NCBI GenBank assembly: GCA_042571085.1
Contig: JBHPGB010000001.1
Span: 3,190-67,189, forward strand
DNA: 64,000 nucleotides
Source of the DNA: Patescibacteria group bacterium
Lineage (GTDB): Bacteria > Patescibacteriota > Minisyncoccia > Phycocordibacterales > JBHPGB01
Direction of reading: 5' to 3'
Part shown: positions 1-64,000 of the stretch, piece by piece
How positions within the stretch are numbered: position 1 is the first letter of the stretch
How the letters are laid out: each line of letters opens with the position of its first letter
Program-made: the position numbers and the translations under genes
The notes under the pieces: model-generated
What the model was told of the DNA's origin: nothing
What the model saw: the letters and a program-made list of their open reading frames with translations, nothing else
The model's database searches: none

Positions 1-2019
1 GAGGTTCACGAAGGTGAAACAGTAACCGACTGGATGGAGCAAGAGCGTGAGCGCGGTATTACTATTACTGCCGCTGCTATTTCTTGCGGATGGATTCCTA
101 CATATGCAAATGGTGATGAAAGTGCTCGTAATACATTCAACATCATTGATACTCCAGGTCACATCGACTTTACTTCAGAGGTAAAGCGTTCTATGCGCGT
201 ACTAGATGGTGCTGTTGTTGTGTTTGATGGGGTTGCTGGTGTTGAGCCACAATCAGAAACAAACTGGCGTTATGCAGAAGAAGCTCAAGTGCCACGACTG
301 TGTTTCATAAACAAACTTGACCGAACAGGTGCCAGCTTTGAGCGTTCATATGCATCACTACTTGAGCGCCTTTCTCCAAAAGCAATGCGTGTACAAATTC
401 CAATCGGTGAAGAAGAGGCGCACGAAGGAGCTGTGGATCTTTTGACAATGAAAGCATACAAGTATGAAGGTGCGATGGGAGAGAATGTTATTGAAGAAGA
501 AATTCCTGAAAACTTGAAAGCCGATGCAGAAAAATACCGCGGAGAACTTATAGAAAAAATTGTTGAAAATGATGAAGACTTAATGAACAAATATCTTGAA
601 GGAGAAGAAATTCCTTTGGAGACTTTGAAAACAGAATTGCGTAAAGCAGTAATTGCAAATGAAGTATTCCCAGTATTTTGTGGTTCAGCTCTTAAAAATA
701 AAGGTGTGCAGCTCGTACTTAACGGAGTTGTTGATTATTTGCCAAGCCCACTTGATTTACCTGCTGCAAAAGGAACTAATCCTGACACAGGTGAAGAAAT
801 AGAACGTGAAGCAAATGATGATGCACCATTCTCTGCTTTGGTATTTAAGTTGCAAACAGACCCATTCGTAGGACAGCTTTCATTCTTCCGAGTGTATTCT
901 GGTTCTGTAGAAGCGGGTTCATATGTATATAATGCATCAACAGAAAAGAAAGAGCGTGTTGGTCGTATCGTGCGACTTCAGGCTGATAAACGTGAAGAGG
1001 TGAAAAAGGTTGGTACTGGAGAGATTGCTGCAATGGTTGGAATGAAAGAAGCAAAAATCGGACACACGCTATGTGATGAAGATAATCCTATAATTCTTGA
1101 AGAAATGACATTCCCAATTCCTGTTGTTGCTGTGCGTATCGAACCAAAAACAAAAGCAGACCAAGAAAAGATGGGTATGGCACTTGCAAAATTGTCAGAC
1201 GAAGACCCAACATTCAAAGTATCATCTGATCCAGAAACAATGGAAACAATTATTTCAGGAATGGGTGAGCTTCACTTGGATATTATTGTTGATCGTATGA
1301 AGCGTGAGTTCTCAGTGGAGGCAGATATTGGTAAACCACAAGTTGCATATCGTGAAACAATTACCGGAAATTCTTCATCAGAAGTTAAATATATAAAACA
1401 GTCTGGTGGACGTGGTCAGTATGGTCATGTGAAAATCAACATTAAACCAATGGACAAGGAAGTTGATGTGGAAGATTTGCCAAAGAATACAAGGCGAACT
1501 GAAATATTTGAATTCGTAAACAATATTAAAGGAGGTGTTATTCCACAAGAATATATTCCTGCTTGTGAAAAAGGATTTAAAGAAGCTATGGAGAAAGGTG
1601 TTGTTGCAGGATATCCGATGGTGGATGTGTCAGTAGATCTTTACGATGGTACATACCATGATGTTGACTCATCAGAAATTGCCTTCAAAATCGCATCTTC
1701 TCAAGCATTCCAAGATGCTGCTAAAAAAGCAAACGCAGTATTGCTTGAGCCAATCATGAAAGTAGAAGTACAGGTACCTGAAGAATACATGGGAGATGTA
1801 ACAGGATCTATCAACTCAAAGCGCGGACAAGTGGAATCTATGGATGATCGCGTAGGAGTGAAGGTTATTACTGCAAAAGTACCTCTTTCAGAAATGTTTG
1901 GGTATACAACAATGCTTCGCTCACAAACTCAAGGACGAGGTAATGCTGTGATGGAATTCTCACATTACGCAATTGTACCTAAGAATGTGGCTGAGGATAT
2001 TGTTTCTAAAAGAGCATAG
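1..2019 (+). CDS. fusA: Elongation factor G, 5'-truncated by window edge (reading frame open from base 1)
   Basis: Translation shows GTPase G-motifs (IIDTPGHIDF, FINKLDR) and EF-G domains IV/V; frame continues upstream of first Met at 34. Confidence 0.95.
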   Translation, partial: EVHEGETVTDWMEQERERGITITAAAISCGWIPTYANGDESARNTFNIIDTPGHIDFTSEVKRSMRVLDGAVVVFDGVAGVEPQSETNWRYAEEAQVPRLCFINKLDRTGASFERSYASLLERLSPKAMRVQIPIGEEEAHEGAVDLLTMKAYKYEGAMGENVIEEEIPENLKADAEKYRGELIEKIVENDEDLMNKYLEGEEIPLETLKTELRKAVIANEVFPVFCGSALKNKGVQLVLNGVVDYLPSPLDLPAAKGTNPDTGEEIEREANDDAPFSALVFKLQTDPFVGQLSFFRVYSGSVEAGSYVYNASTEKKERVGRIVRLQADKREEVKKVGTGEIAAMVGMKEAKIGHTLCDEDNPIILEEMTFPIPVVAVRIEPKTKADQEKMGMALAKLSDEDPTFKVSSDPETMETIISGMGELHLDIIVDRMKREFSVEADIGKPQVAYRETITGNSSSEVKYIKQSGGRGQYGHVKINIKPMDKEVDVEDLPKNTRRTEIFEFVNNIKGGVIPQEYIPACEKGFKEAMEKGVVAGYPMVDVSVDLYDGTYHDVDSSEIAFKIASSQAFQDAAKKANAVLLEPIMKVEVQVPEEYMGDVTGSINSKRGQVESMDDRVGVKVITAKVPLSEMFGYTTMLRSQTQGRGNAVMEFSHYAIVPKNVAEDIVSKRA

Positions 2020-2120
2020 TAGATTAAATTCCCGACTTTATTTTCTTAAGAGCGAAGCGAATTAGAAAATAAGAAGTACTCTTGTGGTGAAATCTCAAAC
2101 CCTAAAATCAAAAACTAATA

Positions 2121-2152
2121 AAAAAGCGCGGGCTAAAGCCCGCGCTTTTTTA
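2121..2152 (+). terminator. Rho-independent terminator after fusA
   Basis: GCGCGGGC-taaa-GCCCGCGC stem followed by TTTTTT. Confidence 0.7.
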
Positions 2153-2244
2153 TGCACACAGCATGCTTGCCCAAGGTTTTTAATAGCAGTACAATGAATA
2201 AGACAAGATTGTCTAATAATTATTAACAAAATTAACCAATAACC

Positions 2245-2868
2245 ATGCAAGATCTAATAAAAACAACAAAAATAATCGTTTTGGCATTTGTAATAGCAGC
2301 AGGGGCAAGCTATGTATATGCTTGGACAGGACCAACCTCGCAACCACCAAATGCTAACGCAGATTCGCCGATAAACGTGGGTGTAGAGAGTCAGTACAAA
2401 GATGGAGCCTTTGGTGTCGGTGGGCTTCTGCGCGGATATGCAGATTTGATTGTTGACGGTGGTGTTGGTATTGGTACTGAAACGCCTACAGCAACACTGG
2501 AAGTGGTTGGGGATATAAGAACAAATGGTTATTCCAGAAGCGATACAGATAATGGAAATTTTCGAACAACACAACAAGATGGGGGTGGACGATATCATCA
2601 AGCATGGAATGTTGAAGGTACTTCCATATATACAGGAACATATGAAGTCACTGGAGATCCGGCATTATGGATAAGATGGAGTACAGATGGATGGACATTT
2701 AAAACAGCAGCGGCTGGAACAGCAGGTGATACGATTGTTTGGACAGATGGCGCAAACCAAAATGTAGACGGTACTTTTAGAGCCAAAGGAGGTCTTGTTA
2801 TAGAAACTCGTACAAGTGACCCAGTTTCTCCAGTTTCTGGTCAAATGTGGCTACGAACAGATTTGTAA
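2245..2868 (+). CDS. Hypothetical secreted/signal-anchored protein (TLEVVG-type beta motif)
   Basis: N-terminal hydrophobic segment KIIVLAFVIAAGASYVYA; no recognisable catalytic motif; inserted between fusA and tuf. Confidence 0.5.
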   Translation: MQDLIKTTKIIVLAFVIAAGASYVYAWTGPTSQPPNANADSPINVGVESQYKDGAFGVGGLLRGYADLIVDGGVGIGTETPTATLEVVGDIRTNGYSRSDTDNGNFRTTQQDGGGRYHQAWNVEGTSIYTGTYEVTGDPALWIRWSTDGWTFKTAAAGTAGDTIVWTDGANQNVDGTFRAKGGLVIETRTSDPVSPVSGQMWLRTDL

Positions 2869-2877
2869 AATTTATAC

Positions 2878-4644
2878 ATGCATAGTTACAAAAATTATCT
2901 TACACACTTAGTTAAAGCCAGCACTCTTATGGTGTGCGCTTTATTTTTGTTGCTAAGTGCCCACTTTGCACATGCGGCAGAAATAGATCTTGGGCTACGT
3001 TTTTCTGATGGATCAGAAACATACATAGCAGCTATAGAGCCTTTTGGCACACTAACTTCTCCACTACGTATTTCTGATGAAAACGGTGATGTGTACGGAG
3101 TTATTCTGGTGGACGTAAGTGATCCTGATGCATTACCTGTTCGTATACAAACTTCAGGTGGAACTAAGGCGATAAAAAAATATAACCCATTTGATCCGAG
3201 TGTCATCACATCATGCGAGGAGCTTCAAAAGATTGGCTATTACGCGGAATATCCTGGTTCTGAAGATTACACAATTGATCCAGACCCAGCAAAAAACTAT
3301 GGTAATAATTACATAGACTGTAGAGCAACAAATCCAGCAAATCCGGAAAATGCAGGTTCTGTTTGGGATGCAACGACTGGTGGGTTATATTATTCAGCTG
3401 GAGGAAAGGGATTTTTACCATTAGCAATAGGCTCAGTCTTTACTGGCTCAATTGATGGACAGGGTAATAAGATAGTTAATCTATTCATCGATAGGCGTAC
3501 ATCATCTGACTATGGATATTCTACTGGTTTGATCTCATACGGTTCTGGTGCAAGTATAAGCAATCTAGGGCTACAAAGCACTACCATAAAAGGAGAGACT
3601 TATGTTGGAGGACTAGTTGCCAGTTGTGCAGGATGTACAATCACTAATTCTTATGTAAAAGGCACGGTTAATGGATACGGACCCTCTGGGGATAAGGGAG
3701 GTCTTGTCGGGAGGCTTATGAGCCCTTCTGTGGTTACAAATTCTTATACAACAGGAACGATGGGAATAAGAGACGGGTATTTAACTGGTGGTGTGTTTGG
3801 TAGTGTGTATGGTTCTACAATCGACGGATGTTATTCAACTGCAACCACATACGGAAAAGGAGGTCTTGCTGGTACTGTTGACTCATCCACCATCACAAAT
3901 TCATACACGACCGGACGTGTTATAGGAAAATACGGTGGAAGCATGACTGGTGGATTGGTTGGGTATGTTAGCGGCGCATCATCAATAACAAATTCTTACG
4001 CAACAGGGAATGTAACAGCCGGAGATTACGGATGGCACACAGGGGGGCTCGTTGGGGTTAATAGTGGTGGTTCAACTATTACAAATTCTTATGCAACTGG
4101 AAATGTGTTTGGTGACCAGTACAATACCGGTGGTTTGGTCGGAAAAAATGATAGATCAACAATTACAAAGTCTTATGCAAGCGGAGATGTTGATGGATTA
4201 TATGATGTGGGAGGGCTTGTTGGATATAATGATGGTAATATAACCGCCTTGACAGGCTCCACAATCACAAACTCCTATGCAACTGGAAATGTAACAGGTA
4301 CTTCATGGGTCGGAGGATTTGCAGGACTCCATCAGTACAATTCTAAAATCAATAGGTCTTACTCAACTGGACTGGTTACTGCAGGAGGACAGAGCGTAGG
4401 TGGTTTTATTGGAAGGAATATTAGTTCTACACAGGCTTATTCATACTACAATTATCAAAGCTCTGGACAAGCTAACCCGGTTGGATCCGGCTCAAGTACT
4501 GGAGTAGGTAAAAAAACAACAACACAAATGAAACAACAAGGTACTTACACAGGATTTAACTTTACAACACCTATATGGAAAATGATTTCAGGTAGGTATG
4601 CTTGTTTAAATTGGCAAACAAACGCTTCTTGCCCAATTCCTTAA
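2878..4644 (+). CDS. Secreted repeat protein with multiple GLUG-type motifs (TITNSYATGNV...GGLVG repeats)
   Basis: Signal peptide-like N-terminus; at least 8 tandem approx 25-aa repeats each containing GGLVG/GGFxG and TNSY(A/T)TG. Confidence 0.6.
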   Translation: MHSYKNYLTHLVKASTLMVCALFLLLSAHFAHAAEIDLGLRFSDGSETYIAAIEPFGTLTSPLRISDENGDVYGVILVDVSDPDALPVRIQTSGGTKAIKKYNPFDPSVITSCEELQKIGYYAEYPGSEDYTIDPDPAKNYGNNYIDCRATNPANPENAGSVWDATTGGLYYSAGGKGFLPLAIGSVFTGSIDGQGNKIVNLFIDRRTSSDYGYSTGLISYGSGASISNLGLQSTTIKGETYVGGLVASCAGCTITNSYVKGTVNGYGPSGDKGGLVGRLMSPSVVTNSYTTGTMGIRDGYLTGGVFGSVYGSTIDGCYSTATTYGKGGLAGTVDSSTITNSYTTGRVIGKYGGSMTGGLVGYVSGASSITNSYATGNVTAGDYGWHTGGLVGVNSGGSTITNSYATGNVFGDQYNTGGLVGKNDRSTITKSYASGDVDGLYDVGGLVGYNDGNITALTGSTITNSYATGNVTGTSWVGGFAGLHQYNSKINRSYSTGLVTAGGQSVGGFIGRNISSTQAYSYYNYQSSGQANPVGSGSSTGVGKKTTTQMKQQGTYTGFNFTTPIWKMISGRYACLNWQTNASCPIP

Positions 4645-4670
4645 AAATTGTAATCCTCTTAGTTTATTTA

Positions 4671-4700
4671 AAAAGCCCGGGCCAAGCCCGCGCTTTTTTT
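4671..4700 (+). terminator. Rho-independent terminator after GLUG-repeat gene; near-copy of the fusA terminator
   Basis: AGCCCGGGC-caa-GCCCGCGCT stem plus T7 run. Confidence 0.65.
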
Positions 4701-4702
4701 AT

Positions 4703-4730
4703 TGACAAAAGCCAGCTATTCATATAATAT
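4703..4730 (+). promoter_or_regulatory. Sigma70-like promoter candidate for tuf
   Basis: TTGACA at 4703-4708 and TATAAT/TAATAT at 4723-4730 (spacer 14-16). Confidence 0.4.
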
Positions 4731-4851
4731 ACGGGATACGCGCTGCGGGCTTTTTTGTTTGTGGGCGTACTTAAAAGATTAATTATTAATTATATAACGG
4801 TAAGTATTTAGGCTTTCTCGCGCTTTAAATACTTTTCGTTATCAAAACAAT

Positions 4852-6045
4852 ATGGCAGATGCATTTGATAGAACAAAGCCACACGTAAACGTAGGTACTA
4901 TTGGTCACGTTGACCACGGTAAAACTACTCTTACAGCTGGTATTTTGAACTCATTGAAGCTAGACGGACAAAACGTAAAGTTTGAAGACGTTGCTTCAAT
5001 TGATAACGCTCCTGAAGAGCGTGAACGTGGTATTACAATTTCACTTCACCACAGTGAATACGAGACAGCTAATCGTCACTACGCGCACATCGATGCGCCA
5101 GGTCACGCCGACTACATCAAAAACATGATTACCGGTGCGGCACAGATGGACGGCGCAATTTTGGTTGTTGCTGCTACTGATGGTGTGATGCCTCAGACTC
5201 GTGAGCACATCTTGCTTGCAAAACAAGTTGGTGTGCCAAAGATCTTGGTATTCATTAACAAAGTAGACATGGTAGATGATCAAGATATGATTGACCTTGT
5301 TGAAGAAGAAATCCGAGAACTTCTTACAAAGTACGGATTTGATGGTGAAAATACACCTATTGTTAAAGGTTCAGGTTTGAAAGCTGCAGAAGCTTCAGAT
5401 ATCAATGATGAATATGTACAAAAATGTCTTGAGCTTATGAAAGCTCTAGATGAATGGATTCCAACACCAGAGCGTGAATTGGACAAGCCTTTCCTTATGC
5501 CAATTGAAGACATCTTCTCAATTGAGGGACGTGGAACAGTAGTAACAGGACGTATTGAAAGAGGTCAGGTTAAGGTTGGAGAAGAAATTGAAATTGTTGG
5601 TATCAAAGATACAGCAAAGACAACAGTTACAGGTATTGAAATGTTCAACAAAAGTCTTGAGTCAGGACAGGCTGGAGACAACGCGGGAATTTTGGTTCGT
5701 GGAACAAAGAAAGAGGACATTACTCGTGGACAGGTTCTAGCTGCTCCAGGGTCAATTACACCTCACACAGAATTTGAAGCTGAAATCTACGTATTGAAGA
5801 AAGAGGAAGGTGGTCGTCACACTCCATTCTTCTCAGGTTACAAGCCTCAGTTCTACATTAGAACAACAGATGTAACAGGAGACGTTACACTTCCAGAAGG
5901 AACAGAGATGGTTATGCCTGGAGATACAGTAACATTCAAAGTTAAGCTTGTTGCTCCAGTTGCTATGGAAGACCAAATGCGCTTCGCGGTTCGTGAAGGT
6001 GGTAAGACTGTAGGTGCTGGTGTTGTTACAAAAATCATCGCTTAG
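4852..6045 (+). CDS. tuf: Elongation factor Tu
   Basis: [21 protein letters not shown] motifs; 397 aa. Confidence 0.97.
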
Positions 6046-6050
6046 TTGAA

Positions 6051-6162
6051 ATTTCCAAAATTGACGCGGAGCTTTGTTGGCTTCCTCGAAATAATACTCA
6101 CAGTACTCTTGTACAGCTCGTGTCATTTCTTGTTGCCGCCTCGCTCCACATTCAATTTGTGC
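6051..6162 (+). repeat. Copy 1 of conserved about 100-nt intergenic element (TCGAAATAATACTCACAGTAC...GTACAGCTC...GCCTCCTCG) in S10 leader position
   Basis: About 75-80% identity to copies at 9526-9627 and 18884-18996; flanking 7-nt stem covaries between copies. Confidence 0.7.
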
Positions 6163-6252
6163 AAATTTCAACGCCAATTCAAACCGTCGTGGTTTAAAAA
6201 AGTAAATTACCAGTTGTCGCTAAACCCAAGGGGTATAGGTAAATAAACATTT

Positions 6253-6594
6253 ATGGCTACAAAAAAAACTACAAAAAAAGGAGATGAGACACCAAAATTG
6301 CGTATTCGCGTAGGTGCATATGAGCACAAAGTGCTTGATGCATCTGTAAAGCAGATCATTGATACTGCTATGCGCTTAGACGCACAAATTATTGGTCCAG
6401 TCCCTCTTCCTACAGAGAAAAAGAAATATACCGTCAACCGCTCTTCATTTGTCTACAAAGACGCGCGAGAGCAGTTTGAAATGAGGATTCATAAGCGATT
6501 GATTGATATTTTGAACCCTACTCCAAAGATTGTGGAGGCGTTGACTAACCTCAACCTCCCATCAGGAGTTAACGTGGATGTTAAGATGAGCTAA
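6253..6594 (+). CDS. rpsJ: Ribosomal protein S10
   Basis: 113 aa, canonical S10 sequence ([13 protein letters not shown]...). Confidence 0.95.
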
Positions 6595-6608
6595 TTATTT
6601 AAGCATTA

Positions 6609-6656
6609 CACACAAAACAAAAGCGTCGGCTTCGCCGACGCTTTTGTTTTGTGTGT
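6609..6656 (+). terminator. Very stable hairpin/terminator after rpsJ (22-bp perfect stem, UUCG tetraloop)
   Basis: CACACAAAACAAAAGCGTCGGC-ttcg-GCCGACGCTTTTGTTTTGTGTG. Confidence 0.7.
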
Positions 6657-6660
6657 AAAA

Positions 6661-6722
6661 ACTAATCGGCTCACTCGCAGTGAGTCGATTAATATGTTGA
6701 AGAATAAGGGTAAAAAAATCGC
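6661..6722 (+). repeat. Member of CGGCTCA-palindrome repeat family (variant copy)
   Basis: AATCGGCTCActcgcagTGAGtCGATTAATAtgTTGAAGAATAaGGGT; compare 34471-34532 and 36393-36454. Confidence 0.6.
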
Positions 6723-6766
6723 ACTGGAGTAAGTCGGCAGGGGTAAATTAAATTAGGTGTGGGGGC

Positions 6767-6795
6767 TTGCACCAATTCAGCTTATGGTGTAATAT
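6767..6795 (+). promoter_or_regulatory. Sigma70-like promoter candidate for rplC (S10 separated from L3 by terminator + promoter)
   Basis: TTGCAC (6767-6772), 17-nt spacer, TAATAT (6790-6795). Confidence 0.5.
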
Positions 6796-6867
6796 GGTGG
6801 ACATTAAACAAGCGAATGGCTTACGTGAACAGATACGAAGCCAGTACGCTGTCTTTATTTTTGTACT

Positions 6868-7479
6868 ATGAAAAAGTTTATCTTAGGAACAAAAGAAGAA
6901 ATGACACAAATTTTTACCGAAGACGGTAAAGTTATTCCTGCTACAGTAGTAAATGCTGGGCCGGTTAAAGTTACTCAGGTAAAAAGCACTGACGGAAAAG
7001 ACGGATACGAAGCAGTACAGGTTGGATTTGGTTCAAAGAAAGAAAAGAGTATAAATAAGGCCGAAAGAGGTCATATGGGAAATGATGATAATTTCAGCGA
7101 TTTAGTAGAGTTTCGTACTGAAGGGTCAGAACTTAAGAAAGGAGACGAAATCACAGCTGACATTTTTGAAGAAGGAGATGACGTACAAGTAAGCGGAATC
7201 AGTAAGGGTAAAGGTTTCCAAGGTGTTGTTAAGCGTCATGGATTTCACGGAGGACCACGAAGTCACGGTCAGAAGCACTCAGAGCGTGAGCCAGGATCAA
7301 TTGGTGCTACGGGACCGCAAAGAGTATTCAAAGGTAAACGAATGGGCGGCAGAATGGGATCAGACAGAGTTACTGTTAAAGGATTGAAGATTGTGGGAGT
7401 AGATAAAGAAAATAATAAGCTTTTGATATCAGGAGCTGTACCAGGAAAGCGTGGAACACTACTTGAAATTCGCGGATAA
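6868..7479 (+). CDS. rplC: Ribosomal protein L3
   Basis: 203 aa; L3 signature around GKGFQGVVKRHGF. Confidence 0.95.
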   Translation: MKKFILGTKEEMTQIFTEDGKVIPATVVNAGPVKVTQVKSTDGKDGYEAVQVGFGSKKEKSINKAERGHMGNDDNFSDLVEFRTEGSELKKGDEITADIFEEGDDVQVSGISKGKGFQGVVKRHGFHGGPRSHGQKHSEREPGSIGATGPQRVFKGKRMGGRMGSDRVTVKGLKIVGVDKENNKLLISGAVPGKRGTLLEIRG

Positions 7480-7504
7480 TAAATTTCAAAAAATATAAAA
7501 CATT

Positions 7505-8167
7505 ATGAATAGCAAAGTATACAACCAAACAGGAAAAGAAGCAGGCAAGATTGATTTGCCAGAAGCTGTTTTCGGTTTGCCTGAAAATATGGACTTGATT
7601 CATCAGGTTGTTATTTCTATGCAAAGTAATGCTCGAACAAATGTTGCACATGCTAAAGACAGAAGTGAAGTACGTGGTGGTGGTAAAAAGCCTTGGAAAC
7701 AAAAAGGTACAGGACGAGCACGACACGGATCAAGCCGCTCACCAATTTGGGTTGGTGGTGGTGTAACACACGGACCAACAAACGAGAGAAACTACACAAA
7801 GAAAATCAACAAGAAAATGAAAACAAAAGCTTTGTTTACAGCGCTTTCAGGAAAATTGAATGACAATGAAATTCTTTTTGTAGACTCACTTGATTTTACA
7901 GAAGCAAAAACAGCAAAAGCTAGCGAAATATTTAAGGCACTAGCTGGCATTAAAGGATATGAAGCGCTTGGAGAAAAGAAGCAAAACACAGCTCTTATCA
8001 CAACACTTTCAAAAGACGAAAATGTATACAAGAGTTTTGGTAATTTCGGAAACATTGCAATTGAAGAGGTGAGAAACTTGAATCCGGTAGATGTACTTAC
8101 ATACAAGTATTTGATAGTAGTTAATCCAGAAGAAAGTGTTAAATTTTTGGAAACTAAATTAGCATAA
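7505..8167 (+). CDS. rplD: Ribosomal protein L4
   Basis: 220 aa; RGGGKKPWKQKGTGRAR motif. Confidence 0.95.
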   Translation: MNSKVYNQTGKEAGKIDLPEAVFGLPENMDLIHQVVISMQSNARTNVAHAKDRSEVRGGGKKPWKQKGTGRARHGSSRSPIWVGGGVTHGPTNERNYTKKINKKMKTKALFTALSGKLNDNEILFVDSLDFTEAKTAKASEIFKALAGIKGYEALGEKKQNTALITTLSKDENVYKSFGNFGNIAIEEVRNLNPVDVLTYKYLIVVNPEESVKFLETKLA

Positions 8168-8175
8168 TTAAAATC

Positions 8176-8649
8176 ATGGCATTTTTTACAAGAAAAGTTG
8201 AAGATACAAAAGCTAAAGGCGCAAAAGGGCGCGAGGATGCTTTGGGCGCAAAGGTGCACAGTAAAGATTCAAAAGAATTCAAAAGTGGTAAAGAAGCTGA
8301 TGTTGTTGGAGCTGACAAAGTAAAAACTGCTCCAGCTAAAAAAGTGTCTGTGAAAGCGGTATCAACAAAAGTGACAGGAAATCCAAACACATTGCTTCGC
8401 CCACGTATTACTGAAAAAGCAACACTACATGCGGAGAATGGTGCATATGTATTTAATGTAAGCACAGCAGCCTCAAAGAGTGAGATCGCAAAAGAGGTTG
8501 AGCGTGTATACGGAGTAAAGCCAGAGAAAGTAAGAACATTACCTGTGCCGAAGAAAACAGTTATCCGTAGAAACAAGAAAGGGGTGAAAAGTGGCGGAAA
8601 GAAGGCGATAGTATATTTGAAAGAAGGAGATACTATAGAGATTATATAA
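8176..8649 (+). CDS. rplW: Ribosomal protein L23 with Lys-rich N-terminal extension
   Basis: C-terminal 95 aa match L23; N-terminal about 60 aa K/A-rich. Confidence 0.9.
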   Translation: MAFFTRKVEDTKAKGAKGREDALGAKVHSKDSKEFKSGKEADVVGADKVKTAPAKKVSVKAVSTKVTGNPNTLLRPRITEKATLHAENGAYVFNVSTAASKSEIAKEVERVYGVKPEKVRTLPVPKKTVIRRNKKGVKSGGKKAIVYLKEGDTIEII

Positions 8650-8682
8650 ATATACGAATAAAGAATTTGTAATTATTATTTT

Positions 8683-9525
8683 ATGAAAAGATATAAACCA
8701 ACAACACCATCACGAAGAAATATGAGCACGGTTACATACCGAGGTGTGTTGACTGCGTCTGAGCCTAAAAAATCTCTTACAAAAGGACGTAAGCGTGCTG
8801 TTGGTCGCAACAGTGCTGGACGTATTACAGTGCGCCACAAAGGAGGTGGACATAAGCGTTTATATCGAGAAATTGACTTTAAATACAACAAAATTGATAT
8901 CCCAGCTAAAGTGGAAACTATTGAATATGATCCAAACCGTTCAGGATTTATTGCTCTTGTTGTGTATGCAGATGGTGAGCGTCGTTATATACTTGCTCCA
9001 AGTTCACTTAAGGTTGGCGATAAGTTTGTAGTTTCAGAAAAAGCAGAAGTAAAAGTTGGAAACAGAATGCCACTTAAGAATATTCCGATAGGTACTTTTG
9101 TATACAATATCGAATTGAAGCCTGGTGCAGGTGCACGTATTGCACGATCAGCAGGATCATACGCTGAAGTAGTTGCAAACTCAGAAGGATACACAAACAT
9201 CAAAATGCCTTCAAGTGAAGTACGTAAAGTATTGGAATTAGCATGGGCTACAATCGGTGAAGTTTCAAACTCAGAATACAAATTACGTAATATTGGTAAA
9301 GCTGGACGTAGTCGTCACATGGGAATTCGTCCAACGGTTCGTGGTTCAGCCATGAACCCAGTAGATCACCCGTATGGTGGTGGTGAAGGTAAAGCAGGAC
9401 GAGGACGTCGTCGCGCAGTATCTAAGTGGGGTAAGCCGACTGGAAAAGGTCAGAAGACTCGTCGCGTAAAGAAATACTCAAACAAACTTATAGTATCTCG
9501 CCGAAAAGTTGGCAAGAAGAGATAA
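8683..9525 (+). CDS. rplB: Ribosomal protein L2
   Basis: 280 aa; RHKGGGHKRLYR and GGGEGKAGRG motifs. Confidence 0.96.
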   Translation: MKRYKPTTPSRRNMSTVTYRGVLTASEPKKSLTKGRKRAVGRNSAGRITVRHKGGGHKRLYREIDFKYNKIDIPAKVETIEYDPNRSGFIALVVYADGERRYILAPSSLKVGDKFVVSEKAEVKVGNRMPLKNIPIGTFVYNIELKPGAGARIARSAGSYAEVVANSEGYTNIKMPSSEVRKVLELAWATIGEVSNSEYKLRNIGKAGRSRHMGIRPTVRGSAMNPVDHPYGGGEGKAGRGRRRAVSKWGKPTGKGQKTRRVKKYSNKLIVSRRKVGKKR

Positions 9526-9627
9526 TTCCATTTTTGGCGCAGAACTTTGTCGACTGCTTCGAAATAATACTCACAGTACCACTCGTACAGCTCATATTAT
9601 TTCTCATTGCCTCCTCGTTCTGCATCC
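9526..9627 (+). repeat. Copy 2 of conserved r-protein-operon intergenic element
   Basis: TTCCAtttttGGCG...TCGAAATAATACTCACAGTACcactcGTACAGCTC...GCCTCCTCG; closing stem GCAGAAC/GTTCTGC. Confidence 0.7.
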
Positions 9628-9653
9628 AAAAATGAAATTATCTTGAACTAAAC

Positions 9654-9686
9654 AAAAAACGACCCGCACATGCGGGTCGTTTTTTG
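9654..9686. terminator. Bidirectional terminator between rplB (+) and K+ channel gene (-)
   Basis: AAAAAACGACCCGCACATGCGGGTCGTTTTTT. Confidence 0.7.
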
Positions 9687-9701
9687 TTTATTTTTTTAAC
9701 T

Positions 9702-10475
9702 TTATTCAAGTGAGAATTCGTTCTTTATTACATGGCCACAATGCTTGCAGTGCGAAGCGTCTAGTTCGTGTCTACGTAGCCCACAATCTGGGCATTCATA
9801 TTGAATACGTGGGCGACGAAAAATACTTTGTGCAAGTCTAATAAATAAAGTAACGCCGAAAATCATAATGATAATGGAAAGCATTTTACCTGCGGTTCCA
9901 ACGGCTATAATATCCCCAAAACCGGTCGTGGTGAGTGTTGTGATGGTGAAATAGAGAGCATCAAGGTGGTTACCTATATTTGCATTGATTGAGGATTGAG
10001 AAACAAATACGATTACTGTCATTACAAAAAGGAATACAAAGAAGTTTAAAATTCCAACGATTATATTTCTATTGCGCGCGATTGCACCATTTTCTTTCTC
10101 TAGATAATCAAGTGCGCGGTATGTTCTGAAGATACGCAATGTCCTTATTACTCGAAGGATTGCAAGATTGCCGACAAGTGCAGGCATCAGAAGTGACACT
10201 ATTACAATAAAATCAGTAATCGCTAGCAGGCTAAATGCATAATTAAGCTTTTTAGGTGCAAGCCATAATCTACCGATGTACTCAAAGGTAAATATTATTG
10301 CAAAGATGATTTCAACAGCATGTACCACCGAATGCTCAGGATATACGGCCTCAATTGCGAATAGGGAAAATAGTAAAATATCTATTAAAAACAACGTTTT
10401 ATTGAATATAACACTGGTGTGTTTCTTCCCATAAAAAAGTGTCCGCAATTTCCTTTTAAATTTCCTGATAGTCAT
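9702..10475 (-). CDS. Voltage-gated K+ channel-like protein (S4 sensor + TTGFGD filter) with C-terminal CxxC-CxxC zinc ribbon
   Basis: LRVIRTLRIFRTYR (Arg every third residue), selectivity filter TTTGFGDI, C-terminal CPDCG...CKHCG. Confidence 0.75.
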   Translation of the reverse strand: MTIRKFKRKLRTLFYGKKHTSVIFNKTLFLIDILLFSLFAIEAVYPEHSVVHAVEIIFAIIFTFEYIGRLWLAPKKLNYAFSLLAITDFIVIVSLLMPALVGNLAILRVIRTLRIFRTYRALDYLEKENGAIARNRNIIVGILNFFVFLFVMTVIVFVSQSSINANIGNHLDALYFTITTLTTTGFGDIIAVGTAGKMLSIIIMIFGVTLFIRLAQSIFRRPRIQYECPDCGLRRHELDASHCKHCGHVIKNEFSLE

Positions 10476-10954
10476 TACATATATTGTACTTTGAATCTCA
10501 GATGTTTCAACTGGTAATTTGACTTAGTGTATCATTGCTGTTAATCTGTGCGAGGAGTTTGAGCTGTTCTTGTTAATTTATGAGGAGAAATTATATGGCT
10601 GAAAACGGTGTAATGCCCACAGCAGCATCTTTATTTCCGACGGAATGGAATTCCGACGGGTGTGAACACCAAAGTGTGATTCTCACAGCTTTGAACATAT
10701 CATGTCCGGAAGATGCTGGTGTTGCTTCCGTGCAGATCGATGACCTTGAACCGTTTGTTCCTGTGAAAGGTAAATACTGGAGTCTCGCTTTTGCGCGATT
10801 TGTTGCAGGTTGTTTCGACTCTGCTTTTCGCGGTGTCACGAGCTCTTCATATGCATATAGCATTAATGATGAAATGAAGGAGCTTTGTTGGGCATGCTTT
10901 GGTTTGCCTGAGGATCATGGTGGTTTTTACACAGCATTTCTTAACGGCAGTACA

Positions 10955-11815
10955 ATGCAAATTAGCTACATATCAACAGGAGAAATTGAAGTGAATGAAA
11001 ACATACAGAAAATCATCGAAGAAGCTTTTGAGCAGCGGGCAGAGATTAATCATAAGAATGCCTGTAGTACCCTTCGGCAGGCTGTTGCTATTGCTATAGA
11101 GGGATTGGATGACGGATCTGTTCGTGTTGCTGAGAAAATTGACGGCGACTGGGTCGTCAACGACTGGGTCAAGAAGGCGGTGTTGCTTTCGTTCAGGATT
11201 AACGATAATGAGCCAATATTAGGCGGTTTCACCAACTATTATGACAAAGTGCCGTCCAAGTATGCCGGTGCCAGCGACAGGCGCCTACGCGATGATGGTG
11301 TGCGCATAGTACCCCCAGCTGTCGTTCGCAAGGGCAGCCACATTGCTTCAGGTGTTGTACTCATGCCGAGCTACGTGAACATCGGCGCCTATGTGGACAG
11401 CGGCACTATGGTGGACACCTGGGCCACGGTCGGCTCCTGTGCTCAGATCGGTAAGAATTGCCACATTTCTGGCGGTGCTGGAATCGGTGGTGTATTGGAG
11501 CCATTACAAGCCAACCCAACCATCATCGAAGATAACTGCTTCATTGGAGCTCGTTCCGAGATCGTGGAAGGGGTGATTGTTGAAGAAGGTTCAGTGATTT
11601 CCATGGGCGTCTTCATCGGTCAGAGCACCAAGATCTACAATCGCGAAACCGGTGAGATCAGCTATGGCCGCGTACCTGCTGGTTCTGTGGTGGTTGCTGG
11701 TTCTTTACCATCAGCTGATGGTAGCTATAGCCTCAACTGTGCAATCATCGTCAAACAGGTGGACGAGAAAACACGTGGCAAGGTTAGCATCAACGAACTG
11801 CTGCGCGAGGCCTAG
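10955..11815 (+). CDS. dapD: Tetrahydrodipicolinate N-succinyltransferase (gammaproteobacterial type); annotated from internal Met, ORF open to 10580
   Basis: Very high similarity recalled to E. coli DapD across 270 aa (e.g. [80 protein letters not shown]); local GC clearly above flanks. Confidence 0.85.
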
Positions 11816-11855
11816 ATCTGTTCTTTCAACTAAAAAATTGACCAAATTTATGGTC

Positions 11856-11882
11856 AAAAACCCCGCAAACGCGGGGTTTTTC
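11856..11882 (+). terminator. Terminator after dapD
   Basis: CCCCGC-aaac-GCGGGG plus TTTTT. Confidence 0.6.
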
Positions 11883-12010
11883 TATGCATATATTCATGAA
11901 AAGTTTAAAACATGTTTTCAGATTGCTTGAAAGTCCAGAAAATTTGACTTTATTCTCCATTCTGCTAATATATGCGGGAAGCTCTCGTAGGGCTTTTTGT
12001 ATTTAAACTT

Positions 12011-12346
12011 ATGACAAGATCACTTAAAAAAGGACCATATCTCGACGAAAAGTTGATGAAAAAGATTTCAGGAAAGAAACCGAGTGAAACCGGCGTAATT
12101 AACACGTGGGCACGCTCAAGTCAGATTTCTCCAGACATGGTTGGATTTACTTTTGGTGTGCACAACGGACGCAAGCATATTGAAGTATTGGTAAGTGAAG
12201 AAATGGTTGGTCACAGACTAGGTGAGTTTTCACCTACAAAAACATTCCACAAGCACGGTGGTAAGATGCAGAAAGAATTAGAACAGAAGAAGAAAGAAGC
12301 AGAAATTACTGCTGCTAAAGCTGCAAAAGCAGCTGCTGATAAATAA
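12011..12346 (+). CDS. rpsS: Ribosomal protein S19 with short K/A-rich C-terminal tail (start moved to internal Met)
   Basis: [15 protein letters not shown]... canonical S19 N-terminus begins at codon 14 of the ORF 11972..12346. Confidence 0.9.
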
Positions 12347-12369
12347 TTTCAATTTTTTAAATAATAATC

Positions 12370-12831
12370 ATGCAGGCCAAATTAAAAAATTATCGACAAT
12401 CACCACGAAAAGTTCGCTTAGTTGCGAATCTTATTCGCGGTAAGAAAGTGGATAGAGCACTTGCAGAACTCACATTTTTAAATAAAAGAGCAGCTCACCA
12501 AATGAAAAAGGTTTTAGAGTCTGCAGCAGCTAACGCAAGAGATAAAGAAGAAGGTGTTGAGAATAAAGACTTAACTGTAAAAGAAATCACAGTAGATAAA
12601 GGCTTTGTATTAAAAAGATGGCGTGCGCGAGCATTTGGTAGAGCAGCTCCAATACACAAGCACACAAGCCATATAAAAATCACTCTTGGTAAGGTAGATA
12701 AGTCAGAAAAAGCGGATAAAAAGGAAGTAAAAAAAGCAGAAACAAAAAAGGCTGAGAAGAAAACAAAAGAACCAAAAGTAGAAGTGAAGAAAGAGGTAAA
12801 AAAAGAAGTTAAAAAAGAAACCAAAAAATAA
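12370..12831 (+). CDS. rplV: Ribosomal protein L22 with Lys-rich C-terminal extension
   Basis: L22 core; C-terminal KKEVKK repeats. Confidence 0.9.
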   Translation: MQAKLKNYRQSPRKVRLVANLIRGKKVDRALAELTFLNKRAAHQMKKVLESAAANARDKEEGVENKDLTVKEITVDKGFVLKRWRARAFGRAAPIHKHTSHIKITLGKVDKSEKADKKEVKKAETKKAEKKTKEPKVEVKKEVKKEVKKETKK

Positions 12832-12848
12832 AATAATATATTAAAAAC

Positions 12849-13514
12849 ATGACACACGTAGTACACCCATATTCACATAGACTAGGAATAATTAGAGATT
12901 GGAAATCTCGTTGGTTTGGTGTGCATGGTAAATATCAAACATTCCTACGCGGAGATGTTGTGATTCGTCAATATCTACAAAAACGTTTGAAAGGATTTTA
13001 TGTTTCTGGTGTAGAAATTGAGCGTGATGACAAGACTCTACGTATCATCGTTAGGTCTTCACGTCCCGGTATGATTATCGGACGATCTGGTGAGGGTATG
13101 ACCAAATTGCGCAACGATGTTGTAAAGCAATTGAAAAGAAACAAGATCGAAATGCCACAGGAGCTTAAGATTGATATAGAAGAAGTATCTAATCCAGAAG
13201 CAGATGCAGCTATCGTTGGACAAATGATTGCTGAAGGTTTGGAAAAGAGAATGCCGTTTCGTCGTGTATTGAAGCAAACACTTGAAAAAGTAATAGCAAA
13301 TCGTGAAGTTAAAGGTGCACGATTTGTGTTGTCAGGACGACTAGGTGGAGCTGAAATGGCGAGAAAGGAAGAAGTGAAAAAAGGAGGTATTCCATTACAG
13401 ACATTCCGAGCAGACATTGATTTCGCTAGAGAGCGAGCAAATTTGCCATACGGAGTGGTTGGTATTAAAGTTTGGATATATAAGGGAGAAGTATTTGATA
13501 AAGATAAAAAATAA
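12849..13514 (+). CDS. rpsC: Ribosomal protein S3
   Basis: 221 aa, KH domain, GRLGGAEMAR motif. Confidence 0.95.
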   Translation: MTHVVHPYSHRLGIIRDWKSRWFGVHGKYQTFLRGDVVIRQYLQKRLKGFYVSGVEIERDDKTLRIIVRSSRPGMIIGRSGEGMTKLRNDVVKQLKRNKIEMPQELKIDIEEVSNPEADAAIVGQMIAEGLEKRMPFRRVLKQTLEKVIANREVKGARFVLSGRLGGAEMARKEEVKKGGIPLQTFRADIDFARERANLPYGVVGIKVWIYKGEVFDKDKK

Positions 13515-13516
13515 AC

Positions 13517-13939
13517 ATGTTATTTCCTAAGAAAGTAAAATTCAGAAAATGGCAGACAGGGAGAAAGAATCCCAAGAAGCTTCTAACACCTGACACAAGA
13601 GGTACAACTATGGCCTTTGGTTCTTTTGGATTGAAATCACAGTCACAGGCTCGTATTACTTCAAACCAAATTGAGGCTGCACGTCGTGCACTTTCTCGTA
13701 AAGCTGGAAAAACAGGTAAGATTTGGATCCGTGTATTCCCTGACAGACCTATAACAGGTAAAGGTTCAGAGATGCCCATGGGTAAAGGAAAGGGTGATTT
13801 GAAGCATTATGTGATGGAAATTCGTCCAGGGAGAATTGTATTTGAAGTGGATGGTATTGAAGAAGACGTTGCAAGAGAGGCCCTTAGAAAGGCGGGCACA
13901 AAATTGCCAGTAAAGACAAAAATCATCTCAAGAAATTAA
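13517..13939 (+). CDS. rplP: Ribosomal protein L16
   Basis: 140 aa; KKVKFRKWQTGR N-terminus. Confidence 0.95.
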   Translation: MLFPKKVKFRKWQTGRKNPKKLLTPDTRGTTMAFGSFGLKSQSQARITSNQIEAARRALSRKAGKTGKIWIRVFPDRPITGKGSEMPMGKGKGDLKHYVMEIRPGRIVFEVDGIEEDVAREALRKAGTKLPVKTKIISRN

Positions 13940-13989
13940 TTGGCGCATTTCTAATTGTGTGCTAGTATGCTTGAGTGTAAACAACAATC

Positions 13990-14175
13990 ATGAAGGATAT
14001 AAAAAGCAAAACAGAAAAAGATTTAGAGAAAGAGCTTTCAAAACAGCGTGAAGGTTTGAGAGAATTTCGTTTTGGAGTTTCTGGATCTAAGGTAAAAAAT
14101 ACCAAGGAAGGCAAAAATACCAGAAAAGAAATAGCTCGCATAATGACAGAGCTAAACGCTCGTAAAAACGCATAA
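13990..14175 (+). CDS. rpmC: Ribosomal protein L29
   Basis: 61 aa, coiled-coil L29 pattern. Confidence 0.85.
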
Positions 14176-14183
14176 TATTTCAT

Positions 14184-14432
14184 ATGGAAAAAAATAATGA
14201 AAAAAAGAATAAAAGAACAGTTACAGGCGTAGTTGTTTCAGATAAAATGGATAAGACCATAAGTGTTTTGGTTGACCGATTTGTAAAGCATACAAAGTAT
14301 GGAAAATTCATGAAGAGAAGCAAGAAATACAAAGCGCATGACGAGGCTAATGTACACAAGATTGGCGATAAGGTAACGATAGAAGAATGTAAGCCAATCT
14401 CAAAAGACAAGTCTTTCAAAGTAGTAGAATAG
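14184..14432 (+). CDS. rpsQ: Ribosomal protein S17
   Basis: 82 aa; [22 protein letters not shown]. Confidence 0.93.
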
Positions 14433-14517
14433 ACCTCCAGCATTACCGTTTCACTATTAGACATTTAGACCACTGGTCTAGCGGTCTAATAGTGAAGTGG
14501 TTTAGGAATTTAAAAAT

Positions 14518-14889
14518 ATGATACAACCAGAAACAAAAGTTAAAATCACTGATAACTCCGGAGCAAAAATCGGAAAGGTATTTAAAATACTCGGAGGATC
14601 AAAGAAGCGATATGCACGCATTGGTGACGTGGTTGTATTGTCTGTAAAAGTTGCTGAACCGCGCAAGGCTACAAAGAAAAAGGATGTTGTTCAGGCTGTA
14701 GTCGTTAGACAAGTTCAACCATTCCGAAGAAAGGATGGGTCATACATTAAGTTTGATGAAAACTCAGTTGTGATTTTGGAGAAAGGTAAGAAAGATCCAA
14801 AAGCAGGACGTATCTTCGGACCAATTCCAAGAGAGTTGAGTGAATTAGGATACCAAAAGATTATTTCTTTGGCCCCTGAGGTGATTTAA
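14518..14889 (+). CDS. rplN: Ribosomal protein L14
   Basis: 123 aa; [17 protein letters not shown]. Confidence 0.95.
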
Positions 14890-14905
14890 TTTAGATATTT
14901 AAACC

Positions 14906-15211
14906 ATGAAAATAAAAAAAGGAGACAACGTAATAATAATTGCCGGAAAGGACAAAGGTAAAGACGGAAAGGTGATAAAATCAATCCCCGCTAAAGATCA
15001 GGTGGTTATTGAGGGCGCAAATATCAAAAAGAAACACCAGAAAGCTCGAAAAGGTGGTCAGAAAGGACAAGTTATAGAATTTTCTGCACCAATACATGTT
15101 TCAAATGTAATGATTAAGGATCCGAAGACAGGAAAGCCTACTAGAGTAGGGATGAAAATAGATGGAAAGAAGAAAGTAAGAGTTACGAAAGCTAGTGGAG
15201 TAGAGGTGTAA
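14906..15211 (+). CDS. rplX: Ribosomal protein L24
   Basis: 101 aa; KIKKGDNVIIIAGKDKGK KOW motif. Confidence 0.93.
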   Translation: MKIKKGDNVIIIAGKDKGKDGKVIKSIPAKDQVVIEGANIKKKHQKARKGGQKGQVIEFSAPIHVSNVMIKDPKTGKPTRVGMKIDGKKKVRVTKASGVEV

Positions 15212-15250
15212 TTAGGCACTATTAAGCTCTGATAGATTAGATATAAAATC

Positions 15251-15796
15251 ATGGAATCAACAAAACAAAAACAAAATAAAATGTTTGATACTTTAAAAGG
15301 AATTTTTGAGTACAAAAATGTTATGCAGACACCTCGCGTTACTAAGGTGATTGTTAGTACAGGAGTTGGGTCAACACAAGATAAAGACAAAATTAAACTC
15401 ATTCCTGAGCGATTGGCTAAAATTACAGGGCAAAAACCAACAGCGCGTGCGGCAAAAAAATCAATCGCAACATTCAAATTGCGAGAAGGTGATATTGTTG
15501 GATACGCTGTAACACTACGCGGACAAAGAATGCATTCATTTTTAGACAAGTTGTTTAATGTTGTATTGCCACGAACCCGTGACTTCAAAGGACTCAATCG
15601 TTCAGCAATTGATGAAATGGGCAACCTTACAATCGGTATTAAAGAACACACAATTTTCTCAGAAACATCTGATGAAGAATTGAAAAATGTATTTGGTCTT
15701 TCAATAACACTTACAACAACAGCAAAAACAAAAGAAGAAGCGGAAAAATTGTTTGAAGAAATCGGAGTTCCGTTTAAGAAAAAGGAAGAAAAATAA
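15251..15796 (+). CDS. rplE: Ribosomal protein L5
   Basis: 181 aa; canonical L5. Confidence 0.95.
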   Translation: MESTKQKQNKMFDTLKGIFEYKNVMQTPRVTKVIVSTGVGSTQDKDKIKLIPERLAKITGQKPTARAAKKSIATFKLREGDIVGYAVTLRGQRMHSFLDKLFNVVLPRTRDFKGLNRSAIDEMGNLTIGIKEHTIFSETSDEELKNVFGLSITLTTTAKTKEEAEKLFEEIGVPFKKKEEK

Positions 15797-15849
15797 AACA
15801 ACAAGTATAAAAACAAACAAAAAACTAGCCATCACGGCTGGTTTTTTGT

Positions 15850-16446
15850 TTGTTTGACTTTCGTGTTTGTATTGATAATATGTGTATAGGTTCGGTTTTT
15901 TGTTGGAGAATGTATATGAATATTCCCATTGATCAAGATCCTAGTATTCCAGAAATGGATGTTTTGGAATGTTTATCTAATGAAGAACTCGCAAGACTTT
16001 TACTAAGACAGCTTTGGCAATGCTATGACAGTGGTGGAATATCTATAGGAAGATCTCCAGAAAGCCAGTTGCTTGAAGCTGTTATGAATATCATCCCATT
16101 ACCAGATCTTGTAGATATGGATAGATTTTATTCAGATGATATTATGATAGAAGCAAGGATTCGTTTTGTCGTGATAGGGCGTGAGTCGTGTGAAATGAAG
16201 CAGTGCGCTTTGTTTCAACAAGATCCTACGTTGTCTGATAACTGTCTTGTGTATTTGCTTCTGAAAAAACTAACCAACCTTTATGAAAAGGAAGAATTTC
16301 CAAGATTGGCTGAAGTTGGACTCATAACAAATGCAATGAAACTTATTTCTATTGATCTGATTGAGAATTTGGAGTCTTTGCCCGATTTTTCTGAAAAAGT
16401 TTTGTTGCAAGAAGCAGCTGATAGAGATTGGGCTAAAAATCATTAA
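15850..16446 (+). CDS. Hypothetical protein (inserted between rplE and rpsZ)
   Basis: 198 aa, Cys-rich N-terminus, no recognised motif; stop overlaps start of next gene (TAAATG). Confidence 0.55.
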   Translation: MFDFRVCIDNMCIGSVFCWRMYMNIPIDQDPSIPEMDVLECLSNEELARLLLRQLWQCYDSGGISIGRSPESQLLEAVMNIIPLPDLVDMDRFYSDDIMIEARIRFVVIGRESCEMKQCALFQQDPTLSDNCLVYLLLKKLTNLYEKEEFPRLAEVGLITNAMKLISIDLIENLESLPDFSEKVLLQEAADRDWAKNH

Positions 16447-17439
16447 ATGAGTGTTGTTATTTTATTTTGCAGCACTCTTTTTTGTTTAATTGACTTATGT
16501 GCTTGGACGAGTATTATGATACCAGGTTTGATTTTTGAGGATTTAACAATGAGTAATCGAAAGGTAAAACTGCTGACCTATGGAACAATTCCGTGCTGGT
16601 ACGAATTAAGTTGGGACAAAAATAACCTAGCAATAATTTTTAAGTTGCACAAAAACGCAATTTTGAATAATGGGATTGGTTTCGCCAAGAACTTTCCATC
16701 CGATGCTCCGATTGTAGAGCATTTGCATAAAAGTTTGGGTCTAAATGAGTTTTGCGGCAACTTAGATACAGATTTTGGTTTCGGTGGTGTGCTTAAACAC
16801 AAAGGAGAAGAGGGTGAATTCGTTGTCTTTTCTGTTGCGCTGCCAAATATACGAAAAACCACAAATAACAAATGCCCTATCTGTAATGATAATGGTGATG
16901 AAGGGTGTCTTTTTTGCGGTGGTAGTGGTGTGGAATGGAGATTTGATCATGATCTTCTATTTAATATTTCCGCATCTTTTGTAGTTATGTTTACGGCGTT
17001 TGGTGAGTATTCTGACTACGACACTGAATGTGAATTTCCACAATTGATGACGGTTGATCTAACGATTGAGAAAAGATCTGTGTATGGAGCTTGTATTGGT
17101 GGAAAATTTGGAATTGATTTGGTGAAGTGGATGAGTACTTTTAATCCAAATACCAAAATTACAGAAATGATAGAGGCGATGAAGTGCGCGTATGGACAGA
17201 TGTCCGGTATTGTTCCTGATAAATACGAAAGGTTTCTTGCAAGCATTGACTATGAAAACGGATGGCTTAATGTTAGTTGTCCTGGAAATGCATGCGGACT
17301 GAATCCTTCTAATGGAAACGTTTGTGCCGGTGAAGGATATGGGTTTTCTCCACATAATACAGACACACCCTTACAGCAGCTTACTCTTCTTGCTGGTCTT
17401 GCGGCATTGCATGACAAAGCCCGAAAAGAAATGCCCTAA
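16447..17439 (+). CDS. Hypothetical protein with DnaJ-type CxxC-x7-CxxCGGSG zinc-finger-like motif
   Basis: 330 aa; CPICNDNGDEGCLFCGGSG; translationally coupled to upstream ORF. Confidence 0.55.
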   Translation: MSVVILFCSTLFCLIDLCAWTSIMIPGLIFEDLTMSNRKVKLLTYGTIPCWYELSWDKNNLAIIFKLHKNAILNNGIGFAKNFPSDAPIVEHLHKSLGLNEFCGNLDTDFGFGGVLKHKGEEGEFVVFSVALPNIRKTTNNKCPICNDNGDEGCLFCGGSGVEWRFDHDLLFNISASFVVMFTAFGEYSDYDTECEFPQLMTVDLTIEKRSVYGACIGGKFGIDLVKWMSTFNPNTKITEMIEAMKCAYGQMSGIVPDKYERFLASIDYENGWLNVSCPGNACGLNPSNGNVCAGEGYGFSPHNTDTPLQQLTLLAGLAALHDKARKEMP

Positions 17440-17467
17440 GTTGTTTTAAGGTTTAATTGAAGCAAGG

Positions 17468-17493
17468 GCGGTCGGATTTCCGGCCGCTTTTTT
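17468..17493 (+). terminator. Terminator after the 2-gene insert
   Basis: GCGGTCGGAtttCCGGCCGC plus T6. Confidence 0.6.
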
Positions 17494-17501
17494 CTTTGAA
17501 A

Positions 17502-17530
17502 ATACGGCTCATTTGGGCTGAGCCGTATTT
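17502..17530. repeat. CGGCTCA-family perfect hairpin (ATACGGCTCA-tttggg-cTGAGCCGTAT); second related hairpin at 17557-17581
   Basis: Perfect 11-bp stem; shares CGGCTCA/TGAGCCG arms with repeats at 6661, 34471, 36393. Confidence 0.6.
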
Positions 17531-17758
17531 TACATTCAAAAACAAGGGTTTTTGGGCAACGGCTCAGCAGGCTGAGCTGTTTAAAATATCATAGTTGCAT
17601 TTTGAGACGCTTTTTGATAGTATAGCTCTACACTTGAATTTCATCAGATCCGCCATTCTCCTCTCGTATTCCTTGTTTCGGCTCGGAATACGGAAGAATA
17701 ATGGTGTGATATCTAATGAAAATTTGAAAATAAACGTTTTTTAGCGTTTTTATTATAT

Positions 17759-17944
17759 ATGGCAAAAAAATCAGTAATCGCAAGATCACAAAAGACACCA
17801 AAATTTAGTACGCGAGGAGTAAATCGTTGTTTTAAATGTGGACGAAAGCATGGATATATGCGAGATTTTGATTTGTGCCGTATTTGCTTCAGGGAATTGG
17901 CAAACGATGGAATGATTCCAGGAATTAAAAAATCTAGTTGGTAA
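17759..17944 (+). CDS. rpsZ: Ribosomal protein S14, Zn-ribbon type (S14 type Z)
   Basis: 61 aa with CFKCGRK...CRIC. Confidence 0.93.
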
Positions 17945-17952
17945 AATTTATT

Positions 17953-18339
17953 ATGGATCCAGTATCAAACATGTTAATACAAATAAAGAATGCAGGAATG
18001 GCTGGGCTACAGTCAGTGCTTGTTCCGCATTCAAATCTTAAGTTTGAAATTGCTAACCTTCTGCAAAAAGAAGGGTATGTTGGGTCTGTAGAAAAGAAAG
18101 GAAAGAAGGTTAAGAAGCATATAGAAATCGTTATTTCATACAAAGATAAAGCGCCACGTATCAATGATTTGAAGCGTCTGTCTAAGCCGTCACGTCGTAT
18201 ATATGTTGGGGTGAAAGATATAAAGCCAGTACGTAACGGATATGGAATTTCAGTACTTTCAACACCAAAGGGAATTATGACAGACAAAGCAGCAAGGAAA
18301 GAGCACGTTGGTGGTGAATTGTTATTTAAGATTTGGTAA
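17953..18339 (+). CDS. rpsH: Ribosomal protein S8 (start at internal Met)
   Basis: MDPVSNMLIQIKNA canonical S8 start at codon 6 of ORF 17938..18339. Confidence 0.92.
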   Translation: MDPVSNMLIQIKNAGMAGLQSVLVPHSNLKFEIANLLQKEGYVGSVEKKGKKVKKHIEIVISYKDKAPRINDLKRLSKPSRRIYVGVKDIKPVRNGYGISVLSTPKGIMTDKAARKEHVGGELLFKIW

Positions 18340-18348
18340 TAAAATATT

Positions 18349-18882
18349 ATGAGTCGTATAGGAAAACAAACAATAGTAATACCAGAAAAGACAGAAGTCG
18401 TTCAAAACGATGGTGTTATTACTGTGAAAGGACCGCTTGGTGAACTTAAAAAAGAGCTTAGAGATAATATTGAGATTAAGATTGAAGGGAATGAAGTTAC
18501 GCTTGCTCCAAAAGATGAGTCAAAATCTACAACAGCATTATGGGGAACATACGCATCACATATTAAAAACATGGTTGACGGTGTTAACAAACTGTATGAG
18601 AAAAAGCTTATCGTTGAAGGTGTTGGATTCAAGGTTGATTTGAAAGGTAATGAAATTGAAATGGCGCTTGGATTTTCACATCCTGTGAAAGTAGCTATTC
18701 CAGAAGGAATAACAGTAGCCGTTGAAAAAAACACAATCAGCATTTCAAGTATTGATAAGGAGGCGTTAGGACAATTTGCCGCAAAAGTAAGAGCTTTGAA
18801 GAAACCAGAGCCTTACAAAGGAAAAGGAATTAGATACGAAGATGAGGTTGTCAGACGTAAGCAAGGTAAGAAAGCAGTCTAA
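18349..18882 (+). CDS. rplF: Ribosomal protein L6
   Basis: 177 aa; two L6 alpha/beta repeats. Confidence 0.95.
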   Translation: MSRIGKQTIVIPEKTEVVQNDGVITVKGPLGELKKELRDNIEIKIEGNEVTLAPKDESKSTTALWGTYASHIKNMVDGVNKLYEKKLIVEGVGFKVDLKGNEIEMALGFSHPVKVAIPEGITVAVEKNTISISSIDKEALGQFAAKVRALKKPEPYKGKGIRYEDEVVRRKQGKKAV

Positions 18883-18883
18883 A

Positions 18884-18996
18884 ACTTCCAAAATTGACGA
18901 ATTTCTTTGTCAGCTTCGGAAAAAATATTTTCACAGTACTACATGTACAGCTTCAAATATTTTTTCCTAGCCTCCTCGAAATTCATTCAATTTATG
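18884..18996 (+). repeat. Copy 3 of conserved r-protein-operon intergenic element
   Basis: ACTTCCAAAATTGACGaatTTCTTTGTcaGCTTCGGAAAAAATAtTTTCACAGTACtacatGTACAGCTtc...AGCCTCCTCGaaattCATTCAATTTaTG; closing stem GAATTTC/GAAATTC. Confidence 0.7.
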
Positions 18997-19018
18997 AAAG
19001 TTTAAGTTAAAATCGATT

Positions 19019-19363
19019 ATGTTAAACATAAAAACACAAAAGAAAATACGACGCCACGCGCGAATTAGAGCAAAAGTTGCCGGTACTGCCAGCAGACCTC
19101 GTTTGAGTGTGTTTAAATCAAACATGCAAATCTCTGCACAGCTAATCGATGATGAAAATGGTGTTACTTTAGGTGCTGTGAATGACAAGAGCGCAAAAGG
19201 GAAAACTAAAACAGAGCGAGCTCATGAAGCAGGAGCACAAATTGCAAAGATTGCTAAAGATAAAAAAATTGATACAGTTGTGTTTGATAGAGGTGGATAT
19301 ATTTTTACAGGACGTGTTAAAGCTTTTGCAGAAGGTGCGAGAGAAGGAGGGCTTAAGTTCTAA
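19019..19363 (+). CDS. rplR: Ribosomal protein L18
   Basis: 114 aa; RLSVFKSN... Confidence 0.93.
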   Translation: MLNIKTQKKIRRHARIRAKVAGTASRPRLSVFKSNMQISAQLIDDENGVTLGAVNDKSAKGKTKTERAHEAGAQIAKIAKDKKIDTVVFDRGGYIFTGRVKAFAEGAREGGLKF

Positions 19364-19381
19364 TTTCTAACAAAAACTAAA

Positions 19382-19939
19382 ATGACAGAAAACAAAGAAC
19401 AAAAGAATACAGTAGTTGAGAAAAAGGAGGCACCTAAGGCTTTTGCTGGTGGCGCTCGTCCTATGCGCCCTAAGAATAGAAACACAAGGCCACGCCGAAA
19501 AATAGAGCGAGTAAAGCCTGAGTTTGATCAAAAGATCCTTGATATTCGCCGCGTAACTCGTGTTGTTTCAGGAGGTCGTAGATTTAGTTTTTCTGTGGCT
19601 ATTGTTGCTGGAGATAGAAAAGGACGCATTGGTGTTGGAATTGGGAAAGCTTCTGATACAGCGCTTGCTATTGAAAAAGCATTCAAGAATGCGAAAAAGA
19701 ACATGATTAAGGTGAATTTAAATAAAGAAATGTCTATTCCACATGATGTGGAAGCAAAGCTTGGTAGTGCAAAATTGATTATTATGCCTGCACCAGGTCG
19801 CGGTATTGTTGCCGGATCTGCTGTGCGAAACATTTTGGACCTTGTTGGTGCAAAAAATGTTGGGGCAAAGATTTTGTCACGAAGTAAGAATAAACTAAAC
19901 ATTGCCCGAGCGACAATCAAGGCACTTAAGAAACTTTAA
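19382..19939 (+). CDS. rpsE: Ribosomal protein S5 with N-terminal extension
   Basis: 185 aa; VTRVVSGGRRFSFSVAIVAGD. Confidence 0.95.
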   Translation: MTENKEQKNTVVEKKEAPKAFAGGARPMRPKNRNTRPRRKIERVKPEFDQKILDIRRVTRVVSGGRRFSFSVAIVAGDRKGRIGVGIGKASDTALAIEKAFKNAKKNMIKVNLNKEMSIPHDVEAKLGSAKLIIMPAPGRGIVAGSAVRNILDLVGAKNVGAKILSRSKNKLNIARATIKALKKL

Positions 19940-19942
19940 AAT

Positions 19943-20395
19943 ATGCAATTACACGATCTACAAAGAAATAATCCAAACAAAAAAGCACGACGAGTTGGTC
20001 GTGGTGGTAAGCGTGGTAAGACGAGCGGCCGCGGTATGAAAGGTCAGAAGGCTCGCGCTGGTACAAGTGGACGCCCTGAAATGCGTGATATAATCAAGAA
20101 GTTGCCTAAGAAGCGTGGTTATGGAAAGAACCGAGCACGCACAGTAAACCCTAGTGCACTTAAGCCTGAAACAATAAACGTTTCATCACTCGAAGCTCTA
20201 TTTAATGCTGGTGAAAAGGTTACTCCTGCAGCATTACTTGAAAAGCGTTTGGTACGTCGTCAAAAGGGTAGAGCTCCAGTAGTTAAAATTTTGGGCACTG
20301 GTACTATCACTAAAAAACTAACTATCTCTGGTTGCGAATTTTCTACAAGTGCAAAAGAGAAAGTTGAAAAAGCAGGTGGAACAATCACAAACTAA
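19943..20395 (+). CDS. rplO: Ribosomal protein L15 (directly follows S5: no L30 gene)
   Basis: 150 aa; RVGRGGKRGKTSGRGMKGQKAR. Confidence 0.95.
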   Translation: MQLHDLQRNNPNKKARRVGRGGKRGKTSGRGMKGQKARAGTSGRPEMRDIIKKLPKKRGYGKNRARTVNPSALKPETINVSSLEALFNAGEKVTPAALLEKRLVRRQKGRAPVVKILGTGTITKKLTISGCEFSTSAKEKVEKAGGTITN

Positions 20396-20398
20396 TCT

Positions 20399-21667
20399 AT
20401 GGATTTAATTCAAAAAGCAAAACTCATCATTCGTGACAGCAGTTTGCGCAATCGCATCCTGTTTATTTTAGGTGCTCTTGTGCTTTTCCGTTTACTAGCA
20501 GTGATTCCGATTCCAGGAGTTGATACTTTGAAGTTGCAAGAATTTTTTGGTAACAATCAATTCCTAGGACTTTTGAATATTTTTTCTGGAGGAGGTTTGT
20601 CTAGCTTGTCTATTGTAATGCTTGGTGTTGCACCGTATATTACAGCATCTATTATTATGCAGCTTTCAACAGTAATGTCTGAAAAATTGAAGGCAATGTA
20701 TCATGATGATGGTGAAGCTGGACGAAAAAAGTTTTCACAATATTCTCGTTTCCTCACAGTACCACTTGGTGCAATTCAAGGATTTGGTTTTCTTACAGTG
20801 TTGCAAAGACAAGGTGTAATTGATCAATTATCTAGTACAGACTTCATAACAAACATAATCATTATTACCGCAGGTTCAGTACTGCTCATGTGGATTGGAG
20901 AGCTAATCTCAGAATTTGGTATTGGTAATGGTGTTTCTATAATTATTTTTGCAGGTATTGTTGCTTCGCTACCTACTACGATTAGTCAACTCGTATTTAC
21001 ATTTGATGTGTCACAAATCCCTCTATACCTAGGATTTGTTATTGCTGCTATAGCTGTTACGGCCGGTGTTGTTGCTATTACAGAAGCAGAACGCCCTATT
21101 CCTATCACATATGCAAAACGTGTACGCGGACAAAAAGTATACGGTGGAGTATCAACATACCTACCACTACGAGTGAACCAATCTGGTGTTATGCCAATTA
21201 TCTTCGCTCTGTCTATTTTGCTATTGCCACAAATGATTGTTGGATTCTTGGCAAATGCCGGTAACCCAACAGTACAGACTGTTTCATCAGCAATTCTTTC
21301 ATTCTTAGAAAATGGTTGGTTCTACTCAATTTTCTACTTCGTGTTAGTATTCCTATTTACATACTTCTACACAGCTATTACATTTGATCCACACGCAATT
21401 GCTACAAACCTGCAGAAAAGTGGAGCATTCGTACCAGGTGTACGACCAGGAAAAACAACCGAAGATTATATCGCAAAAATCGTTACTCGTATTACACTAG
21501 TAGGAGCAGTATTCCTAGGAGCTGTTGCTGTATTGCCTCTTGCTATGCAAGCAATCACAGGAATTACAGCGCTTGCCGTAGGTGGTACAGCACTTTTGAT
21601 TGCAGTGTCAGTGGTTCTCGATCTTGTTAAAAAGGTTGAAGCACAAATCTCAATGCGCGAGTATTAA
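20399..21667 (+). CDS. secY: Preprotein translocase subunit SecY
   Basis: 422 aa, 10 TM pattern, canonical SecY. Confidence 0.95.
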   Translation: MDLIQKAKLIIRDSSLRNRILFILGALVLFRLLAVIPIPGVDTLKLQEFFGNNQFLGLLNIFSGGGLSSLSIVMLGVAPYITASIIMQLSTVMSEKLKAMYHDDGEAGRKKFSQYSRFLTVPLGAIQGFGFLTVLQRQGVIDQLSSTDFITNIIIITAGSVLLMWIGELISEFGIGNGVSIIIFAGIVASLPTTISQLVFTFDVSQIPLYLGFVIAAIAVTAGVVAITEAERPIPITYAKRVRGQKVYGGVSTYLPLRVNQSGVMPIIFALSILLLPQMIVGFLANAGNPTVQTVSSAILSFLENGWFYSIFYFVLVFLFTYFYTAITFDPHAIATNLQKSGAFVPGVRPGKTTEDYIAKIVTRITLVGAVFLGAVAVLPLAMQAITGITALAVGGTALLIAVSVVLDLVKKVEAQISMREY

Positions 21668-21775
21668 AAAAGAGCTTCTAGTGAGTAGTGTAAACCTTTT
21701 TATTTCAAAAGCGCCGGCATAGCTGGCGTTTCTGCATACTTGATACCTTATACCTAATATCTTATACTTAAAAAC

Positions 21776-22378
21776 ATGACTAAACCACAAACATTCATAT
21801 TCTTTGGACGTTCTGGCTCTGGAAAGGGTACACAGGCGCGTCTTTTGGTGAAAAAACTTACTGAAACAAATTCTCATAAAGTTTTATTTTTTGAAACTGG
21901 AAAAAAATTCAGGGAATTTATGGAGTCTGATTCACACACAGCTAAGATTACAAAGGAAATAATCAATTCAGGAGGTTTGCTGCCAGAGTTTTTACCAATT
22001 TGGGTATGGACTGATTTTTTTGTAAAAAATCTGACAGGAAATGAACACTTGGTACTTGATGGAGTATCACGTGACAAAGACGAAGCTGATATTTTAGACA
22101 ACGCTCTTAAGTTTTATAAAAGAGAAAAGCCATTTATAATCAATATAAACATGTCGCGAGAACGTGCGACTGAGCTGATGAAAGGCAGAGGGCGTGCTGA
22201 TGATGAAGATGAAGATATTGCCAAAAGACATGATTGGTATGATTCTGATGTGGTTCCATCAATAGAATATTTTCGTACAAATCCAGACTACATATTTTTG
22301 GATATAGATGGTGAAAAAGCAATTGAAGAAGTGCAGGCTGAAATTTCAAATAAAATCGCTTCTGCCCAAGTAGAATAG
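21776..22378 (+). CDS. adk: Adenylate kinase-like nucleoside monophosphate kinase
   Basis: P-loop FFGRSGSGKGTQ; position after secY. Confidence 0.8.
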   Translation: MTKPQTFIFFGRSGSGKGTQARLLVKKLTETNSHKVLFFETGKKFREFMESDSHTAKITKEIINSGGLLPEFLPIWVWTDFFVKNLTGNEHLVLDGVSRDKDEADILDNALKFYKREKPFIININMSRERATELMKGRGRADDEDEDIAKRHDWYDSDVVPSIEYFRTNPDYIFLDIDGEKAIEEVQAEISNKIASAQVE

Positions 22379-22382
22379 TTTT

Positions 22383-23147
22383 ATGAAACCGTACTCACAA
22401 AAAGAAATAGATTTGTTGAGAGAGGGTGGTAAAAGACTTGCTAATATTTTACACACAGTTGCGCGTGAAGTGCGACCAGGTGTAACAACAAAAGAATTAG
22501 ACACTCTTGCCGAGAAATTAATTCGTGATGGTGGCGATGAGCCAGCCTTTTTAAACTATAAACCAGAGGGTGCCAGTAGGCCCTATCCGGCGAGTTTGTG
22601 CGTGTCTGTTAACAATGAGATCGTCCACGGTCTCCCGGGTGATAGAGTATTAGAGCAAGGTGATATCGTAGGACTTGATCTCGGTTTGACTCATGGCGGA
22701 CTTGTCACAGATTCTGCAATTACAGTGCCTGTTGGAAATATAAGTAAGGAAAAACAGTGGCTCTCTGACGCCACACTAGGCGCCCTACACGCCGGTATTG
22801 ATGCAGCACGTGCCGGGAACACTATTGGAGATATTGGGCACGCAATAGAGGAGTTTATAAAGCCATATGGTTATGGACTCATAGAAGAGCTTGGTGGGCA
22901 TGGCGTTGGTAGGAAAGTGCACGAAGAGCCGTTTATCGCTAATTATGGCAAGAAAGGTACTGGTATGAAATTGATGCCTGGAGTGGTAATAGCTCTTGAG
23001 CCAATGTTTACTCTTGGAGGAAAAGATGTGATTTTGGCCAAAGATGGTTTCACATTTAAAACAGCCGATCGCTCTACATCTGCACATTTTGAACACACAA
23101 TATTAATCACAGAAGACGAGCCAGAAATATTAACACAATTACAATAA
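22383..23147 (+). CDS. map: Methionine aminopeptidase type I
   Basis: 254 aa; metal-binding D/D/H/E/E pattern (HGVGRKVHEEP). Confidence 0.93.
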   Translation: MKPYSQKEIDLLREGGKRLANILHTVAREVRPGVTTKELDTLAEKLIRDGGDEPAFLNYKPEGASRPYPASLCVSVNNEIVHGLPGDRVLEQGDIVGLDLGLTHGGLVTDSAITVPVGNISKEKQWLSDATLGALHAGIDAARAGNTIGDIGHAIEEFIKPYGYGLIEELGGHGVGRKVHEEPFIANYGKKGTGMKLMPGVVIALEPMFTLGGKDVILAKDGFTFKTADRSTSAHFEHTILITEDEPEILTQLQ

Positions 23148-23256
23148 TGTTGATTTGGGGAGAGAGTGATGTTAGTATGTGTGAATTCAGTCATCGAAAA
23201 TTAAATTTTCATTTTTTTAGTGATAGATTTTTGCACAAATTGCATTTATGAAAAAC

Positions 23257-23289
23257 GAGATATAGCCTTAGCTACATTGAGTTTTGAAT
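23257..23289 (+). promoter_or_regulatory. 33-bp motif GAGATATAGCCTTAGCTACATTGAgTTTTGAAT upstream of ndk; inverted copy upstream of comFC at 57433-57465
   Basis: 34/35 identity between two sites 34 kb apart, each 30-90 bp upstream of a gene start. Confidence 0.6.
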
Positions 23290-23378
23290 GGATGTAAGAG
23301 GTGTGAAAATATACACTAAAAATGTGGAAATTTTGTTTGAGGAGACTGATCTATTAATAAAATAAAATTTAAAGTAAA

Positions 23379-23855
23379 ATGGAAAATCCAAAAGAAGAAC
23401 AGACATTAATAATTATGAAGCCTGATTGTTTGCAGAGAAGTTTGGCTGGAGAAATCTTGCGCCGCTTTGAAAGAAAGGGCCTTAAGATTATTGGATTGAA
23501 GATGATGCAATTAGAAGATGCGGTTCTTGAGGCACATTATGCGCACATCAAAGACAAACCATTTTTTGGTGGGATTAAGAATTATATGAAATCTGCACCA
23601 GTTATCGTAATTGCACTTTCAGGAATTAATGCTGTTTCTGCCGTACGGCTGATCGTCGGACCAACTAAAGGGCAAGAAGCAGACGCAGGAAGTATTCGTG
23701 GAGACTTTTCAATCAGTGGGCAATCAAACATTGTACACGCATCAGATTCAGTTGAAAACGGAGAAAAAGAAATCGAAAGATTTTTCTCTAAAGAAGAATT
23801 GTTTGAGTATAAAAAGTTAGGCTACGAATATATCTACGCCGACGAGTCTTTCTAA
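23379..23855 (+). CDS. ndk: Nucleoside diphosphate kinase
   Basis: 158 aa; active-site region NIVHASD. Confidence 0.9.
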   Translation: MENPKEEQTLIIMKPDCLQRSLAGEILRRFERKGLKIIGLKMMQLEDAVLEAHYAHIKDKPFFGGIKNYMKSAPVIVIALSGINAVSAVRLIVGPTKGQEADAGSIRGDFSISGQSNIVHASDSVENGEKEIERFFSKEELFEYKKLGYEYIYADESF

Positions 23856-23943
23856 AAAATAGAAATCATTTATTGGGTTACGTCAAAAGATATTATTCTT
23901 CAAAGTGAAAAAGAAGGTGCGGGCATAGCCCGCGCCTTCTTGC

Positions 23944-23973
23944 TTGACTATGAAATACAGAATGGAATATACT
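23944..23973 (+). promoter_or_regulatory. Strong sigma70-like promoter (TTGACT-18-TATACT) driving a non-coding transcript
   Basis: TTGACT 23944-23949; TATACT 23968-23973. Confidence 0.55.
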
Positions 23974-23979
23974 GCAAGT

Positions 23980-24133
23980 AGGGTTACCTGGGATATTATC
24001 TAGGTTAAACAAATTTTTAAGGGAGTCTAATCGCGCTGCGACAAGGTCGTAGTGTTGCGGACACCCACCTAGTATCACGCTAGGTTAATATTCTGGGAAT
24101 CCTACATAAAAAATCTGCTTTTGCAGATTTTTT
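23980..24133 (+). ncRNA. Candidate small RNA (about 150 nt) of unassigned family, bounded by consensus promoter and intrinsic terminator
   Basis: No ORF of note; ends in ATCTGC-tttt-GCAGAT plus T6 at 24108-24133; region contains short direct repeats CTAGGTTAA. Confidence 0.45.
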
Positions 24134-24233
24134 ATGTAAGAGTCTCAGCAAACTGATAACTAATCATGAAAAATTCGCACTAAAGTTTTATTTGCGCGAA
24201 TTTTTCATTATATATTCATGATATAATATATTC

Positions 24234-24626
24234 ATGATTACTCCGAAACGCAAAACATTCGCCCTGCTAGCGGCGCTGTTGTATGTGATACTTACACTAC
24301 ATTTACTAGCGCTATATTTTTATTGGTATTGGATGTTCTGGTGGTATGACATATTACTACATTTTCTTGGTGGTTTGTGGCTTGGCGGTACCGCATTATG
24401 GTTTTTGCAGTATGTTAAAGAGAAGCCAATGAGTCGCTTTAAACAATATATGTTTCCTGTCGCTATGGTAATACTTATAGGGCTAGGATGGGAACTCTTT
24501 GAATTTAGTTTAGACACATTCGTTATTTTCCAAACAAATGATATCATAGATACTATAAGCGATTTGTGGATGGATGTTGCAGGAAGTCTCACAGCAACAA
24601 TTTTTATGATAAAAAATTACAACTAA
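24234..24626 (+). CDS. Hypothetical integral membrane protein
   Basis: 130 aa, 4 predicted TM helices, Trp-rich. Confidence 0.5.
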   Translation: MITPKRKTFALLAALLYVILTLHLLALYFYWYWMFWWYDILLHFLGGLWLGGTALWFLQYVKEKPMSRFKQYMFPVAMVILIGLGWELFEFSLDTFVIFQTNDIIDTISDLWMDVAGSLTATIFMIKNYN

Positions 24627-24627
24627 T

Positions 24628-26028
24628 ATGGAAGAAAATAATCAAAAAAGTAAAACAAAAAATACTTCAACCATAACATTCTATGGCGGTGCGAATACTG
24701 TAACCGGTTCTAATTTTATGTTTAAAGATGATGTTAGTGGCACTACAATACTTATTGACTGTGGACTCTTGCAAGGTAAAAAAATAGCAGCTGATGAAAA
24801 CCGTAAGCCATTTGCATATGATCCGACTAAGGTTGATATTCTTTTTATTACACATGCGCACATTGATCACATCGGCCTTATTCCTAAGTTAGTAAAAGAG
24901 GGTTTTCATGGAAAAATTTACTCCACACCACCAACAAGAGAAATAGCAGAACACATGCTGGTAGACAGTATGGGTGTGCTCGGTAAAGAAGCGAAGCGTG
25001 ATGGTTTGCCTGTAATCTATGATGCAGAAGATGTGCGCAAGGCAATGGCTTTGTGGGAAACGATTCCGTATCATAAGGCGACGGATATGCCTGGTGGATT
25101 TCAGATTACTCTACTCGACGCAGGGCATATACTAGGATCAGCAATGGTTGAAATTGTGCGCGATGGTAGAAAAATTGTATTTACTGGTGACCTTGGCAAC
25201 TCACCAGCGCCACTTTTGCGCGATACTGAAAAGCTGAAAGGAGTGCACTATCTAATAATGGAAAGTGTATATGGAGATCGTAATCACGAAACAAGAGCCG
25301 AGCGAAAACAAATGCTTGAGGATGTGATTGAGGAGACTGTTCTAGCCGGTGGTACGCTTATGGTTCCAGCCTTTTCTCTTGAACGAACACAAATATTACT
25401 TTTCGAAATAAAAGACCTTGTTGATAATGGTCGCATTCCTAAAGTACCGATTTTTCTTGATTCGCCACTCGCTATAAAAGTTACGGGAGTATATAAAAAA
25501 AGTGCTGAATATTTTAACACCAATGCGCACGACATAGTAACTGGTGGTGAAGATGTGTTTAAATTTCCAAACCTAAAGTTTTCAATGGAAACAGAAGAGT
25601 CAAAAGCAATAGCTGGCGTGCCGAGTCCTAAAGTAATAATTGCTGGATCTGGAATGTCTAACGGCGGTCGTATTATTCACCACGAAAAAATGTATCTTCC
25701 AGATCCAAAAAATACACTATTGATAATTGGATATCAGGCAGCTGGCACACCAGGTAGAATGTTGGCAGACGGTGTGAAGAATGTAAAGATTTTAGGTACA
25801 GAAGTTCCTGTGAACGCTCGTATTGCAAAAATAAGTGGATATTCTGCACACAAAGATTCAGACGGACTTGTTGATCTTGTGAAAGACACGGCTGATTCGT
25901 TAGAAAAAGTATTTGTAACAATGGGTGAGCCCAAATCAGCAACCTTCCTTGCTCAAAGATTGCGAGATTACTTAGGAGTACAAGCGGTTCTTCCGGAGCA
26001 GTGGCAAAGTATACAGGTTGATGTGTAG
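24628..26028 (+). CDS. MBL-fold beta-CASP family RNA-metabolising hydrolase (RNase J-like)
   Basis: ILFITHAHIDHIG metallo-beta-lactamase motif plus beta-CASP region. Confidence 0.75.
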   Translation: MEENNQKSKTKNTSTITFYGGANTVTGSNFMFKDDVSGTTILIDCGLLQGKKIAADENRKPFAYDPTKVDILFITHAHIDHIGLIPKLVKEGFHGKIYSTPPTREIAEHMLVDSMGVLGKEAKRDGLPVIYDAEDVRKAMALWETIPYHKATDMPGGFQITLLDAGHILGSAMVEIVRDGRKIVFTGDLGNSPAPLLRDTEKLKGVHYLIMESVYGDRNHETRAERKQMLEDVIEETVLAGGTLMVPAFSLERTQILLFEIKDLVDNGRIPKVPIFLDSPLAIKVTGVYKKSAEYFNTNAHDIVTGGEDVFKFPNLKFSMETEESKAIAGVPSPKVIIAGSGMSNGGRIIHHEKMYLPDPKNTLLIIGYQAAGTPGRMLADGVKNVKILGTEVPVNARIAKISGYSAHKDSDGLVDLVKDTADSLEKVFVTMGEPKSATFLAQRLRDYLGVQAVLPEQWQSIQVDV

Positions 26029-26104
26029 AATCCCTGTCAGCTCTGTTTTTGGGTGCAAAATATGGTATAATCTTCTCAAGGTAATTTAAAAAATATTTTA
26101 TAAT

Positions 26105-26734
26105 ATGTTAGAACAACAAAATAAACAAAAATTTAGAATTTGTGTATCTGGTGCTGCAGAAACTGGGCATTGCGGTATTGATGCGCTGGATAAAGCAAAA
26201 AATTTAGGACGCGAAATTGTGAAGCAAGACGGAATTCTTTTAACTGGCGCAACCACAGGTTTCCCACTATGGTCTGCCATGGGTGCTAAAGAGGAAGAAG
26301 GTGTTTCTATCGGTATTTCACCAGCGGCGTCTCCTAAAGAACATGTAGACGCGTACCGTCTACCACTTGAATACACTGATTTAATCATGTACACAGGATT
26401 TGGGTACGCCGGAAGAGATTTATTGCTCGTGCGTTCGTCAGAAGCAGTAATTGTTGGATGTGGACGTGTTGGAACAATACATGAATTTACAGTTGCCTTT
26501 GAAGATGATAAGCCAATTGGAGTATTGGAAGGAGATTGGGAAATGGATGAGACAATCAAAAGAATTATTGAAAAAAGTAATCGTAAGCATGAAAAGATTG
26601 TGTTTGATGCTGATCCTAAAACTTTAATAAAAAAGATCATTGCTTTAATCGAAGAAGATAGGGGCTCAGATAGAGAAACCTATAGCTACCGTCCAGCAGA
26701 AGATGCGGCAGCAAAGCCAGAAGTTAGAGGCTAA
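26105..26734 (+). CDS. LOG/TIGR00725-like Rossmann-fold protein
   Basis: ICVSGAAETGHCG...LLTGATTG...YTGFGYAGRDLL pattern. Confidence 0.55.
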   Translation: MLEQQNKQKFRICVSGAAETGHCGIDALDKAKNLGREIVKQDGILLTGATTGFPLWSAMGAKEEEGVSIGISPAASPKEHVDAYRLPLEYTDLIMYTGFGYAGRDLLLVRSSEAVIVGCGRVGTIHEFTVAFEDDKPIGVLEGDWEMDETIKRIIEKSNRKHEKIVFDADPKTLIKKIIALIEEDRGSDRETYSYRPAEDAAAKPEVRG

Positions 26735-26809
26735 ATAATTCAATTCTTTTTGAAAACCACCGACAAGTCGGTGGTTTTCATTTGCTATCTTGGGATGTAC
26801 AATATACAC

Positions 26810-27385
26810 ATGAATGTAGAATTAGAAAAACTAGCTGAACAAATACGTATTTGTGAAAAATGTCCACTTGCTGAAGGACGCTTATATGCTGTGCCAGGGT
26901 CAGGTAGTGGAAAATCTGGAATTGTATTTATAGGCGAGGGGCCAGGCGCGAGAGAAGATAAGATTGGAGAACCATTTGTCGGTGCTGCTGGAAAATTTTT
27001 GGATGAAATGCTCGCTGACATTGGGCTCAAAAGAGCGGATGTGTTTATTACCAATATTGTGAAGTGTCGCCCACCAAACAACAGAGACCCTCTTCCTGAT
27101 GAAGTGAAGATTTGTACAGAAAATTTTTTGTGGAAACAATTGGAAATCCTTAATCCAAAAGTAATTATTACGCTAGGTAGACATGCTATGCATAGATTTA
27201 TTCCGTCCGACAAAAAGATAGGAGAGGTGCACGGTATGTTGTTTCATCTCACGAGCCCAAAAACAGATAAAAAGTTTAATATTTTACCACTCTATCATCC
27301 TGCCGCTGCATTATATAATGGAGGTCTGCGCAAAACACTTAAAGAAGATTTTCAAAATGTGCCTAAAATAATTAAGGAATTATAA
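26810..27385 (+). CDS. Uracil-DNA glycosylase, family 4 (start at internal Met)
   Basis: GEGPGAREDKIGEPFVGAAG and ITNIVKCRPPNNRDP motifs; 4Fe-4S Cys ligands. Confidence 0.85.
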   Translation: MNVELEKLAEQIRICEKCPLAEGRLYAVPGSGSGKSGIVFIGEGPGAREDKIGEPFVGAAGKFLDEMLADIGLKRADVFITNIVKCRPPNNRDPLPDEVKICTENFLWKQLEILNPKVIITLGRHAMHRFIPSDKKIGEVHGMLFHLTSPKTDKKFNILPLYHPAAALYNGGLRKTLKEDFQNVPKIIKEL

Positions 27386-27687
27386 AAAAGCCCCCGCCTA
27401 GTGCAATGGGACTCATGGGAGAAGTTTGGTCCCGATACAGCACGTTGGCGGAGGAAAACAGTGAGTGCACTCACTAAAACTAACGCAAATGGTTATATAC
27501 ACAGTATACCTTATTTTAATTTATAAAAAAAAGACCCATCCGGGGAGAGAGGGATGGGTCTGAAAAGCGCTGTTAGGCGCTGGAGGAGGATAGTTGGTTA
27601 ATGTTCAACCTGTTACATATACTACACCATATCTGAAAAAAAGCAAGCCCCTAAAAAACAGCCGGAGTAGGCTGTTTTTTCGTATAT

Positions 27688-28029
27688 TTATGCAACTTCC
27701 TTAACAATTTTTACAAATGTTTCAGGGTTGTTTTCTGCCAAATCTGCAAGAATTTTTCTATCAAGTGCAACTTCTTTCTTTTTAAGTGCACCGATTAGCT
27801 TGCTGTATGAGATGCCGTTTTCACGTGCTAGAGCATTTATCTTGATTTGCCATAAACGACGGAAGTCATTTTTCTTTTTACGACGGTGTGCAAAAGCGTG
27901 TACTCCAGCGTGAACAATAGCTTCCTTGGCTTGTCGTTCTTTTGTACTGCGTCCAAAACGATACCCTTTAACTGCTTTAAGGATATTGCGACGACGCTTC
28001 ATTGATGTTGTTCCTCTTTTTACTCGCAT
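27688..28029 (-). CDS. rplT: Ribosomal protein L20
   Basis: 113 aa canonical L20. Confidence 0.93.
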   Translation of the reverse strand: MRVKRGTTSMKRRRNILKAVKGYRFGRSTKERQAKEAIVHAGVHAFAHRRKKKNDFRRLWQIKINALARENGISYSKLIGALKKKEVALDRKILADLAENNPETFVKIVKEVA

Positions 28030-28052
28030 GATTTTTAAGTTATTTTATATAA

Positions 28053-28241
28053 TTATTTCTTTGGAAGAAATTGGCTCTTATCTTTATTGCTGATTTTAAA
28101 CTCAACCGCTTTCTTTCCGTGTAGCTGTGTCTTACGAGACTGTTTTGCATTGAAATGGTTAAAGCCCGGTTTGCGCGCTAGCACCTTGCCGGTTTTTGTT
28201 ACTTTAAGTCTTTTTGATAGTGATTTGTTTGTTTTTGTCAT
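28053..28241 (-). CDS. rpmI: Ribosomal protein L35
   Basis: 62 aa K/R-rich. Confidence 0.85.
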   Translation of the reverse strand: MTKTNKSLSKRLKVTKTGKVLARKPGFNHFNAKQSRKTQLHGKKAVEFKISNKDKSQFLPKK

Positions 28242-28278
28242 ATTACTTATTTAAAAACTTTCATAAATTTTGGAAGTT

Positions 28279-28785
28279 TTACTTGCTCTTCTCTAATATT
28301 ACGGTTAGACCCTTTGGGCTCTTCTTCGGACCATCAGCTATTTTATAGTTTTCGGTTATAAGTACCAAAAGTCTATCCATACGCTCTTTAAGAAAATCTT
28401 GCTTCATGTATTTAGCACGTCCTGCAAGGAAAAGATCAAGTTTGATACGGTGTCCTTCCTTAAGCCACTTAGAAGCATTCTTTGCCTTCAGGTTAAGGTC
28501 GTGTTCCCCAGTACCAATTTTTACCTGTAGTACTTTTGTTTCCGTTACACTTGCTTTTGCCTTAGTTTCCTTTTGCTTTTTCTTCTGATCGTACTGAAAT
28601 TTTCCGTAATCGGTAATTTTAACAATCGGCGGCTTAGCATTTGGCGATATTTCAATAAGATCAAGCCCGTCAGCTTGTGCTTTGCTTATGGCCTCTCTTG
28701 TTGGCATTGTGCCGAGATTTTCCCCGTCGTCATTCAATACGCGTACTTCAGCGGCCCTTATTTGATTGTTTATTCTTACTTTCAA
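28279..28785 (-). CDS. infC: Translation initiation factor IF-3
   Basis: 168 aa; N and C domains of IF3. Confidence 0.92.
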   Translation of the reverse strand: MKVRINNQIRAAEVRVLNDDGENLGTMPTREAISKAQADGLDLIEISPNAKPPIVKITDYGKFQYDQKKKQKETKAKASVTETKVLQVKIGTGEHDLNLKAKNASKWLKEGHRIKLDLFLAGRAKYMKQDFLKERMDRLLVLITENYKIADGPKKSPKGLTVILEKSK

Positions 28786-28894
28786 AATACTTTAAAAAAT
28801 CCCGATTTCGGGATAATGGTGATATATTACAGGAGTTATGCAAATAAGTCAAATTCATGACAGGGTCATATAATATAGACTTTTTGACTATAAT

Positions 28895-29353
28895 ATGCGA
28901 TTATTTGAGCAGTTTGATCCCTTAAGCAGCCAAGGAGATATCATGGATATATTCACTCTAATTATTTTGTGGGTAGTAATAGGCATTCTTGTGGGTAAAT
29001 ATAGATGGGAACTTGCCTATGGTGTGGATTTTAAAAATTTGAAATTAGGTGATCGTTTTTTGCTTTCGATAAATTGGCCAGTCACGTATGTTGTGTGCGG
29101 CCCGGATATTTCGTGGTTTATCAGACATCCTAAAAAGCCATCACTTGCTTTTGATTGTTTTTCTGATGAAGATGCATTTATCAAAACATTTGAGACTAAA
29201 TATGGATATTGTGCAGCCATGATGTTTTGGGGGTTTCCTTGTTTCATATTTTCAACTACTGTCTTTGTGCTTGGTTGCATCTTAAGGATTATGTATGAAA
29301 TGTTAGTACCTGTTTATAAAATATGCATGTGGTGCATTAAATGCATCATATAG
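28895..29353 (+). CDS. Hypothetical membrane protein (Cys-rich C-terminus)
   Basis: 152 aa; 3-4 TM; ...CMWCIKCII. Confidence 0.45.
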   Translation: MRLFEQFDPLSSQGDIMDIFTLIILWVVIGILVGKYRWELAYGVDFKNLKLGDRFLLSINWPVTYVVCGPDISWFIRHPKKPSLAFDCFSDEDAFIKTFETKYGYCAAMMFWGFPCFIFSTTVFVLGCILRIMYEMLVPVYKICMWCIKCII

Positions 29354-29409
29354 TAATAATGATGAATATGTTGTATTGTTAATACTGCTCGGGATGAGCA
29401 GTATTTTTT

Positions 29410-30246
29410 ATGGAAAAAGTCAAATTAAATCAGTATATAGCTCAGGCCACTGGCATGTCCCGTAGGGAGGCCAGTGAGGAGATAAAAGCTGGGAAAATCA
29501 AGATAAATGGGCGCAAAGCTCTTTTTTGGGAGGAAATTGACCCTAAAGAGGACAGTATTCTATACCAAGGCAAGAAAATCACCTTACCAGAGCATACTAC
29601 TACAATTATCCTAAATAAGCCTGTTGGGTATGTAACAACCCGAGATGATGAATTTGGAAGGGATATCGTGATGGATTTGTTGCCAGAAAATTTACAATAC
29701 CTAAAACCGGTTGGCCGACTTGATGCGGATAGTGAAGGTCTGCTTATCCTCACTGATGACGGAGATAAGATATATGAATGGACACATCCAAAATTTGAAC
29801 ACGAAAAAGAATACGTCTTAACGCTCAAAAAACCAATTACCGAAGAATTGCTGCAAAAATTTATAAAGGGTGTGAAGCTACAGGAGGGAATTGCCGTGGC
29901 TGACTATGTAGAGCCTATCTGGAAATCTCATTCCGGCTCTATGTCTCCAAATTTTGCTCGGAAACTCGTAAAAAATTCTTCAAAATATCCCGATATTCCT
30001 CAGAAATTTTTTACTTCGTCCCGAACCAAATTTGAAAACATATCCTCGAAAGCAGATTCCCAGACAGGCTCTGAAAAGATCAGTACAAAAGAATTAAACA
30101 TAGTGATCCACCAAGGATGGAAGAGGCAACTGCGCCGCATGGCAGAAAAATGCGGGAATGAAGTGACAAAACTAAAGCGTATTCGTATGGGAGACATTAC
30201 TCTAGATGACTTGCCAAGTGGTGAGTGGAAGAAGGTTGATTTGTAA
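29410..30246 (+). CDS. S4-domain pseudouridine synthase (RsuA/RluB family) with C-terminal extension
   Basis: S4 RNA-binding N-terminus; GRLDADSEGLLILTDDG catalytic motif. Confidence 0.85.
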   Translation: MEKVKLNQYIAQATGMSRREASEEIKAGKIKINGRKALFWEEIDPKEDSILYQGKKITLPEHTTTIILNKPVGYVTTRDDEFGRDIVMDLLPENLQYLKPVGRLDADSEGLLILTDDGDKIYEWTHPKFEHEKEYVLTLKKPITEELLQKFIKGVKLQEGIAVADYVEPIWKSHSGSMSPNFARKLVKNSSKYPDIPQKFFTSSRTKFENISSKADSQTGSEKISTKELNIVIHQGWKRQLRRMAEKCGNEVTKLKRIRMGDITLDDLPSGEWKKVDL

Positions 30247-30323
30247 TGTCTCGTTGATATAAATTATTTTTGGTGTATAAATATCTTAACAAATCATTTT
30301 TATAATAATTTAATAACACCTCT

Positions 30324-33300
30324 ATGAAGAATAAAATATTTAGCAAGGGTCTCTATTTCTTAATTTTTACGGCAATTTTTGCTGTTTTGCCTTTATCTGC
30401 TTCAGCTGCAACATATGTGAGCGGCACAATTTCCACCGATACCGTTTGGACTGCTTCAAGTAGTCCGTATGTGGTGCAGGGTATTGTTGCTTTGGATCAA
30501 TACAGAACTCTTACAATAGAACCTGGTGTGGTTGTTAAATTTGATACTGGCGCATTGTTGCATGCACACGGTACACTTAACGCTCAAGGTACCACAGAAG
30601 ACAAAATATATTTCACCTCAATCAAAGACGACAGTATCGGTGGCGACACAAATGGAGATGGAGATGCTTCAGTGGCAGCGCCTGGTGATTGGGGTTTTTT
30701 AAATATTTCTACCTATCTGCCACGCAGTCCCCTTTCTTCCATTAAAAATATAGTGGTTCGATATGGTGGAGGTGTTGATTATAATACTACCGGTGCAGCG
30801 GTTATAATTTCTGATTCCGGGCTAGAGTCTATAGATAATTCTGAATTTGCATACAATAAAGTTGGACTTTACAACGAGTATGACAGTGTTGAGATAACTA
30901 ATAGTAATTTTCATCACAATGAAATCGGTGTGTATTCAGCTCCAAGACATCGTGGTTGGGGTGCGACAAGAATACTTACTTTTAATAACAACACAATTTC
31001 TGACAACTCATTATACGGGGTAGATATAGGATATTACAAGCCAACTTACGGTGTTGTGTCCAGTAGTTTTGATTTTAATAATAATATTTTCACAAATAAT
31101 CCAACAGCTTTGCGTGTGTATAGTAATACTATATTATCTCATTCAAACAATTCTGCTTCTGGTGGTGATAAAAATGGAATATTAATTGGTGATGGAATAC
31201 ATCCAAATACAAATTGGAATGCCGATAATATTCCATATATTATTGATGGTAATATTTATTATCGCGGTGGTACTCTTACCATTGATCCTGGAACTGTAAT
31301 TAAATTTACTTCTCCCGAATCTATTTTAGATATACATGCTCGTGTTTTTCTTCATATAAATGGAACTCAAGATGAACCAGTTTATTTTACTTCTATCAAA
31401 GACGATAGTGTCGGTGGCGACACAAATGGAGATGGGTCTGCTTCAGTACCAGCAGCAGGTGACTGGGGATATGTTTCTATAGGAGAGGGATCTTCTAATA
31501 TAGGTTTGGATATAAATTATATGAAAGTGCGCTATGGAGGTGGCTCTTTTTTCCGAAATAATATTTACCCTGCTCTAGCCCTGTCTTTTAATTGGTATCA
31601 ATATACTTTAGTTAAAGATTATTACTTGGAAAACATTGAAGTTTCAAATAGTAAATCTGGTCTCTATGTGCATTCTGTTAAACACAGATTTCATCTTTCA
31701 AACAGTAGTATCCACGATAATGAAGACTATGGGCTGTATGCATATACATATTTTAGATACGGACCTAACGGAGAAGTAGATGCACAAAATAACTGGTGGG
31801 GAGATGCTTCAGGGCCATATCAAGTGGATCAAAATCCTTCTGGTCTTGGAAATGAAATTTCTGGTGATGTCCCAACAAATGCATCATTTGATCCATGGCT
31901 TACAGAGGATCCGCTTGTTTCAACACCAACATGCTGTTCTAGTGTGGTGTTTTTGCCAGGTTTGGAAGCAAGTCGTTTGTACCGACCTGGGTTAACGCTA
32001 TTTTCAGAAGACCAATTATGGTATCCGAATACCACAAACGATATACAAAACCTCTCACTCTCTACAACCACTGGTGAGAGTATTGATCCAAATGTTTACA
32101 CGCGTGATGTGCTTGATGAGGTTGCTGGGACAGTAAATATATACAAAGGCTTTTTGTCTGATATGAATAAGCTTGTAGATTCTGGAACAATAGCGCAATT
32201 TGAACCTATGCCATACGATTGGCGTAAAGATCAGAAAGATGTTGCAATGCAACCTGTTGTGATTGGAAGAAATGGAGAAAGTTATTCAATGGTACAAAAG
32301 ATTGAAGAATTGGCGTCGACATCACAAACAGGAAAAGTTACGATCATAACACACAGTAACGGAGGGTTAGTTGCAAAAGAGCTTATTGAATTACTTCGTA
32401 AGGCTGGAAAGAGTTCTTTGGTGGAACAGCTTATTATGGTAGCAGCACCAGAATTAGGAACACCAAAAGCGGTTTTGTTAATGTTGCATGGAGAAAATCT
32501 TACTGGGCCACCTGATTATGTAAACACTCGTGAACTCGGAGAAAATATGAAAAGTGCGTACACCCTCCTGCCTTCCAGTGCGTATTTTGATCCGAGTAGA
32601 ACAGGATTATTACCTAGTCAAAATATTATAGAATTTAGTACTACAACTTCCGCAACGCAATATTTCCGCGATTTGTATGGAGAGAGTATTTCAGATTACG
32701 ATACATTACGAAAGTTCTTGCTTGGGGACAATGGATTGCGTATCGAGCCTATAGCGAGTGCAGTCAGTGAGCCAAATGTTCTGAAAGAAAATTTCTTGGA
32801 GAATGCTGAAACTCGCCACAGTTTTCAAGATACATGGACTCCTCCTGAAGATATTAAAGTAACAGAGATTGTTGGATGGGGCCTTGATACTGTGAATGGA
32901 ATTCGTTATGATGCAACACAAAAAACCATATGTAATGAAGACAAGTCTGTATGCACCAAACAAGATATTATTGATCCGCAACCATTAGTTACTGTAAATG
33001 GAGACGGAACGGTTGTGCATTTGTCGGCAGAGGCGACAGAAGGAGCGGATAGGTATTGGGTTGATATAAGCGAGTATAATGCAGGACCAAAAGTTAATCG
33101 TGATCATAAAAATATTCTAGAAGTTAAACCCTTAATTGCTCTTTTGTCTACTCTTGTTAAAAATGATGAGGTTACAATTCTGCCTGATGACTATATAAAA
33201 TCAGATCAGCCACAACTTTCTGATGCAGAGTCACGATTGCGCATCGGTGTTCATTCACCTGTAACGCTACATCTTTATGACAACTATGGTCGTCACACAG

Positions 33301-33959
33301 GACCAGCTGTAAATCCAGATCCAGACTCAGATCTTCCATTTGTAGAAGAGCAGATTCCAAATACTTACTATTGGAATATTGGAGAAGGTCAGTATGCAGG
33401 TGTTGGTGTAGACACAATAACTACAATAAAATTAACAGGGAAAAAACTCGGCACATTTACTGTTGATATTGATGAGGTTGTTGGTGATGAGTCTGTATCC
33501 ACAAACATATTTGCTAATATACCAACTACTGAAAATACTATCGCACATATTGCAGTGGGTGAAACAGTACATACACCAGTACTTCTGGTTGATATAGATG
33601 GTGATGATAATAATGATGTAGAAATCAACCCTAATGAAGAAGTGTCTGACACAGACTATCTTGTACTTTTGCGCGGCGTCATAACAACAATGGATTTGTC
33701 AGAGAAAAAAGAGGAAAAGCTTATTAAAGCAATAGATCGTATTCTTAAGTCTGTTGAGAAAGAAGAAAAGTGTGTAAACAAAAAAGAAGAAAATGCACAA
33801 AAGAAGTGTGATATACATTTTGATCATAAGTTTGGAAAAAGGTTTGACTACTTTGTAAAAATAATTGAAAAATTTGAAGAACGAGAAATATTGTCTGATA
33901 TCGAAGCGAGAGAACTAATTGATGTTATTGGTAAAATTGAGGGTGAGATGGTAATATAA
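30324..33959 (+). CDS. Giant secreted multidomain protein: duplicated N-terminal module, right-handed beta-helix (NosD-like) repeats, central LCAT/PGAP1-like alpha/beta-hydrolase (lipase/acyltransferase) domain, coiled-coil C-terminal tail
   Basis: Signal peptide; repeat YFTSIKDDS(I/V)GGDTNGDG.ASV.A.GDWG twice; CCSSVVFLPGLEASRLYRP and ITHSNGG lipase-like nucleophile; C-terminus ELIDVIGKIEGEMVI. Confidence 0.65.
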   Translation: MKNKIFSKGLYFLIFTAIFAVLPLSASAATYVSGTISTDTVWTASSSPYVVQGIVALDQYRTLTIEPGVVVKFDTGALLHAHGTLNAQGTTEDKIYFTSIKDDSIGGDTNGDGDASVAAPGDWGFLNISTYLPRSPLSSIKNIVVRYGGGVDYNTTGAAVIISDSGLESIDNSEFAYNKVGLYNEYDSVEITNSNFHHNEIGVYSAPRHRGWGATRILTFNNNTISDNSLYGVDIGYYKPTYGVVSSSFDFNNNIFTNNPTALRVYSNTILSHSNNSASGGDKNGILIGDGIHPNTNWNADNIPYIIDGNIYYRGGTLTIDPGTVIKFTSPESILDIHARVFLHINGTQDEPVYFTSIKDDSVGGDTNGDGSASVPAAGDWGYVSIGEGSSNIGLDINYMKVRYGGGSFFRNNIYPALALSFNWYQYTLVKDYYLENIEVSNSKSGLYVHSVKHRFHLSNSSIHDNEDYGLYAYTYFRYGPNGEVDAQNNWWGDASGPYQVDQNPSGLGNEISGDVPTNASFDPWLTEDPLVSTPTCCSSVVFLPGLEASRLYRPGLTLFSEDQLWYPNTTNDIQNLSLSTTTGESIDPNVYTRDVLDEVAGTVNIYKGFLSDMNKLVDSGTIAQFEPMPYDWRKDQKDVAMQPVVIGRNGESYSMVQKIEELASTSQTGKVTIITHSNGGLVAKELIELLRKAGKSSLVEQLIMVAAPELGTPKAVLLMLHGENLTGPPDYVNTRELGENMKSAYTLLPSSAYFDPSRTGLLPSQNIIEFSTTTSATQYFRDLYGESISDYDTLRKFLLGDNGLRIEPIASAVSEPNVLKENFLENAETRHSFQDTWTPPEDIKVTEIVGWGLDTVNGIRYDATQKTICNEDKSVCTKQDIIDPQPLVTVNGDGTVVHLSAEATEGADRYWVDISEYNAGPKVNRDHKNILEVKPLIALLSTLVKNDEVTILPDDYIKSDQPQLSDAESRLRIGVHSPVTLHLYDNYGRHTGPAVNPDPDSDLPFVEEQIPNTYYWNIGEGQYAGVGVDTITTIKLTGKKLGTFTVDIDEVVGDESVSTNIFANIPTTENTIAHIAVGETVHTPVLLVDIDGDDNNDVEINPNEEVSDTDYLVLLRGVITTMDLSEKKEEKLIKAIDRILKSVEKEEKCVNKKEENAQKKCDIHFDHKFGKRFDYFVKIIEKFEEREILSDIEARELIDVIGKIEGEMVI

Positions 33960-33963
33960 ATGT

Positions 33964-34410
33964 ATGTTGAATCATAAAAAAGTCGCAATATTTTTGTTTA
34001 CAGCAACCGTCATTATAAATTATATTGTCTATTTAATCTGGGAACCTCCATACGATAGTTTGTGCGGTGGTGGAATTCATGAAAATAGAGATTGTGTTAA
34101 TTTAATAAACAACTTAAGCGAACCTGTTTTTTGGTCTTTTCTAGCACTTCTTCCAGTTACTATAGCTCTTTTCTTCCTACGTCGTGAAGTATTTGTGGCT
34201 TGGGTAAAGTTTGCAGCTATTGGATTTCCTATAATGCTTGCAGGACTTCTCTATACATTCAACATGCCACAATCTACAGGATCATTTATGGGAGGTCCAT
34301 CAGAATCAGAAATTGCATCTGTTGTTCTTCCAGGCCTCTTCCTCATTATCTCCCTCTTAATCATCGCAATAAAATCTTGGAAGTTGAGGAAAATGAATGG
34401 TGCTGAATAA
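33964..34410 (+). CDS. Small 4-TM membrane protein, paralog A (C-terminal 27 aa identical to paralog B)
   Basis: ...GLFLIISLLIIAIKSWKLRKMNGAE; followed by the same terminator as paralog B. Confidence 0.6.
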   Translation: MLNHKKVAIFLFTATVIINYIVYLIWEPPYDSLCGGGIHENRDCVNLINNLSEPVFWSFLALLPVTIALFFLRREVFVAWVKFAAIGFPIMLAGLLYTFNMPQSTGSFMGGPSESEIASVVLPGLFLIISLLIIAIKSWKLRKMNGAE

Positions 34411-34470
34411 ATATAAAATACAACAAAAAACCGCCCTCAAGCGGTTTTTTTATACCCACAGGGCACAGGT

Positions 34471-34532
34471 ATAAATTAATCGGCTCAACCGGGTTGAGCC
34501 GATTAATAGTTTGAAGAATATGGGTTTTTTGA
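34471..34532. repeat. 62-bp repeat containing perfect palindrome ATTAATCGGCTCAACCGGGTTGAGCCGATTAAT
   Basis: Near-identical copy at 36393-36454; variant at 6661-6722. Confidence 0.75.
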
Positions 34533-34553
34533 CACTCAAATATCACAGGCCAA

Positions 34554-34796
34554 ATGGATATTCAACACGGACTTAAAACAGATATACAAGAAAAATTAAA
34601 AATTGCTCAAAAGGAATTCAGTAAAGAAAAACAAGATAATGCTATTAAGAAGCTTGATGATACAATAAGAAAACTAGAGGATGAAGTTCATCAAAATATT
34701 AAGCGTACTGAAAAAGAGAAAAAGATAAAAATATCAACAGAAGATGCACAAAAATTGATTGATATTATTGTGAAAATAATAGATGGAATGGTATAA
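34554..34796 (+). CDS. Small coiled-coil protein sharing C-terminal motif with the giant secreted protein
   Basis: 80 aa; C-terminus KLIDIIVKIIDGMV vs giant protein ELIDVIGKIEGEMVI. Confidence 0.55.
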   Translation: MDIQHGLKTDIQEKLKIAQKEFSKEKQDNAIKKLDDTIRKLEDEVHQNIKRTEKEKKIKISTEDAQKLIDIIVKIIDGMV

Positions 34797-34804
34797 TAAA
34801 AGTA

Positions 34805-35212
34805 ATGTATAAAAGAAATATTATAAAATACCTTGAGATATCTTTTGTTGGAATTATTCTTAGTCTAATATTGTTAAATGCACCAGAAATTGGTTTTTGT
34901 GTTAATTGTTACGGTTTGGCAGATGTTGGGCAGCCTTTAAGTTTGTTGTTTTTGTCACTCGTTGTTATTTTTACGTTTTTGTTTTTCGCAAAGAAGATGG
35001 TTTTCACAACATGGAAAAAGTTTGCAATTCCATACCTCATATTTTCCACGATCATTCTTCTAATACCATCTGGTGGCATGGGTGGATTTATGGGGGGAGG
35101 GCCTGACAATGAATTTTTTGCAATAATACTTTCTGGTCTCTTCCTCATAATCTCCCTCCTAATCATCGCGATAAAATCTTGGAAGTTGAGGAAAATGAAT
35201 GGTGCTGAATAA
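34805..35212 (+). CDS. Small 4-TM membrane protein, paralog B
   Basis: Same architecture and identical C-terminal 27 aa plus identical terminator (AAAAAACCGCCCTCAAGCGGTTTTTT) as 33964..34410. Confidence 0.6.
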   Translation: MYKRNIIKYLEISFVGIILSLILLNAPEIGFCVNCYGLADVGQPLSLLFLSLVVIFTFLFFAKKMVFTTWKKFAIPYLIFSTIILLIPSGGMGGFMGGGPDNEFFAIILSGLFLIISLLIIAIKSWKLRKMNGAE

Positions 35213-35265
35213 ATACAAAACTCAACAACAAAAAACCGCCCTCAAGCGGTTTTTTGTTGTTGGAA

Positions 35266-35301
35266 ATATCGTTCTAAATTAAAGAAATGGGTGAGGTGTT
35301 G
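35266..35301 (+). promoter_or_regulatory. 36-bp duplicated upstream module TATCGTTCTAAATTAAAGAAATGGGTGAGGTGTTGA (copy 1), ends in -35-like TTGAC
   Basis: Identical copy at 35795-35830; each followed about 70-165 bp later by a small ORF. Confidence 0.55.
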
Positions 35302-35373
35302 ACGAAATAGTGTATATGTGATAATGTTTACTTCAGAAATTTCCCATTCAATAAAACTCTATAGGAGTTTCAG

Positions 35374-35703
35374 ATGAAAAAAACTGATTTGGAAAAATTG
35401 AGAAGTGGGCCTAGTAGCAGAGTCCGTGAAAGTGCTGGTACGAATGCTTTTGTAGTAACTGAAAAACTTGGGCTACACGAAGCAACCGTTCAAAGAACCT
35501 TAAGAATAATGAACCCGCTTGAATGGTTGGCCAACGGCAAACCATTCGACAAGATTGGTGATTTAAGGAGTGGTGACACTCTTAAACATGTAACTTTCGG
35601 TAGTACTTTTGTAGTAGAAGAAGTTGGTGAAATTTCTGCTTTCTCTGTAGAAACAAAAACTATCAATCTCAACAATTTTGATCAATGGGATATTATTTCT
35701 TAA
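35374..35703 (+). CDS. Hypothetical small protein (cassette 1)
   Basis: 109 aa; own promoter module and terminator (GGCCGTTCGCTTGAACGGCC plus T-run). Confidence 0.5.
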   Translation: MKKTDLEKLRSGPSSRVRESAGTNAFVVTEKLGLHEATVQRTLRIMNPLEWLANGKPFDKIGDLRSGDTLKHVTFGSTFVVEEVGEISAFSVETKTINLNNFDQWDIIS

Positions 35704-35794
35704 TTTAAGTACTTGTTGATAGAGGCCGTTCGCTTGAACGGCCTTTTTTATATTTACACAACCAGACGGAGGAATGTTACGTTTGTGTGGTAAG

Positions 35795-35830
35795 TATCGT
35801 TCTAAATTAAAGAAATGGGTGAGGTGTTGA
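35795..35830 (+). promoter_or_regulatory. 36-bp duplicated upstream module (copy 2)
   Basis: Exact repeat of 35266-35301. Confidence 0.55.
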
Positions 35831-35995
35831 TATAAATTGCTTTTAGGTGTATAAACAATATTAGTAAGTATATTTGCTAATGAGGATTGTGACGGAAAGA
35901 TAGGGTCACAAGCAAGATTTTGTGGTGGGTCCATTGATGTCAAAAAAGATGTTGATTCTTGGCGGTGTCAATTACAGTATAATAGGAGATGTGAA

Positions 35996-36322
35996 ATGAG
36001 CTACAAGGCAAGAGCTACTACCGACGGAAAAGGTATGCGTCCGATATGCGGAGGATTATTTCGTACGGATCTTAAAGCTCAATCTTTAGGGCAGGCTGGA
36101 GTAGACATTTGGTCGATTGATATTACTCTTTACTCAACCATATTGGTTAAGTTACTCAATCAAGATAAATTTAATCTGTTGGCCAGTCGGCTAATAAATG
36201 TTGAGGGGTACCACCCAAATACTGAAGTGATGGCTGGTCATAAACCAAGTCTTACTGCCATTGAAATTGGCGATAAAAAATATCGTGCGCGTGGGAATAC
36301 TATTTATGAAAAAAAAGTATAA
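35996..36322 (+). CDS. Hypothetical small protein (cassette 2)
   Basis: 108 aa; no similarity to cassette 1 protein. Confidence 0.5.
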   Translation: MSYKARATTDGKGMRPICGGLFRTDLKAQSLGQAGVDIWSIDITLYSTILVKLLNQDKFNLLASRLINVEGYHPNTEVMAGHKPSLTAIEIGDKKYRARGNTIYEKKV

Positions 36323-36392
36323 AGGCTCACGTTGCAAATGGCCCTGCTTGAGTTTAAGTAGGGCTATTCTTTTTATAAACTTGCTTTTTTAT

Positions 36393-36454
36393 ATAAATTA
36401 ATCGGCTCAACCGGGTTGAGCCGATTAATAGATTCGAGAATATGGGTTTTTTGA
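36393..36454. repeat. 62-bp palindrome-containing repeat, second copy
   Basis: ATAAATTAATCGGCTCAACCGGGTTGAGCCGATTAATAGaTTcGAgAATATGGGTTTTTTGA. Confidence 0.75.
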
Positions 36455-36458
36455 ATAT

Positions 36459-37727
36459 TTATTTTGACTTTTCTGCCATATCAGTACCAGCTACCCAGCC
36501 GGTGGTCCAGCAGAGTTGTAGAGAGAAGCCTCCTGACGGACGATTGATGTCTAATATATCACCGAGTAGATATAGGTTTGGATATAATTTTGAGGTCATG
36601 TTTTTAAAATTAACCTCTTCAAGGATGATGCCACCGTCTGTAACGACGGCTTTTTTGTGTCCGAGTGTACCTGTGATTTCAAATGTTAGATTTTTAAGTT
36701 TTTTCACAAGAGTTTTTCGCTCTTCTTTTGTGATGGAGTTGATTTCTAAATCGTCCATTTTAACATCTGGTAGATTTAATATTTCTCTCGCCAAGTTCTC
36801 CGGAAGTAATTCAGGTAGTACGTTTCTCAACTTTTTATTTTTGTTTTGTTCAAAAAGTTTTAATACTCTCTTATCTAAAACATTTTCTTCTGTATCGGGG
36901 AAAAGATCAATAGATGCTTCCACTGCACCTTTCTTTAACAGCTCCTTCACTTCGTATGCAGAATTTAAAATGAGCGGTCCTGAAACACCAAAGTGTGTGA
37001 AAAGAATTTTACCAGTCTTTTTGAGTGCAGATTTACCCTTTTGCATAAAGCGGATAGTCATGAATGAAAGATCCAGCCCAGATAATCTATGTACCCACTC
37101 ATCAGATGTAGTAAGTGGTACTACGTTTGGATTTGGCTCTTTGATTGTGTGCCCTAGGTTTTTTAGGAAGTTGAAACCGTCACCACTTGATCCTGTTTGA
37201 GGTGCAGCAACACCACCCGTTGCGATTGCAAAATTTTCTGCAGAAAATTCAGCTCCTTTTTTGGTGGTGATTGATACAATCTTGTCTCCATCTTTATTTA
37301 TAGATGCCACGCGGTTGTTTGTGATTATTTCCACATCATTTCTGCGCATGTATTGTTCAAGTACTAAGAATACATCAGACGCCTTTTGTGATTTTGGAAA
37401 TACTCTGTTGCGGGCCTCTGTTACTAAAGGTAGTTTAAGATTTTCAAAGAATGTAAAAGTATCTTTCGCAGAGAATTTTGAAAAGGGGGAGTATAGAAAA
37501 TCTTTTGCACTTGGGAAATTATCTAAGAATTTACGCACATCAAATTCGGCGTTGGTGATATTGCACCTGCCGCCGCCTGTTATTTTAAGCTTTTCCCCAA
37601 GCTTTTTATTACGTTCAATAAGTAGTACTTTTGCACCCAGCTCTGCAGCGCGTCCTGCCATCATCATTCCGGATGGCCCGCCACCTATTACTATTAGATC
37701 GTATTGTCCTTTTCTGTTATTTGCCAT
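36459..37727 (-). CDS. HI0933-like FAD-dependent flavoprotein (aminoacetone oxidase family)
   Basis: YDLIVIGGGPSGMMMAGRAAELGAKVLLIERN dinucleotide-binding motif; 422 aa. Confidence 0.8.
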   Translation of the reverse strand: MANNRKGQYDLIVIGGGPSGMMMAGRAAELGAKVLLIERNKKLGEKLKITGGGRCNITNAEFDVRKFLDNFPSAKDFLYSPFSKFSAKDTFTFFENLKLPLVTEARNRVFPKSQKASDVFLVLEQYMRRNDVEIITNNRVASINKDGDKIVSITTKKGAEFSAENFAIATGGVAAPQTGSSGDGFNFLKNLGHTIKEPNPNVVPLTTSDEWVHRLSGLDLSFMTIRFMQKGKSALKKTGKILFTHFGVSGPLILNSAYEVKELLKKGAVEASIDLFPDTEENVLDKRVLKLFEQNKNKKLRNVLPELLPENLAREILNLPDVKMDDLEINSITKEERKTLVKKLKNLTFEITGTLGHKKAVVTDGGIILEEVNFKNMTSKLYPNLYLLGDILDINRPSGGFSLQLCWTTGWVAGTDMAEKSK

Positions 37728-37788
37728 AATGAGTGCAGTGTAGCATTATTTTATATAATTACTAGGTTATTTTATTTAAATACCCATT

Positions 37789-37817
37789 AAAAAAGGCCCC
37801 GAGTTGCTCGGGGCCTC
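37789..37817. terminator. Bidirectional GC-rich hairpin between flavoprotein gene and ilvC
   Basis: GGCCCCGAGTTGCTCGGGGCC. Confidence 0.6.
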
Positions 37818-37836
37818 TCCGATTACTGTAATCGGG

Positions 37837-38865
<1,029 letters not shown>

Positions 38866-38892
38866 TTATTAAGAACAATGTAAATGTTTGTT

Positions 38893-38915
38893 GATTATCA
38901 ACAAACACAGTTTTT
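38893..38915. promoter_or_regulatory. Perfect palindrome TGTTTGTTGATtATCAACAAACA just upstream of ilvC start (operator-like)
   Basis: 11-bp arms, 1-bp centre; 35-55 bp upstream of ilvC start codon. Confidence 0.5.
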
Positions 38916-39071
38916 ACACCTCGGTAAAGCTACATGTAGTATAAGAATAAATCGGGTTGTGTCAAATATCCTCTCTAAACACTATGATTTTGTAGTTATT
39001 GCGCAAAGTGGGTGCGGGGGTGTACAATAATAGTAAATTAATCTTATTACTAATAATCTAATAAACATATT

Positions 39072-40226
39072 ATGACTAAATTAAAACAATTTTTTACTGC
39101 TACACTTGCCGTTGCAGTACTTATGCCAGTCTTGGCATTTGGTGCCACTATTGAAGCAGGCGAGGAGGTTTTTATAAAAAAGGGTGAAAATATCAGAGAT
39201 AATGTATATGCTGCTGGCGGGAATGTTTCTGTGAGCAGTGCCGTATTTGGTGATTTGCTTACTGCTGGCGGTAATATTCTAATTTCAGAAAATGTGTCTG
39301 AAGATATCGCGGCGGCTGGTGGCGCTATTACAATTCTAGGTGATAGCAATGGAGATGTGCGTGTTGCCGGTGGGAACGTTTTGATTGCTGGTGATGTTGC
39401 TGGTGATTTGATTGTGGCTGGTGGTACCGTTACTGTTTCTTCTGATGTTTCTATCGGAAAAGATTTGGTGCTTGCTGGTGGACAGGTTTTATTTGATGGG
39501 AATGTTGCCGGAGATGCGCAGATTGCCGGAGGAATTGTGACTCTAAACGGTCACATAAAAGGAAATGTAAAAGCAGATATTGATGAGAAATTAACAATAG
39601 GTGACAGTGCTGTAATTGATGGAACTTTGGAATACGGCGCACGAAGTGAAGAAGTATTGGTCATTAGTGACAACGCAACAATAACAGGAGAGATCACATT
39701 TAAAGAAATGGAAAGAGTGAACACGGAAGGTGTGAAAAATTTTGTATTTGCAGCTGTTGGCGCTTTTGTACTCTTCAAACTAATTTCGTTCATTGTTGTA
39801 GCACTTATACTTGTGCTGCTCTTTAGAAATTTCTCAAATAAGGTTGTTGAGAAAGCCGTGCGTAAGCCACTCAAAATGCTCGGGAAAGGATTTGCAGTGC
39901 TCGTGCTCGTGCCCGTTGCGTCAGCAATACTATTTGCAACATTATTTGGCGCACCTCTTGCTTTAATAGCTTTGTCTATATATGGATTACTTCTAATTCT
40001 TTCTAGTATATACGGCGGTGTTGTTGTTGGAGCATGGCTTGCTGGTCTAATAAGTAAATCAGATCGTGTAAAAATAACATGGCAGAATGTAATTGGAGGT
40101 ATGTTTTTAATTACAGTGGTGAAATTCATACCGCTTATCGGATGGATTGCATGCCTGCTTGTGCTTTTGGTTACACTTGGAAGTATTTCACACATAGCGA
40201 GTAAAAAAATGTGGGGAGATAGATAA
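39072..40226 (+). CDS. Membrane protein with N-terminal extracytoplasmic bactofilin-like beta-helical repeats and C-terminal multi-TM region
   Basis: Signal peptide; repeats (D/N)VxxAGG(N/T)VxIxG; C-terminal 4 TM helices. Confidence 0.55.
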   Translation: MTKLKQFFTATLAVAVLMPVLAFGATIEAGEEVFIKKGENIRDNVYAAGGNVSVSSAVFGDLLTAGGNILISENVSEDIAAAGGAITILGDSNGDVRVAGGNVLIAGDVAGDLIVAGGTVTVSSDVSIGKDLVLAGGQVLFDGNVAGDAQIAGGIVTLNGHIKGNVKADIDEKLTIGDSAVIDGTLEYGARSEEVLVISDNATITGEITFKEMERVNTEGVKNFVFAAVGAFVLFKLISFIVVALILVLLFRNFSNKVVEKAVRKPLKMLGKGFAVLVLVPVASAILFATLFGAPLALIALSIYGLLLILSSIYGGVVVGAWLAGLISKSDRVKITWQNVIGGMFLITVVKFIPLIGWIACLLVLLVTLGSISHIASKKMWGDR

Positions 40227-40250
40227 GTATTAATCTTTGTAAGAAAAGTT

Positions 40251-40520
40251 ATGGAAACAAAATCAAAAATAAAGGAAATAATTGTATACTCAACACCACC
40301 ATGTCCATATTGCAAAATGGCAAAACAATTACTTTCAGAAAAAGGAATTGAATATAGCGAAGTGGATGTTTCAACACAAGATGGTCTTAAGGCAATGCAG
40401 ACAAAAGGAGATTTCAGAACAGTGCCTCAAATATTCATAGGCGAAGAGCATATTGGTGGATATGATGAATTGTCAAAATTGAATAATGAAGGAAGGTTAG
40501 ACGACATGCTGAAAGAATAA
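40251..40520 (+). CDS. Glutaredoxin/NrdH-like thioredoxin-fold protein
   Basis: CPYC active site, 89 aa. Confidence 0.85.
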   Translation: METKSKIKEIIVYSTPPCPYCKMAKQLLSEKGIEYSEVDVSTQDGLKAMQTKGDFRTVPQIFIGEEHIGGYDELSKLNNEGRLDDMLKE

Positions 40521-40647
40521 AACGTAATATTAAAAAACTCCCGAGCTTGCTCGGGGGTTTTTAATATATAAAGACAAAAAGCTGGCATATAGACGAAATG
40601 AATCGTTTTTATGCCAGCTCATGGTATACCTTGGTTGTACTAGATAT

Positions 40648-41001
40648 CTATTTTATTATCTGGACGCTTTGGAGTATGCCGCACATTACTGTGTGGCGAA
40701 TAAATCTCTTAGCGTCAAAGCCTTCTAGTATTGTCGCAAGGTATTTCCTAAAGAAGTCGTGCCCCCATATCCCGTGTTCAACTGCACAAAGCAGGCTGTC
40801 TGCGTTTATGGGTCCGACATCAATTGCATTTCCATTTGGGGCACACATTTGCACCACTGCATTGAAGTGTGCTGCATTCCCAGGTTTTTTTAAGCCATCT
40901 TTAGCAAAAACTATAATTAATTTGTTGCCTGGCTTAGCTTTTGTGATGATTGTACGTATTTCGTCTGGAGACATCCCGACACACTCTGGTTGAGTATTCA
41001 T
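40648..41001 (-). CDS. Hypothetical protein (start at internal Met with AGGTGA RBS); longer ORF to 41160 is probably not translated
   Basis: AAGGTGAtcgtgATG context; Cys/His-containing 117 aa. Confidence 0.4.
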   Translation of the reverse strand: MNTQPECVGMSPDEIRTIITKAKPGNKLIIVFAKDGLKKPGNAAHFNAVVQMCAPNGNAIDVGPINADSLLCAVEHGIWGHDFFRKYLATILEGFDAKRFIRHTVMCGILQSVQIIK

Positions 41002-41276
41002 CACGATCACCTTTACAATTAAAACATCATAAAAGAAAGGAAGTGCAAGGAGAGCATGTTTGGAAACTGTTGACGTTGCGAGAAATTGTATTGTGAGGCG
41101 AGAATGTGGTGAGGAAAACGAGTCATAGCCGTAGCTATGATGAGTTTTTTGAACCGTCATTCGCAGCCCATAATACGATTTTGCAGTAGTCTAGAGTTTC
41201 CTAAATATGCTCGCGGTTAAAAACACCTAACCTACCTATACTGTACAATGGATTAAAATAATATGTCAAGCAATAA

Positions 41277-41720
41277 TTGTTTGTTTTGTGTATAATATTA
41301 CATAATATGAGAGAAGAACAAGAAATAAGAAAATCATTTAAAGTTGAGGTGAATAAAACAGGATTTCTTCGCGTGAGCTTTTTTGAAGATATAATAGATA
41401 TAGAAGAAAATGCACGACGTGCAGAATTGGTTGCTGCTGATTTTTACAATATTTTTGATAGAGAACCTGATAAAAAATTTAATATACTTATTGATATATC
41501 AAAAATGAACAAAAGTCATATATCTGAAAAAGCAAACGAAATATATAGAAATGTTGCTAGAAGAGAGCAGGTTATAAAAGTTGCAATTATCGGCAGGCCA
41601 GGACTTCAATCTCGTGTTTTGTCGTTCGTACTGCCTTTTATGAAGGGTGAAGGTAAAAAAGTTTTGTGGTTTTTGGATGAAAAAAAAGCTGTCTCGTGGC
41701 TCGGAATCAGTAAAGAATAA
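41277..41720 (+). CDS. Hypothetical protein
   Basis: 147 aa; no confident motif. Confidence 0.4.
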   Translation: MFVLCIILHNMREEQEIRKSFKVEVNKTGFLRVSFFEDIIDIEENARRAELVAADFYNIFDREPDKKFNILIDISKMNKSHISEKANEIYRNVARREQVIKVAIIGRPGLQSRVLSFVLPFMKGEGKKVLWFLDEKKAVSWLGISKE

Positions 41721-41744
41721 TTATTAGTTAATATATAAATTATC

Positions 41745-42212
41745 ATGGATAGAAAAAATATACTTACTTTAATAATCGCTGTTCTTGCTGTTGTTGGCGC
41801 TGTCTATTTCCTCGCACCAACACTCCTGAATAATGTAGATCGATTGCCTGCAGAGGAAGAGATTCAAGAAGAAATCGATGAACAAGTCGGCATTGAAACA
41901 GTTTCTTTGGATCCAGAAAGAATAGACAGAGAAGTGTTTGTTGGCGAAGCTATACTTGTAGATGTGAGAACGGATGCTGAGCTGGAAGAAACTGGATATG
42001 CAGCTAACTCAATACATTTTGATCTTGCGCGTCTTGAGGCGGGTGAACTCCCAGAATTTCCACAAGATATAAAAGTGTATACATACTGTAAAGCAGGTAC
42101 GCGTGCTGGTAAGGCAAATGACATCCTTGAAGCCAATGGATTTACTAATGTAGTAAATATCGGCGGGCTGATTGACTGGGAGCAAGCTGGCGGGCTTGTT
42201 GTGAAAGAATAA
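41745..42212 (+). CDS. Membrane-anchored rhodanese-domain sulfurtransferase
   Basis: N-terminal TM; active-site CKAGTRAG. Confidence 0.8.
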   Translation: MDRKNILTLIIAVLAVVGAVYFLAPTLLNNVDRLPAEEEIQEEIDEQVGIETVSLDPERIDREVFVGEAILVDVRTDAELEETGYAANSIHFDLARLEAGELPEFPQDIKVYTYCKAGTRAGKANDILEANGFTNVVNIGGLIDWEQAGGLVVKE

Positions 42213-42393
42213 GCGAGCTAATTGACTTATTGTATAGAGTATGTTAATATCAACATACTTTTATTGAAGACGTTTCAGCAGGTTTACAGACCTGATACTT
42301 GAAGACCTCTTTATAGGGGTCTTTTTGTATGTAGTATTGATGTCTAAATTTCTCTATGTACAGATACGGTTATAAATACAGTTTAAAAATAAA

Positions 42394-43674
42394 ATGATGA
42401 AAACTAAAACATCCGCAAAGCGGTACAGTGGCGGCCCTCGTTCTAAGGGCAATTCTCCACGAAAAAGAAAATTTTCAGGATCTTTTCGAAAAGGTCCTTC
42501 TTCTGGTGGGCGAAAATCACAAGGGGGTAGATCACAAGGTGGTAGAGGTAGATACAATAGTAAAAAGAAAACGAGTTTTGATTATAATTTGTTTATAAAT
42601 AAAGCGGTGACATCAACAGAAACCGTTGAGCATTTTGTGCCTGACAACGCTTTTGCTGATTTTGATGTTGATAAGCAAATAAAAGAAACACTTGCGAATC
42701 GTGGGTACGAAAACCCAACTCCAATTCAAGATAAAATTATTCCTCATATTTTAAAAGGTGAGGATGTTGTTGGTCTTGCAAATACTGGTACAGGTAAAAC
42801 AGCAGCATTTCTTATACCTATCATTCACAAATTATTGAATAATAGAAAACAAAGAGTATTGATACTTGCGCCAACACGAGAGCTGGCACTTCAGATAGAT
42901 GAGGAATTGAGCATTTTCGCAAAAAAATTGCATTTGTGTTCGGTTGTTTGTGTTGGTGGTGTGCGCATCGGTGGACAGATAAAGCAATTAAGATCACATA
43001 ATCATTTCATCATAGGAACACCAGGGCGTGTTATAGATTTAATGAAACAAAAGTATCTTAATCTTTCAGACGTAAAGACTGTGGTATTAGATGAGGCTGA
43101 TAGAATGCTAGACATGGGATTCATTAATGATATACGGTTTATCTTGGGGCAGGTTCCAGAAGAGCGACAATCACTTTGTTTTTCAGCAACCATGGCGCCA
43201 GAAATAGAAAGATTGGTAAAAGATTTTCTAATTGAGCCGGTTAAGATATCAGTGAAGACTCGAGATACATCAAAAAATATTGATCAAGATATTGTGCGTA
43301 TTGGCGGGAGAGATAAAACGGATATTCTTTCAGGCTATCTTGCACAGGATGAGTTTAAAAAGGTTATTGTGTTTGGGCGAACTAAGCATGGCGTAAGAAA
43401 ACTTTCTACCGTGCTAAATAAACGCGGATTAAATACAGAATCAATTCATGGAGACAAGAGTCACGTACAAAGACAATTGGCACTTAGGAAATTTAAAGAA
43501 GGTCGCTTAACGGCGCTTGTTGCAACTGATGTTGCTGCACGTGGACTTGATATCAGCGGAGTTACACACGTGATTAATTATGATCTTCCTGAAAGTTATG
43601 ATGATTATGTGCACCGCATCGGTAGAACAGGCCGAGGTGAGAATAAAGGAAAGGCACTCACATTTGTTGGATAG
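42394..43674 (+). CDS. DEAD-box ATP-dependent RNA helicase with N-terminal Arg/Gly/Ser-rich extension
   Basis: Q-motif region, GTGKT, VLDEADRMLDMGF (DEAD), SAT, HRIGRTGR. Confidence 0.9.
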   Translation: MMKTKTSAKRYSGGPRSKGNSPRKRKFSGSFRKGPSSGGRKSQGGRSQGGRGRYNSKKKTSFDYNLFINKAVTSTETVEHFVPDNAFADFDVDKQIKETLANRGYENPTPIQDKIIPHILKGEDVVGLANTGTGKTAAFLIPIIHKLLNNRKQRVLILAPTRELALQIDEELSIFAKKLHLCSVVCVGGVRIGGQIKQLRSHNHFIIGTPGRVIDLMKQKYLNLSDVKTVVLDEADRMLDMGFINDIRFILGQVPEERQSLCFSATMAPEIERLVKDFLIEPVKISVKTRDTSKNIDQDIVRIGGRDKTDILSGYLAQDEFKKVIVFGRTKHGVRKLSTVLNKRGLNTESIHGDKSHVQRQLALRKFKEGRLTALVATDVAARGLDISGVTHVINYDLPESYDDYVHRIGRTGRGENKGKALTFVG

Positions 43675-43844
43675 GCAAATTTTGCAACGCAAAATTTTTG
43701 ACCAAAAGAAAAAATTTAAAAATAGCCATGTTTATCGCATGGCTGTTTTTTATTCAGTATTTATTTGATGAAATATGTAATTCCTGTATTATTAAGTAGA
43801 TATATTTCGCGCTTATTATTTGCGATAAATGTAATTAAATCTAT

Positions 43845-44231
43845 ATGAAATACCGCATACTTATTATTGAAGATGATAAATTTTTCAGAAATATCGTAAC
43901 TCATAAATTTGAGGAATCAGATTTGGTTGAGGTTGATTTTTTGGAAAATGGAAAGGGGGCTGTAGAAAAGATAAAGAAATACACGCCAGATCTTGTATTG
44001 TTAGACTTACTAATGCCTGATGTTGGTGGATATGAAACTCTCAAAGCCGTTCGTTTTGATGAGGATGTGAAAGATACACCAATAATAATTTTGAGTAATC
44101 TTAGCAAGCAAGAAGATATAGACAAATGTAAAGCATATGGGAGCGTTGATTTTATGGTGAAGGCCATGAGCTCACCTCAGGAGATAGTTGATAGGACACT
44201 TGAGTTTTTGGAAGGGCAGGCGAAGCAATAA
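43845..44231 (+). CDS. Single-domain response regulator (CheY-like receiver)
   Basis: D-D...D(LLDLLMPD)...T...K pattern; 128 aa. Confidence 0.8.
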   Translation: MKYRILIIEDDKFFRNIVTHKFEESDLVEVDFLENGKGAVEKIKKYTPDLVLLDLLMPDVGGYETLKAVRFDEDVKDTPIIILSNLSKQEDIDKCKAYGSVDFMVKAMSSPQEIVDRTLEFLEGQAKQ

Positions 44232-44295
44232 ATTATTTGAAAACAACCACGCGGAAGCGTGGTTGTTTTTTTGTTTGTGGACTGGAATATACAAT

Positions 44296-44994
44296 TTAAT
44301 ATTCCTCAGTAGTATTTAGAAAATATTCAGCAAAAAAATGATTTTTTGATTTTGAAAGCAATTTGATTATTTGTGCAACACCAGGCATAAGTTTTCTTTG
44401 CTTCATATCATTTGTACTCATCCATGAACAAGTTCCTATAGATGAATCTTCTATAAATTTTCCAACAATATTTTTTCCTACAAAAATATGACAGAGCATG
44501 TGTGTGATTAATTTTTCCTCATCGCTAATATGTAAATAGATATCTCCTCTATGTTTCAAGACCCCTGTTAAACCAACTTTTTCTTTTAATTCACGCCCTG
44601 CGCTTTCTTGTATTCTCTCTTCAAGATGAATTTTTCCATAGGGGAATCCGAACTGGTTAATCAGAGGTTGACGCTTTCTCTTGTAGATAAGATACTCACC
44701 TTTTTTGTTTGTTAAGACTAAAAGGGTCACGATTTTTGGCTGAATGCGCTCGTCAAAGCTTTTCAGAGTCACCCTGTCTACATATTGTTTACCTTTTGCA
44801 GATAGAACATACGCGCCTGTTTGTTTAGAAATGTAGCCACTGGAAATTATCTTTTTCAGGTGATACATGAACATATTTCCTTCAACCGATTTTGGTTTCA
44901 GGTCTCTATATCTTGCTTTTCCGAGTAATGTGAGTTTTTTCAATATGTGTTTTTGTAAATCGTGCATAGTAGTTAGAGTATACGTAAAACTCAA
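44296..44994 (-). CDS. Winged-HTH plus Nudix-domain protein (regulator-like; Nudix box with E-to-K substitution)
   Basis: N-terminal wHTH; Nudix box GKIHLEERIQESAGRELKEKVGL. Confidence 0.7.
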   Translation of the reverse strand: MSFTYTLTTMHDLQKHILKKLTLLGKARYRDLKPKSVEGNMFMYHLKKIISSGYISKQTGAYVLSAKGKQYVDRVTLKSFDERIQPKIVTLLVLTNKKGEYLIYKRKRQPLINQFGFPYGKIHLEERIQESAGRELKEKVGLTGVLKHRGDIYLHISDEEKLITHMLCHIFVGKNIVGKFIEDSSIGTCSWMSTNDMKQRKLMPGVAQIIKLLSKSKNHFFAEYFLNTTEEY

Positions 44995-45077
44995 TTTGAG
45001 TCAATTTTTTTTGACTAGACTCCATATAAGGTCGAGGGCTATCATGATTATGGGTGTTCTTTTCAAAAGCATAGGAG

Positions 45078-45959
45078 ATGATCATGACATGCATAGATCG
45101 TATTTATAGTGTATCCGCACTGGTCGGATCCGGAACCTGTAATGGGAAATGTGCCTTTTGCGCTGGTGAGTATTTGCGACCTCAGGCAGAAAATCCCGAT
45201 ACGGAAAAGTATTGGAAAAATTTTAAGTCTGCGATCAGGCTTTGTGCGAGATATGGCGGGTGGTCTTTATCGCTCACAAGTAGCGGTGAGCCGACTTGCG
45301 ATCCGAATGCGGTAACAAAAGCGCTTGAAGCTTATCAAGAGTGTGCGCAAGAAGGCGCCTACTTTCCTAATGTAAATTTGTTTACGAATGGAATTGAATT
45401 CGGTAGAGACAAATTTTGCGATAAATGGTTGCCAATTTGGAAGGGTCTTGGTCTGACAAATATTGCCGTCTCAATACACTCCACAAGTATTGAAAAGCAA
45501 GCTGAAGCTTATGGTCTACCAAAGTACCCAGAGTTTAACACCATATTCAACAATATTCGCAAACATGGTGTTGGGCTAAGGTGCACATTGTTGCTAAGAA
45601 AAGGAGAGGTGGATAATGCTGCTCGTTATAAAGAAGCTGTTCATCATTTGATAGAGCGACATGGTGTAGACAACATTACGTCTTGGCCCGTAGCTGAACC
45701 AGATGGTGTACGAAGTGAATTTACTCCATCACGGCTTGGTATGCTATCAATACGTAATTGGCTTAGGAAAAATACCATATTGTGCCACGGGCATTCGTGG
45801 GGTGGTGGAGTCTATGACTACAATGGCAACATTCTCAGACTGACCGACTATGTGACAAAACATAATCGACGAAAGGATTTTGTGAGGCAGCTCGTAGTGT
45901 TCCAGGATGGAACAGTTGCTTATTCGTGGATTAAAGAAGGTGCGTTGTGCATGAAGTAA
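45078..45959 (+). CDS. Radical SAM enzyme, paralog 1 (unassigned subfamily)
   Basis: CNGKCAFC (CX3CX2C), SSGEPT glycine-rich SAM motif, TNG ribose motif; 293 aa. Confidence 0.75.
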   Translation: MIMTCIDRIYSVSALVGSGTCNGKCAFCAGEYLRPQAENPDTEKYWKNFKSAIRLCARYGGWSLSLTSSGEPTCDPNAVTKALEAYQECAQEGAYFPNVNLFTNGIEFGRDKFCDKWLPIWKGLGLTNIAVSIHSTSIEKQAEAYGLPKYPEFNTIFNNIRKHGVGLRCTLLLRKGEVDNAARYKEAVHHLIERHGVDNITSWPVAEPDGVRSEFTPSRLGMLSIRNWLRKNTILCHGHSWGGGVYDYNGNILRLTDYVTKHNRRKDFVRQLVVFQDGTVAYSWIKEGALCMK

Positions 45960-46032
45960 CATATTCGGGCGGTGGATGTATTTATGTTCATCGCCCATTA
46001 TTGTTTATCCGACTACTTATATGAGGTGAGTT

Positions 46033-46833
46033 ATGGAAAATAGTCTTTCACTTTTTGTTGGTACAAGAAAATGCAATGCTCATTGTGGACACTGTGCTGG
46101 CAAGGTTCATCGTAGGCATGCTCCTACCAAAGATGGGATTGTGGATGAAGAGTTGGTAATTAAAACACTTAGAGACTGCTATGTCAGTGGAGCGCGACGC
46201 TTAACGATCAGCAGTAGTGGAGAACCAACACTGTCTCCAATTTCAGTGACTAAAGTATTTCAGATCATTGATAATATGCGAAGAAAGGAAGGTGTTGTAT
46301 ATTCGCCAATAAGTCTTTACTCAAATGGTATTAGGATTGGAGAAGACCAGTGTTTTTCTGAAGAATATCTTCCATTGTGGAAGGCACTTGGTTTGACTAA
46401 GGTTTATATAACAATCCATGATATCAACGAGCATGAAAATGCTAAGATTTATAGAATTGCAGAATATCCAAAATTGGTGACGATAATTGAGAGGATTCAC
46501 GATGCAGACTTGTTGATGAGAGCAAATCTTGTACTCAGTCGTAACACAACGTGTGAACTTGGGAAATTCATTTCAATTGTCAAACATTTGGAAGATATTG
46601 GCGCAGATAGTATTTCCGCGTGGCCAATTCGTGGGATTGACGATGAGGTTGATAAGGAAAGAGCTCCTATTGCTTCTGAGATGAATAAAATGAGTGAGTG
46701 GGCTTTGCAATATTCCAGACCAGGATTTGAATTGCGTGTGTTGGGGGAGGAGAATCGAATCGCATATCAATCAGGTCAGAAGTTAACATTATTTCCCGAC
46801 GGTAGTTTATCGGGGACATGGTGTAATAACTAA
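46033..46833 (+). CDS. Radical SAM enzyme, paralog 2
   Basis: CNAHCGHC, SSGEPT, SNG; 266 aa; same motif spacing as paralog 1. Confidence 0.75.
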   Translation: MENSLSLFVGTRKCNAHCGHCAGKVHRRHAPTKDGIVDEELVIKTLRDCYVSGARRLTISSSGEPTLSPISVTKVFQIIDNMRRKEGVVYSPISLYSNGIRIGEDQCFSEEYLPLWKALGLTKVYITIHDINEHENAKIYRIAEYPKLVTIIERIHDADLLMRANLVLSRNTTCELGKFISIVKHLEDIGADSISAWPIRGIDDEVDKERAPIASEMNKMSEWALQYSRPGFELRVLGEENRIAYQSGQKLTLFPDGSLSGTWCNN

Positions 46834-46894
46834 ACATAATCTATCTAAATGATATTCCGCCACGTCTGTGGCGGATTTTTTTTGTTTGTGGAGA

Positions 46895-46914
46895 TGGGGA
46901 GAATGTCCCGCAGT
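46895..46914 (-). repeat. Duplicate of the 3'-terminal 20 nt of the tmRNA gene (attachment-site-like direct repeat)
   Basis: TTTGTGGAGATGGGGAGAAT identical to 47137-47156. Confidence 0.6.
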
Positions 46915-47074
46915 TACTAATCTTTTTGCTTGAAGGAATGCTTCACATGCTATTTGATAGAGAATCGGGGTCAAGTCACATCAATATTTTGTTCGTGCTT
47001 CGCACTCCAAAATATTGTGTGCTTCCTCCCCGGACTCGCTTCCCATTCTTCCAGAATGGGTCCCGGCTCCGTCT

Positions 47075-47160
47075 TTCGATTCTCCCCATCTCTCACAAAC
47101 GCAAACGCCGCCAAAGCAATGCTTTGGCGGCGGCGTTTTGTGGAGATGGGGAGAATCGAA
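47075..47160. repeat. About 85-bp near-perfect palindrome built from inverted copies of the tmRNA T-arm/acceptor (TTCGATTCTCCCCATCTC) around an 11-bp GC hairpin
   Basis: Left arm 47075-47117, loop AAT, right arm 47121-47160; inner GCCGCCAAAGC/GCTTTGGCGGC. Confidence 0.65.
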
Positions 47161-47685
47161 CTCCCGTGCAAATAATGCTTCTGAATGAGTCTACAAAGGT
47201 TAGTACACTTTGGTTTGTTTAGAAGAGTGAGCTAAAAAGTGAACAAAATTTCTCACACCTCGATTCTCTATGTTTCGGTATTGTATCGAGAAATAATACT
47301 CTTTCCGATTAAATACTTCTTAAGAAAACCTCAGAATTTTAGACGAGACAAAGTAAAAAATATAAAGAATATCCTTAGATATTTTGAATATTTTTTGCAA
47401 AGTCGTAGTCAAAATTATGGTGTTTTCAAGGAGTAGTTAATCGGAAAGGGTATAAAACAAGACCTAGTCTGAAAAATATTACACTCAGATTTCACCTATC
47501 AAACTTTAGTGAACTGAACGCCGGCTTAGGCTAAAGCGTAAGCTGGAGAAGCAAAGTATGGGCTAACCATTGCTTTTGCTTTTTGTGACAAGTTTGCACT
47601 TATCGTGTGTAGCCTTTTGAATAGTTACTACAGCTATCCTTCGCACATGCAAAAGGGAAATCATCTGTCGATACCGATCACCCCC
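47141..47685 (-). ncRNA. ssrA: tmRNA (ssrA) candidate, unusually long (about 545 nt) with about 200-nt AT-rich insertion before the T-arm
   Basis: 5' GGGGGUGAUCGGUAUCGACAG (tmRNA 5' consensus), acceptor pairing GGGGGUG/CAUCUCC with G3-U wobble, tag ORF ending ...ASPAYALA-UAA, 3' GGGAG-UUCGAUU-CUCCC T-arm; adjacent to smpB. Confidence 0.6.
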
Positions 47686-47736
47686 AATCTATATAATTAA
47701 TTAACTGTGCAGCTAATTATATAGATTGGAAGAAAT

Positions 47737-48183
47737 CTAAAATTGCTTAATATCTCTAGCAACCTCTCTTTCAACGTCTCGTTTTTTAATGCTCTCGCGT
47801 TTGTCGTATTTCTTCTTTCCTTTAGCTATAGCCAGCTCAAGCTTTATCTTATTACCCTTAGTATAAACACTTATTGGCACTATTGTCAAGCCCTTCTGGC
47901 TTTCTGCTCCAGCAAGCTCTTTCAGTTCCTTCTTATTTAGCAAGAGTTTTCTGGTGCGTGCAGGGTCGTAGTCTTTCGGTGTATTTGCTGGCTGATATGG
48001 TGGAATTGTTGCCCCAACCAAAAATGCTTCATTTCCGCGTATAATCACGTGCGCACCTTCAAAAGAACCCTGATTATTCTTCAGACTTTTCACTTCAAAA
48101 CCGAGTAAAACCATACCGGCTTCAAATTTATCAAGCAGCTCATAATTGAAACGTGCTTTTTTGTTTTGTATCAATGTAGGCAT
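47737..48183 (-). CDS. smpB: SsrA-binding protein SmpB
   Basis: 148 aa; canonical SmpB (KARFNYELLDKFEAG...). Confidence 0.93.
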   Translation of the reverse strand: MPTLIQNKKARFNYELLDKFEAGMVLLGFEVKSLKNNQGSFEGAHVIIRGNEAFLVGATIPPYQPANTPKDYDPARTRKLLLNKKELKELAGAESQKGLTIVPISVYTKGNKIKLELAIAKGKKKYDKRESIKKRDVEREVARDIKQF

Positions 48184-48263
48184 ACGTTTAGTATACTAGT
48201 ATATTAATAAATAAAAAACAAAGGCCCCGCATGCGGGACCTTTTTCTTTTATACCTGTACCTA

Positions 48264-48476
48264 TTATATTCTTGCGGAGAGGGTGAGTGAAAAGGCAAGT
48301 GTTGCCAAGAAGCCGACTACGACACTCGTTCCAAAAAATTGAAGAATTTTGTGGATGAACGGCTCATGAGGTTTTGGTGCCAGCTTATTGATGAGTGTTT
48401 GCCAAAGCTTCCCTCCCCAAACAAAAAATTTGTAAATGATATACAGGTGTTGTGCTTTGTTAATAATGTACTGCAC
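48264..48476 (-). CDS. Small hypothetical membrane protein
   Basis: 70 aa, C-terminal TM helix. Confidence 0.3.
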   Translation of the reverse strand: MQYIINKAQHLYIIYKFFVWGGKLWQTLINKLAPKPHEPFIHKILQFFGTSVVVGFLATLAFSLTLSARI

Positions 48477-48610
48477 TTGCTTCGTTCCTTATGTTTAAAG
48501 TTAAAAAAGTGTTAGTTCCCGCTATATTTATATCATAAGCACAGCCCTTTTGTATAGCCATATTTGGTGTATAATAGGGAAACCTTAAATCATCTAATAT
48601 TAAACACATT

Positions 48611-50536
48611 ATGAAAACAAATAATCAAAATAAAAGAAAAGGAAGAAAGAAAAAGCCAACGATGTGGCAGGCTTTTTTGGCGAATATTGTGAGCATCATA
48701 TTGGTGTTTGTGCTTATTATTTCCACATATTCTCTTTTAAGTGAGAATCAGAAAGATATTGAAAAAATTTCTATTTCAGATCTAGCAGGACAAATCGTTG
48801 ATGGTCGTGTGGAGAGTATTGTTGTTGAAGGAGAAAAATTGAAAATTACTAGTGTAGAGGAAATTGTGTTTGAATCTAAAAAAGAAACAGAGGCGGCACT
48901 TTCCGAAACACTTGCCAACTATGGTGTCACACCAGAGCATCTTGCCAGTGTAAATATTGAAATAAAAAATCCGAGCGGTCTTGGATATTGGCTAATGAAT
49001 CTCGCGCCATTCCTTTTTCCAATCATTTTCTTAGTATTTCTATTTTGGCTGCTTACCCGACAGGTGAAAGGTGCTGGTATGCAGGCATTTAGTTTTGGGC
49101 AAAGCAAGGCCCGTGTAATTGATCCAAAAGATAAAGGTCAAAAAATTACTTTTGCGAATGTTGCAGGTGTGAAAGAGGCCAAAGAAGAATTGAAAGAAAT
49201 TGTAGATTTTCTAAAAAACCCAAAGAAATTTATTGAAATTGGTGCACGTATTCCAAAGGGTGTGCTTTTGATGGGTGCACCAGGGACTGGTAAAACATTG
49301 CTCGCACGAGCGGTTGCCGGAGAGGCGAATGTGCCATTCTTCATTATCTCAGGATCTGAATTTGTGGAGATGTTTGTGGGGGTTGGAGCAAGTCGTGTGA
49401 GAGATCTTTTTAAAATGGCGAAAAAATCAGCACCTGCAATTATATTTATTGATGAGATAGATGCCGTGGGACGTGTTCGTGGCGCTGGTATGGGTGGAGG
49501 AAATGATGAGCGCGAACAAACTCTTAATCAAATTTTGGTTGAGATGGATGGTTTTGAGCCACAAGAAAAAGTAATCGTAATGGCAGCAACAAACAGGCCA
49601 GACGTACTTGATCCCGCACTTTCTCGCCCAGGAAGATTTGATCGTCGAGTGACTCTTGATTTACCTGACCGTAATGACCGTGAGGAAATTTTGAAAATTC
49701 ACGCAGTTAAAAAACCATTTGCTGAGGATGTGGACTTGCGCGTGATCGCTGAGCGCACACCTGGATTTTCAGGAGCTGATTTATACTCGCTTATGAATGA
49801 GGGAGCAATTTTGGCAGCGCGTGAAGATCGTAAAAAAGTTTCACAGTTTGATTTGATCCGTTCTATTGAAAAGGTAATGCTTGGCCCTGAGCGTAAGAGT
49901 CATATACTTTCTAAAAAAGAAAAAGAAATTACCGCATATCATGAAGCGGGACATGCGCTTGTGTCTTCAGTGCTTCCTTATGCTGATCCTGTACACAAGA
50001 TTTCTATTATTGCGCGTGGACGTGCAGGTGGATATACATTGAAGCTTCCAATTGAAGAGAGAAAGCTGCAATCAAAGAAAGAGTTTCTTGATGATATTGC
50101 GATGTCGCTTGGTGGTTATGCTGCTGAAAAAATGATATTTGGTGATATTACTACAGGACCATCAAATGATTTACAGGTTTCTACTGCGCTTGCACGAGCG
50201 ATGGTGACACGCTGGGGAATGAGTGACGAGCTTGGTCCTGTGGCGCTTGAGGGTTCTGGCGGAAAAGCGATGTTTGGGAGAGGTTTAGATGGCAAGGAGT
50301 ATTCAGAGAAAGTGAGTGCAGATATTGATCGAGAAGTTTCAAAAATTATGAATGAAGGTATTACACGTGCCACACAAACCCTGACTGATCATCGCAAAGC
50401 ACTTGAGGCAATTGCAAAGAAGCTTATTGAGGTGGAAACAATTGAACGAGAAGATTTTGAAAAGCTTTTGGTTGCAAATGGGATTACCCTGAAAGAAGAC
50501 ACAGATAAATCAAGCCCTTTACAAGATACTAAATAA
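48611..50536 (+). CDS. ftsH: ATP-dependent zinc metalloprotease FtsH
   Basis: Walker A GPPGTGKT, SRH, HEAGH zinc site; 641 aa. Confidence 0.95.
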
Positions 50537-50555
50537 GTTTTATTATCATTGTATT

Positions 50556-50586
50556 GCGCGTAAGCGGCATTGGTAGAGCGCAGAAG
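50556..50586 (+). pseudogene. Degenerate 5' half of a tRNA paralog (to anticodon stem), interrupted by IR-bounded insert
   Basis: GCGCGTAagcggcaTTGGTAGAGCGCAGAag vs intact GCGCGTAtagctcagTTGGTAGAGCGCAGAgc. Confidence 0.5.
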
Positions 50587-50605
50587 TATATCAAAATAAT
50601 TTTAA
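50587..50605. repeat. Left 19-bp perfect inverted repeat TATATCAAAATAATTTTAA flanking the tRNA
   Basis: Exact reverse complement at 50719-50737. Confidence 0.8.
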
Positions 50606-50627
50606 AATAATATATGGAAATATGAGT

Positions 50628-50700
50628 GCGCGTATAGCTCAGTTGGTAGAGCGCAGAGCTTATACCTCTGTGGTCCTAGGTTCAAGTCCTAGTGCGCGCA
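50628..50700 (+). tRNA. tRNA with anticodon UAU (tRNA-Ile decoding AUA by anticodon; 73 nt, no encoded CCA)
   Basis: Cloverleaf: acceptor GCGCGTA/TGCGCGC, D-arm GCTC-AGTTGGTA-GAGC, anticodon stem CAGAG/CTCTG loop CTTATAC, T-arm CTAGG-TTCAAGT-CCTAG. Confidence 0.85.
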
Positions 50701-50718
50701 CTCATCATTTCATATAGA

Positions 50719-50737
50719 TTAAAATTATTTTGATATA
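50719..50737. repeat. Right 19-bp perfect inverted repeat TTAAAATTATTTTGATATA
   Basis: Reverse complement of 50587-50605. Confidence 0.8.
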
Positions 50738-50763
50738 CCTCTGTGGCCCTAGGTCTCCCTGAG
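50738..50763 (+). pseudogene. Degenerate 3' portion of the interrupted tRNA paralog
   Basis: taCCTCTGTGGcCCTAGGTctccc vs intact taCCTCTGTGGtCCTAGGTtcaag. Confidence 0.45.
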
Positions 50764-51082
50764 AATGGGTATCAAAACAAAACTGGAGCTATGGCTCCGG
50801 TTTTGTTTTGCATATAAAAAATAAGGCGAATCATGGATATGTTCGCCTTATGTAATTACGCTATATACAATTATTTTTTCGGCTTGTGTTTAAACAAAAA
50901 TTTAATAAACAAGCCAAGTAAAAACCAGATAGAGATTATTAGAAACCAAGGTATCAACCATGGTTTTTTTATACAACCAATGCCTGATTTACTAGATCGA
51001 TGTCTTTTGATAGGAAGATCTTTCACGACGTATCCCCCTTATAGAACATACATGATTTAATTGTACAACATTTACTACCAAA

Positions 51083-53257
51083 TTACTCAAGGTGTATTTC
51101 GGTGTTGCGGGTTTTGAGTTGCTCGGCTATTTTTGGATGGCCTATTAGCTCCGGATCTTCTCCAAGAAGCTTTTGCGCCTCCGTACGAGCAGCTTCTACC
51201 ATTTTTATATTCTTAATCGCTTCCATACCGATATCTGATACACCCCACTGTTTATTTCCAGCGAGTTCGCCAGCGCCACGCAGTTGCAAATCAAGTTCAG
51301 AAAGCTCAAAACCATTTTTTGCCTTACTTAATGCCTCCAATCTCTGAAGAGCTTGTTTTGAATTTGAATTATCACTCGTAAATAAATAGCAGTATGATTG
51401 ATGTGTACTTCGCAGAACCCTACCACGCAATTGATGAAGCTGCGCTAAACCAAAGCGCTCGGCTCCTTCAATAATTATTACCGTTGCGTTTGGTACATTC
51501 ACACCTACTTCCACAACAGAAGTCGCAACCAAGATGTCAATTTCACCATTTGCATAGTCTGCCATCACCTCATCTTTTTCTTTTGGAGTCATCTTGCCAT
51601 GTAGAATTTCTATATTTTTATCTTTAAATACTTTTTCTTTTAGGCGCTCGGCTTCTGCTTTGACTGATTTAAGTCGCAGAGCAGATTCTTTTTCTGGGTC
51701 TGGCTCATCAATACGAGCGCAAATCACATAGACTTGTCGTCCTGCATCCATTTCTTTTTTAATTTCATCGTATCTTTTTTCTCGTTTTGTTGGTGGGACT
51801 ATTTCCGTGATTACCTTTTTTCTTCCTGCTGGCATTTCATCAAGTATTGTTAAATCCAAGTCGCCATAAATAGTTAAAGCAAGTGTGCGAGGAATTGGTG
51901 TGGCTGTCATCGACAACAAATGAGGTATACGCTTATCTTTCTGCGGCAACTTTGCTCTTTGGTTTGTGCCGAAGCGGTGTTGTTCATCAATAATTACATA
52001 TGCTAAATCTTTAAATTCTACCGTCTTTTGAATAAGTGCATGTGTACCAATAAGTATTGGGATTTCTCCGTTGGCAACCCATTTTAAAAGTTGGGCTCGA
52101 GAAATTTTTGTCCAAGTACTTGGATCATTTTTTGAAGGGAATTTTCTACAGCCGCTCCCTGTAATTAAACCGATTTGAATAGGGAGGTGTTTAAAATATT
52201 CGATAAAAGATTCATATAATTGAGTCGCTAATATTTCCGTGGGTGCCATGTATGCAACTTGTAGATTTCCGAAATCTTGTCCATTTGGACGGGTGCTGAT
52301 TACTGCATATGCAGTGGCTGCTGCAACAGCTGTTTTACCAGACCCCACATCACCCTCGAGCAGACGGCTCATTGGTTCGTTTTTAGAAAAGTCATTCAGT
52401 ATTTGATTAATTGCATTATCTTGCGCGTTTGTTAGTGGGAAATCAAATCGATCCAAAAATTCCTTTTTGTCATTTTCTTGTGCATTAATTATGTATGATG
52501 GATTACTTTTGTATTCTTTTCTCGCAATTTGTCGAGTTAATTGAATAAAGAAAATTTCTTCAAAGGCAAAACGCTTGCGCGCTGCCTGTGCATCCGCATC
52601 ATTTTTAGGCATATGAATCCACACAAGCGCTGTTTGCAAGCTAGGCAAATTATATTTTTTCAGTATTTCAGATGGGATTGGGTCTTTTAATTGTTCTGGA
52701 ATTTTATGCGCAATTATTTTTTGTATTGCATGATAAAACCAGCGGCTTGTGATGCCGCGGCGCTCGGGATACACAGCGTAGGCATATATCTCTGACTCAT
52801 CACTATTATCTTTTTTGAAAATAGAATCCCCGACATCAATCGGCAATTCTTTTGTTTGTTCAAACTCAGGATTGGCGAGATAGAGCGTGCCACTTTTTTG
52901 CTTCGTAACTTTACCAGCAAGTTTTACAAACTGATCTTTCTTGAGCATTTTTGCAGCATAGGGTTGATTAAACCACGTCGCTTTTATTTTCCCGGTCTTG
53001 TCTTCAATCGTAACCTCACCAATAGGAATTTTTGTGCGATATGCTTTGCTCATTTTAGTATTTAAAACTTTCCCGTATACAACAGCCTCATCATGCTCAC
53101 GTAAGTCCGCAATATTTTTTATTTCAGAGATATGATTATAGCGAGTAGGGAAATGGTATAGCAGGTCTTGCACGGTTGTAATGCCGAGTTTTGTCAGCGC
53201 CTTTTTCTGCTCTGACTTTAAGCGAAAGTGTTTTTCTGTTAGGTCCGTTGGAGTCAT
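51083..53257 (-). CDS. recG: ATP-dependent DNA helicase RecG
   Basis: 724 aa; wedge domain, Walker A GDVGSGKT, DEQH box, helicase C motifs. Confidence 0.93.
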   Translation of the reverse strand: MTPTDLTEKHFRLKSEQKKALTKLGITTVQDLLYHFPTRYNHISEIKNIADLREHDEAVVYGKVLNTKMSKAYRTKIPIGEVTIEDKTGKIKATWFNQPYAAKMLKKDQFVKLAGKVTKQKSGTLYLANPEFEQTKELPIDVGDSIFKKDNSDESEIYAYAVYPERRGITSRWFYHAIQKIIAHKIPEQLKDPIPSEILKKYNLPSLQTALVWIHMPKNDADAQAARKRFAFEEIFFIQLTRQIARKEYKSNPSYIINAQENDKKEFLDRFDFPLTNAQDNAINQILNDFSKNEPMSRLLEGDVGSGKTAVAAATAYAVISTRPNGQDFGNLQVAYMAPTEILATQLYESFIEYFKHLPIQIGLITGSGCRKFPSKNDPSTWTKISRAQLLKWVANGEIPILIGTHALIQKTVEFKDLAYVIIDEQHRFGTNQRAKLPQKDKRIPHLLSMTATPIPRTLALTIYGDLDLTILDEMPAGRKKVITEIVPPTKREKRYDEIKKEMDAGRQVYVICARIDEPDPEKESALRLKSVKAEAERLKEKVFKDKNIEILHGKMTPKEKDEVMADYANGEIDILVATSVVEVGVNVPNATVIIIEGAERFGLAQLHQLRGRVLRSTHQSYCYLFTSDNSNSKQALQRLEALSKAKNGFELSELDLQLRGAGELAGNKQWGVSDIGMEAIKNIKMVEAARTEAQKLLGEDPELIGHPKIAEQLKTRNTEIHLE

Positions 53258-53367
53258 GATGGGTATTATATCACGTCGTTTATTAATGATGTGAGAACTT
53301 GATATTTACCGTGTGTCTGGTAATGTGGACTGCAGATATAATCTATAGGCAATTATGGAGAACGCTG

Positions 53368-53772
53368 ATGAATAAGGTTATTGTTATTGTAAATAATGGA
53401 AGACTCATTGCAGAAAGGATTGCAACTGTTCTCGCCAAAGAGCTGTTGGGTGATGTTAATAAAAAACATCTTATATTATGTAGGAGCAATAGTTATCTTC
53501 AAATGTATTTTGCCAAATGGATCACTGTTAGTTGGGATTTCTTTGGATTGGCTTATGTAATAAGGTTTGATACTGAAGATCCTGACTCTGTTTGTGTCGA
53601 TAGTGAGATGCTTGAAAAAATCAAGACAGAAGTGTGCATCAAGTGTGACATCTGTGAACTAAATGGAATTAGTATTACTGATGAGCATGATGATATTGAA
53701 GCTCTTATGATAGACGAAGCCCAAAATGGTGATGAGGCTGTGCTTATTGGGCGTCCTGATACAGAAAAATAA
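53368..53772 (+). CDS. Hypothetical protein (start at internal Met)
   Basis: 134 aa acidic C-terminus; followed by GC hairpin terminator at 53786-53812. Confidence 0.4.
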   Translation: MNKVIVIVNNGRLIAERIATVLAKELLGDVNKKHLILCRSNSYLQMYFAKWITVSWDFFGLAYVIRFDTEDPDSVCVDSEMLEKIKTEVCIKCDICELNGISITDEHDDIEALMIDEAQNGDEAVLIGRPDTEK

Positions 53773-53869
53773 TCCTTTTTTTCAGCAGCGCGCTCTGCGC
53801 GCTGCTGAAAACAGACTCGCTTTAATAGCGGGTTTTTTGTTTAAGTAATTTTAGTATATACTATCTAAC

Positions 53870-54655
53870 ATGACAGAAATCTATATTTATACATTTGCAA
53901 GCGTTTTCATTGTGAGTTTGATTTCACTTATTGGAGCAATTGCAATTTCCATGAGCAAGCGTTTTTTGGGCCTCATTGTGCCTGTATTGGTAAGTCTTGC
54001 TGCTGGAGCATTGTTGGGTGATGCTTTTATTCACCTCATACCTGAAGCGTTTGAAGAAAGTGAAAGTTCTTTAGTAATTTCTCTGTTGATAATTCTTGGT
54101 ATATTGGTATTTTTTGTTTTTGAAAAATTTTTACACTGGCACCACTCACATGGAGAGAGTGATATAGATGAATATTGCGATTGCGATCATGTGGACGAAG
54201 AAGGAAGGGTGCGTCCAGTAGGTCGTATGGTCCTCGTGTCAGATGCATTTCATAATTTTATAGATGGTTTGATTATTGCTGCAAGCTTTCTTGTGTCTGT
54301 GCCGGTTGGAATTGCGACAACAATTGCAATTTTATTTCATGAAATACCGCAAGAGCTTGGAGATTTTGGTGTGCTTTTGCATGCTGGGTACTCAAAGAAG
54401 AAGGCTTTGTTTATGAATTTCCTTTCAGCGGTAACAGCGTTTCTCGGTGCTGCTACTGTACTCTTTTTTGGATCGGTGGTGGAGGGTGCAATAATATGGC
54501 TTATCCCTATTGCTGCCGGAGGCTTCATTTATATTGCGGCAGTGGATTTGATCCCAGAACTGCACAAAACAACAGAGGTTAAACGATCATTGCTGCAATT
54601 TTTTGCTTTCTTGATTGGTATCATAGCTATGATGGCTCTCATGCTTCTAGAATAA
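53870..54655 (+). CDS. ZIP-family metal (Zn/Fe) transporter
   Basis: HNFIDGLIIAASF and HEIPQELGDFGVLL signature; His-rich loop. Confidence 0.85.
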   Translation: MTEIYIYTFASVFIVSLISLIGAIAISMSKRFLGLIVPVLVSLAAGALLGDAFIHLIPEAFEESESSLVISLLIILGILVFFVFEKFLHWHHSHGESDIDEYCDCDHVDEEGRVRPVGRMVLVSDAFHNFIDGLIIAASFLVSVPVGIATTIAILFHEIPQELGDFGVLLHAGYSKKKALFMNFLSAVTAFLGAATVLFFGSVVEGAIIWLIPIAAGGFIYIAAVDLIPELHKTTEVKRSLLQFFAFLIGIIAMMALMLLE

Positions 54656-54656
54656 T

Positions 54657-55451
54657 ATGAAACAAAGTAACAAAAAAACCATATTATTTGTTCATGGCAT
54701 TATGGTTGGTGGATGGTGCTGGGATAAATACAAAAAATTTTTTGAAGAACGTGGATATAGATGCATCGCACCGAATTTACGTTATCACGACGGTGGCCAA
54801 AGCGTGAAACCAGATTCACGACTCGGGTCACTAAGTATACTTGATTATGTGGATGATTTGGAAAAAGAAATTCGCGCACTCAATTTACCACGCGGTGAAA
54901 AGCCAATCATTATCGGACACTCAATGGGAGGGCTTTTGCTGCAAAAGCTTGCAGAGCGGGGATTAGCCGAAATCGCTATTGCTATTGCGCCAGCTCCTCC
55001 AAGAGGAATATCACCAATATCAAGATTCACACTCAAAAACTTTTTTGGAATGAGGATACCGTTCACATTTTGGAAAAGCCCTATCGGAATTACTTTTAAT
55101 GGGCTAAAGTTTATGGCGCTTGAGTTTACACCACCTGAAGAACAAAAAACTGTATTTGAAAAAACAGGATATGAATCAGGTCGTGTCATGCTGGAGCTTT
55201 CACTATCATTTCTGGATCCACACAAGACTATAGGGGTTGATGAGAAAAAGGTTGCTTGCCCGATGCTTGTTATGTCTGCAGAAAATGACAAAATTTTAGT
55301 CCCTGCTACTGTGAAGAAAATTGCTAAGAAATATAATGCAGAGTATAAAAATTTCCCTGGTCATGCTCACTGGATTATTTCAGAGCCAAATTGGGAAGAG
55401 GGGGCAGAGTATGCTTATGACTGGATCGTAAAGAATGGGGATGAGTCATAA
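54657..55451 (+). CDS. Alpha/beta-hydrolase fold protein
   Basis: GHSMGG nucleophile elbow; C-terminal His. Confidence 0.8.
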   Translation: MKQSNKKTILFVHGIMVGGWCWDKYKKFFEERGYRCIAPNLRYHDGGQSVKPDSRLGSLSILDYVDDLEKEIRALNLPRGEKPIIIGHSMGGLLLQKLAERGLAEIAIAIAPAPPRGISPISRFTLKNFFGMRIPFTFWKSPIGITFNGLKFMALEFTPPEEQKTVFEKTGYESGRVMLELSLSFLDPHKTIGVDEKKVACPMLVMSAENDKILVPATVKKIAKKYNAEYKNFPGHAHWIISEPNWEEGAEYAYDWIVKNGDES

Positions 55452-55545
55452 TTAAACCCGGCTATATTGAATAATCACTACACTGTTGACAAAACTGCCT
55501 ATGAGATGTATTCTCAAGGCAGCTTAGTTTTTTAAATAATTAGAC

Positions 55546-56085
55546 ATGGGGGATATAATCATGCTTACGCGACTTTTTGTTGTTTTGGGAGTACTTATTC
55601 TGGTTCCGGGGTGTGCTGCTATGCAGGACACAATGCAAACAATCAGTAATGATCACAGCCATGGTGTTGTAAAAGAGGTTGTGGTATCGTCTGATGTGCA
55701 GGAGAAAAACAGACTGCTCGGCAGTTTCGACAAATCCCGGAGAGGTTTTTTGGGGAGGTTTCCAATAAAAGATCTGAGGTTGATTGTCGGGCAATTTGAT
55801 AAATCATTCGCGATTAAGCTTGAAGAAGATTCAGAAATATCTAAAGAATGGCCATCTGTCATTTATGATGATAAGGATAATAAGCTCGAGTTGCACTACG
55901 ATAATAAACTCACTGTGCAAAGAGAAGGGGACTATTGTGTGGCGTTTACACTGACCATGGAGAAGGTTGGTGGTGCTGCTCATTTGTATAGAGCACACGA
56001 ACAATATGCGTATAGAAACAAGGCTGGTGTCTGGAGTAGTTTAAAAAGCTACTCAATCCATCATTGGTGTTATAAGGATTCTTAA
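55546..56085 (+). CDS. Putative lipoprotein
   Basis: Signal peptide with lipobox LVPGC. Confidence 0.5.
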   Translation: MGDIIMLTRLFVVLGVLILVPGCAAMQDTMQTISNDHSHGVVKEVVVSSDVQEKNRLLGSFDKSRRGFLGRFPIKDLRLIVGQFDKSFAIKLEEDSEISKEWPSVIYDDKDNKLELHYDNKLTVQREGDYCVAFTLTMEKVGGAAHLYRAHEQYAYRNKAGVWSSLKSYSIHHWCYKDS

Positions 56086-56167
56086 CACAAAAATTCCACC
56101 AAGTTCAAAGGGGCAGGATTTATATCCGGCCCCTTTTTTGTATGACGTAATTGGTAGATAAAATGCA

Positions 56168-56197
56168 GTGCGGAGAGTGAGGGATTCGCCCCTCACA
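56168..56197 (-). repeat. Degenerate copy of tRNA-Ser 3' end (T-arm with 6-nt loop + acceptor + 3' flank)
   Basis: GAGGGgcgaatCCCTCACTCTCCGCACTG vs intact GAGGGttcgaatCCCTCACTCTCCGCACTG. Confidence 0.6.
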
Positions 56198-56264
56198 AAT
56201 CAAAGATTTGTTCCGAAACGCACTGTAAATATATTCGCTCCGCTCATTATTTACAGGCGCCTAC

Positions 56265-56285
56265 GGTTCGAATCCCTCACTCTCC
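56265..56285 (+). repeat. Inverted-orientation copy of tRNA-Ser 3' end
   Basis: GGTTCGAATCCCTCACTCTCC on + strand. Confidence 0.6.
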
Positions 56286-56353
56286 TTTATACGTTGTTGC
56301 GAAAATATTATTAATCGAGCAGTGTTTCGAAGACTGGTAAATAAACTACAGTG

Positions 56354-56440
56354 CGGAGAGTGAGGGATTCGAACCCTCGGTCCGTTTTCACGAACACATC
56401 CTTAGCAGGGATGCGCTTTCGACCACTCAGCCAACTCTCC
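56354..56440 (-). tRNA. tRNA-Ser (anticodon GCU), class II with long variable arm
   Basis: GGAGAGT-TG-GCT-GAGTGGTCGAA-AGC-G-CATCC-CTGCTAA-GGATG-TGTTCGTGAAAACGGACC-GAGGG-TTCGAAT-CCCTC-ACTCTCC-G. Confidence 0.88.
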
Positions 56441-56574
56441 GCACTATATTCTATTATTTAATTTTTGTTTTGTTCGGGATTCTCTCCATGGCTTGGCAGG
56501 GTAGAGATACTCTTTCGAACCCTAAAGGACTGCTGTTTGCAAATCAATCGCTTCGCTCTTGAGCAAACAGGGAG

Positions 56575-56591
56575 CACTCAGCCAACTCTCC
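56575..56591 (-). repeat. Isolated copy of tRNA-Ser 5' 17 nt (GGAGAGTTGGCTGAGTG) followed by unrelated hairpin
   Basis: Exact match to tRNA-Ser positions 1-17; remainder does not fold as tRNA. Confidence 0.55.
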
Positions 56592-56683
56592 AAATTAACC
56601 AATAACAATACGTTTGTAGTTGATTTAATAGGCAAAATATAGCATGTTTTTGCCTGTTTATCCATACTTTGGAGATGCTGTTT

Positions 56684-57409
56684 TTAATGCGCAATTGTGA
56701 AAGCTGTCACTTTTTTTGCACCAGATTTTTTCAAAACACGCTTCGCTTCTCTAAGAGTGGCGCCGGTTGTTACAACATCATCTATCAGAATAATATTTCG
56801 CCCTAGCACGCGCTCGGGATTTTTTACCTCAAAACATCCGTGTAAATTTTGCAGGCGCTTTTTTCTGTCTTTTATCTCCATTTGATTTTTTGTGTCCCTT
56901 GTCTTGTAAAGGACATCTTTTTCAAGTTTGAAAGATGAATCATCTATAAAAGACAAATGTTTTGCTATAAGGGCAGATTGGTTATATCCGCGCTTAGCTA
57001 AGCCCTTTGTTGATAGGGGGATTGGAATTATCAATGGTCGTTCCATGCTACCAAATGTGTGCATGTCTTGTAATTCATCAAGAATGTGTTCATACAAAAG
57101 CTCAGCCAACGGCTCAGCAAACATAGTCTTCTCGCGGTATTTTAATCTCCAGATTACTTTTTTTATAATTTTATTTCTGTAGTCAAATAGTGGATATATC
57201 CATGAGTATTTTTGGGGCGCTATTGTGCGCGTAATTTTTGCGGCACAATCATTACATAATATTTCGTTGTATTTTTTGCATCCAATACAAAAAACTGGAA
57301 ATAAAAAATTTAGAAATCCATTGTATGTTGGAAAAACATGTTTCTTTAAAAAGCTTTTCATTATATAATAGTATAGCCCCTTCAAAATAAATTCGCACAT
57401 TTTTGTCAT
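56684..57409 (-). CDS. comFC: ComF-family competence protein (double zinc ribbon + phosphoribosyltransferase domain)
   Basis: N-terminal CxxC pairs; PRTase motif IILIDDVVTTGAT. Confidence 0.85.
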   Translation of the reverse strand: MTKMCEFILKGLYYYIMKSFLKKHVFPTYNGFLNFLFPVFCIGCKKYNEILCNDCAAKITRTIAPQKYSWIYPLFDYRNKIIKKVIWRLKYREKTMFAEPLAELLYEHILDELQDMHTFGSMERPLIIPIPLSTKGLAKRGYNQSALIAKHLSFIDDSSFKLEKDVLYKTRDTKNQMEIKDRKKRLQNLHGCFEVKNPERVLGRNIILIDDVVTTGATLREAKRVLKKSGAKKVTAFTIAH

Positions 57410-57432
57410 ATATTTTCGTCTGTATCACACTG

Positions 57433-57465
57433 ATTCAAAATTCAATGTAGCTAAGGCTATATCTC
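57433..57465 (-). promoter_or_regulatory. Inverted copy of the 33-bp ndk-upstream motif, here upstream of comFC in the comFC/pilM divergent region
   Basis: GAGATATAGCCTTAGCTACATTGAaTTTTGAAT on minus strand. Confidence 0.6.
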
Positions 57466-57527
57466 ATTTCTCATCAGCACAATACAAACAAAAATCTATT
57501 GCCAAAAATACACTAATTTATTTTGAA

Positions 57528-58715
57528 GTGACTACCAATAAACTTTATATGGAAAACCCTCTAAAAAATATTTTAAAAACAGGGACAGATTTTTTTAAAA
57601 AAGAAGACAGTGTTATCGGTATTGATATCGGCTCTTCTTTTTTAAAGGTTGTGCAGTTGAAAAAAAAGCACGGGAAGGCTGTACTAGAAACATACGGTGA
57701 GCTTGCTCTTGGTCCCTATGCTGGTTTAAGTGTTGGGCAAGCAACAAATCTTGATGTCCCTAAAATAGCTGAAGCTCTCGATGATCTGTTGAGAGAATCA
57801 AATGTTACTACAAAAAATAGCGCATTATCTATACCTCTGTCTTCGAGCTTGTTATCTATAATGGAAATGCCAGATCTTGATACTAAGCAGCTTGCAAAAA
57901 TGATTCCTGTTGAGGCGCGAAAATATATTCCTGTGCCAATAACAGAAGTAACGCTTGATTGGTGGATCGTACCTAAGACCCCACAGGCAATCGGTGTAGA
58001 AACAACAACAGAACCAGTCGTTATTCCCAAAAAAGAAAAAATAAAAACAAAGAGGGTTGGCAAGGTGGATGTTTTGGTTGTTGCGATACACAATGATGTT
58101 GTAAGTAAATATCAAGAAATTATAAAAGCGTCTGGGCTACAAAACTCATTTCTTGAGCTAGAGGTTTTTAGTACTACACGATCAACATTTGGTAGTCACG
58201 CAAGCCCAGTTATGATTTTAGATGTCGGGGCAGGTAGTACCAAAATAGCTGTTGTTGAATATGGAATAATAAAGAATCAGCACATCATAAATAAGGGGTC
58301 TCAAGATATAACAGTTGCTATTTCAAAGTCACTCGGTGTTGATATGAAAAGAGCCGAAGAATTAAAGAAAGAGGTTGGGCTCAAAGGATCTAACGAAGAT
58401 GAAATCAATAAAAAGGTCTCAGAAATCGCGCAGCTAACAACAGATCATGTGTTTTCAGAAGTAAGTCGAGTATTATTGTCATACCAGAGACAGCACAACA
58501 AAACCATAGGGCAAGTTATCTTATCAGGAGGAGGTGCGCTACTTAAAGGATTACACGAATTTGCTGTAGAGCGACTTGAAACAGAAGTGGTGTTTGCTGA
58601 TCCGTTTTCAAAAATTGATGCACCTGCATTTCTTGAGCCCGTATTAAAGGAGGCGGGTCCTGAGTTTGCGGTTTCTCTTGGTTTGGCTCTTAGAAAATTA
58701 CAGGAATTTGAATAG
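57528..58715 (+). CDS. pilM: Type IV pilus assembly ATPase-fold protein PilM
   Basis: Actin-like fold; VIGIDIGSSFLKVV N-terminus. Confidence 0.85.
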   Translation: MTTNKLYMENPLKNILKTGTDFFKKEDSVIGIDIGSSFLKVVQLKKKHGKAVLETYGELALGPYAGLSVGQATNLDVPKIAEALDDLLRESNVTTKNSALSIPLSSSLLSIMEMPDLDTKQLAKMIPVEARKYIPVPITEVTLDWWIVPKTPQAIGVETTTEPVVIPKKEKIKTKRVGKVDVLVVAIHNDVVSKYQEIIKASGLQNSFLELEVFSTTRSTFGSHASPVMILDVGAGSTKIAVVEYGIIKNQHIINKGSQDITVAISKSLGVDMKRAEELKKEVGLKGSNEDEINKKVSEIAQLTTDHVFSEVSRVLLSYQRQHNKTIGQVILSGGGALLKGLHEFAVERLETEVVFADPFSKIDAPAFLEPVLKEAGPEFAVSLGLALRKLQEFE

Positions 58716-58865
58716 TTGTTAAGTGGATAGTTGTTAAGTGGATAACATTCGTTGTTGTTTGCAGCTATTTAAAATATAATAATAGTGTAATAAACATTTT
58801 GAATTACGAACTTATTTTTTGTAATTCAAAATTATAAAATAATTTTTTATCTATAGTATCATTCT

Positions 58866-59456
58866 ATGCCCCTAGATCAGCCACAACAATCTTTCGTTCC
58901 AAAGAAACCAATCACAGCCCAGAGGAAAGTTAAAAAAGCTTCCGGGGGACTTTTTTTTGGTATTTCTCTTATAATATTTATTCTAGCAGCAGGATCAGCA
59001 GGCTCAGTGTATTTTTATGAATTGTATCTGGAGAAAAAGGTTGAAAATATGAGAACTTCACTAGAGCGTGCAAAAGAAGCATTTGAACCATCTTTAATTC
59101 TTGAATTGAAAAATCTGGATGCACGCATAAAGTCAGCTGAAAATATTTTAAATAATCACATAGCCTTCTCAGAATTTTTTACCTTATTGGAGAAAGATAC
59201 ATTAAAAACAGTTAGATTTAATAATTTTGATTATTCTGTTGATGGTACTGGAGAAATAAATATTCGTCTGAGCGGGGAGGCAAAGAGCTATTCATCAGTT
59301 GCTCTGCAGTCCGACATTTTTGGAGAAAGTAAGTTTATAAAAAATCCAATTTTTTCTGATTTGAGTTTAGATGATGGAGGGAATGTAACATTTAATGTTA
59401 CAGCGGATGTCGACCAAGAATTAGTTTTGTACAGCAAATCGTTAGATAAAAAGTAA
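58866..59456 (+). CDS. PilN-like pilus assembly protein (bitopic)
   Basis: Single N-terminal TM then periplasmic coiled coil; position after pilM. Confidence 0.55.
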   Translation: MPLDQPQQSFVPKKPITAQRKVKKASGGLFFGISLIIFILAAGSAGSVYFYELYLEKKVENMRTSLERAKEAFEPSLILELKNLDARIKSAENILNNHIAFSEFFTLLEKDTLKTVRFNNFDYSVDGTGEINIRLSGEAKSYSSVALQSDIFGESKFIKNPIFSDLSLDDGGNVTFNVTADVDQELVLYSKSLDKK

Positions 59457-59472
59457 ATCTTAAATTATTATT

Positions 59473-60006
59473 ATGAAAATCATATTACCATTATTTTTTC
59501 TTATTGCTTCCGGGGGCTTGTTTTGGGGTGTTGTAGATCCTTCGTATGCTGAAGTGCAAAAATTGCAAAAGGATGAAAAATTGTTTGATGATGCACTCGA
59601 TAATTCAAAAATGTTGCAACAAATGCGTGATGATTTACTTGCGCAGTATAATTCATTTCCTACAGCAGATTTAGAAAGATTAGAAAAAATATTACCTGGT
59701 CATGTAGATAATGTGCGTTTGGTTCGCGATATAGACGGTATTGCTATGAGGTATGGCATGTCTTTACGCGGAGTAAGTGTTGAAATGACAGAAGAAACAT
59801 CCGCAGATATTAATGTCGGCGATGAAAAATACGGATCAGTTATACTAACATTTTCAGTTACTGGACCATACAAAACATTCTTACGATTTTTGACAGATCT
59901 AGAAAAGAGCCTACGTATTGTTGATGTTGTGAGAGTAGCTTTTTCTTCATCAGAAAAAGATTTATATGAATATAACGTATCAATAAAAACATATTGGCTT
60001 AAGTAA
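59473..60006 (+). CDS. PilO-like pilus assembly protein
   Basis: N-terminal TM, coiled coil; gene order. Confidence 0.5.
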   Translation: MKIILPLFFLIASGGLFWGVVDPSYAEVQKLQKDEKLFDDALDNSKMLQQMRDDLLAQYNSFPTADLERLEKILPGHVDNVRLVRDIDGIAMRYGMSLRGVSVEMTEETSADINVGDEKYGSVILTFSVTGPYKTFLRFLTDLEKSLRIVDVVRVAFSSSEKDLYEYNVSIKTYWLK

Positions 60007-60017
60007 CAATCTTAAAT

Positions 60018-60323
60018 ATGGATATATCTAAATATAAAAAACCAATAATTACAATCGTGATAATAGTTGTTGCGTTTGTTGCTTACAATAACTTTTTAAA
60101 ACCAAACGGTGTTGGAAATGATCAGTTTATTGTGAGTAGTGCTGCCGCAGAATCTTTGGCTGACGGCAGAGAGGTCCTCTTGCTATTAGAGGATTTGCAA
60201 TCTATAAATTTAAACCCAGATTTTTTTGCGGGTAAGACTTTTGTAAGTTTGCAGGATTTCAGTATTCCACTGGATCCAGAACCATCAGGAAGGACAAATC
60301 CTTTTTCTCCTATAGGGGAATAG
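60018..60323 (+). CDS. Small bitopic protein in pilus cluster (PilP-like position)
   Basis: 101 aa with N-terminal TM. Confidence 0.4.
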   Translation: MDISKYKKPIITIVIIVVAFVAYNNFLKPNGVGNDQFIVSSAAAESLADGREVLLLLEDLQSINLNPDFFAGKTFVSLQDFSIPLDPEPSGRTNPFSPIGE

Positions 60324-60345
60324 TGTTCAAATTTCATAAATAAAA

Positions 60346-62097
60346 TTGGTCATGGCATTTTTAGATAATCTTGCTGACAAAGGAATAATAAAACAGGGTG
60401 ATGTTGAAAGCATTTCACGCAAATCAGAAAAAGAAGGTATCGGGATAGATGAGATATTGCAAGAGTCCGGGGTTAAGCCCGATGAAATGCTCCGTCTTAA
60501 AAGCGAATATTTCAACATTCCAGTAAAACCAGACGGAGAGATAGAAGTCTCTTTTTCCGTATTGGAGTACGTGCCAGAAGAATCTTCTGCATACTATAAA
60601 TTTATACCGCTTGGAGTTGAAGACGGTGTGCTTGAGGTTGGGGTATTGAATCCTGAGATAGAAGGATTGCGTGATGCTATAGGATTCATCGCGACAAAAT
60701 TAAATGTGCCGTACAAGATGTTTCTTATTTCTTCTGTGAGTTTTGACAAGGTGGCTGAACAGTATGGTGGACTAAAAGGAGAAGTAACAAAAGCGTTGTC
60801 AGAATTAGAAACAGAATTGGTAAGTGATAAGGACATGTTTTCCCCAAGAAAAATGGAAGATGTGTCCGCTGAAAAAGTTGTTGCAGACGCCAATGCGGGT
60901 AAAACACAAATCATAGAAGATGCACCAGTAACAAAAATTGTTGCTGTTATTTTGAGGCACGCTATTGAAGGTAGGGCATCAGATGTACATATTGAACCAA
61001 TGGCACAAAAGATACGCGTACGATTCCGTGTTGATGGTGTTATGTATACCAGCTTAACATTACCAATAAGTGTTTCTAATGCTGTTGTTGCTCGTATAAA
61101 AATCCTTACAAAAACAATGAAGCTGGATGAAAAACGTAAGCCGCAAGATGGTAGGTTTTCAGCACGTATAGAAGGTAGAAAAGTTGACTTCCGTGTGTCT
61201 ACATTTCCTACATACTATGGTGAAAAGGTTGTTATGCGTATTCTTGATCCTGAAAAAGGTGTAAAGGTACTTGAAAAACTTGGTATATCTGATGAGAATA
61301 CAGCAGCCATTAGAGAAGCGCTAGGGCGTCCATATGGCCTTATTCTTCTGACTGGACCTACTGGGTCTGGTAAGACAACCACTTTGTATTCTATGGTCAA
61401 CGAACTTGGGCGTGACGAAAAAAATGTAGTTTCTCTGGAAGACCCTGTTGAATACAATATTGAAGGAATGAGCCAATCACAAGTGCGTCCAGAGATTGGG
61501 TATACATTCGCAAGTGGTTTGAGAAGTATTTTGCGTCAGGACCCAGACGTTATTATGGTTGGTGAAATACGAGATAAAGAAACTGCTCAGCTTGCTATAC
61601 AAGCAGCTCTTACTGGACACTTGGTTTTAGCAACACTTCACACCAATAATGCTGCCGGCGTAATTCCACGTTTGGTTGATATGGGAGTTGACCCATTTCT
61701 TATTGCTCCGACGCTTATCCTTGCAATAGCACAGAGATTGGTTAGGAGATTGTGTGATGACTCAGGAAAGGCTGTGCCTGTTGCAGATTCCATAAAACTA
61801 ATCATTGATAAACAAATTGCCGATTTGCCAGAGGATAAAAAACAAGCATTTCTTTCTGCAAAAGAAGTATACGAGGCAGAACCAACAGCGACTTGTTCGA
61901 CAGGGACACGCGGAAGAATTGGTGTGTATGAAGTGTTGAAGATTGATAAAGACATAGAGAGGGCGATTCTTACAAACCCTGTTGAAGATGAAATATATAA
62001 GATTGCTCGTGACAAAGGGATGTTAACAATGAAAGAAGATGCATTTCTGAAAACGTTCAAAAAGGAAATACCTTTTGAAGATGTGAATAAATTGTAA
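60346..62097 (+). CDS. pilB: Type IV pilus assembly ATPase PilB (GspE family)
   Basis: Walker A LTGPTGSGKTTTLYS, Asp box, His box, C-terminal zinc Cys-less variant; 583 aa. Confidence 0.9.
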   Translation: MVMAFLDNLADKGIIKQGDVESISRKSEKEGIGIDEILQESGVKPDEMLRLKSEYFNIPVKPDGEIEVSFSVLEYVPEESSAYYKFIPLGVEDGVLEVGVLNPEIEGLRDAIGFIATKLNVPYKMFLISSVSFDKVAEQYGGLKGEVTKALSELETELVSDKDMFSPRKMEDVSAEKVVADANAGKTQIIEDAPVTKIVAVILRHAIEGRASDVHIEPMAQKIRVRFRVDGVMYTSLTLPISVSNAVVARIKILTKTMKLDEKRKPQDGRFSARIEGRKVDFRVSTFPTYYGEKVVMRILDPEKGVKVLEKLGISDENTAAIREALGRPYGLILLTGPTGSGKTTTLYSMVNELGRDEKNVVSLEDPVEYNIEGMSQSQVRPEIGYTFASGLRSILRQDPDVIMVGEIRDKETAQLAIQAALTGHLVLATLHTNNAAGVIPRLVDMGVDPFLIAPTLILAIAQRLVRRLCDDSGKAVPVADSIKLIIDKQIADLPEDKKQAFLSAKEVYEAEPTATCSTGTRGRIGVYEVLKIDKDIERAILTNPVEDEIYKIARDKGMLTMKEDAFLKTFKKEIPFEDVNKL

Positions 62098-62193
62098 GAC
62101 CCACTTGCTTCAAAAGTGTATAACTTTGAACTTAAGACATTAAATTTGGTATAATAGTCGTGTGAAAGAACAAGTTTTACAGACACTAATCTT

Positions 62194-62577
62194 ATGGAAG
62201 ATAAAAAATATAAAATTTTAATAGTAGATGATGATAGGTTTTTACTGGACATGTATCCGGTAAAATTTACTCAACTTGGTTTTGATGTGGCAACTTCTCT
62301 TGGAAGCGTGGATGCGCTTGCGAAATTGAGAGAAGGGTTTGTTCCTGATGTCATACTCACAGACCTTTTGATGCCAACAATGGACGGCTTTGAATTGTTG
62401 GAAAAAATTAAAGAAGAGAAGTTGGCCCAGGGTTCTAAAATAATTATCTTATCAAACAAAGGCGAGAGAACCGACATAGATAGAGGTATTGCACTTGGTG
62501 CAGATGGATACATTATCAAAGCAAGCGTCATTCCTTCTGAGGTGGTAGAGAAGGTAATGGAGGTTTTGAAAAAATAA
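62194..62577 (+). CDS. Response regulator receiver protein (PilH/CheY-like) within pilus cluster
   Basis: VDDD...DLLMP...K receiver signature. Confidence 0.8.
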   Translation: MEDKKYKILIVDDDRFLLDMYPVKFTQLGFDVATSLGSVDALAKLREGFVPDVILTDLLMPTMDGFELLEKIKEEKLAQGSKIIILSNKGERTDIDRGIALGADGYIIKASVIPSEVVEKVMEVLKK

Positions 62578-62630
62578 CATTTTAAATAATTGAAGAATTT
62601 TAATAGTATTTCGTTAAACAAAATTGGTAC

Positions 62631-63695
62631 ATGACTGATTACAAAAAAGAGCTAGAAGATTTAATACTTACGACGATTCAGCAAGGAGCATCAGACCTTC
62701 ATTTGTCTGTTGATCGTCATCCAACAATACGTGTTTCCGGAACGCTTATTCCACTTGTTAAAAAAGAAGCTCTTACAGACGAAAGTGTTTCTGGTTTGTT
62801 GTCAGGACTCTTAACAGAAGAGAAGATGCAGGAATTTCTTATAAAAAAAGAGATGGACTTTTCGTATGGTTTTGGAGAAGAGGCGCGTTTTCGTGGTAAT
62901 GCATTTTTTCAAAGTGGGCATATTGGAGTTGCTCTCCGTCTTATACCAAAAGAGATACGAACATTTGCCGAGCTTGGTTTGCCTGAAATTTTAACTGATT
63001 TCGCCAGAAGAAAACAGGGTTTCTTTTTGGTAGTTGGTCCTGTTGGACAAGGTAAGTCTACGACTCTTGCTGCTATTATTGATTTGATTAATAAAGAAAG
63101 GACAGAGCACATCGTAACGATTGAAGATCCTATTGAGTATATGTTTGAGCCAGATAAATCAATTATTGATCAGCGAGAAGTGCGCATTGATACAAAAGAT
63201 TTTGCCACCGCTCTTCGTAGTGCATTTAGGCAAGATATTGATGTGATGATGATTGGGGAGATGCGAGGAAAAGAAACAATATCAACGGCTGTAACAGCTG
63301 CTGAGACAGGTCACCTCGTGCTTTCTACTTTGCACACAAATAATGCCGCACAAACAATAGATCGAATCATTGATTCATTTCCTCCAGACGGACAAGATCA
63401 AATTAGGGTTCAGCTTGCTGGGAGTTTGCTAGGTATTTTTTCTCAAAGACTTATCCCACGCGTTTCAGGAGGAATGATACCTGCGTATGAATTGCTTATA
63501 AATAACAAAGCAGTTGCTAATCTAATACGAGAGGGAAGGACGCATGAAATTAATGTTGTTATAGAAACAGGTCTTGAACACGGCATGGTTGATATGAATA
63601 AATCACTTCTAGAGCTTGTTAGAGCCGGAGAAATAACACCAGAAGATGCGAGATTATACTCATCTAATCCAAAAGGGTTGGAAAGATTGATGTAA
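62631..63695 (+). CDS. pilT: Twitching-motility retraction ATPase PilT
   Basis: Walker A VVGPVGQGKSTTLAAII, AIRSAFRQDIDV, GHLVLSTLHTN motifs. Confidence 0.9.
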   Translation: MTDYKKELEDLILTTIQQGASDLHLSVDRHPTIRVSGTLIPLVKKEALTDESVSGLLSGLLTEEKMQEFLIKKEMDFSYGFGEEARFRGNAFFQSGHIGVALRLIPKEIRTFAELGLPEILTDFARRKQGFFLVVGPVGQGKSTTLAAIIDLINKERTEHIVTIEDPIEYMFEPDKSIIDQREVRIDTKDFATALRSAFRQDIDVMMIGEMRGKETISTAVTAAETGHLVLSTLHTNNAAQTIDRIIDSFPPDGQDQIRVQLAGSLLGIFSQRLIPRVSGGMIPAYELLINNKAVANLIREGRTHEINVVIETGLEHGMVDMNKSLLELVRAGEITPEDARLYSSNPKGLERLM

Positions 63696-63754
63696 AATTT
63701 CGCTCGCGGATTCTGTACCGAGCTTGCTCGATATAGAATCCGCGATTCGCGAAA

Positions 63755-63897
63755 TATTACCCGCCTAAGTTTTACGGAGGGGAACGAAGTAAAAATTTGG
63801 CGGGTGTAAGAAGTTTAAATTTAAATATATGAGTGCGGTGATGGTGATTACCCGCCAAACTTTCGGCAAATAAATTTACCGAAACTTAGGCGGGTGA
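63755..63897 (+). promoter_or_regulatory. Two tandem imperfect stem-loops (ACCCGCC..GGCGGGT arms) preceding a gene starting at 63987
   Basis: ACCCGCCtAAgTTTT...AAAaaTTTGGCGGGT and ACCCGCCAAACTTT...AAACTTAGGCGGGT; AAGGAG RBS at 63966. Confidence 0.35.
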
Positions 63898-64000
63898 TTA
63901 AAAACATAGTCGCTTCACTCCTTGTTTTTAATCATGCAATTTAAATATAAAGTAATAACAAAAGAAGGAGAAGAGAAAGAAGGTATGATAGACGCCGTTA

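What the first reader, a model, noticed from the sequence alone, without database searches (positions are those of the whole stretch)
2040..4705. Two-gene secreted module (TLEVVG-type protein + GLUG-repeat protein) inserted between fusA and tuf, bracketed by near-duplicate terminators
fusA and tuf are normally adjacent in the str operon. Here a 2.6-kb insert encodes a signal-anchored 207-aa protein and a 588-aa secreted protein with at least 8 tandem GLUG-like repeats (TITNSYATGNV..GGLVG). The terminators before (2121-2152) and after (4671-4700) the insert are near-copies (GCGCGGGC..GCCCGCGC), as if the insert carried a duplicate of the fusA terminator. tuf then has its own consensus-like promoter.
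Basis: partly seen in the sequence, partly recalled or inferred. Interest (0 to 1): 0.55.

Follow-up and report, generated by a model that had tools for sequence, protein, structure and literature searches.

The report
Two-piece surface fibre between fusA and tuf
Between two translation-factor genes, this tiny uncultured bacterium carries a pair of exported proteins that probably plug together through an undescribed connector also used in virus tail fibres, which would mount a sticky repeat protein on the cell surface.

Summary
In this Patescibacteria (CPR) genome, fusA and tuf are separated by two genes: P1 (207 aa) and P2 (588 aa, Pfam GLUG, E 1e-34). The segment is bracketed by two similar terminators.

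The main result is that P1+P2 is a conserved gene pair. In 89 other loci, proteins end with P1's 32-aa C-terminal "tail" (GGLIIETRTSDPxSPxxGQMWLRTDL). In 69 of them a downstream gene carries the 68-aa "dock" domain that opens mature P2.

Tail and dock are contiguous in natural fusion proteins, in repeats of giant proteins (hhalign 97%) and in a Bacillus phage tailspike. They are split across consecutive tail-fibre genes in viral contigs. Partner proteins carry many different extracellular domains. Cellular versions have export signals and viral ones do not.

Best reading: a stalk (P1) plus an interchangeable head (P2) joined by this connector. Binding is inferred, not shown.

In 49 related Patescibacteria genomes the fusA-tuf gap ranges from 111 bp to 9.2 kb, with unrelated cargo. 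tuf has its own conserved promoter.

The terminator duplication is only suggestive. No library I could search describes the connector.

The parts
1..2019 (+). fusA (EF-G), cut by the window edge at its 5' end
   Evidence: Pfam EFG_IV, GTP_EFTU, EFG_III, EFG_C
2118..2153 (+). T1: a perfect palindromic (bidirectional) intrinsic terminator after fusA
   Evidence: 17-nt arms 100% complementary. dG -26.6, z -6.65. Shares a 16-mer with T2.
2167..2195 (+). Weak promoter-like site ahead of P1 (TTGCCC-17-TACAAT, 9/12)
   Evidence: Consensus scan only; not tested further.
2245..2868 (+). P1, 207 aa: the stalk protein. It has an N-terminal hydrophobic signal or anchor (aa 1-26), a conserved W-T-G-P-T..PP..N...PIN motif (aa 27-46), a GVGIGTETPTATLEVVG motif (aa 72-89), an 85-aa insertion private to this protein, and the C-terminal tail.
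   Evidence: No Pfam, PHROGs or NCBIfam hit. Homologues P0002-P0006 are aligned. NCBI calls it a hypothetical protein, MFC1720635.1.
2770..2865 (+). The 'tail': the last 32 aa of P1 (GGLVIETRTSDPVSPVSGQMWLRTDL), predicted to form a beta-hairpin
   Evidence: It lies at the extreme C-terminus in 87 of 89 proteins carrying it. AF2 predicts strands 10-14 and 25-29 with pLDDT 68-80. It is collinear with contiguous repeat units.
2878..4644 (+). P2, 588 aa: Sec signal (aa 1-33), dock domain (aa 35-102), then a GLUG beta-helix cassette (about aa 105-588)
   Evidence: Pfam GLUG E 1.1e-34. 5273 GLUG homologues were found, and none of the top 120 has the dock. NCBI calls it a GLUG motif-containing protein, MFC1720636.1.
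2980..3183 (+). The 'dock' domain: 68 aa, all-beta (EIDLGLRFSDGS..TLTSPLRI..YGVILVDVSD..VRIQTSGGTKAIKKY)
   Evidence: An HMM built from 4 seeds finds 80 ORFs in related loci. phmmer finds 590 cluster representatives at E<=1e-3. AF2 pLDDT exceeds 90. No PDB match by sequence or Foldseek.
3622..4338 (+). Tandem GLUG-type repeats (TITNSYATGNV..GGLVG), period 84-159 nt
   Evidence: 7 copies in register; Pfam GLUG stretches.
4669..4702 (+). T2: a terminator after P2 and a near-copy of T1, with one stem mismatch and a shorter loop. It abuts the tuf -35.
   Evidence: The junction 'CTTTTTTATTGACAAAA' is shared with L024 and L036.
4702..4730 (+). tuf promoter, TTGACA-17-TAATAT
   Evidence: 10/12 match. 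The equivalent promoter is conserved upstream of tuf in L014, L015, L024, L025, L026, L030, L032, L034 and L036.
4731..4851 (+). Structured tuf leader: a short hairpin with a U-run, then a long hairpin
   Evidence: dG -32.8, z -3.4. Inverted repeat I1. A similar hairpin plus U-run occurs in relatives. No Rfam family.
4852..6045 (+). tuf (EF-Tu)
   Evidence: Pfam GTP_EFTU, D2 and D3.

Best explanation
The segment encodes a conserved two-gene module for a two-piece extracellular fibre.

The two proteins:
- P1 is exported or anchored by its N-terminus. It carries tail-fibre-like motifs and ends in a conserved 32-aa beta-hairpin, the 'tail'.
- P2 is Sec-secreted. Its mature N-terminus is a 68-aa all-beta 'dock' domain, followed by a GLUG beta-helix cassette. 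In other organisms that cassette is fused to many different surface-anchoring devices.

Proposed mechanism (inferred): the P1 tail and the P2 dock join by beta-strand complementation. Together they rebuild a junction element that is one continuous piece in related proteins. This hangs P2, the head and a likely adhesin, on P1, the stalk. In other genomes the same dock carries proteases, propellers, FN3 and other domains, so it would act as a general mounting adaptor.

The locus: the module sits at the fusA|tuf boundary. In this clade that boundary separates transcription units, because tuf has its own conserved promoter, and accessory genes often accumulate there.

Shown: the gene-pair conservation, the natural fusions, collinearity with contiguous units, the presence of the pair in viral tail-fibre modules, and the export signals.
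Inferred: physical binding, the stalk/head topology, and the adhesive role.
For: Gene pairing:
- 89 ORFs end with the tail, leaving 0-3 residues after it.
- 69 of them have a downstream same-strand gene with the dock; 51 of those are directly adjacent.
- 8 have no room on the contig, and 2 are fusions.

Fusions:
- L104 and L118 are fusions. The cluster representatives P0130, P0138, P0159 and P0266 carry tail and dock in one chain.

Collinearity:
- The tail+dock profile against contiguous repeat units of giant proteins gives hhalign probability 97%, E 8.6e-11. The alignment runs across the junction.

Viruses:
- Bacillus phage Stills tailspike has the motif internally, between its beta-helix and its C-terminal domain.
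- L171 reads: central tail fibre J (phrog_31, E 7e-152), then a 198-aa protein ending ..GQMWFRTDV, then a gene starting MADIGLRIYDG...
- L166 and L168 show the same split with divergent docks.

Export signals:
- 66 of 69 partners and all 52 non-viral P1-like proteins have hydrophobic N-termini; 0 of 3 viral ones do.

Cargo diversity:
- Partners carry subtilase, reprolysin, Kelch, FG-GAP, FN3, NosD, DUF285 and GLUG domains.
- One P1-like protein carries YadA-head repeats, a type of repeat found in trimeric adhesins.

Structure:
- AF2 gives a confident all-beta dock (pLDDT >90) and a tail hairpin (68-80); overall 86.7.
- Foldseek matches only uncharacterised Caudovirales proteins (E 5e-5, probability 1.0, 29% identity over 93 columns).

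Locus.
Against: - There is no direct evidence of binding.
- The AF2 model is of an artificial single chain. Only four natural fusions link the two halves in its alignment.
- I could not inspect tail-dock contacts because no coordinates were available. pTM is only 0.64.
- 10 loci with room downstream show no detectable dock partner. Divergent docks are missed by my HMM, as in L166 and L168.
- The oligomeric state is unknown.
- P1's N-terminus may be cleaved, in which case how the stalk stays on the cell is unexplained.
- The GLUG function itself is not established experimentally.
Confidence: 0.62

Rival explanations
1. Recent insertion with duplication of the fusA terminator. The cassette entered at or next to the fusA terminator by site-specific or short-homology recombination, leaving direct repeats (T1, T2) at its edges.
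For: - T1 and T2 share an exact 16-mer and about 30 of 33 positions.
- Weak similarity continues about 15 nt beyond the T-run, into a degenerate copy of the -35 (alignment).
- T2 sits where relatives have the fusA terminator.
- The cargo is unique to this genome among 80 relatives.
Against: - The T1-T2 score of 27 is barely above unrelated terminator pairs at 25 and 23.
- All-G/C 8-bp stems leave few alternatives.
- No integrase, transposase or inverted repeats are present, since the insert holds only the two ORFs.
- GC content of 0.40-0.44 equals that of the flanks.
- 24 other inserts at this junction have no flanking repeat.
- The age cannot be estimated, because the nearest relatives share only 74% EF-G identity and the twin MAG is 99.9% identical.

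This view is compatible with the best explanation: it concerns origin, not function.
Confidence: 0.4
2. Prophage or tailocin remnant. P1 and P2 would be leftover tail-fibre genes with no cellular role.
For: - The connector occurs in viral tail-fibre modules and in a phage tailspike.
- P1 carries GIGT-type fibre motifs.
- The Foldseek matches are all phage proteins.
Against: - Both proteins have export signals, which the viral versions lack.
- Neither protein has a PHROGs hit.
- No other phage gene lies nearby.
- Only 1 of 2.9 million viral contigs carries the canonical dock, against 80 ORFs in the cellular metagenome loci.
- Both ORFs are intact, and they are conserved in the twin MAG.
Confidence: 0.08
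3. The two proteins are independent secreted proteins. Tail and dock do not bind each other; each is recognised by a third component, such as a cell-wall or S-layer anchor or a dedicated secretion or sorting machine, and the genes are merely co-regulated.
For: - The tail is strictly C-terminal, as sorting signals are.
- The dock sits at either end of its protein.
- 18 pairs have a small gene in between.
- Nearby genes recur in some loci: NIGWI-repeat proteins, and a PilB-like ATPase in L002 (by sequence appearance only, no Pfam hit on record).
Against: - In the fusions the tail is internal and is followed directly by the dock.
- Contiguous homologous units exist in repeat proteins and in a tailspike.
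- Cytoplasmically assembled viral fibres use the same pair without any export machinery.
Confidence: 0.15

Closest known systems
Two-gene phage tail fibres with a separately encoded distal piece (T2/T6-type gp37 fibre plus gp38 adhesin; T5-like LtfA/LtfB). PMC3157838 and PMC4728585 appeared in search; I saw only titles and abstracts.
   Same: A fibre protein is followed by a gene whose product attaches to it and carries the binding specificity. The distal piece is highly variable. The tail/dock pair is found in exactly this position in viral contigs L171, L166 and L168.
   Different: There is no sequence or HMM relationship to gp37/gp38 or Ltf: P1 and P2 have no PHROGs hit. Here both proteins are exported by a cell rather than assembled on a virion, and the connector itself is undescribed.
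GLUG motif-containing surface proteins (Pfam PF07581). By my own knowledge these include IgA1-protease/Zmp-type proteins.
   Same: Residues about 105-588 of P2 form a full GLUG cassette (E 1e-34). In homologues the cassette is fused to T9SS sorting domains, LPXTG, pilin or flagellin N-termini, or hemagglutinin-type secretion domains (Pfam columns).
   Different: None of the 120 best GLUG homologues has the dock domain. P2 has no protease domain: the NCBIfam ZmpA match is 35.8 bits against a cut-off of 3000.
Cohesin-dockerin and similar 'mount a cargo on a scaffold' systems
   Same: A small conserved module is attached to many unrelated extracellular catalytic or binding domains, and it is paired with a partner element on a scaffold protein.
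   Different: No Pfam cohesin or dockerin match. The partner element is a 32-aa C-terminal hairpin rather than a domain. The resemblance is in logic only.
Donor-strand complementation in chaperone-usher and type V pili
   Same: The proposed joining is by a beta-strand or hairpin from one subunit completing a beta-structure in the next.
   Different: There are no chaperone or usher genes, and the pair is heterotypic and one-off rather than polymerising. This is purely an analogy from my own knowledge and was not tested.
Bacillus phage Stills/Staley/Mater tailspike (pectin-lyase fold)
   Same: It contains the tail motif followed by a short dock-like pair of strands: GGLVLDKRTSDPADAVEGQVWYRTDSSKAPVRVMTSEGVKSF.
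   Different: There the element is internal to one polypeptide. The match is weak (E 3e-3, 35 aa) and covers only the tail.

Membership tests
GLUG repeat proteins (PF07581) | Pfam GLUG HMM score above the gathering threshold, in several repeats | tested here: met
   116.9 bits against 20.5, in 4-5 stretches.
IgA1 protease / ZmpA-type metalloproteases | Whole-protein NCBIfam score above the cut-off, and a peptidase domain | tested here: not met
   NF046017 scores 35.8 bits against a cut-off of 3000, matching the GLUG region only. No peptidase family in Pfam.
Phage tail fibre / tailspike families (PHROGs) | Match to a PHROG tail family | tested here: not met
   P1 and P2 have 0 families at E<=0.1. 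Only the short connector is shared with viral fibre genes.
Prophage or tailocin cluster | Neighbouring baseplate, sheath, tube, tape-measure, terminase or integrase genes | tested here: not met
   The flanks are fusA, tuf and ribosomal protein genes.
Transposable or integrative element | A transposase or integrase gene and terminal inverted repeats | tested here: not met
   The insert holds only two ORFs, with no terminal inverted repeats.
Transposable or integrative element | Flanking direct repeat (target-site duplication or att core) | tested here: inconclusive
   T1 and T2 share about 33 nt, but the score of 27 compares with 25 and 23 for unrelated terminator pairs.
Rho-independent terminators | A G+C-rich hairpin followed by a U-run | tested here: met
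   T1 dG -26.6 and T2 dG -18.9; no shuffle folds as well.
Type IV pilins | An N-terminal prepilin motif (G|F/M xxxE) ahead of the hydrophobic helix; Pfam N_methyl | tested here: not met
   No Pfam hit. The sequence shows the hydrophobic stretch first, then A|WTGPT.
Cohesin-dockerin | Pfam cohesin or dockerin domains | tested here: not met
   No such hits in P1, P2 or the 47 partner proteins.
DUF2793 (tail-fibre-associated domain of phages and gene transfer agents) | Pfam PF10983 score above the gathering threshold | tested here: not met
   Found only in the distant repeat protein P0275, at 23.1 bits against 27. No hit in P1.
Tail-dock gene pair (defined here) | A protein ending in GGLIIETRTSDP..G.[MI]WLRTD[LI], followed on the same strand by a gene with the 68-aa dock domain | tested here: met
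   P1 tail HMM E 5e-24 and P2 dock HMM E 1e-38; the genes are 9 nt apart.

The most novel reading that the evidence does not exclude
The tail-dock junction would be a widespread, so far undescribed protein-protein connector shared by virus tail fibres and by the cell surfaces of ultra-small symbiotic lineages: CPR bacteria, at least one archaeal contig, and other bacteria. In cells it would serve as a plug-in system. One anchored stalk could carry interchangeable secreted heads (adhesins, proteases, lectin-like propellers), giving these host-dependent organisms a modular and rapidly exchangeable attachment apparatus.
Probability: 0.45. Interest if true: 0.72.

Novelty: new variant of a known kind. 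Interest (0 to 1): 0.55.

Why it matters
Patescibacteria live attached to other cells. In the one genetically tractable case, several adhesins are required for growth on the host (PMC10633639), yet most of their surface proteins are unannotated.

A recognisable connector would give a simple sequence rule for finding surface-displayed effectors in CPR and similar genomes. The rule is a 32-aa tail in one gene and a 68-aa dock in the next. It would also link those proteins to viral receptor-binding machinery.

The connector could be useful as a small natural protein-ligation or display tag.

Separately, the fusA|tuf boundary emerges as a variable site inside the otherwise rigid ribosomal gene cluster of this clade. 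That matters for synteny-based binning and for phylogenomic marker extraction.

Tried and rejected
- Word-based homologue search with the dock region alone found nothing. That search was wasted.
- Exact look-up of the window's EF-Tu found no other contig.
- AF2 on a single-sequence P1+dock chimera was useless, with pLDDT 32.
- A profile search against PDB sequences gave nothing meaningful; the best hit had E 0.91.
- Foldseek against PDB gave nothing.
- Rfam has no family for the intergenic regions. All sub-threshold hits are terminator look-alikes.
- Flanking repeats as a general feature of fusA-tuf inserts: rejected, since none of 24 other inserts has them.
- A genome-wide terminator repeat family: rejected, because the other terminators differ. 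The second near-duplicate pair comes from tandem paralogues.
- A compositional signal of horizontal transfer for the insert: none.
- Literature searches for GLUG plus Patescibacteria found no paper. A broader search on Patescibacteria, tail fibre and adhesin returned nothing, among the titles and abstracts listed, that describes this module.
Full report
**What is there.** The window comes from a Patescibacteria (CPR) metagenome-assembled genome; NCBI gives the 207-aa protein the locus tag ACFL0K_00030.
- fusA ends at 2019 and tuf starts at 4852.
- Between them lie P1 (2245-2868, 207 aa) and P2 (2878-4644, 588 aa). They are in the same frame, separated by TAA plus 9 nt.
- P2 is a bona fide GLUG repeat protein: PF07581, 116.9 bits, E 1.1e-34. 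NCBI names it 'GLUG motif-containing protein'.
- P1 has no hit in Pfam, PHROGs or NCBIfam.
- A perfect palindromic terminator T1 (2118-2153) follows fusA. A near-copy, T2 (4669-4702), follows P2.

**The locus in relatives.** A scan of one genome per species with EF-G returned 80 loci with 54-74% identity. Most are Paceibacteria-type CPR genomes.
- Among 49 Patescibacteria loci holding both genes, the fusA-tuf gap ranges from 111 bp to 9.2 kb. Twenty-four exceed 1 kb.
- In at least four more loci, tuf is not within 10 kb.
- The cargo is unrelated from genome to genome. Examples are a 2829-aa secreted protein, what look like toxin-antitoxin pairs (by sequence appearance), what look like pyrimidine-biosynthesis genes, and an ABC-transporter-like set.
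- 23 of 62 larger ORFs in these gaps have export signals, and one family of large secreted proteins recurs in four genomes.
- None of the relatives carries P1 or P2.
- Upstream of tuf, many relatives keep a TTGACA-17-TAxxAT promoter followed by a short hairpin and U-run. In short-gap genomes the fusA terminator abuts that -35, as T2 does here.
- So fusA|tuf is a boundary between transcription units and a site of frequent gene gain in this clade. The P1-P2 cargo is specific to this genome and to a 99.9% identical twin MAG.

**The terminator pair.**
- The similarity covers about 33 nt: the hairpin plus its A and T tracts. It may extend about 15 nt further.
- Shuffles never reproduce it.
- A fairer null weakens the case. 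Among all pairs of strong terminators in the window, T1-T2 scores 27, against 25 and 23 for unrelated pairs.
- The only stronger pair, 34425/35223, is explained by tandem paralogous genes.
- The insert holds only the two ORFs, so no mobility gene, and its G+C content matches the flanks.
- Duplication is plausible but not demonstrated.

**The two genes are a conserved pair.** Each of the few P1 homologues is followed by a gene sharing a domain of about 65 aa with the start of mature P2.
- A metagenome scan with the P1 alignment gave 80 more loci.
- Counting these with the earlier loci and the window itself, 89 ORFs end with GGLIIETRTSDPxSPxxGQ[MI]WLRTD[LI], the 'tail'.
- 69 of them have a downstream same-strand gene with the 'dock' domain, and 51 of those are directly adjacent.
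- 8 have no room on the contig, and 2 are fusions in which the dock follows the tail in one polypeptide.
- An exhaustive phmmer search found 590 cluster representatives at E<=1e-3, including four clear fusions.
- The dock lies at the extreme C-terminus of the partner in 51 cases, and just after its signal peptide in 15, as in P2.
- The 47 non-redundant partners carry very different extracellular domains: subtilase, reprolysin, Kelch, FG-GAP, FN3, NosD, DUF285, Fib_succ_major and GLUG.
- Conversely, none of the 120 best GLUG homologues has the dock. Their GLUG cassettes are fused to other anchoring devices instead.

**Evidence for the mechanism.**
- Giant proteins contain 8-12 internal repeats of a contiguous unit, GGGLRK..P.NP..GDVWYKTD-TDVYYQY.NDGT..YW.DY.
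- A profile of tail+dock aligns to these units across the junction, with hhalign probability 97% and E 8.6e-11.
- The tail motif occurs inside the tailspike of Bacillus phage Stills, between its pectin-lyase beta-helix and its distal domain. There it is followed by dock-like strands.
- In viral contig L171, the central tail fibre J gene (phrog_31) is followed by a 198-aa protein ending in the tail. The next gene then starts with the dock.
- L166 and L168 show the same split with divergent docks.
- The viral versions lack export signals, whereas 66 of 69 cellular partners and all 52 non-viral P1-like proteins have them.
- AF2 with a 68-row alignment gives a confident all-beta model: pLDDT 86.7 overall, dock above 90, tail hairpin 68-80.
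- That model has no PDB neighbour. It does match uncharacterised Caudovirales proteins.
- One module locus is archaeal, with ribosomal proteins S24e and S27ae nearby.

**Interpretation.** The best-supported reading is a two-piece surface fibre: P1 as stalk and P2 as head, joined by a split connector that is also used in virus tail fibres. The pairing, the fusions, the collinearity and the viral context are shown. Physical binding, topology and adhesive function are inferred.

**Comparison with known systems.**
- The system works like phage fibre-plus-adhesin pairs and, in logic, like cohesin-dockerin. It fails the membership tests for those families.
- Only P2's GLUG cassette belongs to a named family.
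- The connector is absent from Pfam, PHROGs, NCBIfam and PDB sequences, and I found no paper describing it.
- I rate it a new variant of a known kind, of moderate interest. The location and the terminator story are the less remarkable parts.

Noticed in passing
window 9526-11971: rplB and rpsS are separated by 2.4 kb. This holds a minus-strand ion-channel gene (9702-10475, Pfam Ion_trans) and a hexapeptide/THDP-succinyltransferase-like gene (10580-11815). The latter's G+C rises to 0.535, against about 0.40 around it. A strong bidirectional terminator lies at 9649-9690. This is a second interruption of the ribosomal gene cluster.
   Followed up: partly
window 15850-17439: Two ORFs (198 and 330 aa) with no Pfam match lie inside the spc-operon region, just before rpsN.
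   Followed up: partly
window 4702-4851; L014, L015, L024, L025, L026, L030, L032, L034, L036 upstream of tuf: A conserved tuf promoter is followed within a few bases by a short hairpin and a U-run (for example ..CAATCGCAAATTTGCGTTGTTTTTGTTTG). It looks like a conserved leader or attenuator. No Rfam family matches.
   Followed up: partly
window 34425-34450 and 35223-35262 (minus strand): A second near-duplicate terminator pair. The similarity extends about 55 nt into the ends of two small membrane-protein genes (33964-34410 and 34805-35212), so it reflects a tandem gene duplication.
   Followed up: yes
window 50628-50701: A tRNA-Ile with anticodon UAU, which is an unusual way to read AUA.
   Followed up: no
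window 47138-47685 (minus): A long tmRNA match only just above the Rfam threshold, at 50.2 against 47 bits. ARAGORN did not report it.
   Followed up: no
window 30324-33959: A 1211-aa secreted protein that combines a right-handed beta-helix with an LCAT-like lipase domain.
   Followed up: no
window 6594-6868: A 270-nt spacer with a hairpin lies between rpsJ and rplC. Only sub-threshold Rfam look-alike hits fall at 6568-6712.
   Followed up: no
L051, L060-L065, L070, L071, L083 (just upstream of tuf): A small conserved ORF (..KKTGDRIVV..P..VLLPL.EYE.L, 80-170 aa) occupies the fusA-tuf gap in a subclade of relatives.
   Followed up: no
L006, L021, L033, L049 (fusA-tuf gaps): Homologous large secreted proteins (690-2829 aa, with an N-terminal 'QI.AV..LL.SFN' region in L021 and L033) recur at the same junction in four different genomes.
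   Followed up: partly
L001, L002, L005, L105: The tail-dock pair is often preceded by a protein with 'GYAWSDNIGWIDF' repeats and by a small coiled-coil membrane protein. In L002 it is followed by what looks, by sequence, like a PilB/GspE-type ATPase. Other proteins share P1's N-terminal W-T-x-P-T..PP..N...PIN motif but not its tail.
   Followed up: partly
L164 5752-7437: The tail-dock module lies on a contig with archaeal-type ribosomal proteins S24e and S27ae, so the module is not confined to bacteria.
   Followed up: partly

What the first reader, a model, noticed from the sequence alone, without database searches (positions are those of the whole stretch)
6051..6162. Three-copy conserved about 100-nt element punctuating the ribosomal-protein superoperon, with covarying closing stem
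Copies lie after tuf (6051-6162), after rplB (9526-9627) and after rplF (18884-18996). They share TTCCAnnnTTGnCG...GCTTCGgAAAtAATAcTCACAGTAC-n5-GTACAGCT...GCCTCCTCG at about 75-80% identity. Outer 7-nt inverted repeats differ between copies but remain complementary (GCGGAGC/GCTCCaC; GCAGAAC/GTTCTGC; GAATTTC/GAAATTC), which is the covariation signature of a structured RNA. The + sense ends in an anti-Shine-Dalgarno-like CCTCCTCG (antisense gives a strong GAGGAGG). Antisense mini-ORFs are not conserved, which argues against coding.
Basis: seen in the sequence. Interest (0 to 1): 0.65.

Follow-up and report, generated by a model that had tools for sequence, protein, structure and literature searches.

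The report
Mobile hairpin repeats hugging stop codons
The three look-alike 125-base stretches in this ribosomal-protein gene cluster are copies of a small mobile hairpin repeat, a distant cousin of the Correia elements of Neisseria, that lands right on the stop codons of highly expressed genes in candidate-phyla-radiation (CPR) bacteria; they are not a regulator built into the operon.

Summary
Each copy is a 124-128 nt imperfect hairpin (6045-6172, 9520-9643, 18879-19006). All six helices covary, not only the outer 7-nt stem.

The copies are not operon-specific RNA leaders. A covariance model finds more than 60 further matches (some duplicate the same loci), several per genome, in many CPR genomes and in Moraxellaceae. 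Close relatives show filled and empty sites, and a 93% relative shows decayed copies.

The elements are mostly flanked by TA. Their 5' end sits on the TAA or TAG stop codon of a co-oriented upstream gene in 24 of 44 copies, against 1 of 44 in the other orientation. About half of the independent insertions follow translation genes.

The apex and one internal loop are conserved; the termini are not. The better-folding strand is the one opposite to the mRNA. The anti-Shine-Dalgarno motif is not conserved.

No Rfam family matches. Short Correia elements of Neisseria score weakly with the model and align colinearly with the Moraxellaceae copies.

Verdict: a new, distant Correia-like family of miniature inverted-repeat elements (MITEs). 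It is co-transcribed with the operon as an intercistronic hairpin. Its mobilising enzyme and any RNA-level role are unknown.

The parts
6045..6172 (-). Copy 1, a 128-nt hairpin element abutting the tuf stop codon (TAG at 6043-6045). The orientation of the covariance model (GAGCUGUAC..GUACUGUGA) is the minus strand. The plus strand is the one co-transcribed with tuf and rpsJ.
   Evidence: CM R1 105.3 bits. Fold energies are -42 kcal/mol (minus) and -28.8 (plus). Hairpin limits.
9520..9643 (-). Copy 2, a 124-nt hairpin element overlapping the last codon and the stop of rplB (AGA TAA). It is flanked TA...TA. Pairing runs 3 nt past the TA into the coding sequence (AGA/TCT).
   Evidence: CM R1 109.1 bits. 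Fold energies are -46.6 (minus) and -28.9 (plus). Limits. An identical copy is present in sister-strain contigs L201 and L202.
18879..19006 (-). Copy 3, a 128-nt hairpin element overlapping the rplF stop codon (TAA at 18880-18882), 13 nt upstream of rplR.
   Evidence: CM R1 106.8 bits. Fold energies are -45.6 (minus) and -30.3 (plus). The same element is in L071. A decayed ortholog is in L072. The site is empty in L075.
6098..6118 (+). Conserved apex of copy 1: TCACAGTAC-N4-GTACAGCT. On the minus strand it reads AGCUGUAC..GUACUGUGA. With the flanking G it forms tandem G.A pairs, a G.U pair, a C-G pair, a U.U mismatch and a 4-bp GUAC/GUAC stem.
9571..9592 (+). Conserved apex of copy 2: TCACAGTAC-N5-GTACAGCT.
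18931..18952 (+). Conserved apex of copy 3.
29911..30072 (-). A related but distinct 162-nt hairpin element with an 18-nt terminal inverted repeat, GAGCCTRTCTGGRAATCT. It is inserted in frame (54 codons) in a pseudouridine synthase gene. Its inner 105 nt are a weak match to the family model and it lacks the GTAC apex.
   Evidence: CM 29.2 bits, E 6e-5. Folds. Homologs are 219-224 aa against 278 aa here. The exact empty site is in the sister strain L080. TIR.

Best explanation
The three elements are copies of a non-autonomous mobile hairpin repeat, a miniature inverted-repeat element (MITE). It belongs to a family spread through CPR/Patescibacteria and Moraxellaceae and is distantly related to the Correia (CREE/NEMIS) elements of Neisseria.

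Shown:
- The family is multi-copy and shows presence/absence differences between close relatives.
- It is about 105-128 nt long and mostly flanked by TA.
- It is a nearly complete hairpin whose stems covary, while an apical motif and one internal loop are conserved.

Inferred:
- It inserts at a TA, as Correia does. Because the element starts with A or G, an insertion into the TA of a stop codon rebuilds TAA or TAG. This leaves the upstream protein untouched.
- In genomes whose operons have 3-25 nt spacers, stop codons are therefore almost the only harmless targets. This would explain why copies sit exactly on stop codons.
- In the window the copies are read through as part of the ribosomal-protein mRNA. 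No promoter-like or terminator-like site lies on either strand. They would form an intercistronic stem-loop there.
- By analogy with Correia and ERIC, such a stem-loop could be an RNase III substrate or a 3' stabiliser of the upstream cistron.

The mobilising enzyme is unknown, as it is for Correia. It probably recognises the conserved apex and internal loop of the folded element rather than the ends.
For: Copy number and spread. CM R1 finds 41 matches in 500 kb of genome loci and 32 in 409 kb of metagenome loci. There are up to 5 matches in 6.3 kb (L038; it also holds fragments and variant cores), and they occur on both strands.

Filled and empty sites:
- rpsS|rplV is empty in the window and filled in L072.
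- tuf|rpsJ and rplF|rplR are empty in L075.
- A related 162-nt element is present in the window and absent from a 98%-identical gene in L080.

Decay. Orthologs in L072 score 65, 23 and 21 bits against 107, 105 and 109 in the window, and their GTAC core is mutated.

TA ends. TA lies within 4 nt of both model ends in 30 of 43 copies, where about 6 are expected.

Stop-codon abutment. In 24 of 44 copies a co-oriented ORF ends -6 to +5 nt from the element, always with TAA or TAG. Only 1 of 44 does so in the other orientation. Among the metagenome copies the counts are 17 of 32 against 1.

Structure. 92.5% of cells are paired and 38 of 41 pairs covary.

No promoter-like or terminator-like site lies in or next to the three copies.

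Link to Correia:
- Short CREE score 23.3 and 17.5 bits over the full model length.
- They align colinearly with Moraxellaceae copies, sharing ACAAGGC, GAAGC, GTAC-N5-GTAC and CGAGG-AACGC-GTA.
- Pairwise z-scores are 3.1-6.5 for four of the five Moraxellaceae copies (1.1-1.9 for L046) in one orientation, against -1.6 to 1.9 (one of 3.4) for the reverse complement.
- CREE are 104-108 or 153-157 bp, insert at TA, have no known transposase, and are RNase III substrates when transcribed (PMC2649163, PMC10969869).
Against: - No transposase or other recurrent neighbouring gene was found.
- The only informative filled/empty pair for the GTAC family fits a TA duplication only if one base was also lost. 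It fits an insertion without duplication directly after TAA without any change. The related 162-nt element inserted without any duplication.
- A TA target is palindromic, so it does not explain the 24:1 orientation bias.
- The conserved part is the centre and the termini vary. This is the reverse of ordinary MITEs.
- The better-folding strand is not the transcribed one.
- The link to Correia is marginal for the CPR members directly (z about 0-2). It rests on the Moraxellaceae copies as intermediates.
- The roughly 9-fold enrichment after translation genes hints at selection or targeting that the model does not explain.
Confidence: 0.7

Rival explanations
1. The element is a functional structured RNA in the operon transcript. 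It would be an intercistronic punctuation element placed after stop codons of highly expressed genes. It could set mRNA processing or stability, or affect termination and re-initiation by ribosomes, and it would be kept by selection. It may have spread by transposition and then been domesticated.
For: - Full-length covariation.
- Exact placement on stop codons with one orientation.
- About 14 of about 26 independent insertions follow tuf, rpsL, rpsG, rpsI, rpsS, rpsC, rplB, rplF, rplJ, rplX or secY. Others follow ssb and atpE.
- The same junctions are occupied in distant lineages: tuf|rpsJ in the window and L019, rplF|rplR in the window and L003.
- Moraxellaceae copies are kept at orthologous loci in sister species: L002/L011 and L023/L034.
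- Precedents from my own knowledge: REP hairpins within 15 nt of a stop codon lower expression of the upstream gene, and ERIC and Correia elements affect mRNA decay (PMC10969869).
Against: - Empty sites in L075 and in the window itself.
- The core has been lost from orthologs in L072.
- The mRNA-sense strand is the weaker folder. In variable stems G.U outnumbers A.C 65 to 28, favouring the other strand, p = 1.6e-4.
- The conserved motifs are pyrimidine mismatches on the mRNA strand.
- Copies at the same junction in different genomes resemble other copies of their own genome more than each other. This points to independent insertions.
Confidence: 0.17
2. The active form is the strand opposite to the mRNA. 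Either it is a small antisense RNA, or it is a folded single DNA strand used as a recombination or transposition substrate. The DNA case would resemble integron attC bottom strands, REP/RAYT elements or IS200/IS605 ends. Copies would persist in the orientation in which that strand is rarely exposed.
For: - The minus-type strand is more stable in all true copies, by about 5-24 kcal/mol (most 8-24).
- Two conserved tandem G.A motifs and a conserved G.U pair exist only on that strand.
- G.U against A.C is 65:28, and purine-purine against pyrimidine-pyrimidine mismatches are 64:32.
- Fixed orientation relative to the upstream gene, and a position at the gene's 3' end, are also properties of attC sites (my own knowledge).
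- The related 162-nt element inserted without a target duplication.
- The conserved centre with variable, merely complementary, ends suits recognition of a folded strand.
Against: - No promoter-like site for antisense transcription.
- No integrase, RAYT or TnpA in the window ORFs tested or near other copies.
- The attC R''/R' consensus is not seen at the ends (sequence inspection).
- TA at both ends in most copies fits a cut-and-paste TA duplication.
- The alignment used for the strand counts was fitted to a model built on that strand.
Confidence: 0.1
3. The similarity is a chance resemblance of ordinary intergenic hairpins or terminators.
For: The genome is AT-rich and has many intergenic hairpins. 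The model also gives weak hits (10-20 bits) to terminator hairpins.
Against: - Scores are 105-109 bits with E about 1e-25.
- The 17-base core is identical in the three copies and in dozens of loci elsewhere.
- No T-run follows the hairpins.
Confidence: 0.01

Closest known systems
Correia repeat-enclosed elements (CREE / NEMIS) of Neisseria
   Same: - Small non-coding hairpin-forming repeats. The short CREE form is 104-108 bp, against 103-107 nt in Moraxellaceae and 120-128 nt in CPR.
- TA at both ends, and a TA target.
- A directional core, no encoded protein and no known transposase.
- Dozens of dispersed copies, with strain-to-strain presence/absence.
- Co-transcription with neighbouring genes (PMC2649163, PMC10969869).
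- Shared sequence blocks with the Moraxellaceae members, including GTAC-N5-GTAC at the apex and ACAAGG...AACGC-GTA in the lower internal loop.
   Different: - The 26-bp Correia terminal repeat is absent from the window.
- In this family the termini differ between subfamilies while the apex is conserved.
- CPR copies carry an extra helix of about 10 bp.
- Strict stop-codon abutment in one orientation, and enrichment after translation genes, were not found described for CREE in the papers I read. CREE are reported mostly 5' of genes (PMC2649163).
- Direct similarity of CPR copies to CREE is not significant.
RUP of Streptococcus pneumoniae and other TA-duplicating MITEs of the IS630/Tc1-mariner type
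   Same: About 107 nt long, with terminal inverted repeats, TA flanks, no coding capacity and dispersal in intergenic regions (my own knowledge; RUP is listed in PMC10969869).
   Different: No IS630-type transposase or matching insertion-sequence ends were found. The family has a strong orientation bias and a conserved centre rather than conserved ends.
REP / REPIN elements, and ERIC (IRU) of enterobacteria
   Same: Transcribed intergenic hairpins inside operons, often close to the 3' end of genes. They affect mRNA stability or translation of the upstream gene (PMC10969869; REP near stop codons from my own knowledge).
   Different: REPs are about 35 nt, GC-rich, carry a GTAG tetranucleotide and are mobilised by RAYT. 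No RAYT and no such motif are seen here. No sequence similarity was found.
Rickettsia palindromic elements (RPE)
   Same: Palindromic repeats in a small genome. They can sit in frame inside protein-coding genes, as the 162-nt relative at 29911-30072 does (PMC10969869).
   Different: The three GTAC-core copies are intergenic. No sequence relation to RPE was tested.
Integron attC sites
   Same: Imperfect hairpins of 60-140 nt directly after the stop codon of a gene, in a fixed orientation, with the strand opposite to the gene folding as the active one (my own knowledge).
   Different: attC sites keep their conserved sequence (R''/R', L''/L') at the base and vary at the top. Here it is the reverse. 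No integrase or cassette array is present.
Ribosomal-protein mRNA leaders (for example the S10/L4, spc/S8 and L10 leaders)
   Same: They lie within r-protein operons and form structured RNA.
   Different: Leaders are operon-specific mimics of rRNA binding sites. Here one element recurs at unrelated junctions and outside r-protein operons. No Rfam leader matches.

Membership tests
Prokaryotic MITE (generic) | Short (under about 300 bp), non-coding and present in multiple dispersed copies | tested here: met
   The elements are 103-128 nt with no conserved ORF. There are 41 plus 32 model matches in fetched loci, and up to 5 in 6.3 kb.
Prokaryotic MITE (generic) | Terminal inverted repeats | tested here: met
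   The whole element is an imperfect palindrome. The ends pair in nearly all copies.
Prokaryotic MITE (generic) | Insertion polymorphism between related genomes (evidence of mobility) | tested here: met
   rpsS|rplV is empty in the window and filled in L072. tuf|rpsJ and rplF|rplR are empty in L075.
Prokaryotic MITE (generic) | Target-site duplication | tested here: inconclusive
   TA lies at both ends in 30 of 43 copies. The single filled/empty pair fits a TA duplication only with a 1-nt loss, or no duplication at all.
Prokaryotic MITE (generic) | A cognate autonomous element or transposase with matching ends | tested here: not met
   No recurrent neighbouring protein. No transposase among the 17 window and L038 ORFs scanned. 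Whole genomes were not searched.
Correia element (CREE/NEMIS) | The 26-bp Correia terminal repeat TATAGYGGATTAA... | tested here: not met
   No match in the window with up to 3 mismatches. Termini here read TAAAACTTCCAAA... or TAGGACTTACG....
Correia element (CREE/NEMIS) | TA target and TA at both ends | tested here: met
   for this family. PMC2649163 for CREE.
Correia element (CREE/NEMIS) | Characteristic directional core sequence | tested here: inconclusive
   Short CREE score 23.3 and 17.5 bits with CM R1, E 8e-4 to 3e-2. The alignment with Moraxellaceae copies is colinear. z is 3.1-6.5 for four of the five Moraxellaceae copies (1.1-1.9 for L046), in one orientation only. CPR copies are not significant directly.
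Correia element (CREE/NEMIS) | Transcribed hairpin cleaved or bound by RNase III | not testable with these tools
   This needs RNA end mapping or an in vitro RNase III assay.
Ribosomal-protein leader / autoregulatory RNA | Match to a curated leader family, or mimicry of an rRNA binding site specific to one operon | tested here: not met
   Rfam gives no hit at gathering score over the whole window, none at E<=10 on 5950-6300, and none at E<=1 on four loci. The same element recurs at many unrelated junctions.
Ribosomal-protein leader / autoregulatory RNA | Conserved presence at the same junction in relatives | tested here: not met
   L075 lacks it at tuf|rpsJ and rplF|rplR.
REP/REPIN-RAYT | A GTAG-type REP unit of about 35 nt in inverted pairs, and a RAYT gene flanked by REPs | tested here: not met
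   No such unit appears in the alignment. No Y1-transposase domain among the ORFs scanned. No recurrent neighbour.
Integron attC | Conserved R''/L''...L'/R' boxes at the base of the hairpin, a variable top, and an array with intI | tested here: not met
   Conservation lies at the top and the internal loop, while the base is variable. No integrase was found in the ORFs scanned. No attC model was available to run.
TIGR-Tas stem-loop arrays (CPR) | Tandem stem-loop units with two unpaired 8-12 nt spacers flanked by box C/D motifs, next to a Tas (Nop-domain) gene | tested here: not met
   Copies are dispersed singly, the loop is 4-5 nt and the body is almost fully paired. The family description is from PMC12045711.

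The most novel reading that the evidence does not exclude
The conserved apex and internal loop, each with tandem G.A pairs that exist on one strand only, could be the recognition module of a widespread, horizontally moving element. It would be handled as a folded single strand (RNA or DNA) by a still unknown protein. It would home specifically to the stop codons of highly expressed, translation-related genes. Correia elements would be one Neisseria-specific offshoot of it. The copies could then act as true punctuation of polycistronic mRNAs, or as attC-like single-strand recombination sites. The second role might explain why foreign genes accumulate at the same junctions of the ribosomal-protein cluster in this lineage.
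Probability: 0.15. Interest if true: 0.75.

Novelty: new member of a known kind. Interest (0 to 1): 0.42.

Why it matters
CPR bacteria have tiny, tightly packed genomes and are usually described as poor in mobile DNA. A hairpin repeat has colonised their most conserved operon without breaking it, because it rebuilds the stop codon it lands on. This shows how selfish DNA survives in such genomes.

It also warns that covariation alone does not prove a dedicated regulatory RNA.

The family appears to link the Correia elements to relatives in Moraxellaceae and CPR. Correia elements are, to my knowledge, described only in Neisseria, and what moves them is unknown. Comparative genomics across these hosts could expose the missing mobilising enzyme.

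The strict orientation, the strand asymmetry and the preference for translation genes are testable hints of an RNA-level or single-strand mechanism.

Tried and rejected
- Rfam at gathering score (window and 18 loci) and at permissive E-values (window 5950-6300; L011, L029, L008, L023) found nothing but tRNA and tmRNA.
- PARCEL elements are coding repeats and were rejected.
- MITEAba12 of Acinetobacter is 78% AT with a 9-bp duplication and a 16-bp terminal repeat, so it is a different element.
- TIGR-Tas arrays of CPR have a different architecture.
- The Neisseria REPIN is a different repeat from Correia.
- A literature search for the core sequence strings returned only GFP primers.
- A search for a transposase failed. 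Pfam on ORFs flanked by copies in L038 gave MurB, a TPR protein and a MazE-like protein. Pfam on 13 window ORFs gave no transposase or integrase. All-against-all comparison of ORFs from 30 loci found only translation factors and r-proteins recurring.
- blastn of the Acinetobacter copy against the plasmid collection gave no match.
- The viral collection gave only 4 core matches, and none scored with the model.
- A promoter and terminator scan found nothing at the copies.
- Extending the window upstream by exact-protein look-up failed for three window proteins.
- I examined whether the hairpin systematically copies the upstream flank beyond the TA. There is only a weak excess over chance: extensions of 0, 1, 2 and 3 nt were seen in 11, 6, 2 and 2 copies.
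- The Clostridia loci share only the 21-nt apex inside other repeats and are not matched by the model. I left them outside the family.

Full report
OBSERVATION. They share 77% mean column identity. They are longer than reported. The complementary arms run from the stop codon outward, giving hairpins at 6045-6172, 9520-9643 and 18879-19006. Every part of the element is paired, not only the 7-nt outer stem. As RNA, each copy folds far better than shuffles on both strands. The minus strand is much more stable, at -42 to -46.6 kcal/mol against -28.8 to -30.3.

RFAM. Rfam 15 has no matching family. This holds at gathering score and at E<=10 on the first copy.

MORE COPIES. An exact scan of one genome per species with the 17-base core TCACAGTAC-N4-5-GTACAGCT returned 70 loci. 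Roughly 140 chance matches would be expected from database size. About 45 of the loci show the core at the tip of a long hairpin. They come from Saccharibacteria, Parcubacteria, Kaiserbacteria, Yonathbacteria and unclassified CPR MAGs. They also come from Acinetobacter, Moraxella and Psychrobacter. The window's own organism is a Patescibacteria bacterium near Yonathbacteria.

COVARIANCE MODEL. Twenty CPR copies aligned well, and RNAalifold predicted 41 pairs, 31 of them with compensatory changes. A covariance model (R1) finds the following:
- In the window, exactly the three copies (105-109 bits) and one weak relative.
- 41 matches in the genome loci, including copies whose core has diverged.
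- 32 matches in 80 metagenome loci.

On 42 copies, 92.5% of cells pair and 38 of 41 pairs change on both sides. None of 500 shuffles reaches these values, and slid partners give 34-44% pairing. The alignment is fitted to the model, so these numbers lean towards the structure. The independent MAFFT/RNAalifold result agrees.

IT IS MOBILE DNA, NOT AN OPERON-SPECIFIC LEADER.
- Copy number. One Saccharibacteria MAG gave ten matches on six contigs (seven exact-core loci plus further model matches). Five of these matches, with extra fragments and variant cores, lie in 6.3 kb around murB.
- Empty sites in a relative. L075, with 83% L2 identity, has tight tuf|rpsJ (69 nt) and rplF|rplR (19 nt) junctions without the element.
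- Empty site in the window. The window is empty at rpsS|rplV, where L072 (93% L2 identity) carries a copy.
- Decay. Orthologous copies in L072 after tuf, rplB and rplF have decayed to 23, 21 and 65 bits, with the GTAC core mutated and 21-31% G+C.
- A related insertion. A 162-nt hairpin sits in frame in a pseudouridine synthase gene of the window (29911-30072). It is cleanly absent from the 98%-identical gene of a sister strain.
- Neighbours. No protein recurs next to the copies.

ANATOMY. Hairpins are 120-129 nt in CPR and 103-107 nt in Moraxellaceae, which lack one helix. Termini differ between subfamilies: TAAAACTTCCAAA..., TAGGACTTACG..., TAAAAAATGGTTAATTTGGG.... Two internal features are conserved on the model strand.
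- The apex reads GA-GC-U-GUAC / GUAC-U-GU-GA. This gives tandem G.A pairs, a G.U pair, a C-G pair, a U.U mismatch and a 4-bp stem.
- The lower internal loop reads C-NA-G-GA...GA-C-NAN-G, again with tandem G.A pairs.

Only CCT-N-G is conserved, so an anti-SD role is not supported.

In variable stems G.U outnumbers A.C 65 to 28 (p = 1.6e-4). Purine-purine mismatches outnumber pyrimidine-pyrimidine ones 64 to 32. In all true copies the model strand folds about 5-24 kcal/mol better (most 8-24).

PLACEMENT. In 24 of 44 copies a long ORF on the opposite strand to the model ends -6 to +5 nt from the element, always in TAA or TAG. The mirror arrangement occurs once. Metagenome copies give 17 of 32 against 1. 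Most copies have TA at both ends: 30 of 43, where about 6 are expected. The first base inside is A or G, so TA plus that first base recreates TAA or TAG.

UPSTREAM GENES. These include EF-Tu (three lineages), S12 (two), S7, S9, S19, S3 (two), L2, L6 (two), L10, L24 and SecY. They also include SSB, ATP synthase c, ArgRS, RNase H and M23 peptidases. In Acinetobacter they are acyl-CoA dehydrogenase (by my reading of the translation) and, by my reading, hemE. About 14 of 26 independent insertions follow translation genes, which make up about 6% of a CPR gene set. Copies at the same junction in different genomes look like the other copies of their own genome, so these are repeated hits rather than inheritance.

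No sigma-70-like promoter or intrinsic terminator lies in or beside the three window copies on either strand. They are most simply read through in the operon mRNA.

RELATION TO KNOWN ELEMENTS. The core reminded me of Correia elements, so I fetched real ones from prophage contigs using the published terminal repeat (PMC5039591).
- Short CREE (L204 2-104, L220 9596-9700) score 23.3 and 17.5 bits over the full model.
- They align colinearly with the Moraxellaceae copies, sharing ACAAGGC, GAAGC, GTAC-N5-GTAC and CGAGG-AACGC-GTA.
- Pairwise z-scores are 3.1-6.5 for four of the five Moraxellaceae copies (1.1-1.9 for L046) in one orientation, and about zero (one 3.4) for the reverse complement.
- CPR copies are not significantly similar to CREE directly. 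They are tied to the Moraxellaceae copies by the model at 40-52 bits.
- CREE are 104-108 or 153-157 bp, insert at TA, have a directional core and no known transposase, and are RNase III substrates when transcribed (PMC2649163, PMC10969869).
- The 26-bp Correia terminal repeat is absent from the window.

I therefore call this a new, distant Correia-like family, not a CREE.

MECHANISM. The shown and inferred steps are set out under the best explanation. In brief, the element is a mobile, TA-flanked hairpin that hugs stop codons and is conserved in structure. Inserting at the TA of a stop codon would rebuild that codon. In operons with 3-25 nt spacers this is nearly the only harmless site. The element would then be carried in the mRNA as an intercistronic stem-loop.

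Three things remain unexplained: the 24:1 orientation bias, the strand asymmetry, and the conserved centre with free ends. Each could mean one of the following:
- Selection against the very stable, SD-rich orientation in mRNA.
- A single-strand (RNA or DNA) substrate for the unknown enzyme.
- A domesticated RNA function.

I give the plain MITE reading 0.7, an RNA function in the transcript 0.17, and a minus-strand RNA or single-stranded DNA substrate 0.1.

VERDICT. The interpretation as a structured RNA is right about structure and wrong about specificity and probably about strand. The element is a new member of a known kind, with some unusual habits worth a targeted follow-up.

Noticed in passing
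window 29911-30072: A 162-nt hairpin element with an 18-nt terminal inverted repeat, GAGCCTRTCTGGRAATCT, is inserted in frame (54 codons) in an RluB/RsuA-type pseudouridine synthase. The sister strain (L080) has the exact empty site GTA|GAAAAG, and there is no target duplication. This resembles the in-frame behaviour of Rickettsia palindromic elements.
   Followed up: yes
window 6656-6718, 17494-17556, 34470-34532, 36392-36454: A second repeat family (about 63 nt, 62-95% identity to the reference copy) has a hairpin AATCGGCTCA...TGAGCCGATT followed by GGGTTTTTT. Two copies lie inside the ribosomal-protein cluster (rpsJ|rplC and before rpsN).
   Followed up: no
window 9702-11815 and 15850-17439; L072, L074, L075, L201: The ribosomal-protein cluster is interrupted by non-ribosomal genes. 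An ion channel and a THDPS-like acyltransferase lie between rplB and rpsS. Two ORFs without a Pfam hit lie between rplE and rpsN. Relatives carry different cargo at the same two junctions: a PaaX/Cas2-like ORF; ThiI plus Peptidase_S74 plus GP38; and a MYG1 exonuclease. These junctions are hot spots for gene insertion.
   Followed up: partly
L071 4610-4719 (rplO|secY); L201 701-795 (rplC|rplD): A different hairpin family, with arms made of TAATCA/TGATTA-like units, is inserted after stop codons of r-protein genes in the sister strain GCA_042577165. It is absent from the same junctions of the window (20395-20399 and 7479-7505).
   Followed up: partly
L008 379-606, 2188-2416, 7757-7982 (Clostridia MAG RGIG1834); also L041, L056, L001, L028: Firmicutes repeats carry the same 21-nt apex (GAAGCUGUAC..GUACUGUGAG) inside other structures. 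One is a 230-nt multi-hairpin repeat with z = -12. Each copy lies downstream of a gene, with the strong strand in the gene's sense. The family model does not match them.
   Followed up: partly
window 47138-47685 (-): The tmRNA match spans 548 nt for a 374-position model and only just passes the Rfam cutoff (50.2 against 47 bits). This suggests a large insertion or an unusual tmRNA.
   Followed up: no
window 2878-4644: A 588-aa protein has GLUG motifs encoded by repeats spaced mostly 93 nt apart (84-159) (repeat family D1).
   Followed up: no
window 34327-34450 and 35129-35255; 35258-35302 and 35786-35830: Nearby direct repeats of 90-100% identity include an identical terminator-like hairpin, AAAAAACCGCCCTCAAGCGGTTTTTT. 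This suggests a local duplication of a small gene cassette.
   Followed up: no
window 56152-56188 and 56335-56371: A 37-nt direct repeat (92% identity) has one copy overlapping the end of the tRNA gene at 56354-56440. This could be a partial tRNA duplication of the kind left by an integrating element.
   Followed up: no

Follow-up and report, generated by a model that had tools for sequence, protein, structure and literature searches.

A patescibacterial LCAT-like hydrolase fused to a duplicated β-helix is replaced between strains together with a downstream membrane protein gene

The window analysed here, a stretch of 64,000 nucleotides from a Patescibacteria group bacterium, contains at 30324..33959 on the forward strand a gene for a β-helix/LCAT-like hydrolase, predicted to be secreted, whose enzymatic C-terminal end is replaced in a related genome as a block that also takes in the gene for a small four-transmembrane (4-TM) protein immediately downstream. 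The source organism is an ultrasmall, host-dependent bacterium. The explanation that we favour, with confidence that is about evenly poised, is that the protein is a surface phospholipase A or acyltransferase borne by a constant stalk, that it can be exchanged in the manner of polymorphic effectors and that its cognate membrane partner probably confers immunity. Function is indicated most strongly by the partner gene, an orphan cassette and the replacement of the enzyme end between strains.

In the open reading frame listing the gene is complete, with an ATG start and 1211 encoded residues, exactly as first annotated, and an identical NCBI protein (P0001) bears only the name ‘right-handed parallel beta-helix repeat-containing protein [Patescibacteria group bacterium]’. 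Homologues number more than 1770, several hundred of them distinct and full-length, and every sequence compared comes from a metagenome assembly. The full-length family is large and essentially restricted to Patescibacteria, most homologues contain the Pfam LCAT domain (PF02450) and individual homologues contain between 0 and 6 β-helix modules. The architecture, described initially as unusual, is not so within this lineage.

A Sec-type signal peptide can be read from the sequence at residues 1-28 (30324..30407, forward strand; cleavage at MKNKIFSKGLYFLIFTAIFAVLPLSASA/A, ASA/A). It has no lipobox, and reading of the sequence likewise revealed no C-terminal anchor. The structure model contains an N-terminal helix at residues 5-20, a hydrophobic stretch is present within the first 40 residues of 113 of 120 homologues, and paired cysteines were also counted towards an extracytoplasmic location. 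We infer that the protein is exported via Sec and is extracytoplasmic, in agreement with the initial annotation as secreted.

Two β-helix modules follow, both on the forward strand. The first (residues 29-287; 30408..31184), defined by self-alignment, Pfam and an all-β AlphaFold model, carries an Asp-rich loop, YFTSIKDDSIGGDTNGDG, at residues 96-113 in addition to its N-terminal cap. The second (residues 288-536; 31185..31931), a diverged duplicate of the first by self-alignment and model, has the motif at residues 354-371 and ends in an NNWWGD...PWL cap followed by a Pro-rich linker. The shared motif, YFTSIKDDS[IV]GGDTNGDG, starts at residues 96 and 354, and self-alignment pairs residues 36-229 with 292-496 (38% identity, E = 1e-32), so that the duplication proposed earlier is far beyond chance. 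The parallel β-helix was also correctly recognised: Pfam Beta_helix (PF13229) matches residues 154-293 with 37.3 bits against a cut-off of 25.9, and the model of the region is all-β with a pLDDT of 86.5. The tandem modules would form a right-handed β-helix rod of around 500 residues, the constant part of the protein, probably serving as a stalk or to bind envelope glycans. The N-terminal β-helix could have an activity of its own.

Residues 540-950 (31941..33173, forward strand) form an LCAT/LPLA2-like α/β hydrolase according to Pfam, invariant alignment columns, profile alignment, Foldseek and the structure model. Pfam LCAT matches residues 627-904 with 59.9 bits (cut-off 21, E = 3.4e-16), spanning model positions 88-358 of 392. 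The PGAP1-like family (PF07819), which had been suggested alongside LCAT, reaches only 19.5 bits against a cut-off of 24.3, and that over the nucleophile-elbow segment alone (residues 656-714), so that the LCAT part of the earlier assignment is kept and the PGAP1 part dropped. Characteristic motifs are found at residues 537-546 (CCSSVVFLPG, in which FLPG is the oxyanion-loop motif), 630-634 (PYDWR) and 675-681 (ITHSNGG). The nucleophile, Ser678 (32355-32357), lies within THSNGG, Asp894 (33003-33005) lies within NGDGTV and His928 is encoded at 33105-33107. These three residues are invariant in 70 of 70 aligned sequences that are only 30-50% identical, as are the oxyanion-loop motif, PYDWR and GDGTV; the Ser and Asp motifs are both kept in 80 of 89 enzyme ends, and all the enzyme ends examined are LCAT-like. 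In profile alignment Ser678 pairs with the AHSMG serine of LPLA2 (Ser165) and Asp894 with Asp327, the second Asp of GDGDGTV (numbered by counting along the chain), while the equivalence of His928 with His359 is by spacing from the Asp (34 residues, versus 32 in LPLA2) and not by residue-level alignment; the LPLA2 triad has been described (PMC6027918). The initial annotation had made its lipase assignment depend on conservation of the triad and, since the triad is invariant in these 70 sequences and its Ser and Asp align with those of LPLA2, the assignment stands.

The hydrolase model is confident (pLDDT 92.3), and the Foldseek matches ranked 1-13 are all LPLA2, LCAT or Tle4, with E-values of 3e-13 for LPLA2 (TM-score 0.64-0.66 on the target), around 3e-9 for LCAT and 3.7e-8 for Tle4. 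By sequence profile the best PDB match is Tle4 (4r1d_A, E = 1.5e-6). Insertions that may correspond to the cap (with its lid) and the membrane-binding domain of LPLA2 occur at matching places, one of around 60 residues ahead of PYDWR and one of 216 residues separating Ser from Asp.

The stretch after the hydrolase (~960-1105), first described as a long variable region, proves instead to be conserved, with hits in 106 of the top 120 homologues, and to be a confident β-sandwich in the model (residues 970-1101; 33231..33626, forward strand), with strands at model positions 431-562 and pLDDT above 90 in most blocks. Comparable C-terminal sandwiches are found in the bacterial lipases BlEst2 and EstA3. 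The K/E-rich tail (tail A, residues 1109-1211; 33648..33956, forward strand) is helical, with helices at model positions 570-671; in place of the coiled coil first described, the model predicts no extended coiled coil but a compact bundle of three long helices with a short helix before them (residues 1109-1210). An HMM of the tail matches 47 of 120 homologues, at the exact C-terminus in 43 of these. Some homologue tails exceed the cut-off of 24.8 bits for the Pfam FIMAH domain (PF22888), for example that of P0012 with 30.5 bits, while tail A has no FIMAH match at E ≤ 10.

Four nucleotides past the lipase stop begins the gene for partner A (33964..34410, forward strand), a 148-residue membrane protein with four hydrophobic segments and two Cys in loop 1, defined from the open reading frame listing, hydrophobicity and synteny. 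No terminator was found between the two genes; a hairpin terminator (copy 1, 34425..34450, no strand assigned) comes after partner A. A partner homologue lies directly downstream of the lipase gene in 8 of 8 homologue loci looked up. Among 25 loci from a genome scan the HMM detects one in 14 and around four more have other small multi-TM open reading frames (~18/25), with about a quarter having no small membrane open reading frame within 200 nt of the lipase gene. Gaps between lipase and partner genes range across loci from -11 to +27 nt. Neither partner A nor its paralogue described below matches a Pfam family at E ≤ 10 or with a meaningful score, and the partners resemble no known lipase immunity protein. 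A lipase-specific foldase (Lif) operon was considered and rejected, neither partner matching the lipase chaperone family in the Pfam search.

The exchange becomes visible on comparison, by blastn and protein identity profile, with L080, the syntenic contig of a related genome, whose allele encodes P0002. The flanks of the two loci share 94.7-99.7% DNA identity and the two proteins are 100% identical over residues 1-540, after which identity falls to around 37% with no match at the DNA level: hydrolase, sandwich, tail and partner are all replaced. The left recombination breakpoint is the domain junction CCSS/VVFLPGLEASRLY (31932..31981, forward strand; blastn and identity profile), DNA identity to L080 (98%) stopping at 31981 and protein identity dropping at residue ~540, exactly at the conserved CCS/SVVFLPG junction. 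This junction is conserved family-wide, with a Cys no more than eight residues before V.F.PG in 77 of 89 cases. Cassette A (31982..34550, forward strand), comprising hydrolase, sandwich, tail A, partner A, terminator and a palindromic element, stands where L080 has a 1690-bp segment (L080 2739-4428) encoding hydrolase B and sandwich B. The palindromic element is copy 1 (34470..34532, no strand) of a 63-nt repeat with the palindrome AATCGGCTCAACCGGGTTGAGCCGATT.

Abutting this repeat is an orphan cassette on the forward strand. Its first part, orphan tail B (34554..34796), is an 80-residue open reading frame that lacks a signal peptide and reproduces the C-terminal 80 residues of P0002 exactly; it scores 55.6 bits with the tail HMM, versus a maximum of 9.3 in 500 shuffles, and 20.0 bits with FIMAH against the cut-off of 24.8. 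Its second, partner B (34805..35212), is a 135-residue 4-TM paralogue 46% identical to partner A, and is followed by a second copy of the hairpin terminator found after partner A (35223..35262, no strand); the last ~127 nt of partner B and the terminator share 92% DNA identity with their partner A counterpart. Together, orphan tail B and partner B (34554..35212) correspond to the 3′ end of the L080 allele (L080 4429-5103) at 99.7% DNA identity. Since this is the identity to a live allele of the same locus in a relative, the orphan arose by replacement and not by slow decay. A second copy of the 63-nt repeat (36392..36454, no strand), 95% identical to the first, bounds an island in which the orphan cassette lies together with two unannotatable open reading frames. 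The same element also precedes an orphan tail on L081, a second contig of the genome that contains L080, which carries more tail-plus-partner units. The downstream 4-TM gene, the orphan cassette and the strain-level replacement had all escaped the initial annotation.

Similar mosaics are seen elsewhere in the family: P0005 and P0009 are 97.5% identical in their N-terminal parts and 44% in their C-terminal parts, while the corresponding figures for P0012 and P0025 are 47.5% and 82%. Partners track the enzyme end in the window/L080, P0005/P0009 and P0009/P0013 pairs. The P0005/P0010 pair, with identities of 76% between enzyme ends and 28% between partners, departs from this, but a contig end cuts one of its partners short. 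All alternative cassettes encode one enzyme family, and the orphans contain the tail only, without a catalytic domain.

The swapping of an enzyme end as a block with a membrane protein gene is typical of weapon-plus-antidote gene pairs, and cassette swap and orphan together are the genetic signature of polymorphic effector-immunity loci; the 4-TM protein is therefore read as an allele-specific partner, most likely of immunity type. The mechanism that we envisage is as follows. The β-helix rod would bear the Ser678-Asp894-His928 hydrolase, then the sandwich, then the helical tail. By analogy with LPLA2 and LCAT, an acyl-Ser678 intermediate would be formed from a glycerophospholipid and the acyl chain then handed on, with water as the acceptor in a phospholipase A reaction or a lipid alcohol in a transacylase reaction. 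The target would be a membrane touched by the cell, most likely that of its host. Enzyme end and 4-TM gene would make up one exchangeable cassette, swapped by recombination at the Pro-rich-CCS/V.F.PG junction so that the old tail and partner stay downstream as an orphan. The 4-TM protein would be a membrane-embedded partner that most likely shields the producer's own membrane or, less likely, docks the enzyme. The original suggestion of a host-membrane or lipid-directed effector is plausible and is strengthened by the cassette evidence.

A possible though less probable interpretation is nutritional; it largely overlaps with the first, differing in what the partner does and what the reaction is for. 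Here the enzyme would take acyl chains or lysolipids off phospholipids of the host or the environment to feed a cell unable to make lipids, the 4-TM partner would be a dock or acceptor moving the product into the symbiont membrane, and cassette diversity would reflect adaptation to host lipids or envelopes. Patescibacteria lack lipid synthesis of their own, no mechanism of lipid uptake or breakdown has been identified in them and lysolipids of neighbouring bacteria have been proposed as a source (PMC11665869); LPLA2 and LCAT, moreover, are transacylases as well as phospholipases (PMC6027918). The great size of the family and its near-confinement, at full length, to Patescibacteria are as expected for a core lifestyle function, and the partner is kept even where other C-terminal modules replace the tail, as at the P0022 locus (L006). 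However, wholesale replacement between strains whose flanks are 95-99.7% identical, with orphan partners left behind, would not be expected of housekeeping salvage. Several family loci sit among mobile or defence-type genes, and the ten neighbouring genes scanned at the present locus are housekeeping or unannotatable, with no lipid-handling genes among them.

Unlikely, in our view, is an esterase whose substrate would be a polymer other than lipid, for example a polyester, esters of peptidoglycan or teichoic acid or an acylated polysaccharide of the envelope, with the β-helix binding a glycan substrate. The PDB fold matches of the β-helix are indeed all β-helix proteins that are polysaccharide epimerases, lyases, glycosidases or phage depolymerases, but they are weak and generic (E of 4e-3 or higher, all above 1e-3). 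Similarly, the hydrolase has fold matches to the Xanthomonas cell-wall-degrading esterase LipA and the PHB depolymerase PhaZ7, but at E ~1e-2 these fall short of those to LPLA2 and LCAT (3e-13 for the best) by 9 to 12 orders of magnitude, and the invariant PYDWR and GDGTV motifs are specific to the LCAT family. That the protein is instead a non-catalytic surface adhesin or structural protein, the hydrolase fold being a binding module and partner and orphan incidental to tandem duplication and decay, is highly improbable: its N-terminal modules do recur in giant multi-repeat surface proteins and an orphan could result from plain decay of a duplicated operon, but the orphan here nearly matches a live allele, catalytic triad and oxyanion-loop motif are invariant among such divergent sequences and most enzyme ends retain the Ser and Asp motifs.

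Returning to the preferred reading of an exchangeable, lipid-directed surface enzyme, its closest relatives by sequence profile and fold are LPLA2 (PLA2G15) and LCAT. Shared features are the FxPG N-terminal strand, PYDWR, the AHSxG nucleophile, the GDGTV Asp, a His some 32-34 residues on and the long Ser-Asp insertion where LPLA2 has its cap. Identity to the hydrolase is, however, only 14-16%, and the protein studied here is bacterial, predicted to be Sec-secreted, has a 500-residue β-helix, a sandwich and a helical tail fused to the enzyme and is accompanied by a 4-TM protein. PG is followed by the hydrophobic Leu547, in contrast to Asp13 in LPLA2 and Cys31 in LCAT (PMC6027918), the equivalence being by motif position and not by alignment.

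Tle4 of the Tle4/Tli4 pair (PDB 4R1D) has a related lipase fold and is a GxSxG lipase used on neighbouring cells and encoded beside a cognate protein that protects against it (PMC4832377). Its delivery is by a type VI secretion system, whereas the protein studied here begins with a Sec signal peptide. The partners differ as well, Tli4 being soluble and periplasmic and the one seen here a small polytopic membrane protein without a Pfam family. A type VI Tle4/Tli4-type locus was rejected on these grounds and on the nature of the ten scanned neighbours. In BlEst2 (Bacillus licheniformis, PDB 6WPX) and EstA3 (Thermoanaerobacter) an α/β hydrolase is likewise followed by a β-sandwich packed on the catalytic domain, but these lipases lack the β-helix, helical tail and membrane partner. 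BlEst2 is a fold match of the hydrolase model at E = 3e-6, with a weak superposition (TM 0.33). The EstA3 sandwich is needed for C12-C16 substrates, and the C-terminal domains of BlEst2 have been described as inhibitory (PMC10816834).

Polymorphic toxins are defined with a linked immunity gene (bioRxiv 10.1101/2025.01.14.632903). The present locus resembles CdiA-CT/CdiI and Rhs loci in its constant N-terminal repeat or filament, sharp conserved junction and divergent C-terminal module, in the small gene immediately downstream that may change with that module (as it does in three comparisons, P0005/P0010 differing), and in the displaced 3′ fragments that persist with a small gene as orphans, short conserved sequences flanking the cassettes. 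It differs in that all the alternative modules belong to one enzyme family rather than to unrelated toxin folds, that the exchanged block is large (~670 residues) and its orphans keep the tail only, that export is apparently by Sec alone and that the candidate for immunity is integral to the membrane. The enzyme would also be likely to target a host of another species, whereas toxins against distant targets usually lack immunity genes. The immunity proteins of pore-forming colicins are small inner-membrane proteins with three or four TM segments, encoded beside a membrane-directed toxin, allele-specific and located in the producer's membrane. The toxin candidate here is an enzyme and not a pore former, but the arrangement of a small polytopic membrane protein gene beside that of a putative membrane-directed toxin is alike.

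A single open reading frame at 30324..33959 (+) encodes the 1211-aa protein placed there by the initial annotation, and its conservation changes abruptly part-way along. P0002, its closest homologue, shows 100% identity from residue 1 to residue 540 and about 37% beyond that point, with the break falling exactly at TPTCCS/[S or N]-VVFLPG (the slash marks the break). P0002 is carried on contig L080 of a related genome (GCA_042577165.1), which is syntenic with the window across the genes for IF-3, a pseudouridine synthase, the lipase and a 135-aa partner. At the DNA level the IF-3 flank (L080 1-345, window 28511-28855), the pseudouridine synthase gene (L080 327-831, window 29408-29912) and the end of that gene together with the N-terminal half of the lipase gene (L080 830-2738, window 30073-31981) are 97.4%, 94.7% and 98.0% identical, respectively. 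L080 2739-4428, which encodes the hydrolase and beta-sandwich of allele B, the version in that genome, has no DNA match in the window, and L080 4429-5103, containing tail B and partner B, matches window 34551-35225 at 99.7% identity. Window 31982-34550 therefore occupies the place of hydrolase B and sandwich B; it holds hydrolase A, the sandwich, tail A, partner A, a terminator and a palindromic element. The enzyme end, from about residue 540 on, and the partner have been replaced together between strains whose flanking DNA is 95-99.7% identical, and an orphan has been left behind.

The orphan consists of two genes. The ORF at 34554..34796 encodes 80 residues identical to the last 80 of the allele B lipase and scores 55.6 bits with the tail HMM, compared with a maximum of 9.3 in 500 shuffles, while the ORF at 34805..35212 (135 aa) is partner B. 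This pair is a displaced tail and partner; plain decay of a tandem duplicate was considered, and displacement is preferred since the same locus in L080 holds a live allele that the pair matches at 99.7% identity. Another contig of the related genome, L081, has at its edge an A-like tail (85% amino acid identity), followed in order by an A-like partner (75% identity, the last 100 residues being identical), an unrelated gene, the same palindromic element as in the window, a third tail, standing alone, that agrees with tail B over its first 34 codons, and a third type of partner.

The palindrome AATCGGCTCAACCGGGTTGAGCCGATT occurs in the window only at positions 34478 and 36400, flanking the orphan island on both sides. 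It lies there within a 63-nt repeat (34470-34532 and 36392-36454) that includes a 27-nt near-perfect palindrome; the two copies are 95% identical and the repeat is found nowhere else in the window. In the related genome the palindromic element precedes an orphan tail (L081 about 1431-1500). Possible roles for the repeat are recombination site, operator and terminator. Between its copies lie ORFs at 35374..35703 (+; 109 aa) and 35996..36322 (+; 108 aa), neither with a Pfam match. The corresponding stretch of L081 (921-1370) holds an unrelated 149-aa ORF, so this part of the island also looks variable.

A similar mosaic pattern is seen across the family. When 89 homologues were cut at the junction and compared pairwise, several pairs were nearly the same up to the junction, with enzyme ends that diverge: P0005/P0009 (97.5% vs 44%), P0008/P0009 (89% vs 44%), P0053/P0095 (86% vs 48%) and P0006/P0011 (99.8% vs 69%). 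The converse was found for P0012/P0025 (47.5% in the N-terminal region vs 82% in the enzyme end), P0019/P0025 (49% vs 82%) and P0005/P0010 (47% vs 76%). The junction itself is conserved as a Pro-rich linker, Cys or Cys-Cys, and V.F.PG..SRLY, and it could serve as a source of homology for crossing over. The partner tracks the enzyme end between the window and L080, in P0005/P0009 (34%) and in P0009/P0013 (68%), but not in P0005/P0010 (28%, one of the two partners being truncated). Co-inheritance of enzyme end and partner is thus frequent, not absolute.

The family is very large and, at full length, essentially confined to Patescibacteria. More than 1770 homologues were recognised among 8000 candidates scored, and in a full-library profile search well over 100 cluster representatives (50% identity) scored above 900 bits with matches along the entire enzyme end. 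Raw totals from the representative library (59,314 at E<=1e-3 and 9,286 at E<=1e-30) are of qualitative use only, being inflated because the profile included the beta-helix module and so matches module-only proteins. Among species-representative genomes, full-length matches come from Parcubacteria-type lineages (Nomura-, Kaiser-, Zambryski-, Moranii- and Falkowbacteria, Paceibacterota, Minisyncoccia), the exceptions being unclassified 'bacterium' bins and one 2.9-kb contig binned as Thermosynechococcus. One of the full-length matches is in a MAG of Minisyncoccia. The window itself contains no further hydrolase paralogue. Some homologue loci (L083 422-1987; L084 1112-1975 and 6570-8136; L004 6668-8633) stand beside genes of mobile-element or defence type, namely a serine recombinase with HTH_17, Fic with a methyltransferase and an MvaI/BcnI restriction pair, SLFN/AlbA_2, and a ResIII/RE endonuclease, which suggests that the family often sits in variable genomic islands.

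Partner A (33964..34410, +) is a protein of 148 residues with four hydrophobic segments, and its gene starts 4 nt past the lipase stop codon. No terminator separates the two genes; a hairpin terminator follows partner A at 34425-34450. The eight homologue loci looked up, whose lipases are only 32-65% identical to that of the window over the whole protein, each have a gene for a homologous small membrane protein directly after the lipase gene. The partner gene is conserved and, by its placement, predicted to be co-transcribed with the lipase gene. In one genome with two lipase paralogues a partner directly follows one of them, and locus-tag numbering suggests that another follows the second, the gene lying outside the fetched locus. 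A scan of species-representative genomes covered 25 patescibacterial loci in which the gene end is complete; 14 gave a partner-HMM match, the gaps ranging from -11 to +16 nt, and about four more of the 25 have a small multi-TM ORF that the HMM does not match. Distant relatives outside Patescibacteria (Anaerolineaceae and others) lack the partner, and a Pfam search of it returned no family. The distribution of positive charges (positive-inside) and a pair of Cys at about residues 34 and 44, in a variable first loop, point to an N-in/C-in topology with two short outside loops. Partner alleles diverge most in their N-terminal half, and the last helix and 3' DNA are almost identical. The idea that the tail docks on the partner is weakened by P0022 and other homologues, which have different C-terminal modules and keep the partner. 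Locus L010 has two tandem partner genes after its lipase (6133-6567 and 6593-7009) with no tail ORF between them, so partner duplication recurs independently.

The enzyme end was expected to hold an LCAT-like domain, and Pfam LCAT indeed matches at 59.9 bits (cut-off 21, E 3.4e-16). The likeness to PGAP1 proposed alongside it did not hold up: PGAP1, like Palm_thioest, DUF900 and DUF676, scores under its cut-off and is confined to the nucleophile elbow, and DUF7379 and other alpha/beta-hydrolase families are likewise below their Pfam cut-offs for this protein. Residues 540-1211 are modelled from 70 sequences (pLDDT 92.3, pTM 0.91) as an alpha/beta hydrolase that ends near residue 950, a beta-sandwich (970-1101) and a helical tail (1109-1210) of three long helices with a short one ahead of them. 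The top PDB fold for this model is LPLA2 (E 3e-13, TM 0.64-0.66 on the target), and further matches are LCAT (about 3e-9), the type VI secretion lipase Tle4 (3.7e-8) and the Bacillus lipase BlEst2 (3e-6). A PDB search with the single sequence gave marginal matches only, a profile from the alignment being needed.

Conservation of the active site is strict. In an alignment of 70 sequences, 30-52% identical to the window's enzyme end, His677-Ser678-x-Gly-Gly, the Tyr-Asp-Trp-Arg of a PYDWR motif (residues 631-634), Gly893-Asp894, His928 and the F-x-P-G of the first strand are all invariant. Profile alignment equates Ser678 with the serine of AHSMG in LPLA2, and Asp894 with the second Asp of GDGDGTV, which is Asp327 by chain position; the LPLA2 triad is Ser165/Asp327/His359 (PMC6027918). 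His928 is matched by spacing, not by residue-level alignment, lying 34 residues after the Asp vs 32 in LPLA2. The Ser and Asp motifs are both kept in 80 of 89 enzyme ends. The doubt attached to the original lipase assignment, that the triad might not be conserved, is therefore not borne out, and judged by its residues the enzyme looks catalytically competent.

The stretch earlier described as long and variable corresponds to the beta-sandwich, and 106 of 120 homologues conserve it. In BlEst2 and EstA3 a comparable C-terminal sandwich packs on the catalytic domain, and EstA3 requires its sandwich for long acyl chains (PMC10816834). The tail HMM matches 47 of the 120 homologues, in 43 of these at the exact C-terminus, and the tail is sometimes doubled; other homologues carry different beta-rich modules in its place. 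Pfam FIMAH is above cut-off in the tails of some homologues, but tail A has no FIMAH match and orphan tail B, at 20 bits, falls under the cut-off.

The N-terminal region bears the marks of export. Read by eye, the N-terminus, MKNKIFSKGLYFLIFTAIFAVLPLSASA followed across the cleavage point by A, shows the three regions (n, h and c) expected of a Sec signal peptide and lacks a lipobox; a similarly hydrophobic start is seen in 113 of 120 homologues. Of the 73 homologues that the tail HMM does not match, none has a hydrophobic C-terminal anchor. The duplicated motif YFTSIKDDS[IV]GGDTNGDG and the beta-helix repeats recognised earlier are both borne out: the motif occurs at residues 96 and 354, self-alignment pairs residues 36-229 with 292-496 (38% identity, E 1e-32), and Pfam Beta_helix scores 37.3 bits (cut-off 25.9). 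Residues 1-545, modelled with AlphaFold from 50 sequences (pLDDT 86.5, pTM 0.86), are all-beta past the signal helix, and the PDB matches of this model, all weak (E 4e-3 or higher), are without exception right-handed beta-helix proteins, including alginate epimerases, phage tailspikes, depolymerases, PL6 lyases, pertactin and NosD. Homologues have from 0 to 6 copies of the module. The same modules, with an Asp-rich GGDxNxD loop, are joined in P0030 and P0105 to a matrixin-type metalloprotease, not a lipase, and P0135-P0153, proteins of 3000-7700 aa, have 10-15 copies. Secreted patescibacterial proteins use this module as a general building block. The lipase has only six cysteines, in three close pairs at 537/538 (junction), 870/877 (a hydrolase hairpin) and 1150/1162 (tail), an arrangement that would fit disulfide bonds of an exported protein. 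An identical protein is already in NCBI, from a Patescibacteria group bacterium, under the sole name 'right-handed parallel beta-helix repeat-containing protein', and an NCBIfam search of the 1211 residues gave no match.

The genes neighbouring the lipase locus offer no clue to its function. Upstream, window 28856-29407 (about 550 bp) has no counterpart in L080, though its flanks there are 95-97% identical, so there has been an insertion or deletion between the IF-3 and pseudouridine synthase genes; the segment holds an ORF (28895..29353, +) for a Cys-rich, hydrophobic protein of 152 aa with no Pfam match. A further 160 bp or so in the 3' part of the pseudouridine synthase gene (29913-30072) also lacks an L080 counterpart, and the synthase has 278 aa in the window vs 224 in L080. 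Downstream lies ilvC (37837..38859, -), encoding ketol-acid reductoisomerase (KARI_N, E 3e-72), in the stretch of maximum GC in the window (0.449 vs about 0.38 elsewhere); its horizontal acquisition is possible, since this is an amino-acid biosynthesis gene in a group said to be without such pathways. Beyond it are a 384-aa ORF (39072..40226, +) with a weak, sub-threshold bactofilin match (21.9 bits vs 27.9), a tmRNA gene (47138-47685, -) at 50.2 bits, just over the Rfam cut-off of 47, and tRNA genes at 50628-50700 (+) and 56354-56440 (-).

By analogy with LPLA2 and LCAT, the enzyme would form an acyl-Ser678 intermediate from glycerophospholipids, to be resolved by water or a lipid acceptor (PMC6027918). 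It might act on the membrane of a contacted cell, with the partner protecting or docking. Patescibacteria (Candidate Phyla Radiation) cannot make their own lipids, whose source is an open question, and a review says of phospholipases only that a role in damaging host envelopes has been proposed (PMC11665869). Lipid harvesting for a lipid-auxotrophic cell would agree with the enzyme chemistry and with that open question; it gives a poorer account of strain-level cassette turnover, and it is compatible with, not exclusive of, an effector with its immunity protein. A bolder proposal, which we put forward speculatively and consider improbable as a whole, is a polymorphic contact-dependent phospholipase/acyltransferase system of Patescibacteria. 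A constant beta-helix stalk would present interchangeable LCAT-like cassettes to the host membrane, the enzyme would take host acyl chains, destroying the membrane or transacylating symbiont lysolipids, and the co-inherited 4-TM protein would be an allele-specific membrane-embedded immunity protein or acceptor. If true, this polymorphic system would unite the missing lipid-acquisition route of lipid-auxotrophic bacteria with a determinant of host range or kin discrimination.

LCAT/LPLA2 is the one fold known both to cleave and to transfer phospholipid acyl chains, encountered here in a secreted protein with a conserved membrane partner. The locus yields specific candidates, open to test, for the means by which epibionts breach host membranes, feed on them or tell them apart, and alleles A and B, each with its cognate partner, form a defined pair for specificity tests. 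In the papers searched for LCAT or phospholipase with Patescibacteria there was no study of this family; the fold and chemistry are already known, and what appears undescribed is the architecture, the pairing with a membrane protein and the exchange of cassettes in this phylum.

The strain-level replacement is a diversifying exchange of enzyme end and partner, like that of weapon/antidote systems, and in its genetics the locus fits the way in which polymorphic toxin systems with a linked immunity gene are defined (10.1101/2025.01.14.632903). Type VI secretion, too, has known lipase effectors that are paired with immunity proteins (PMC4832377). Unlike in those systems, however, all alleles come from one enzyme family, the orphans comprise the tail only, export is predicted from the sequence to be by Sec, and the partner, an integral membrane protein, belongs to no known family. 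For these reasons we do not file the locus among them.
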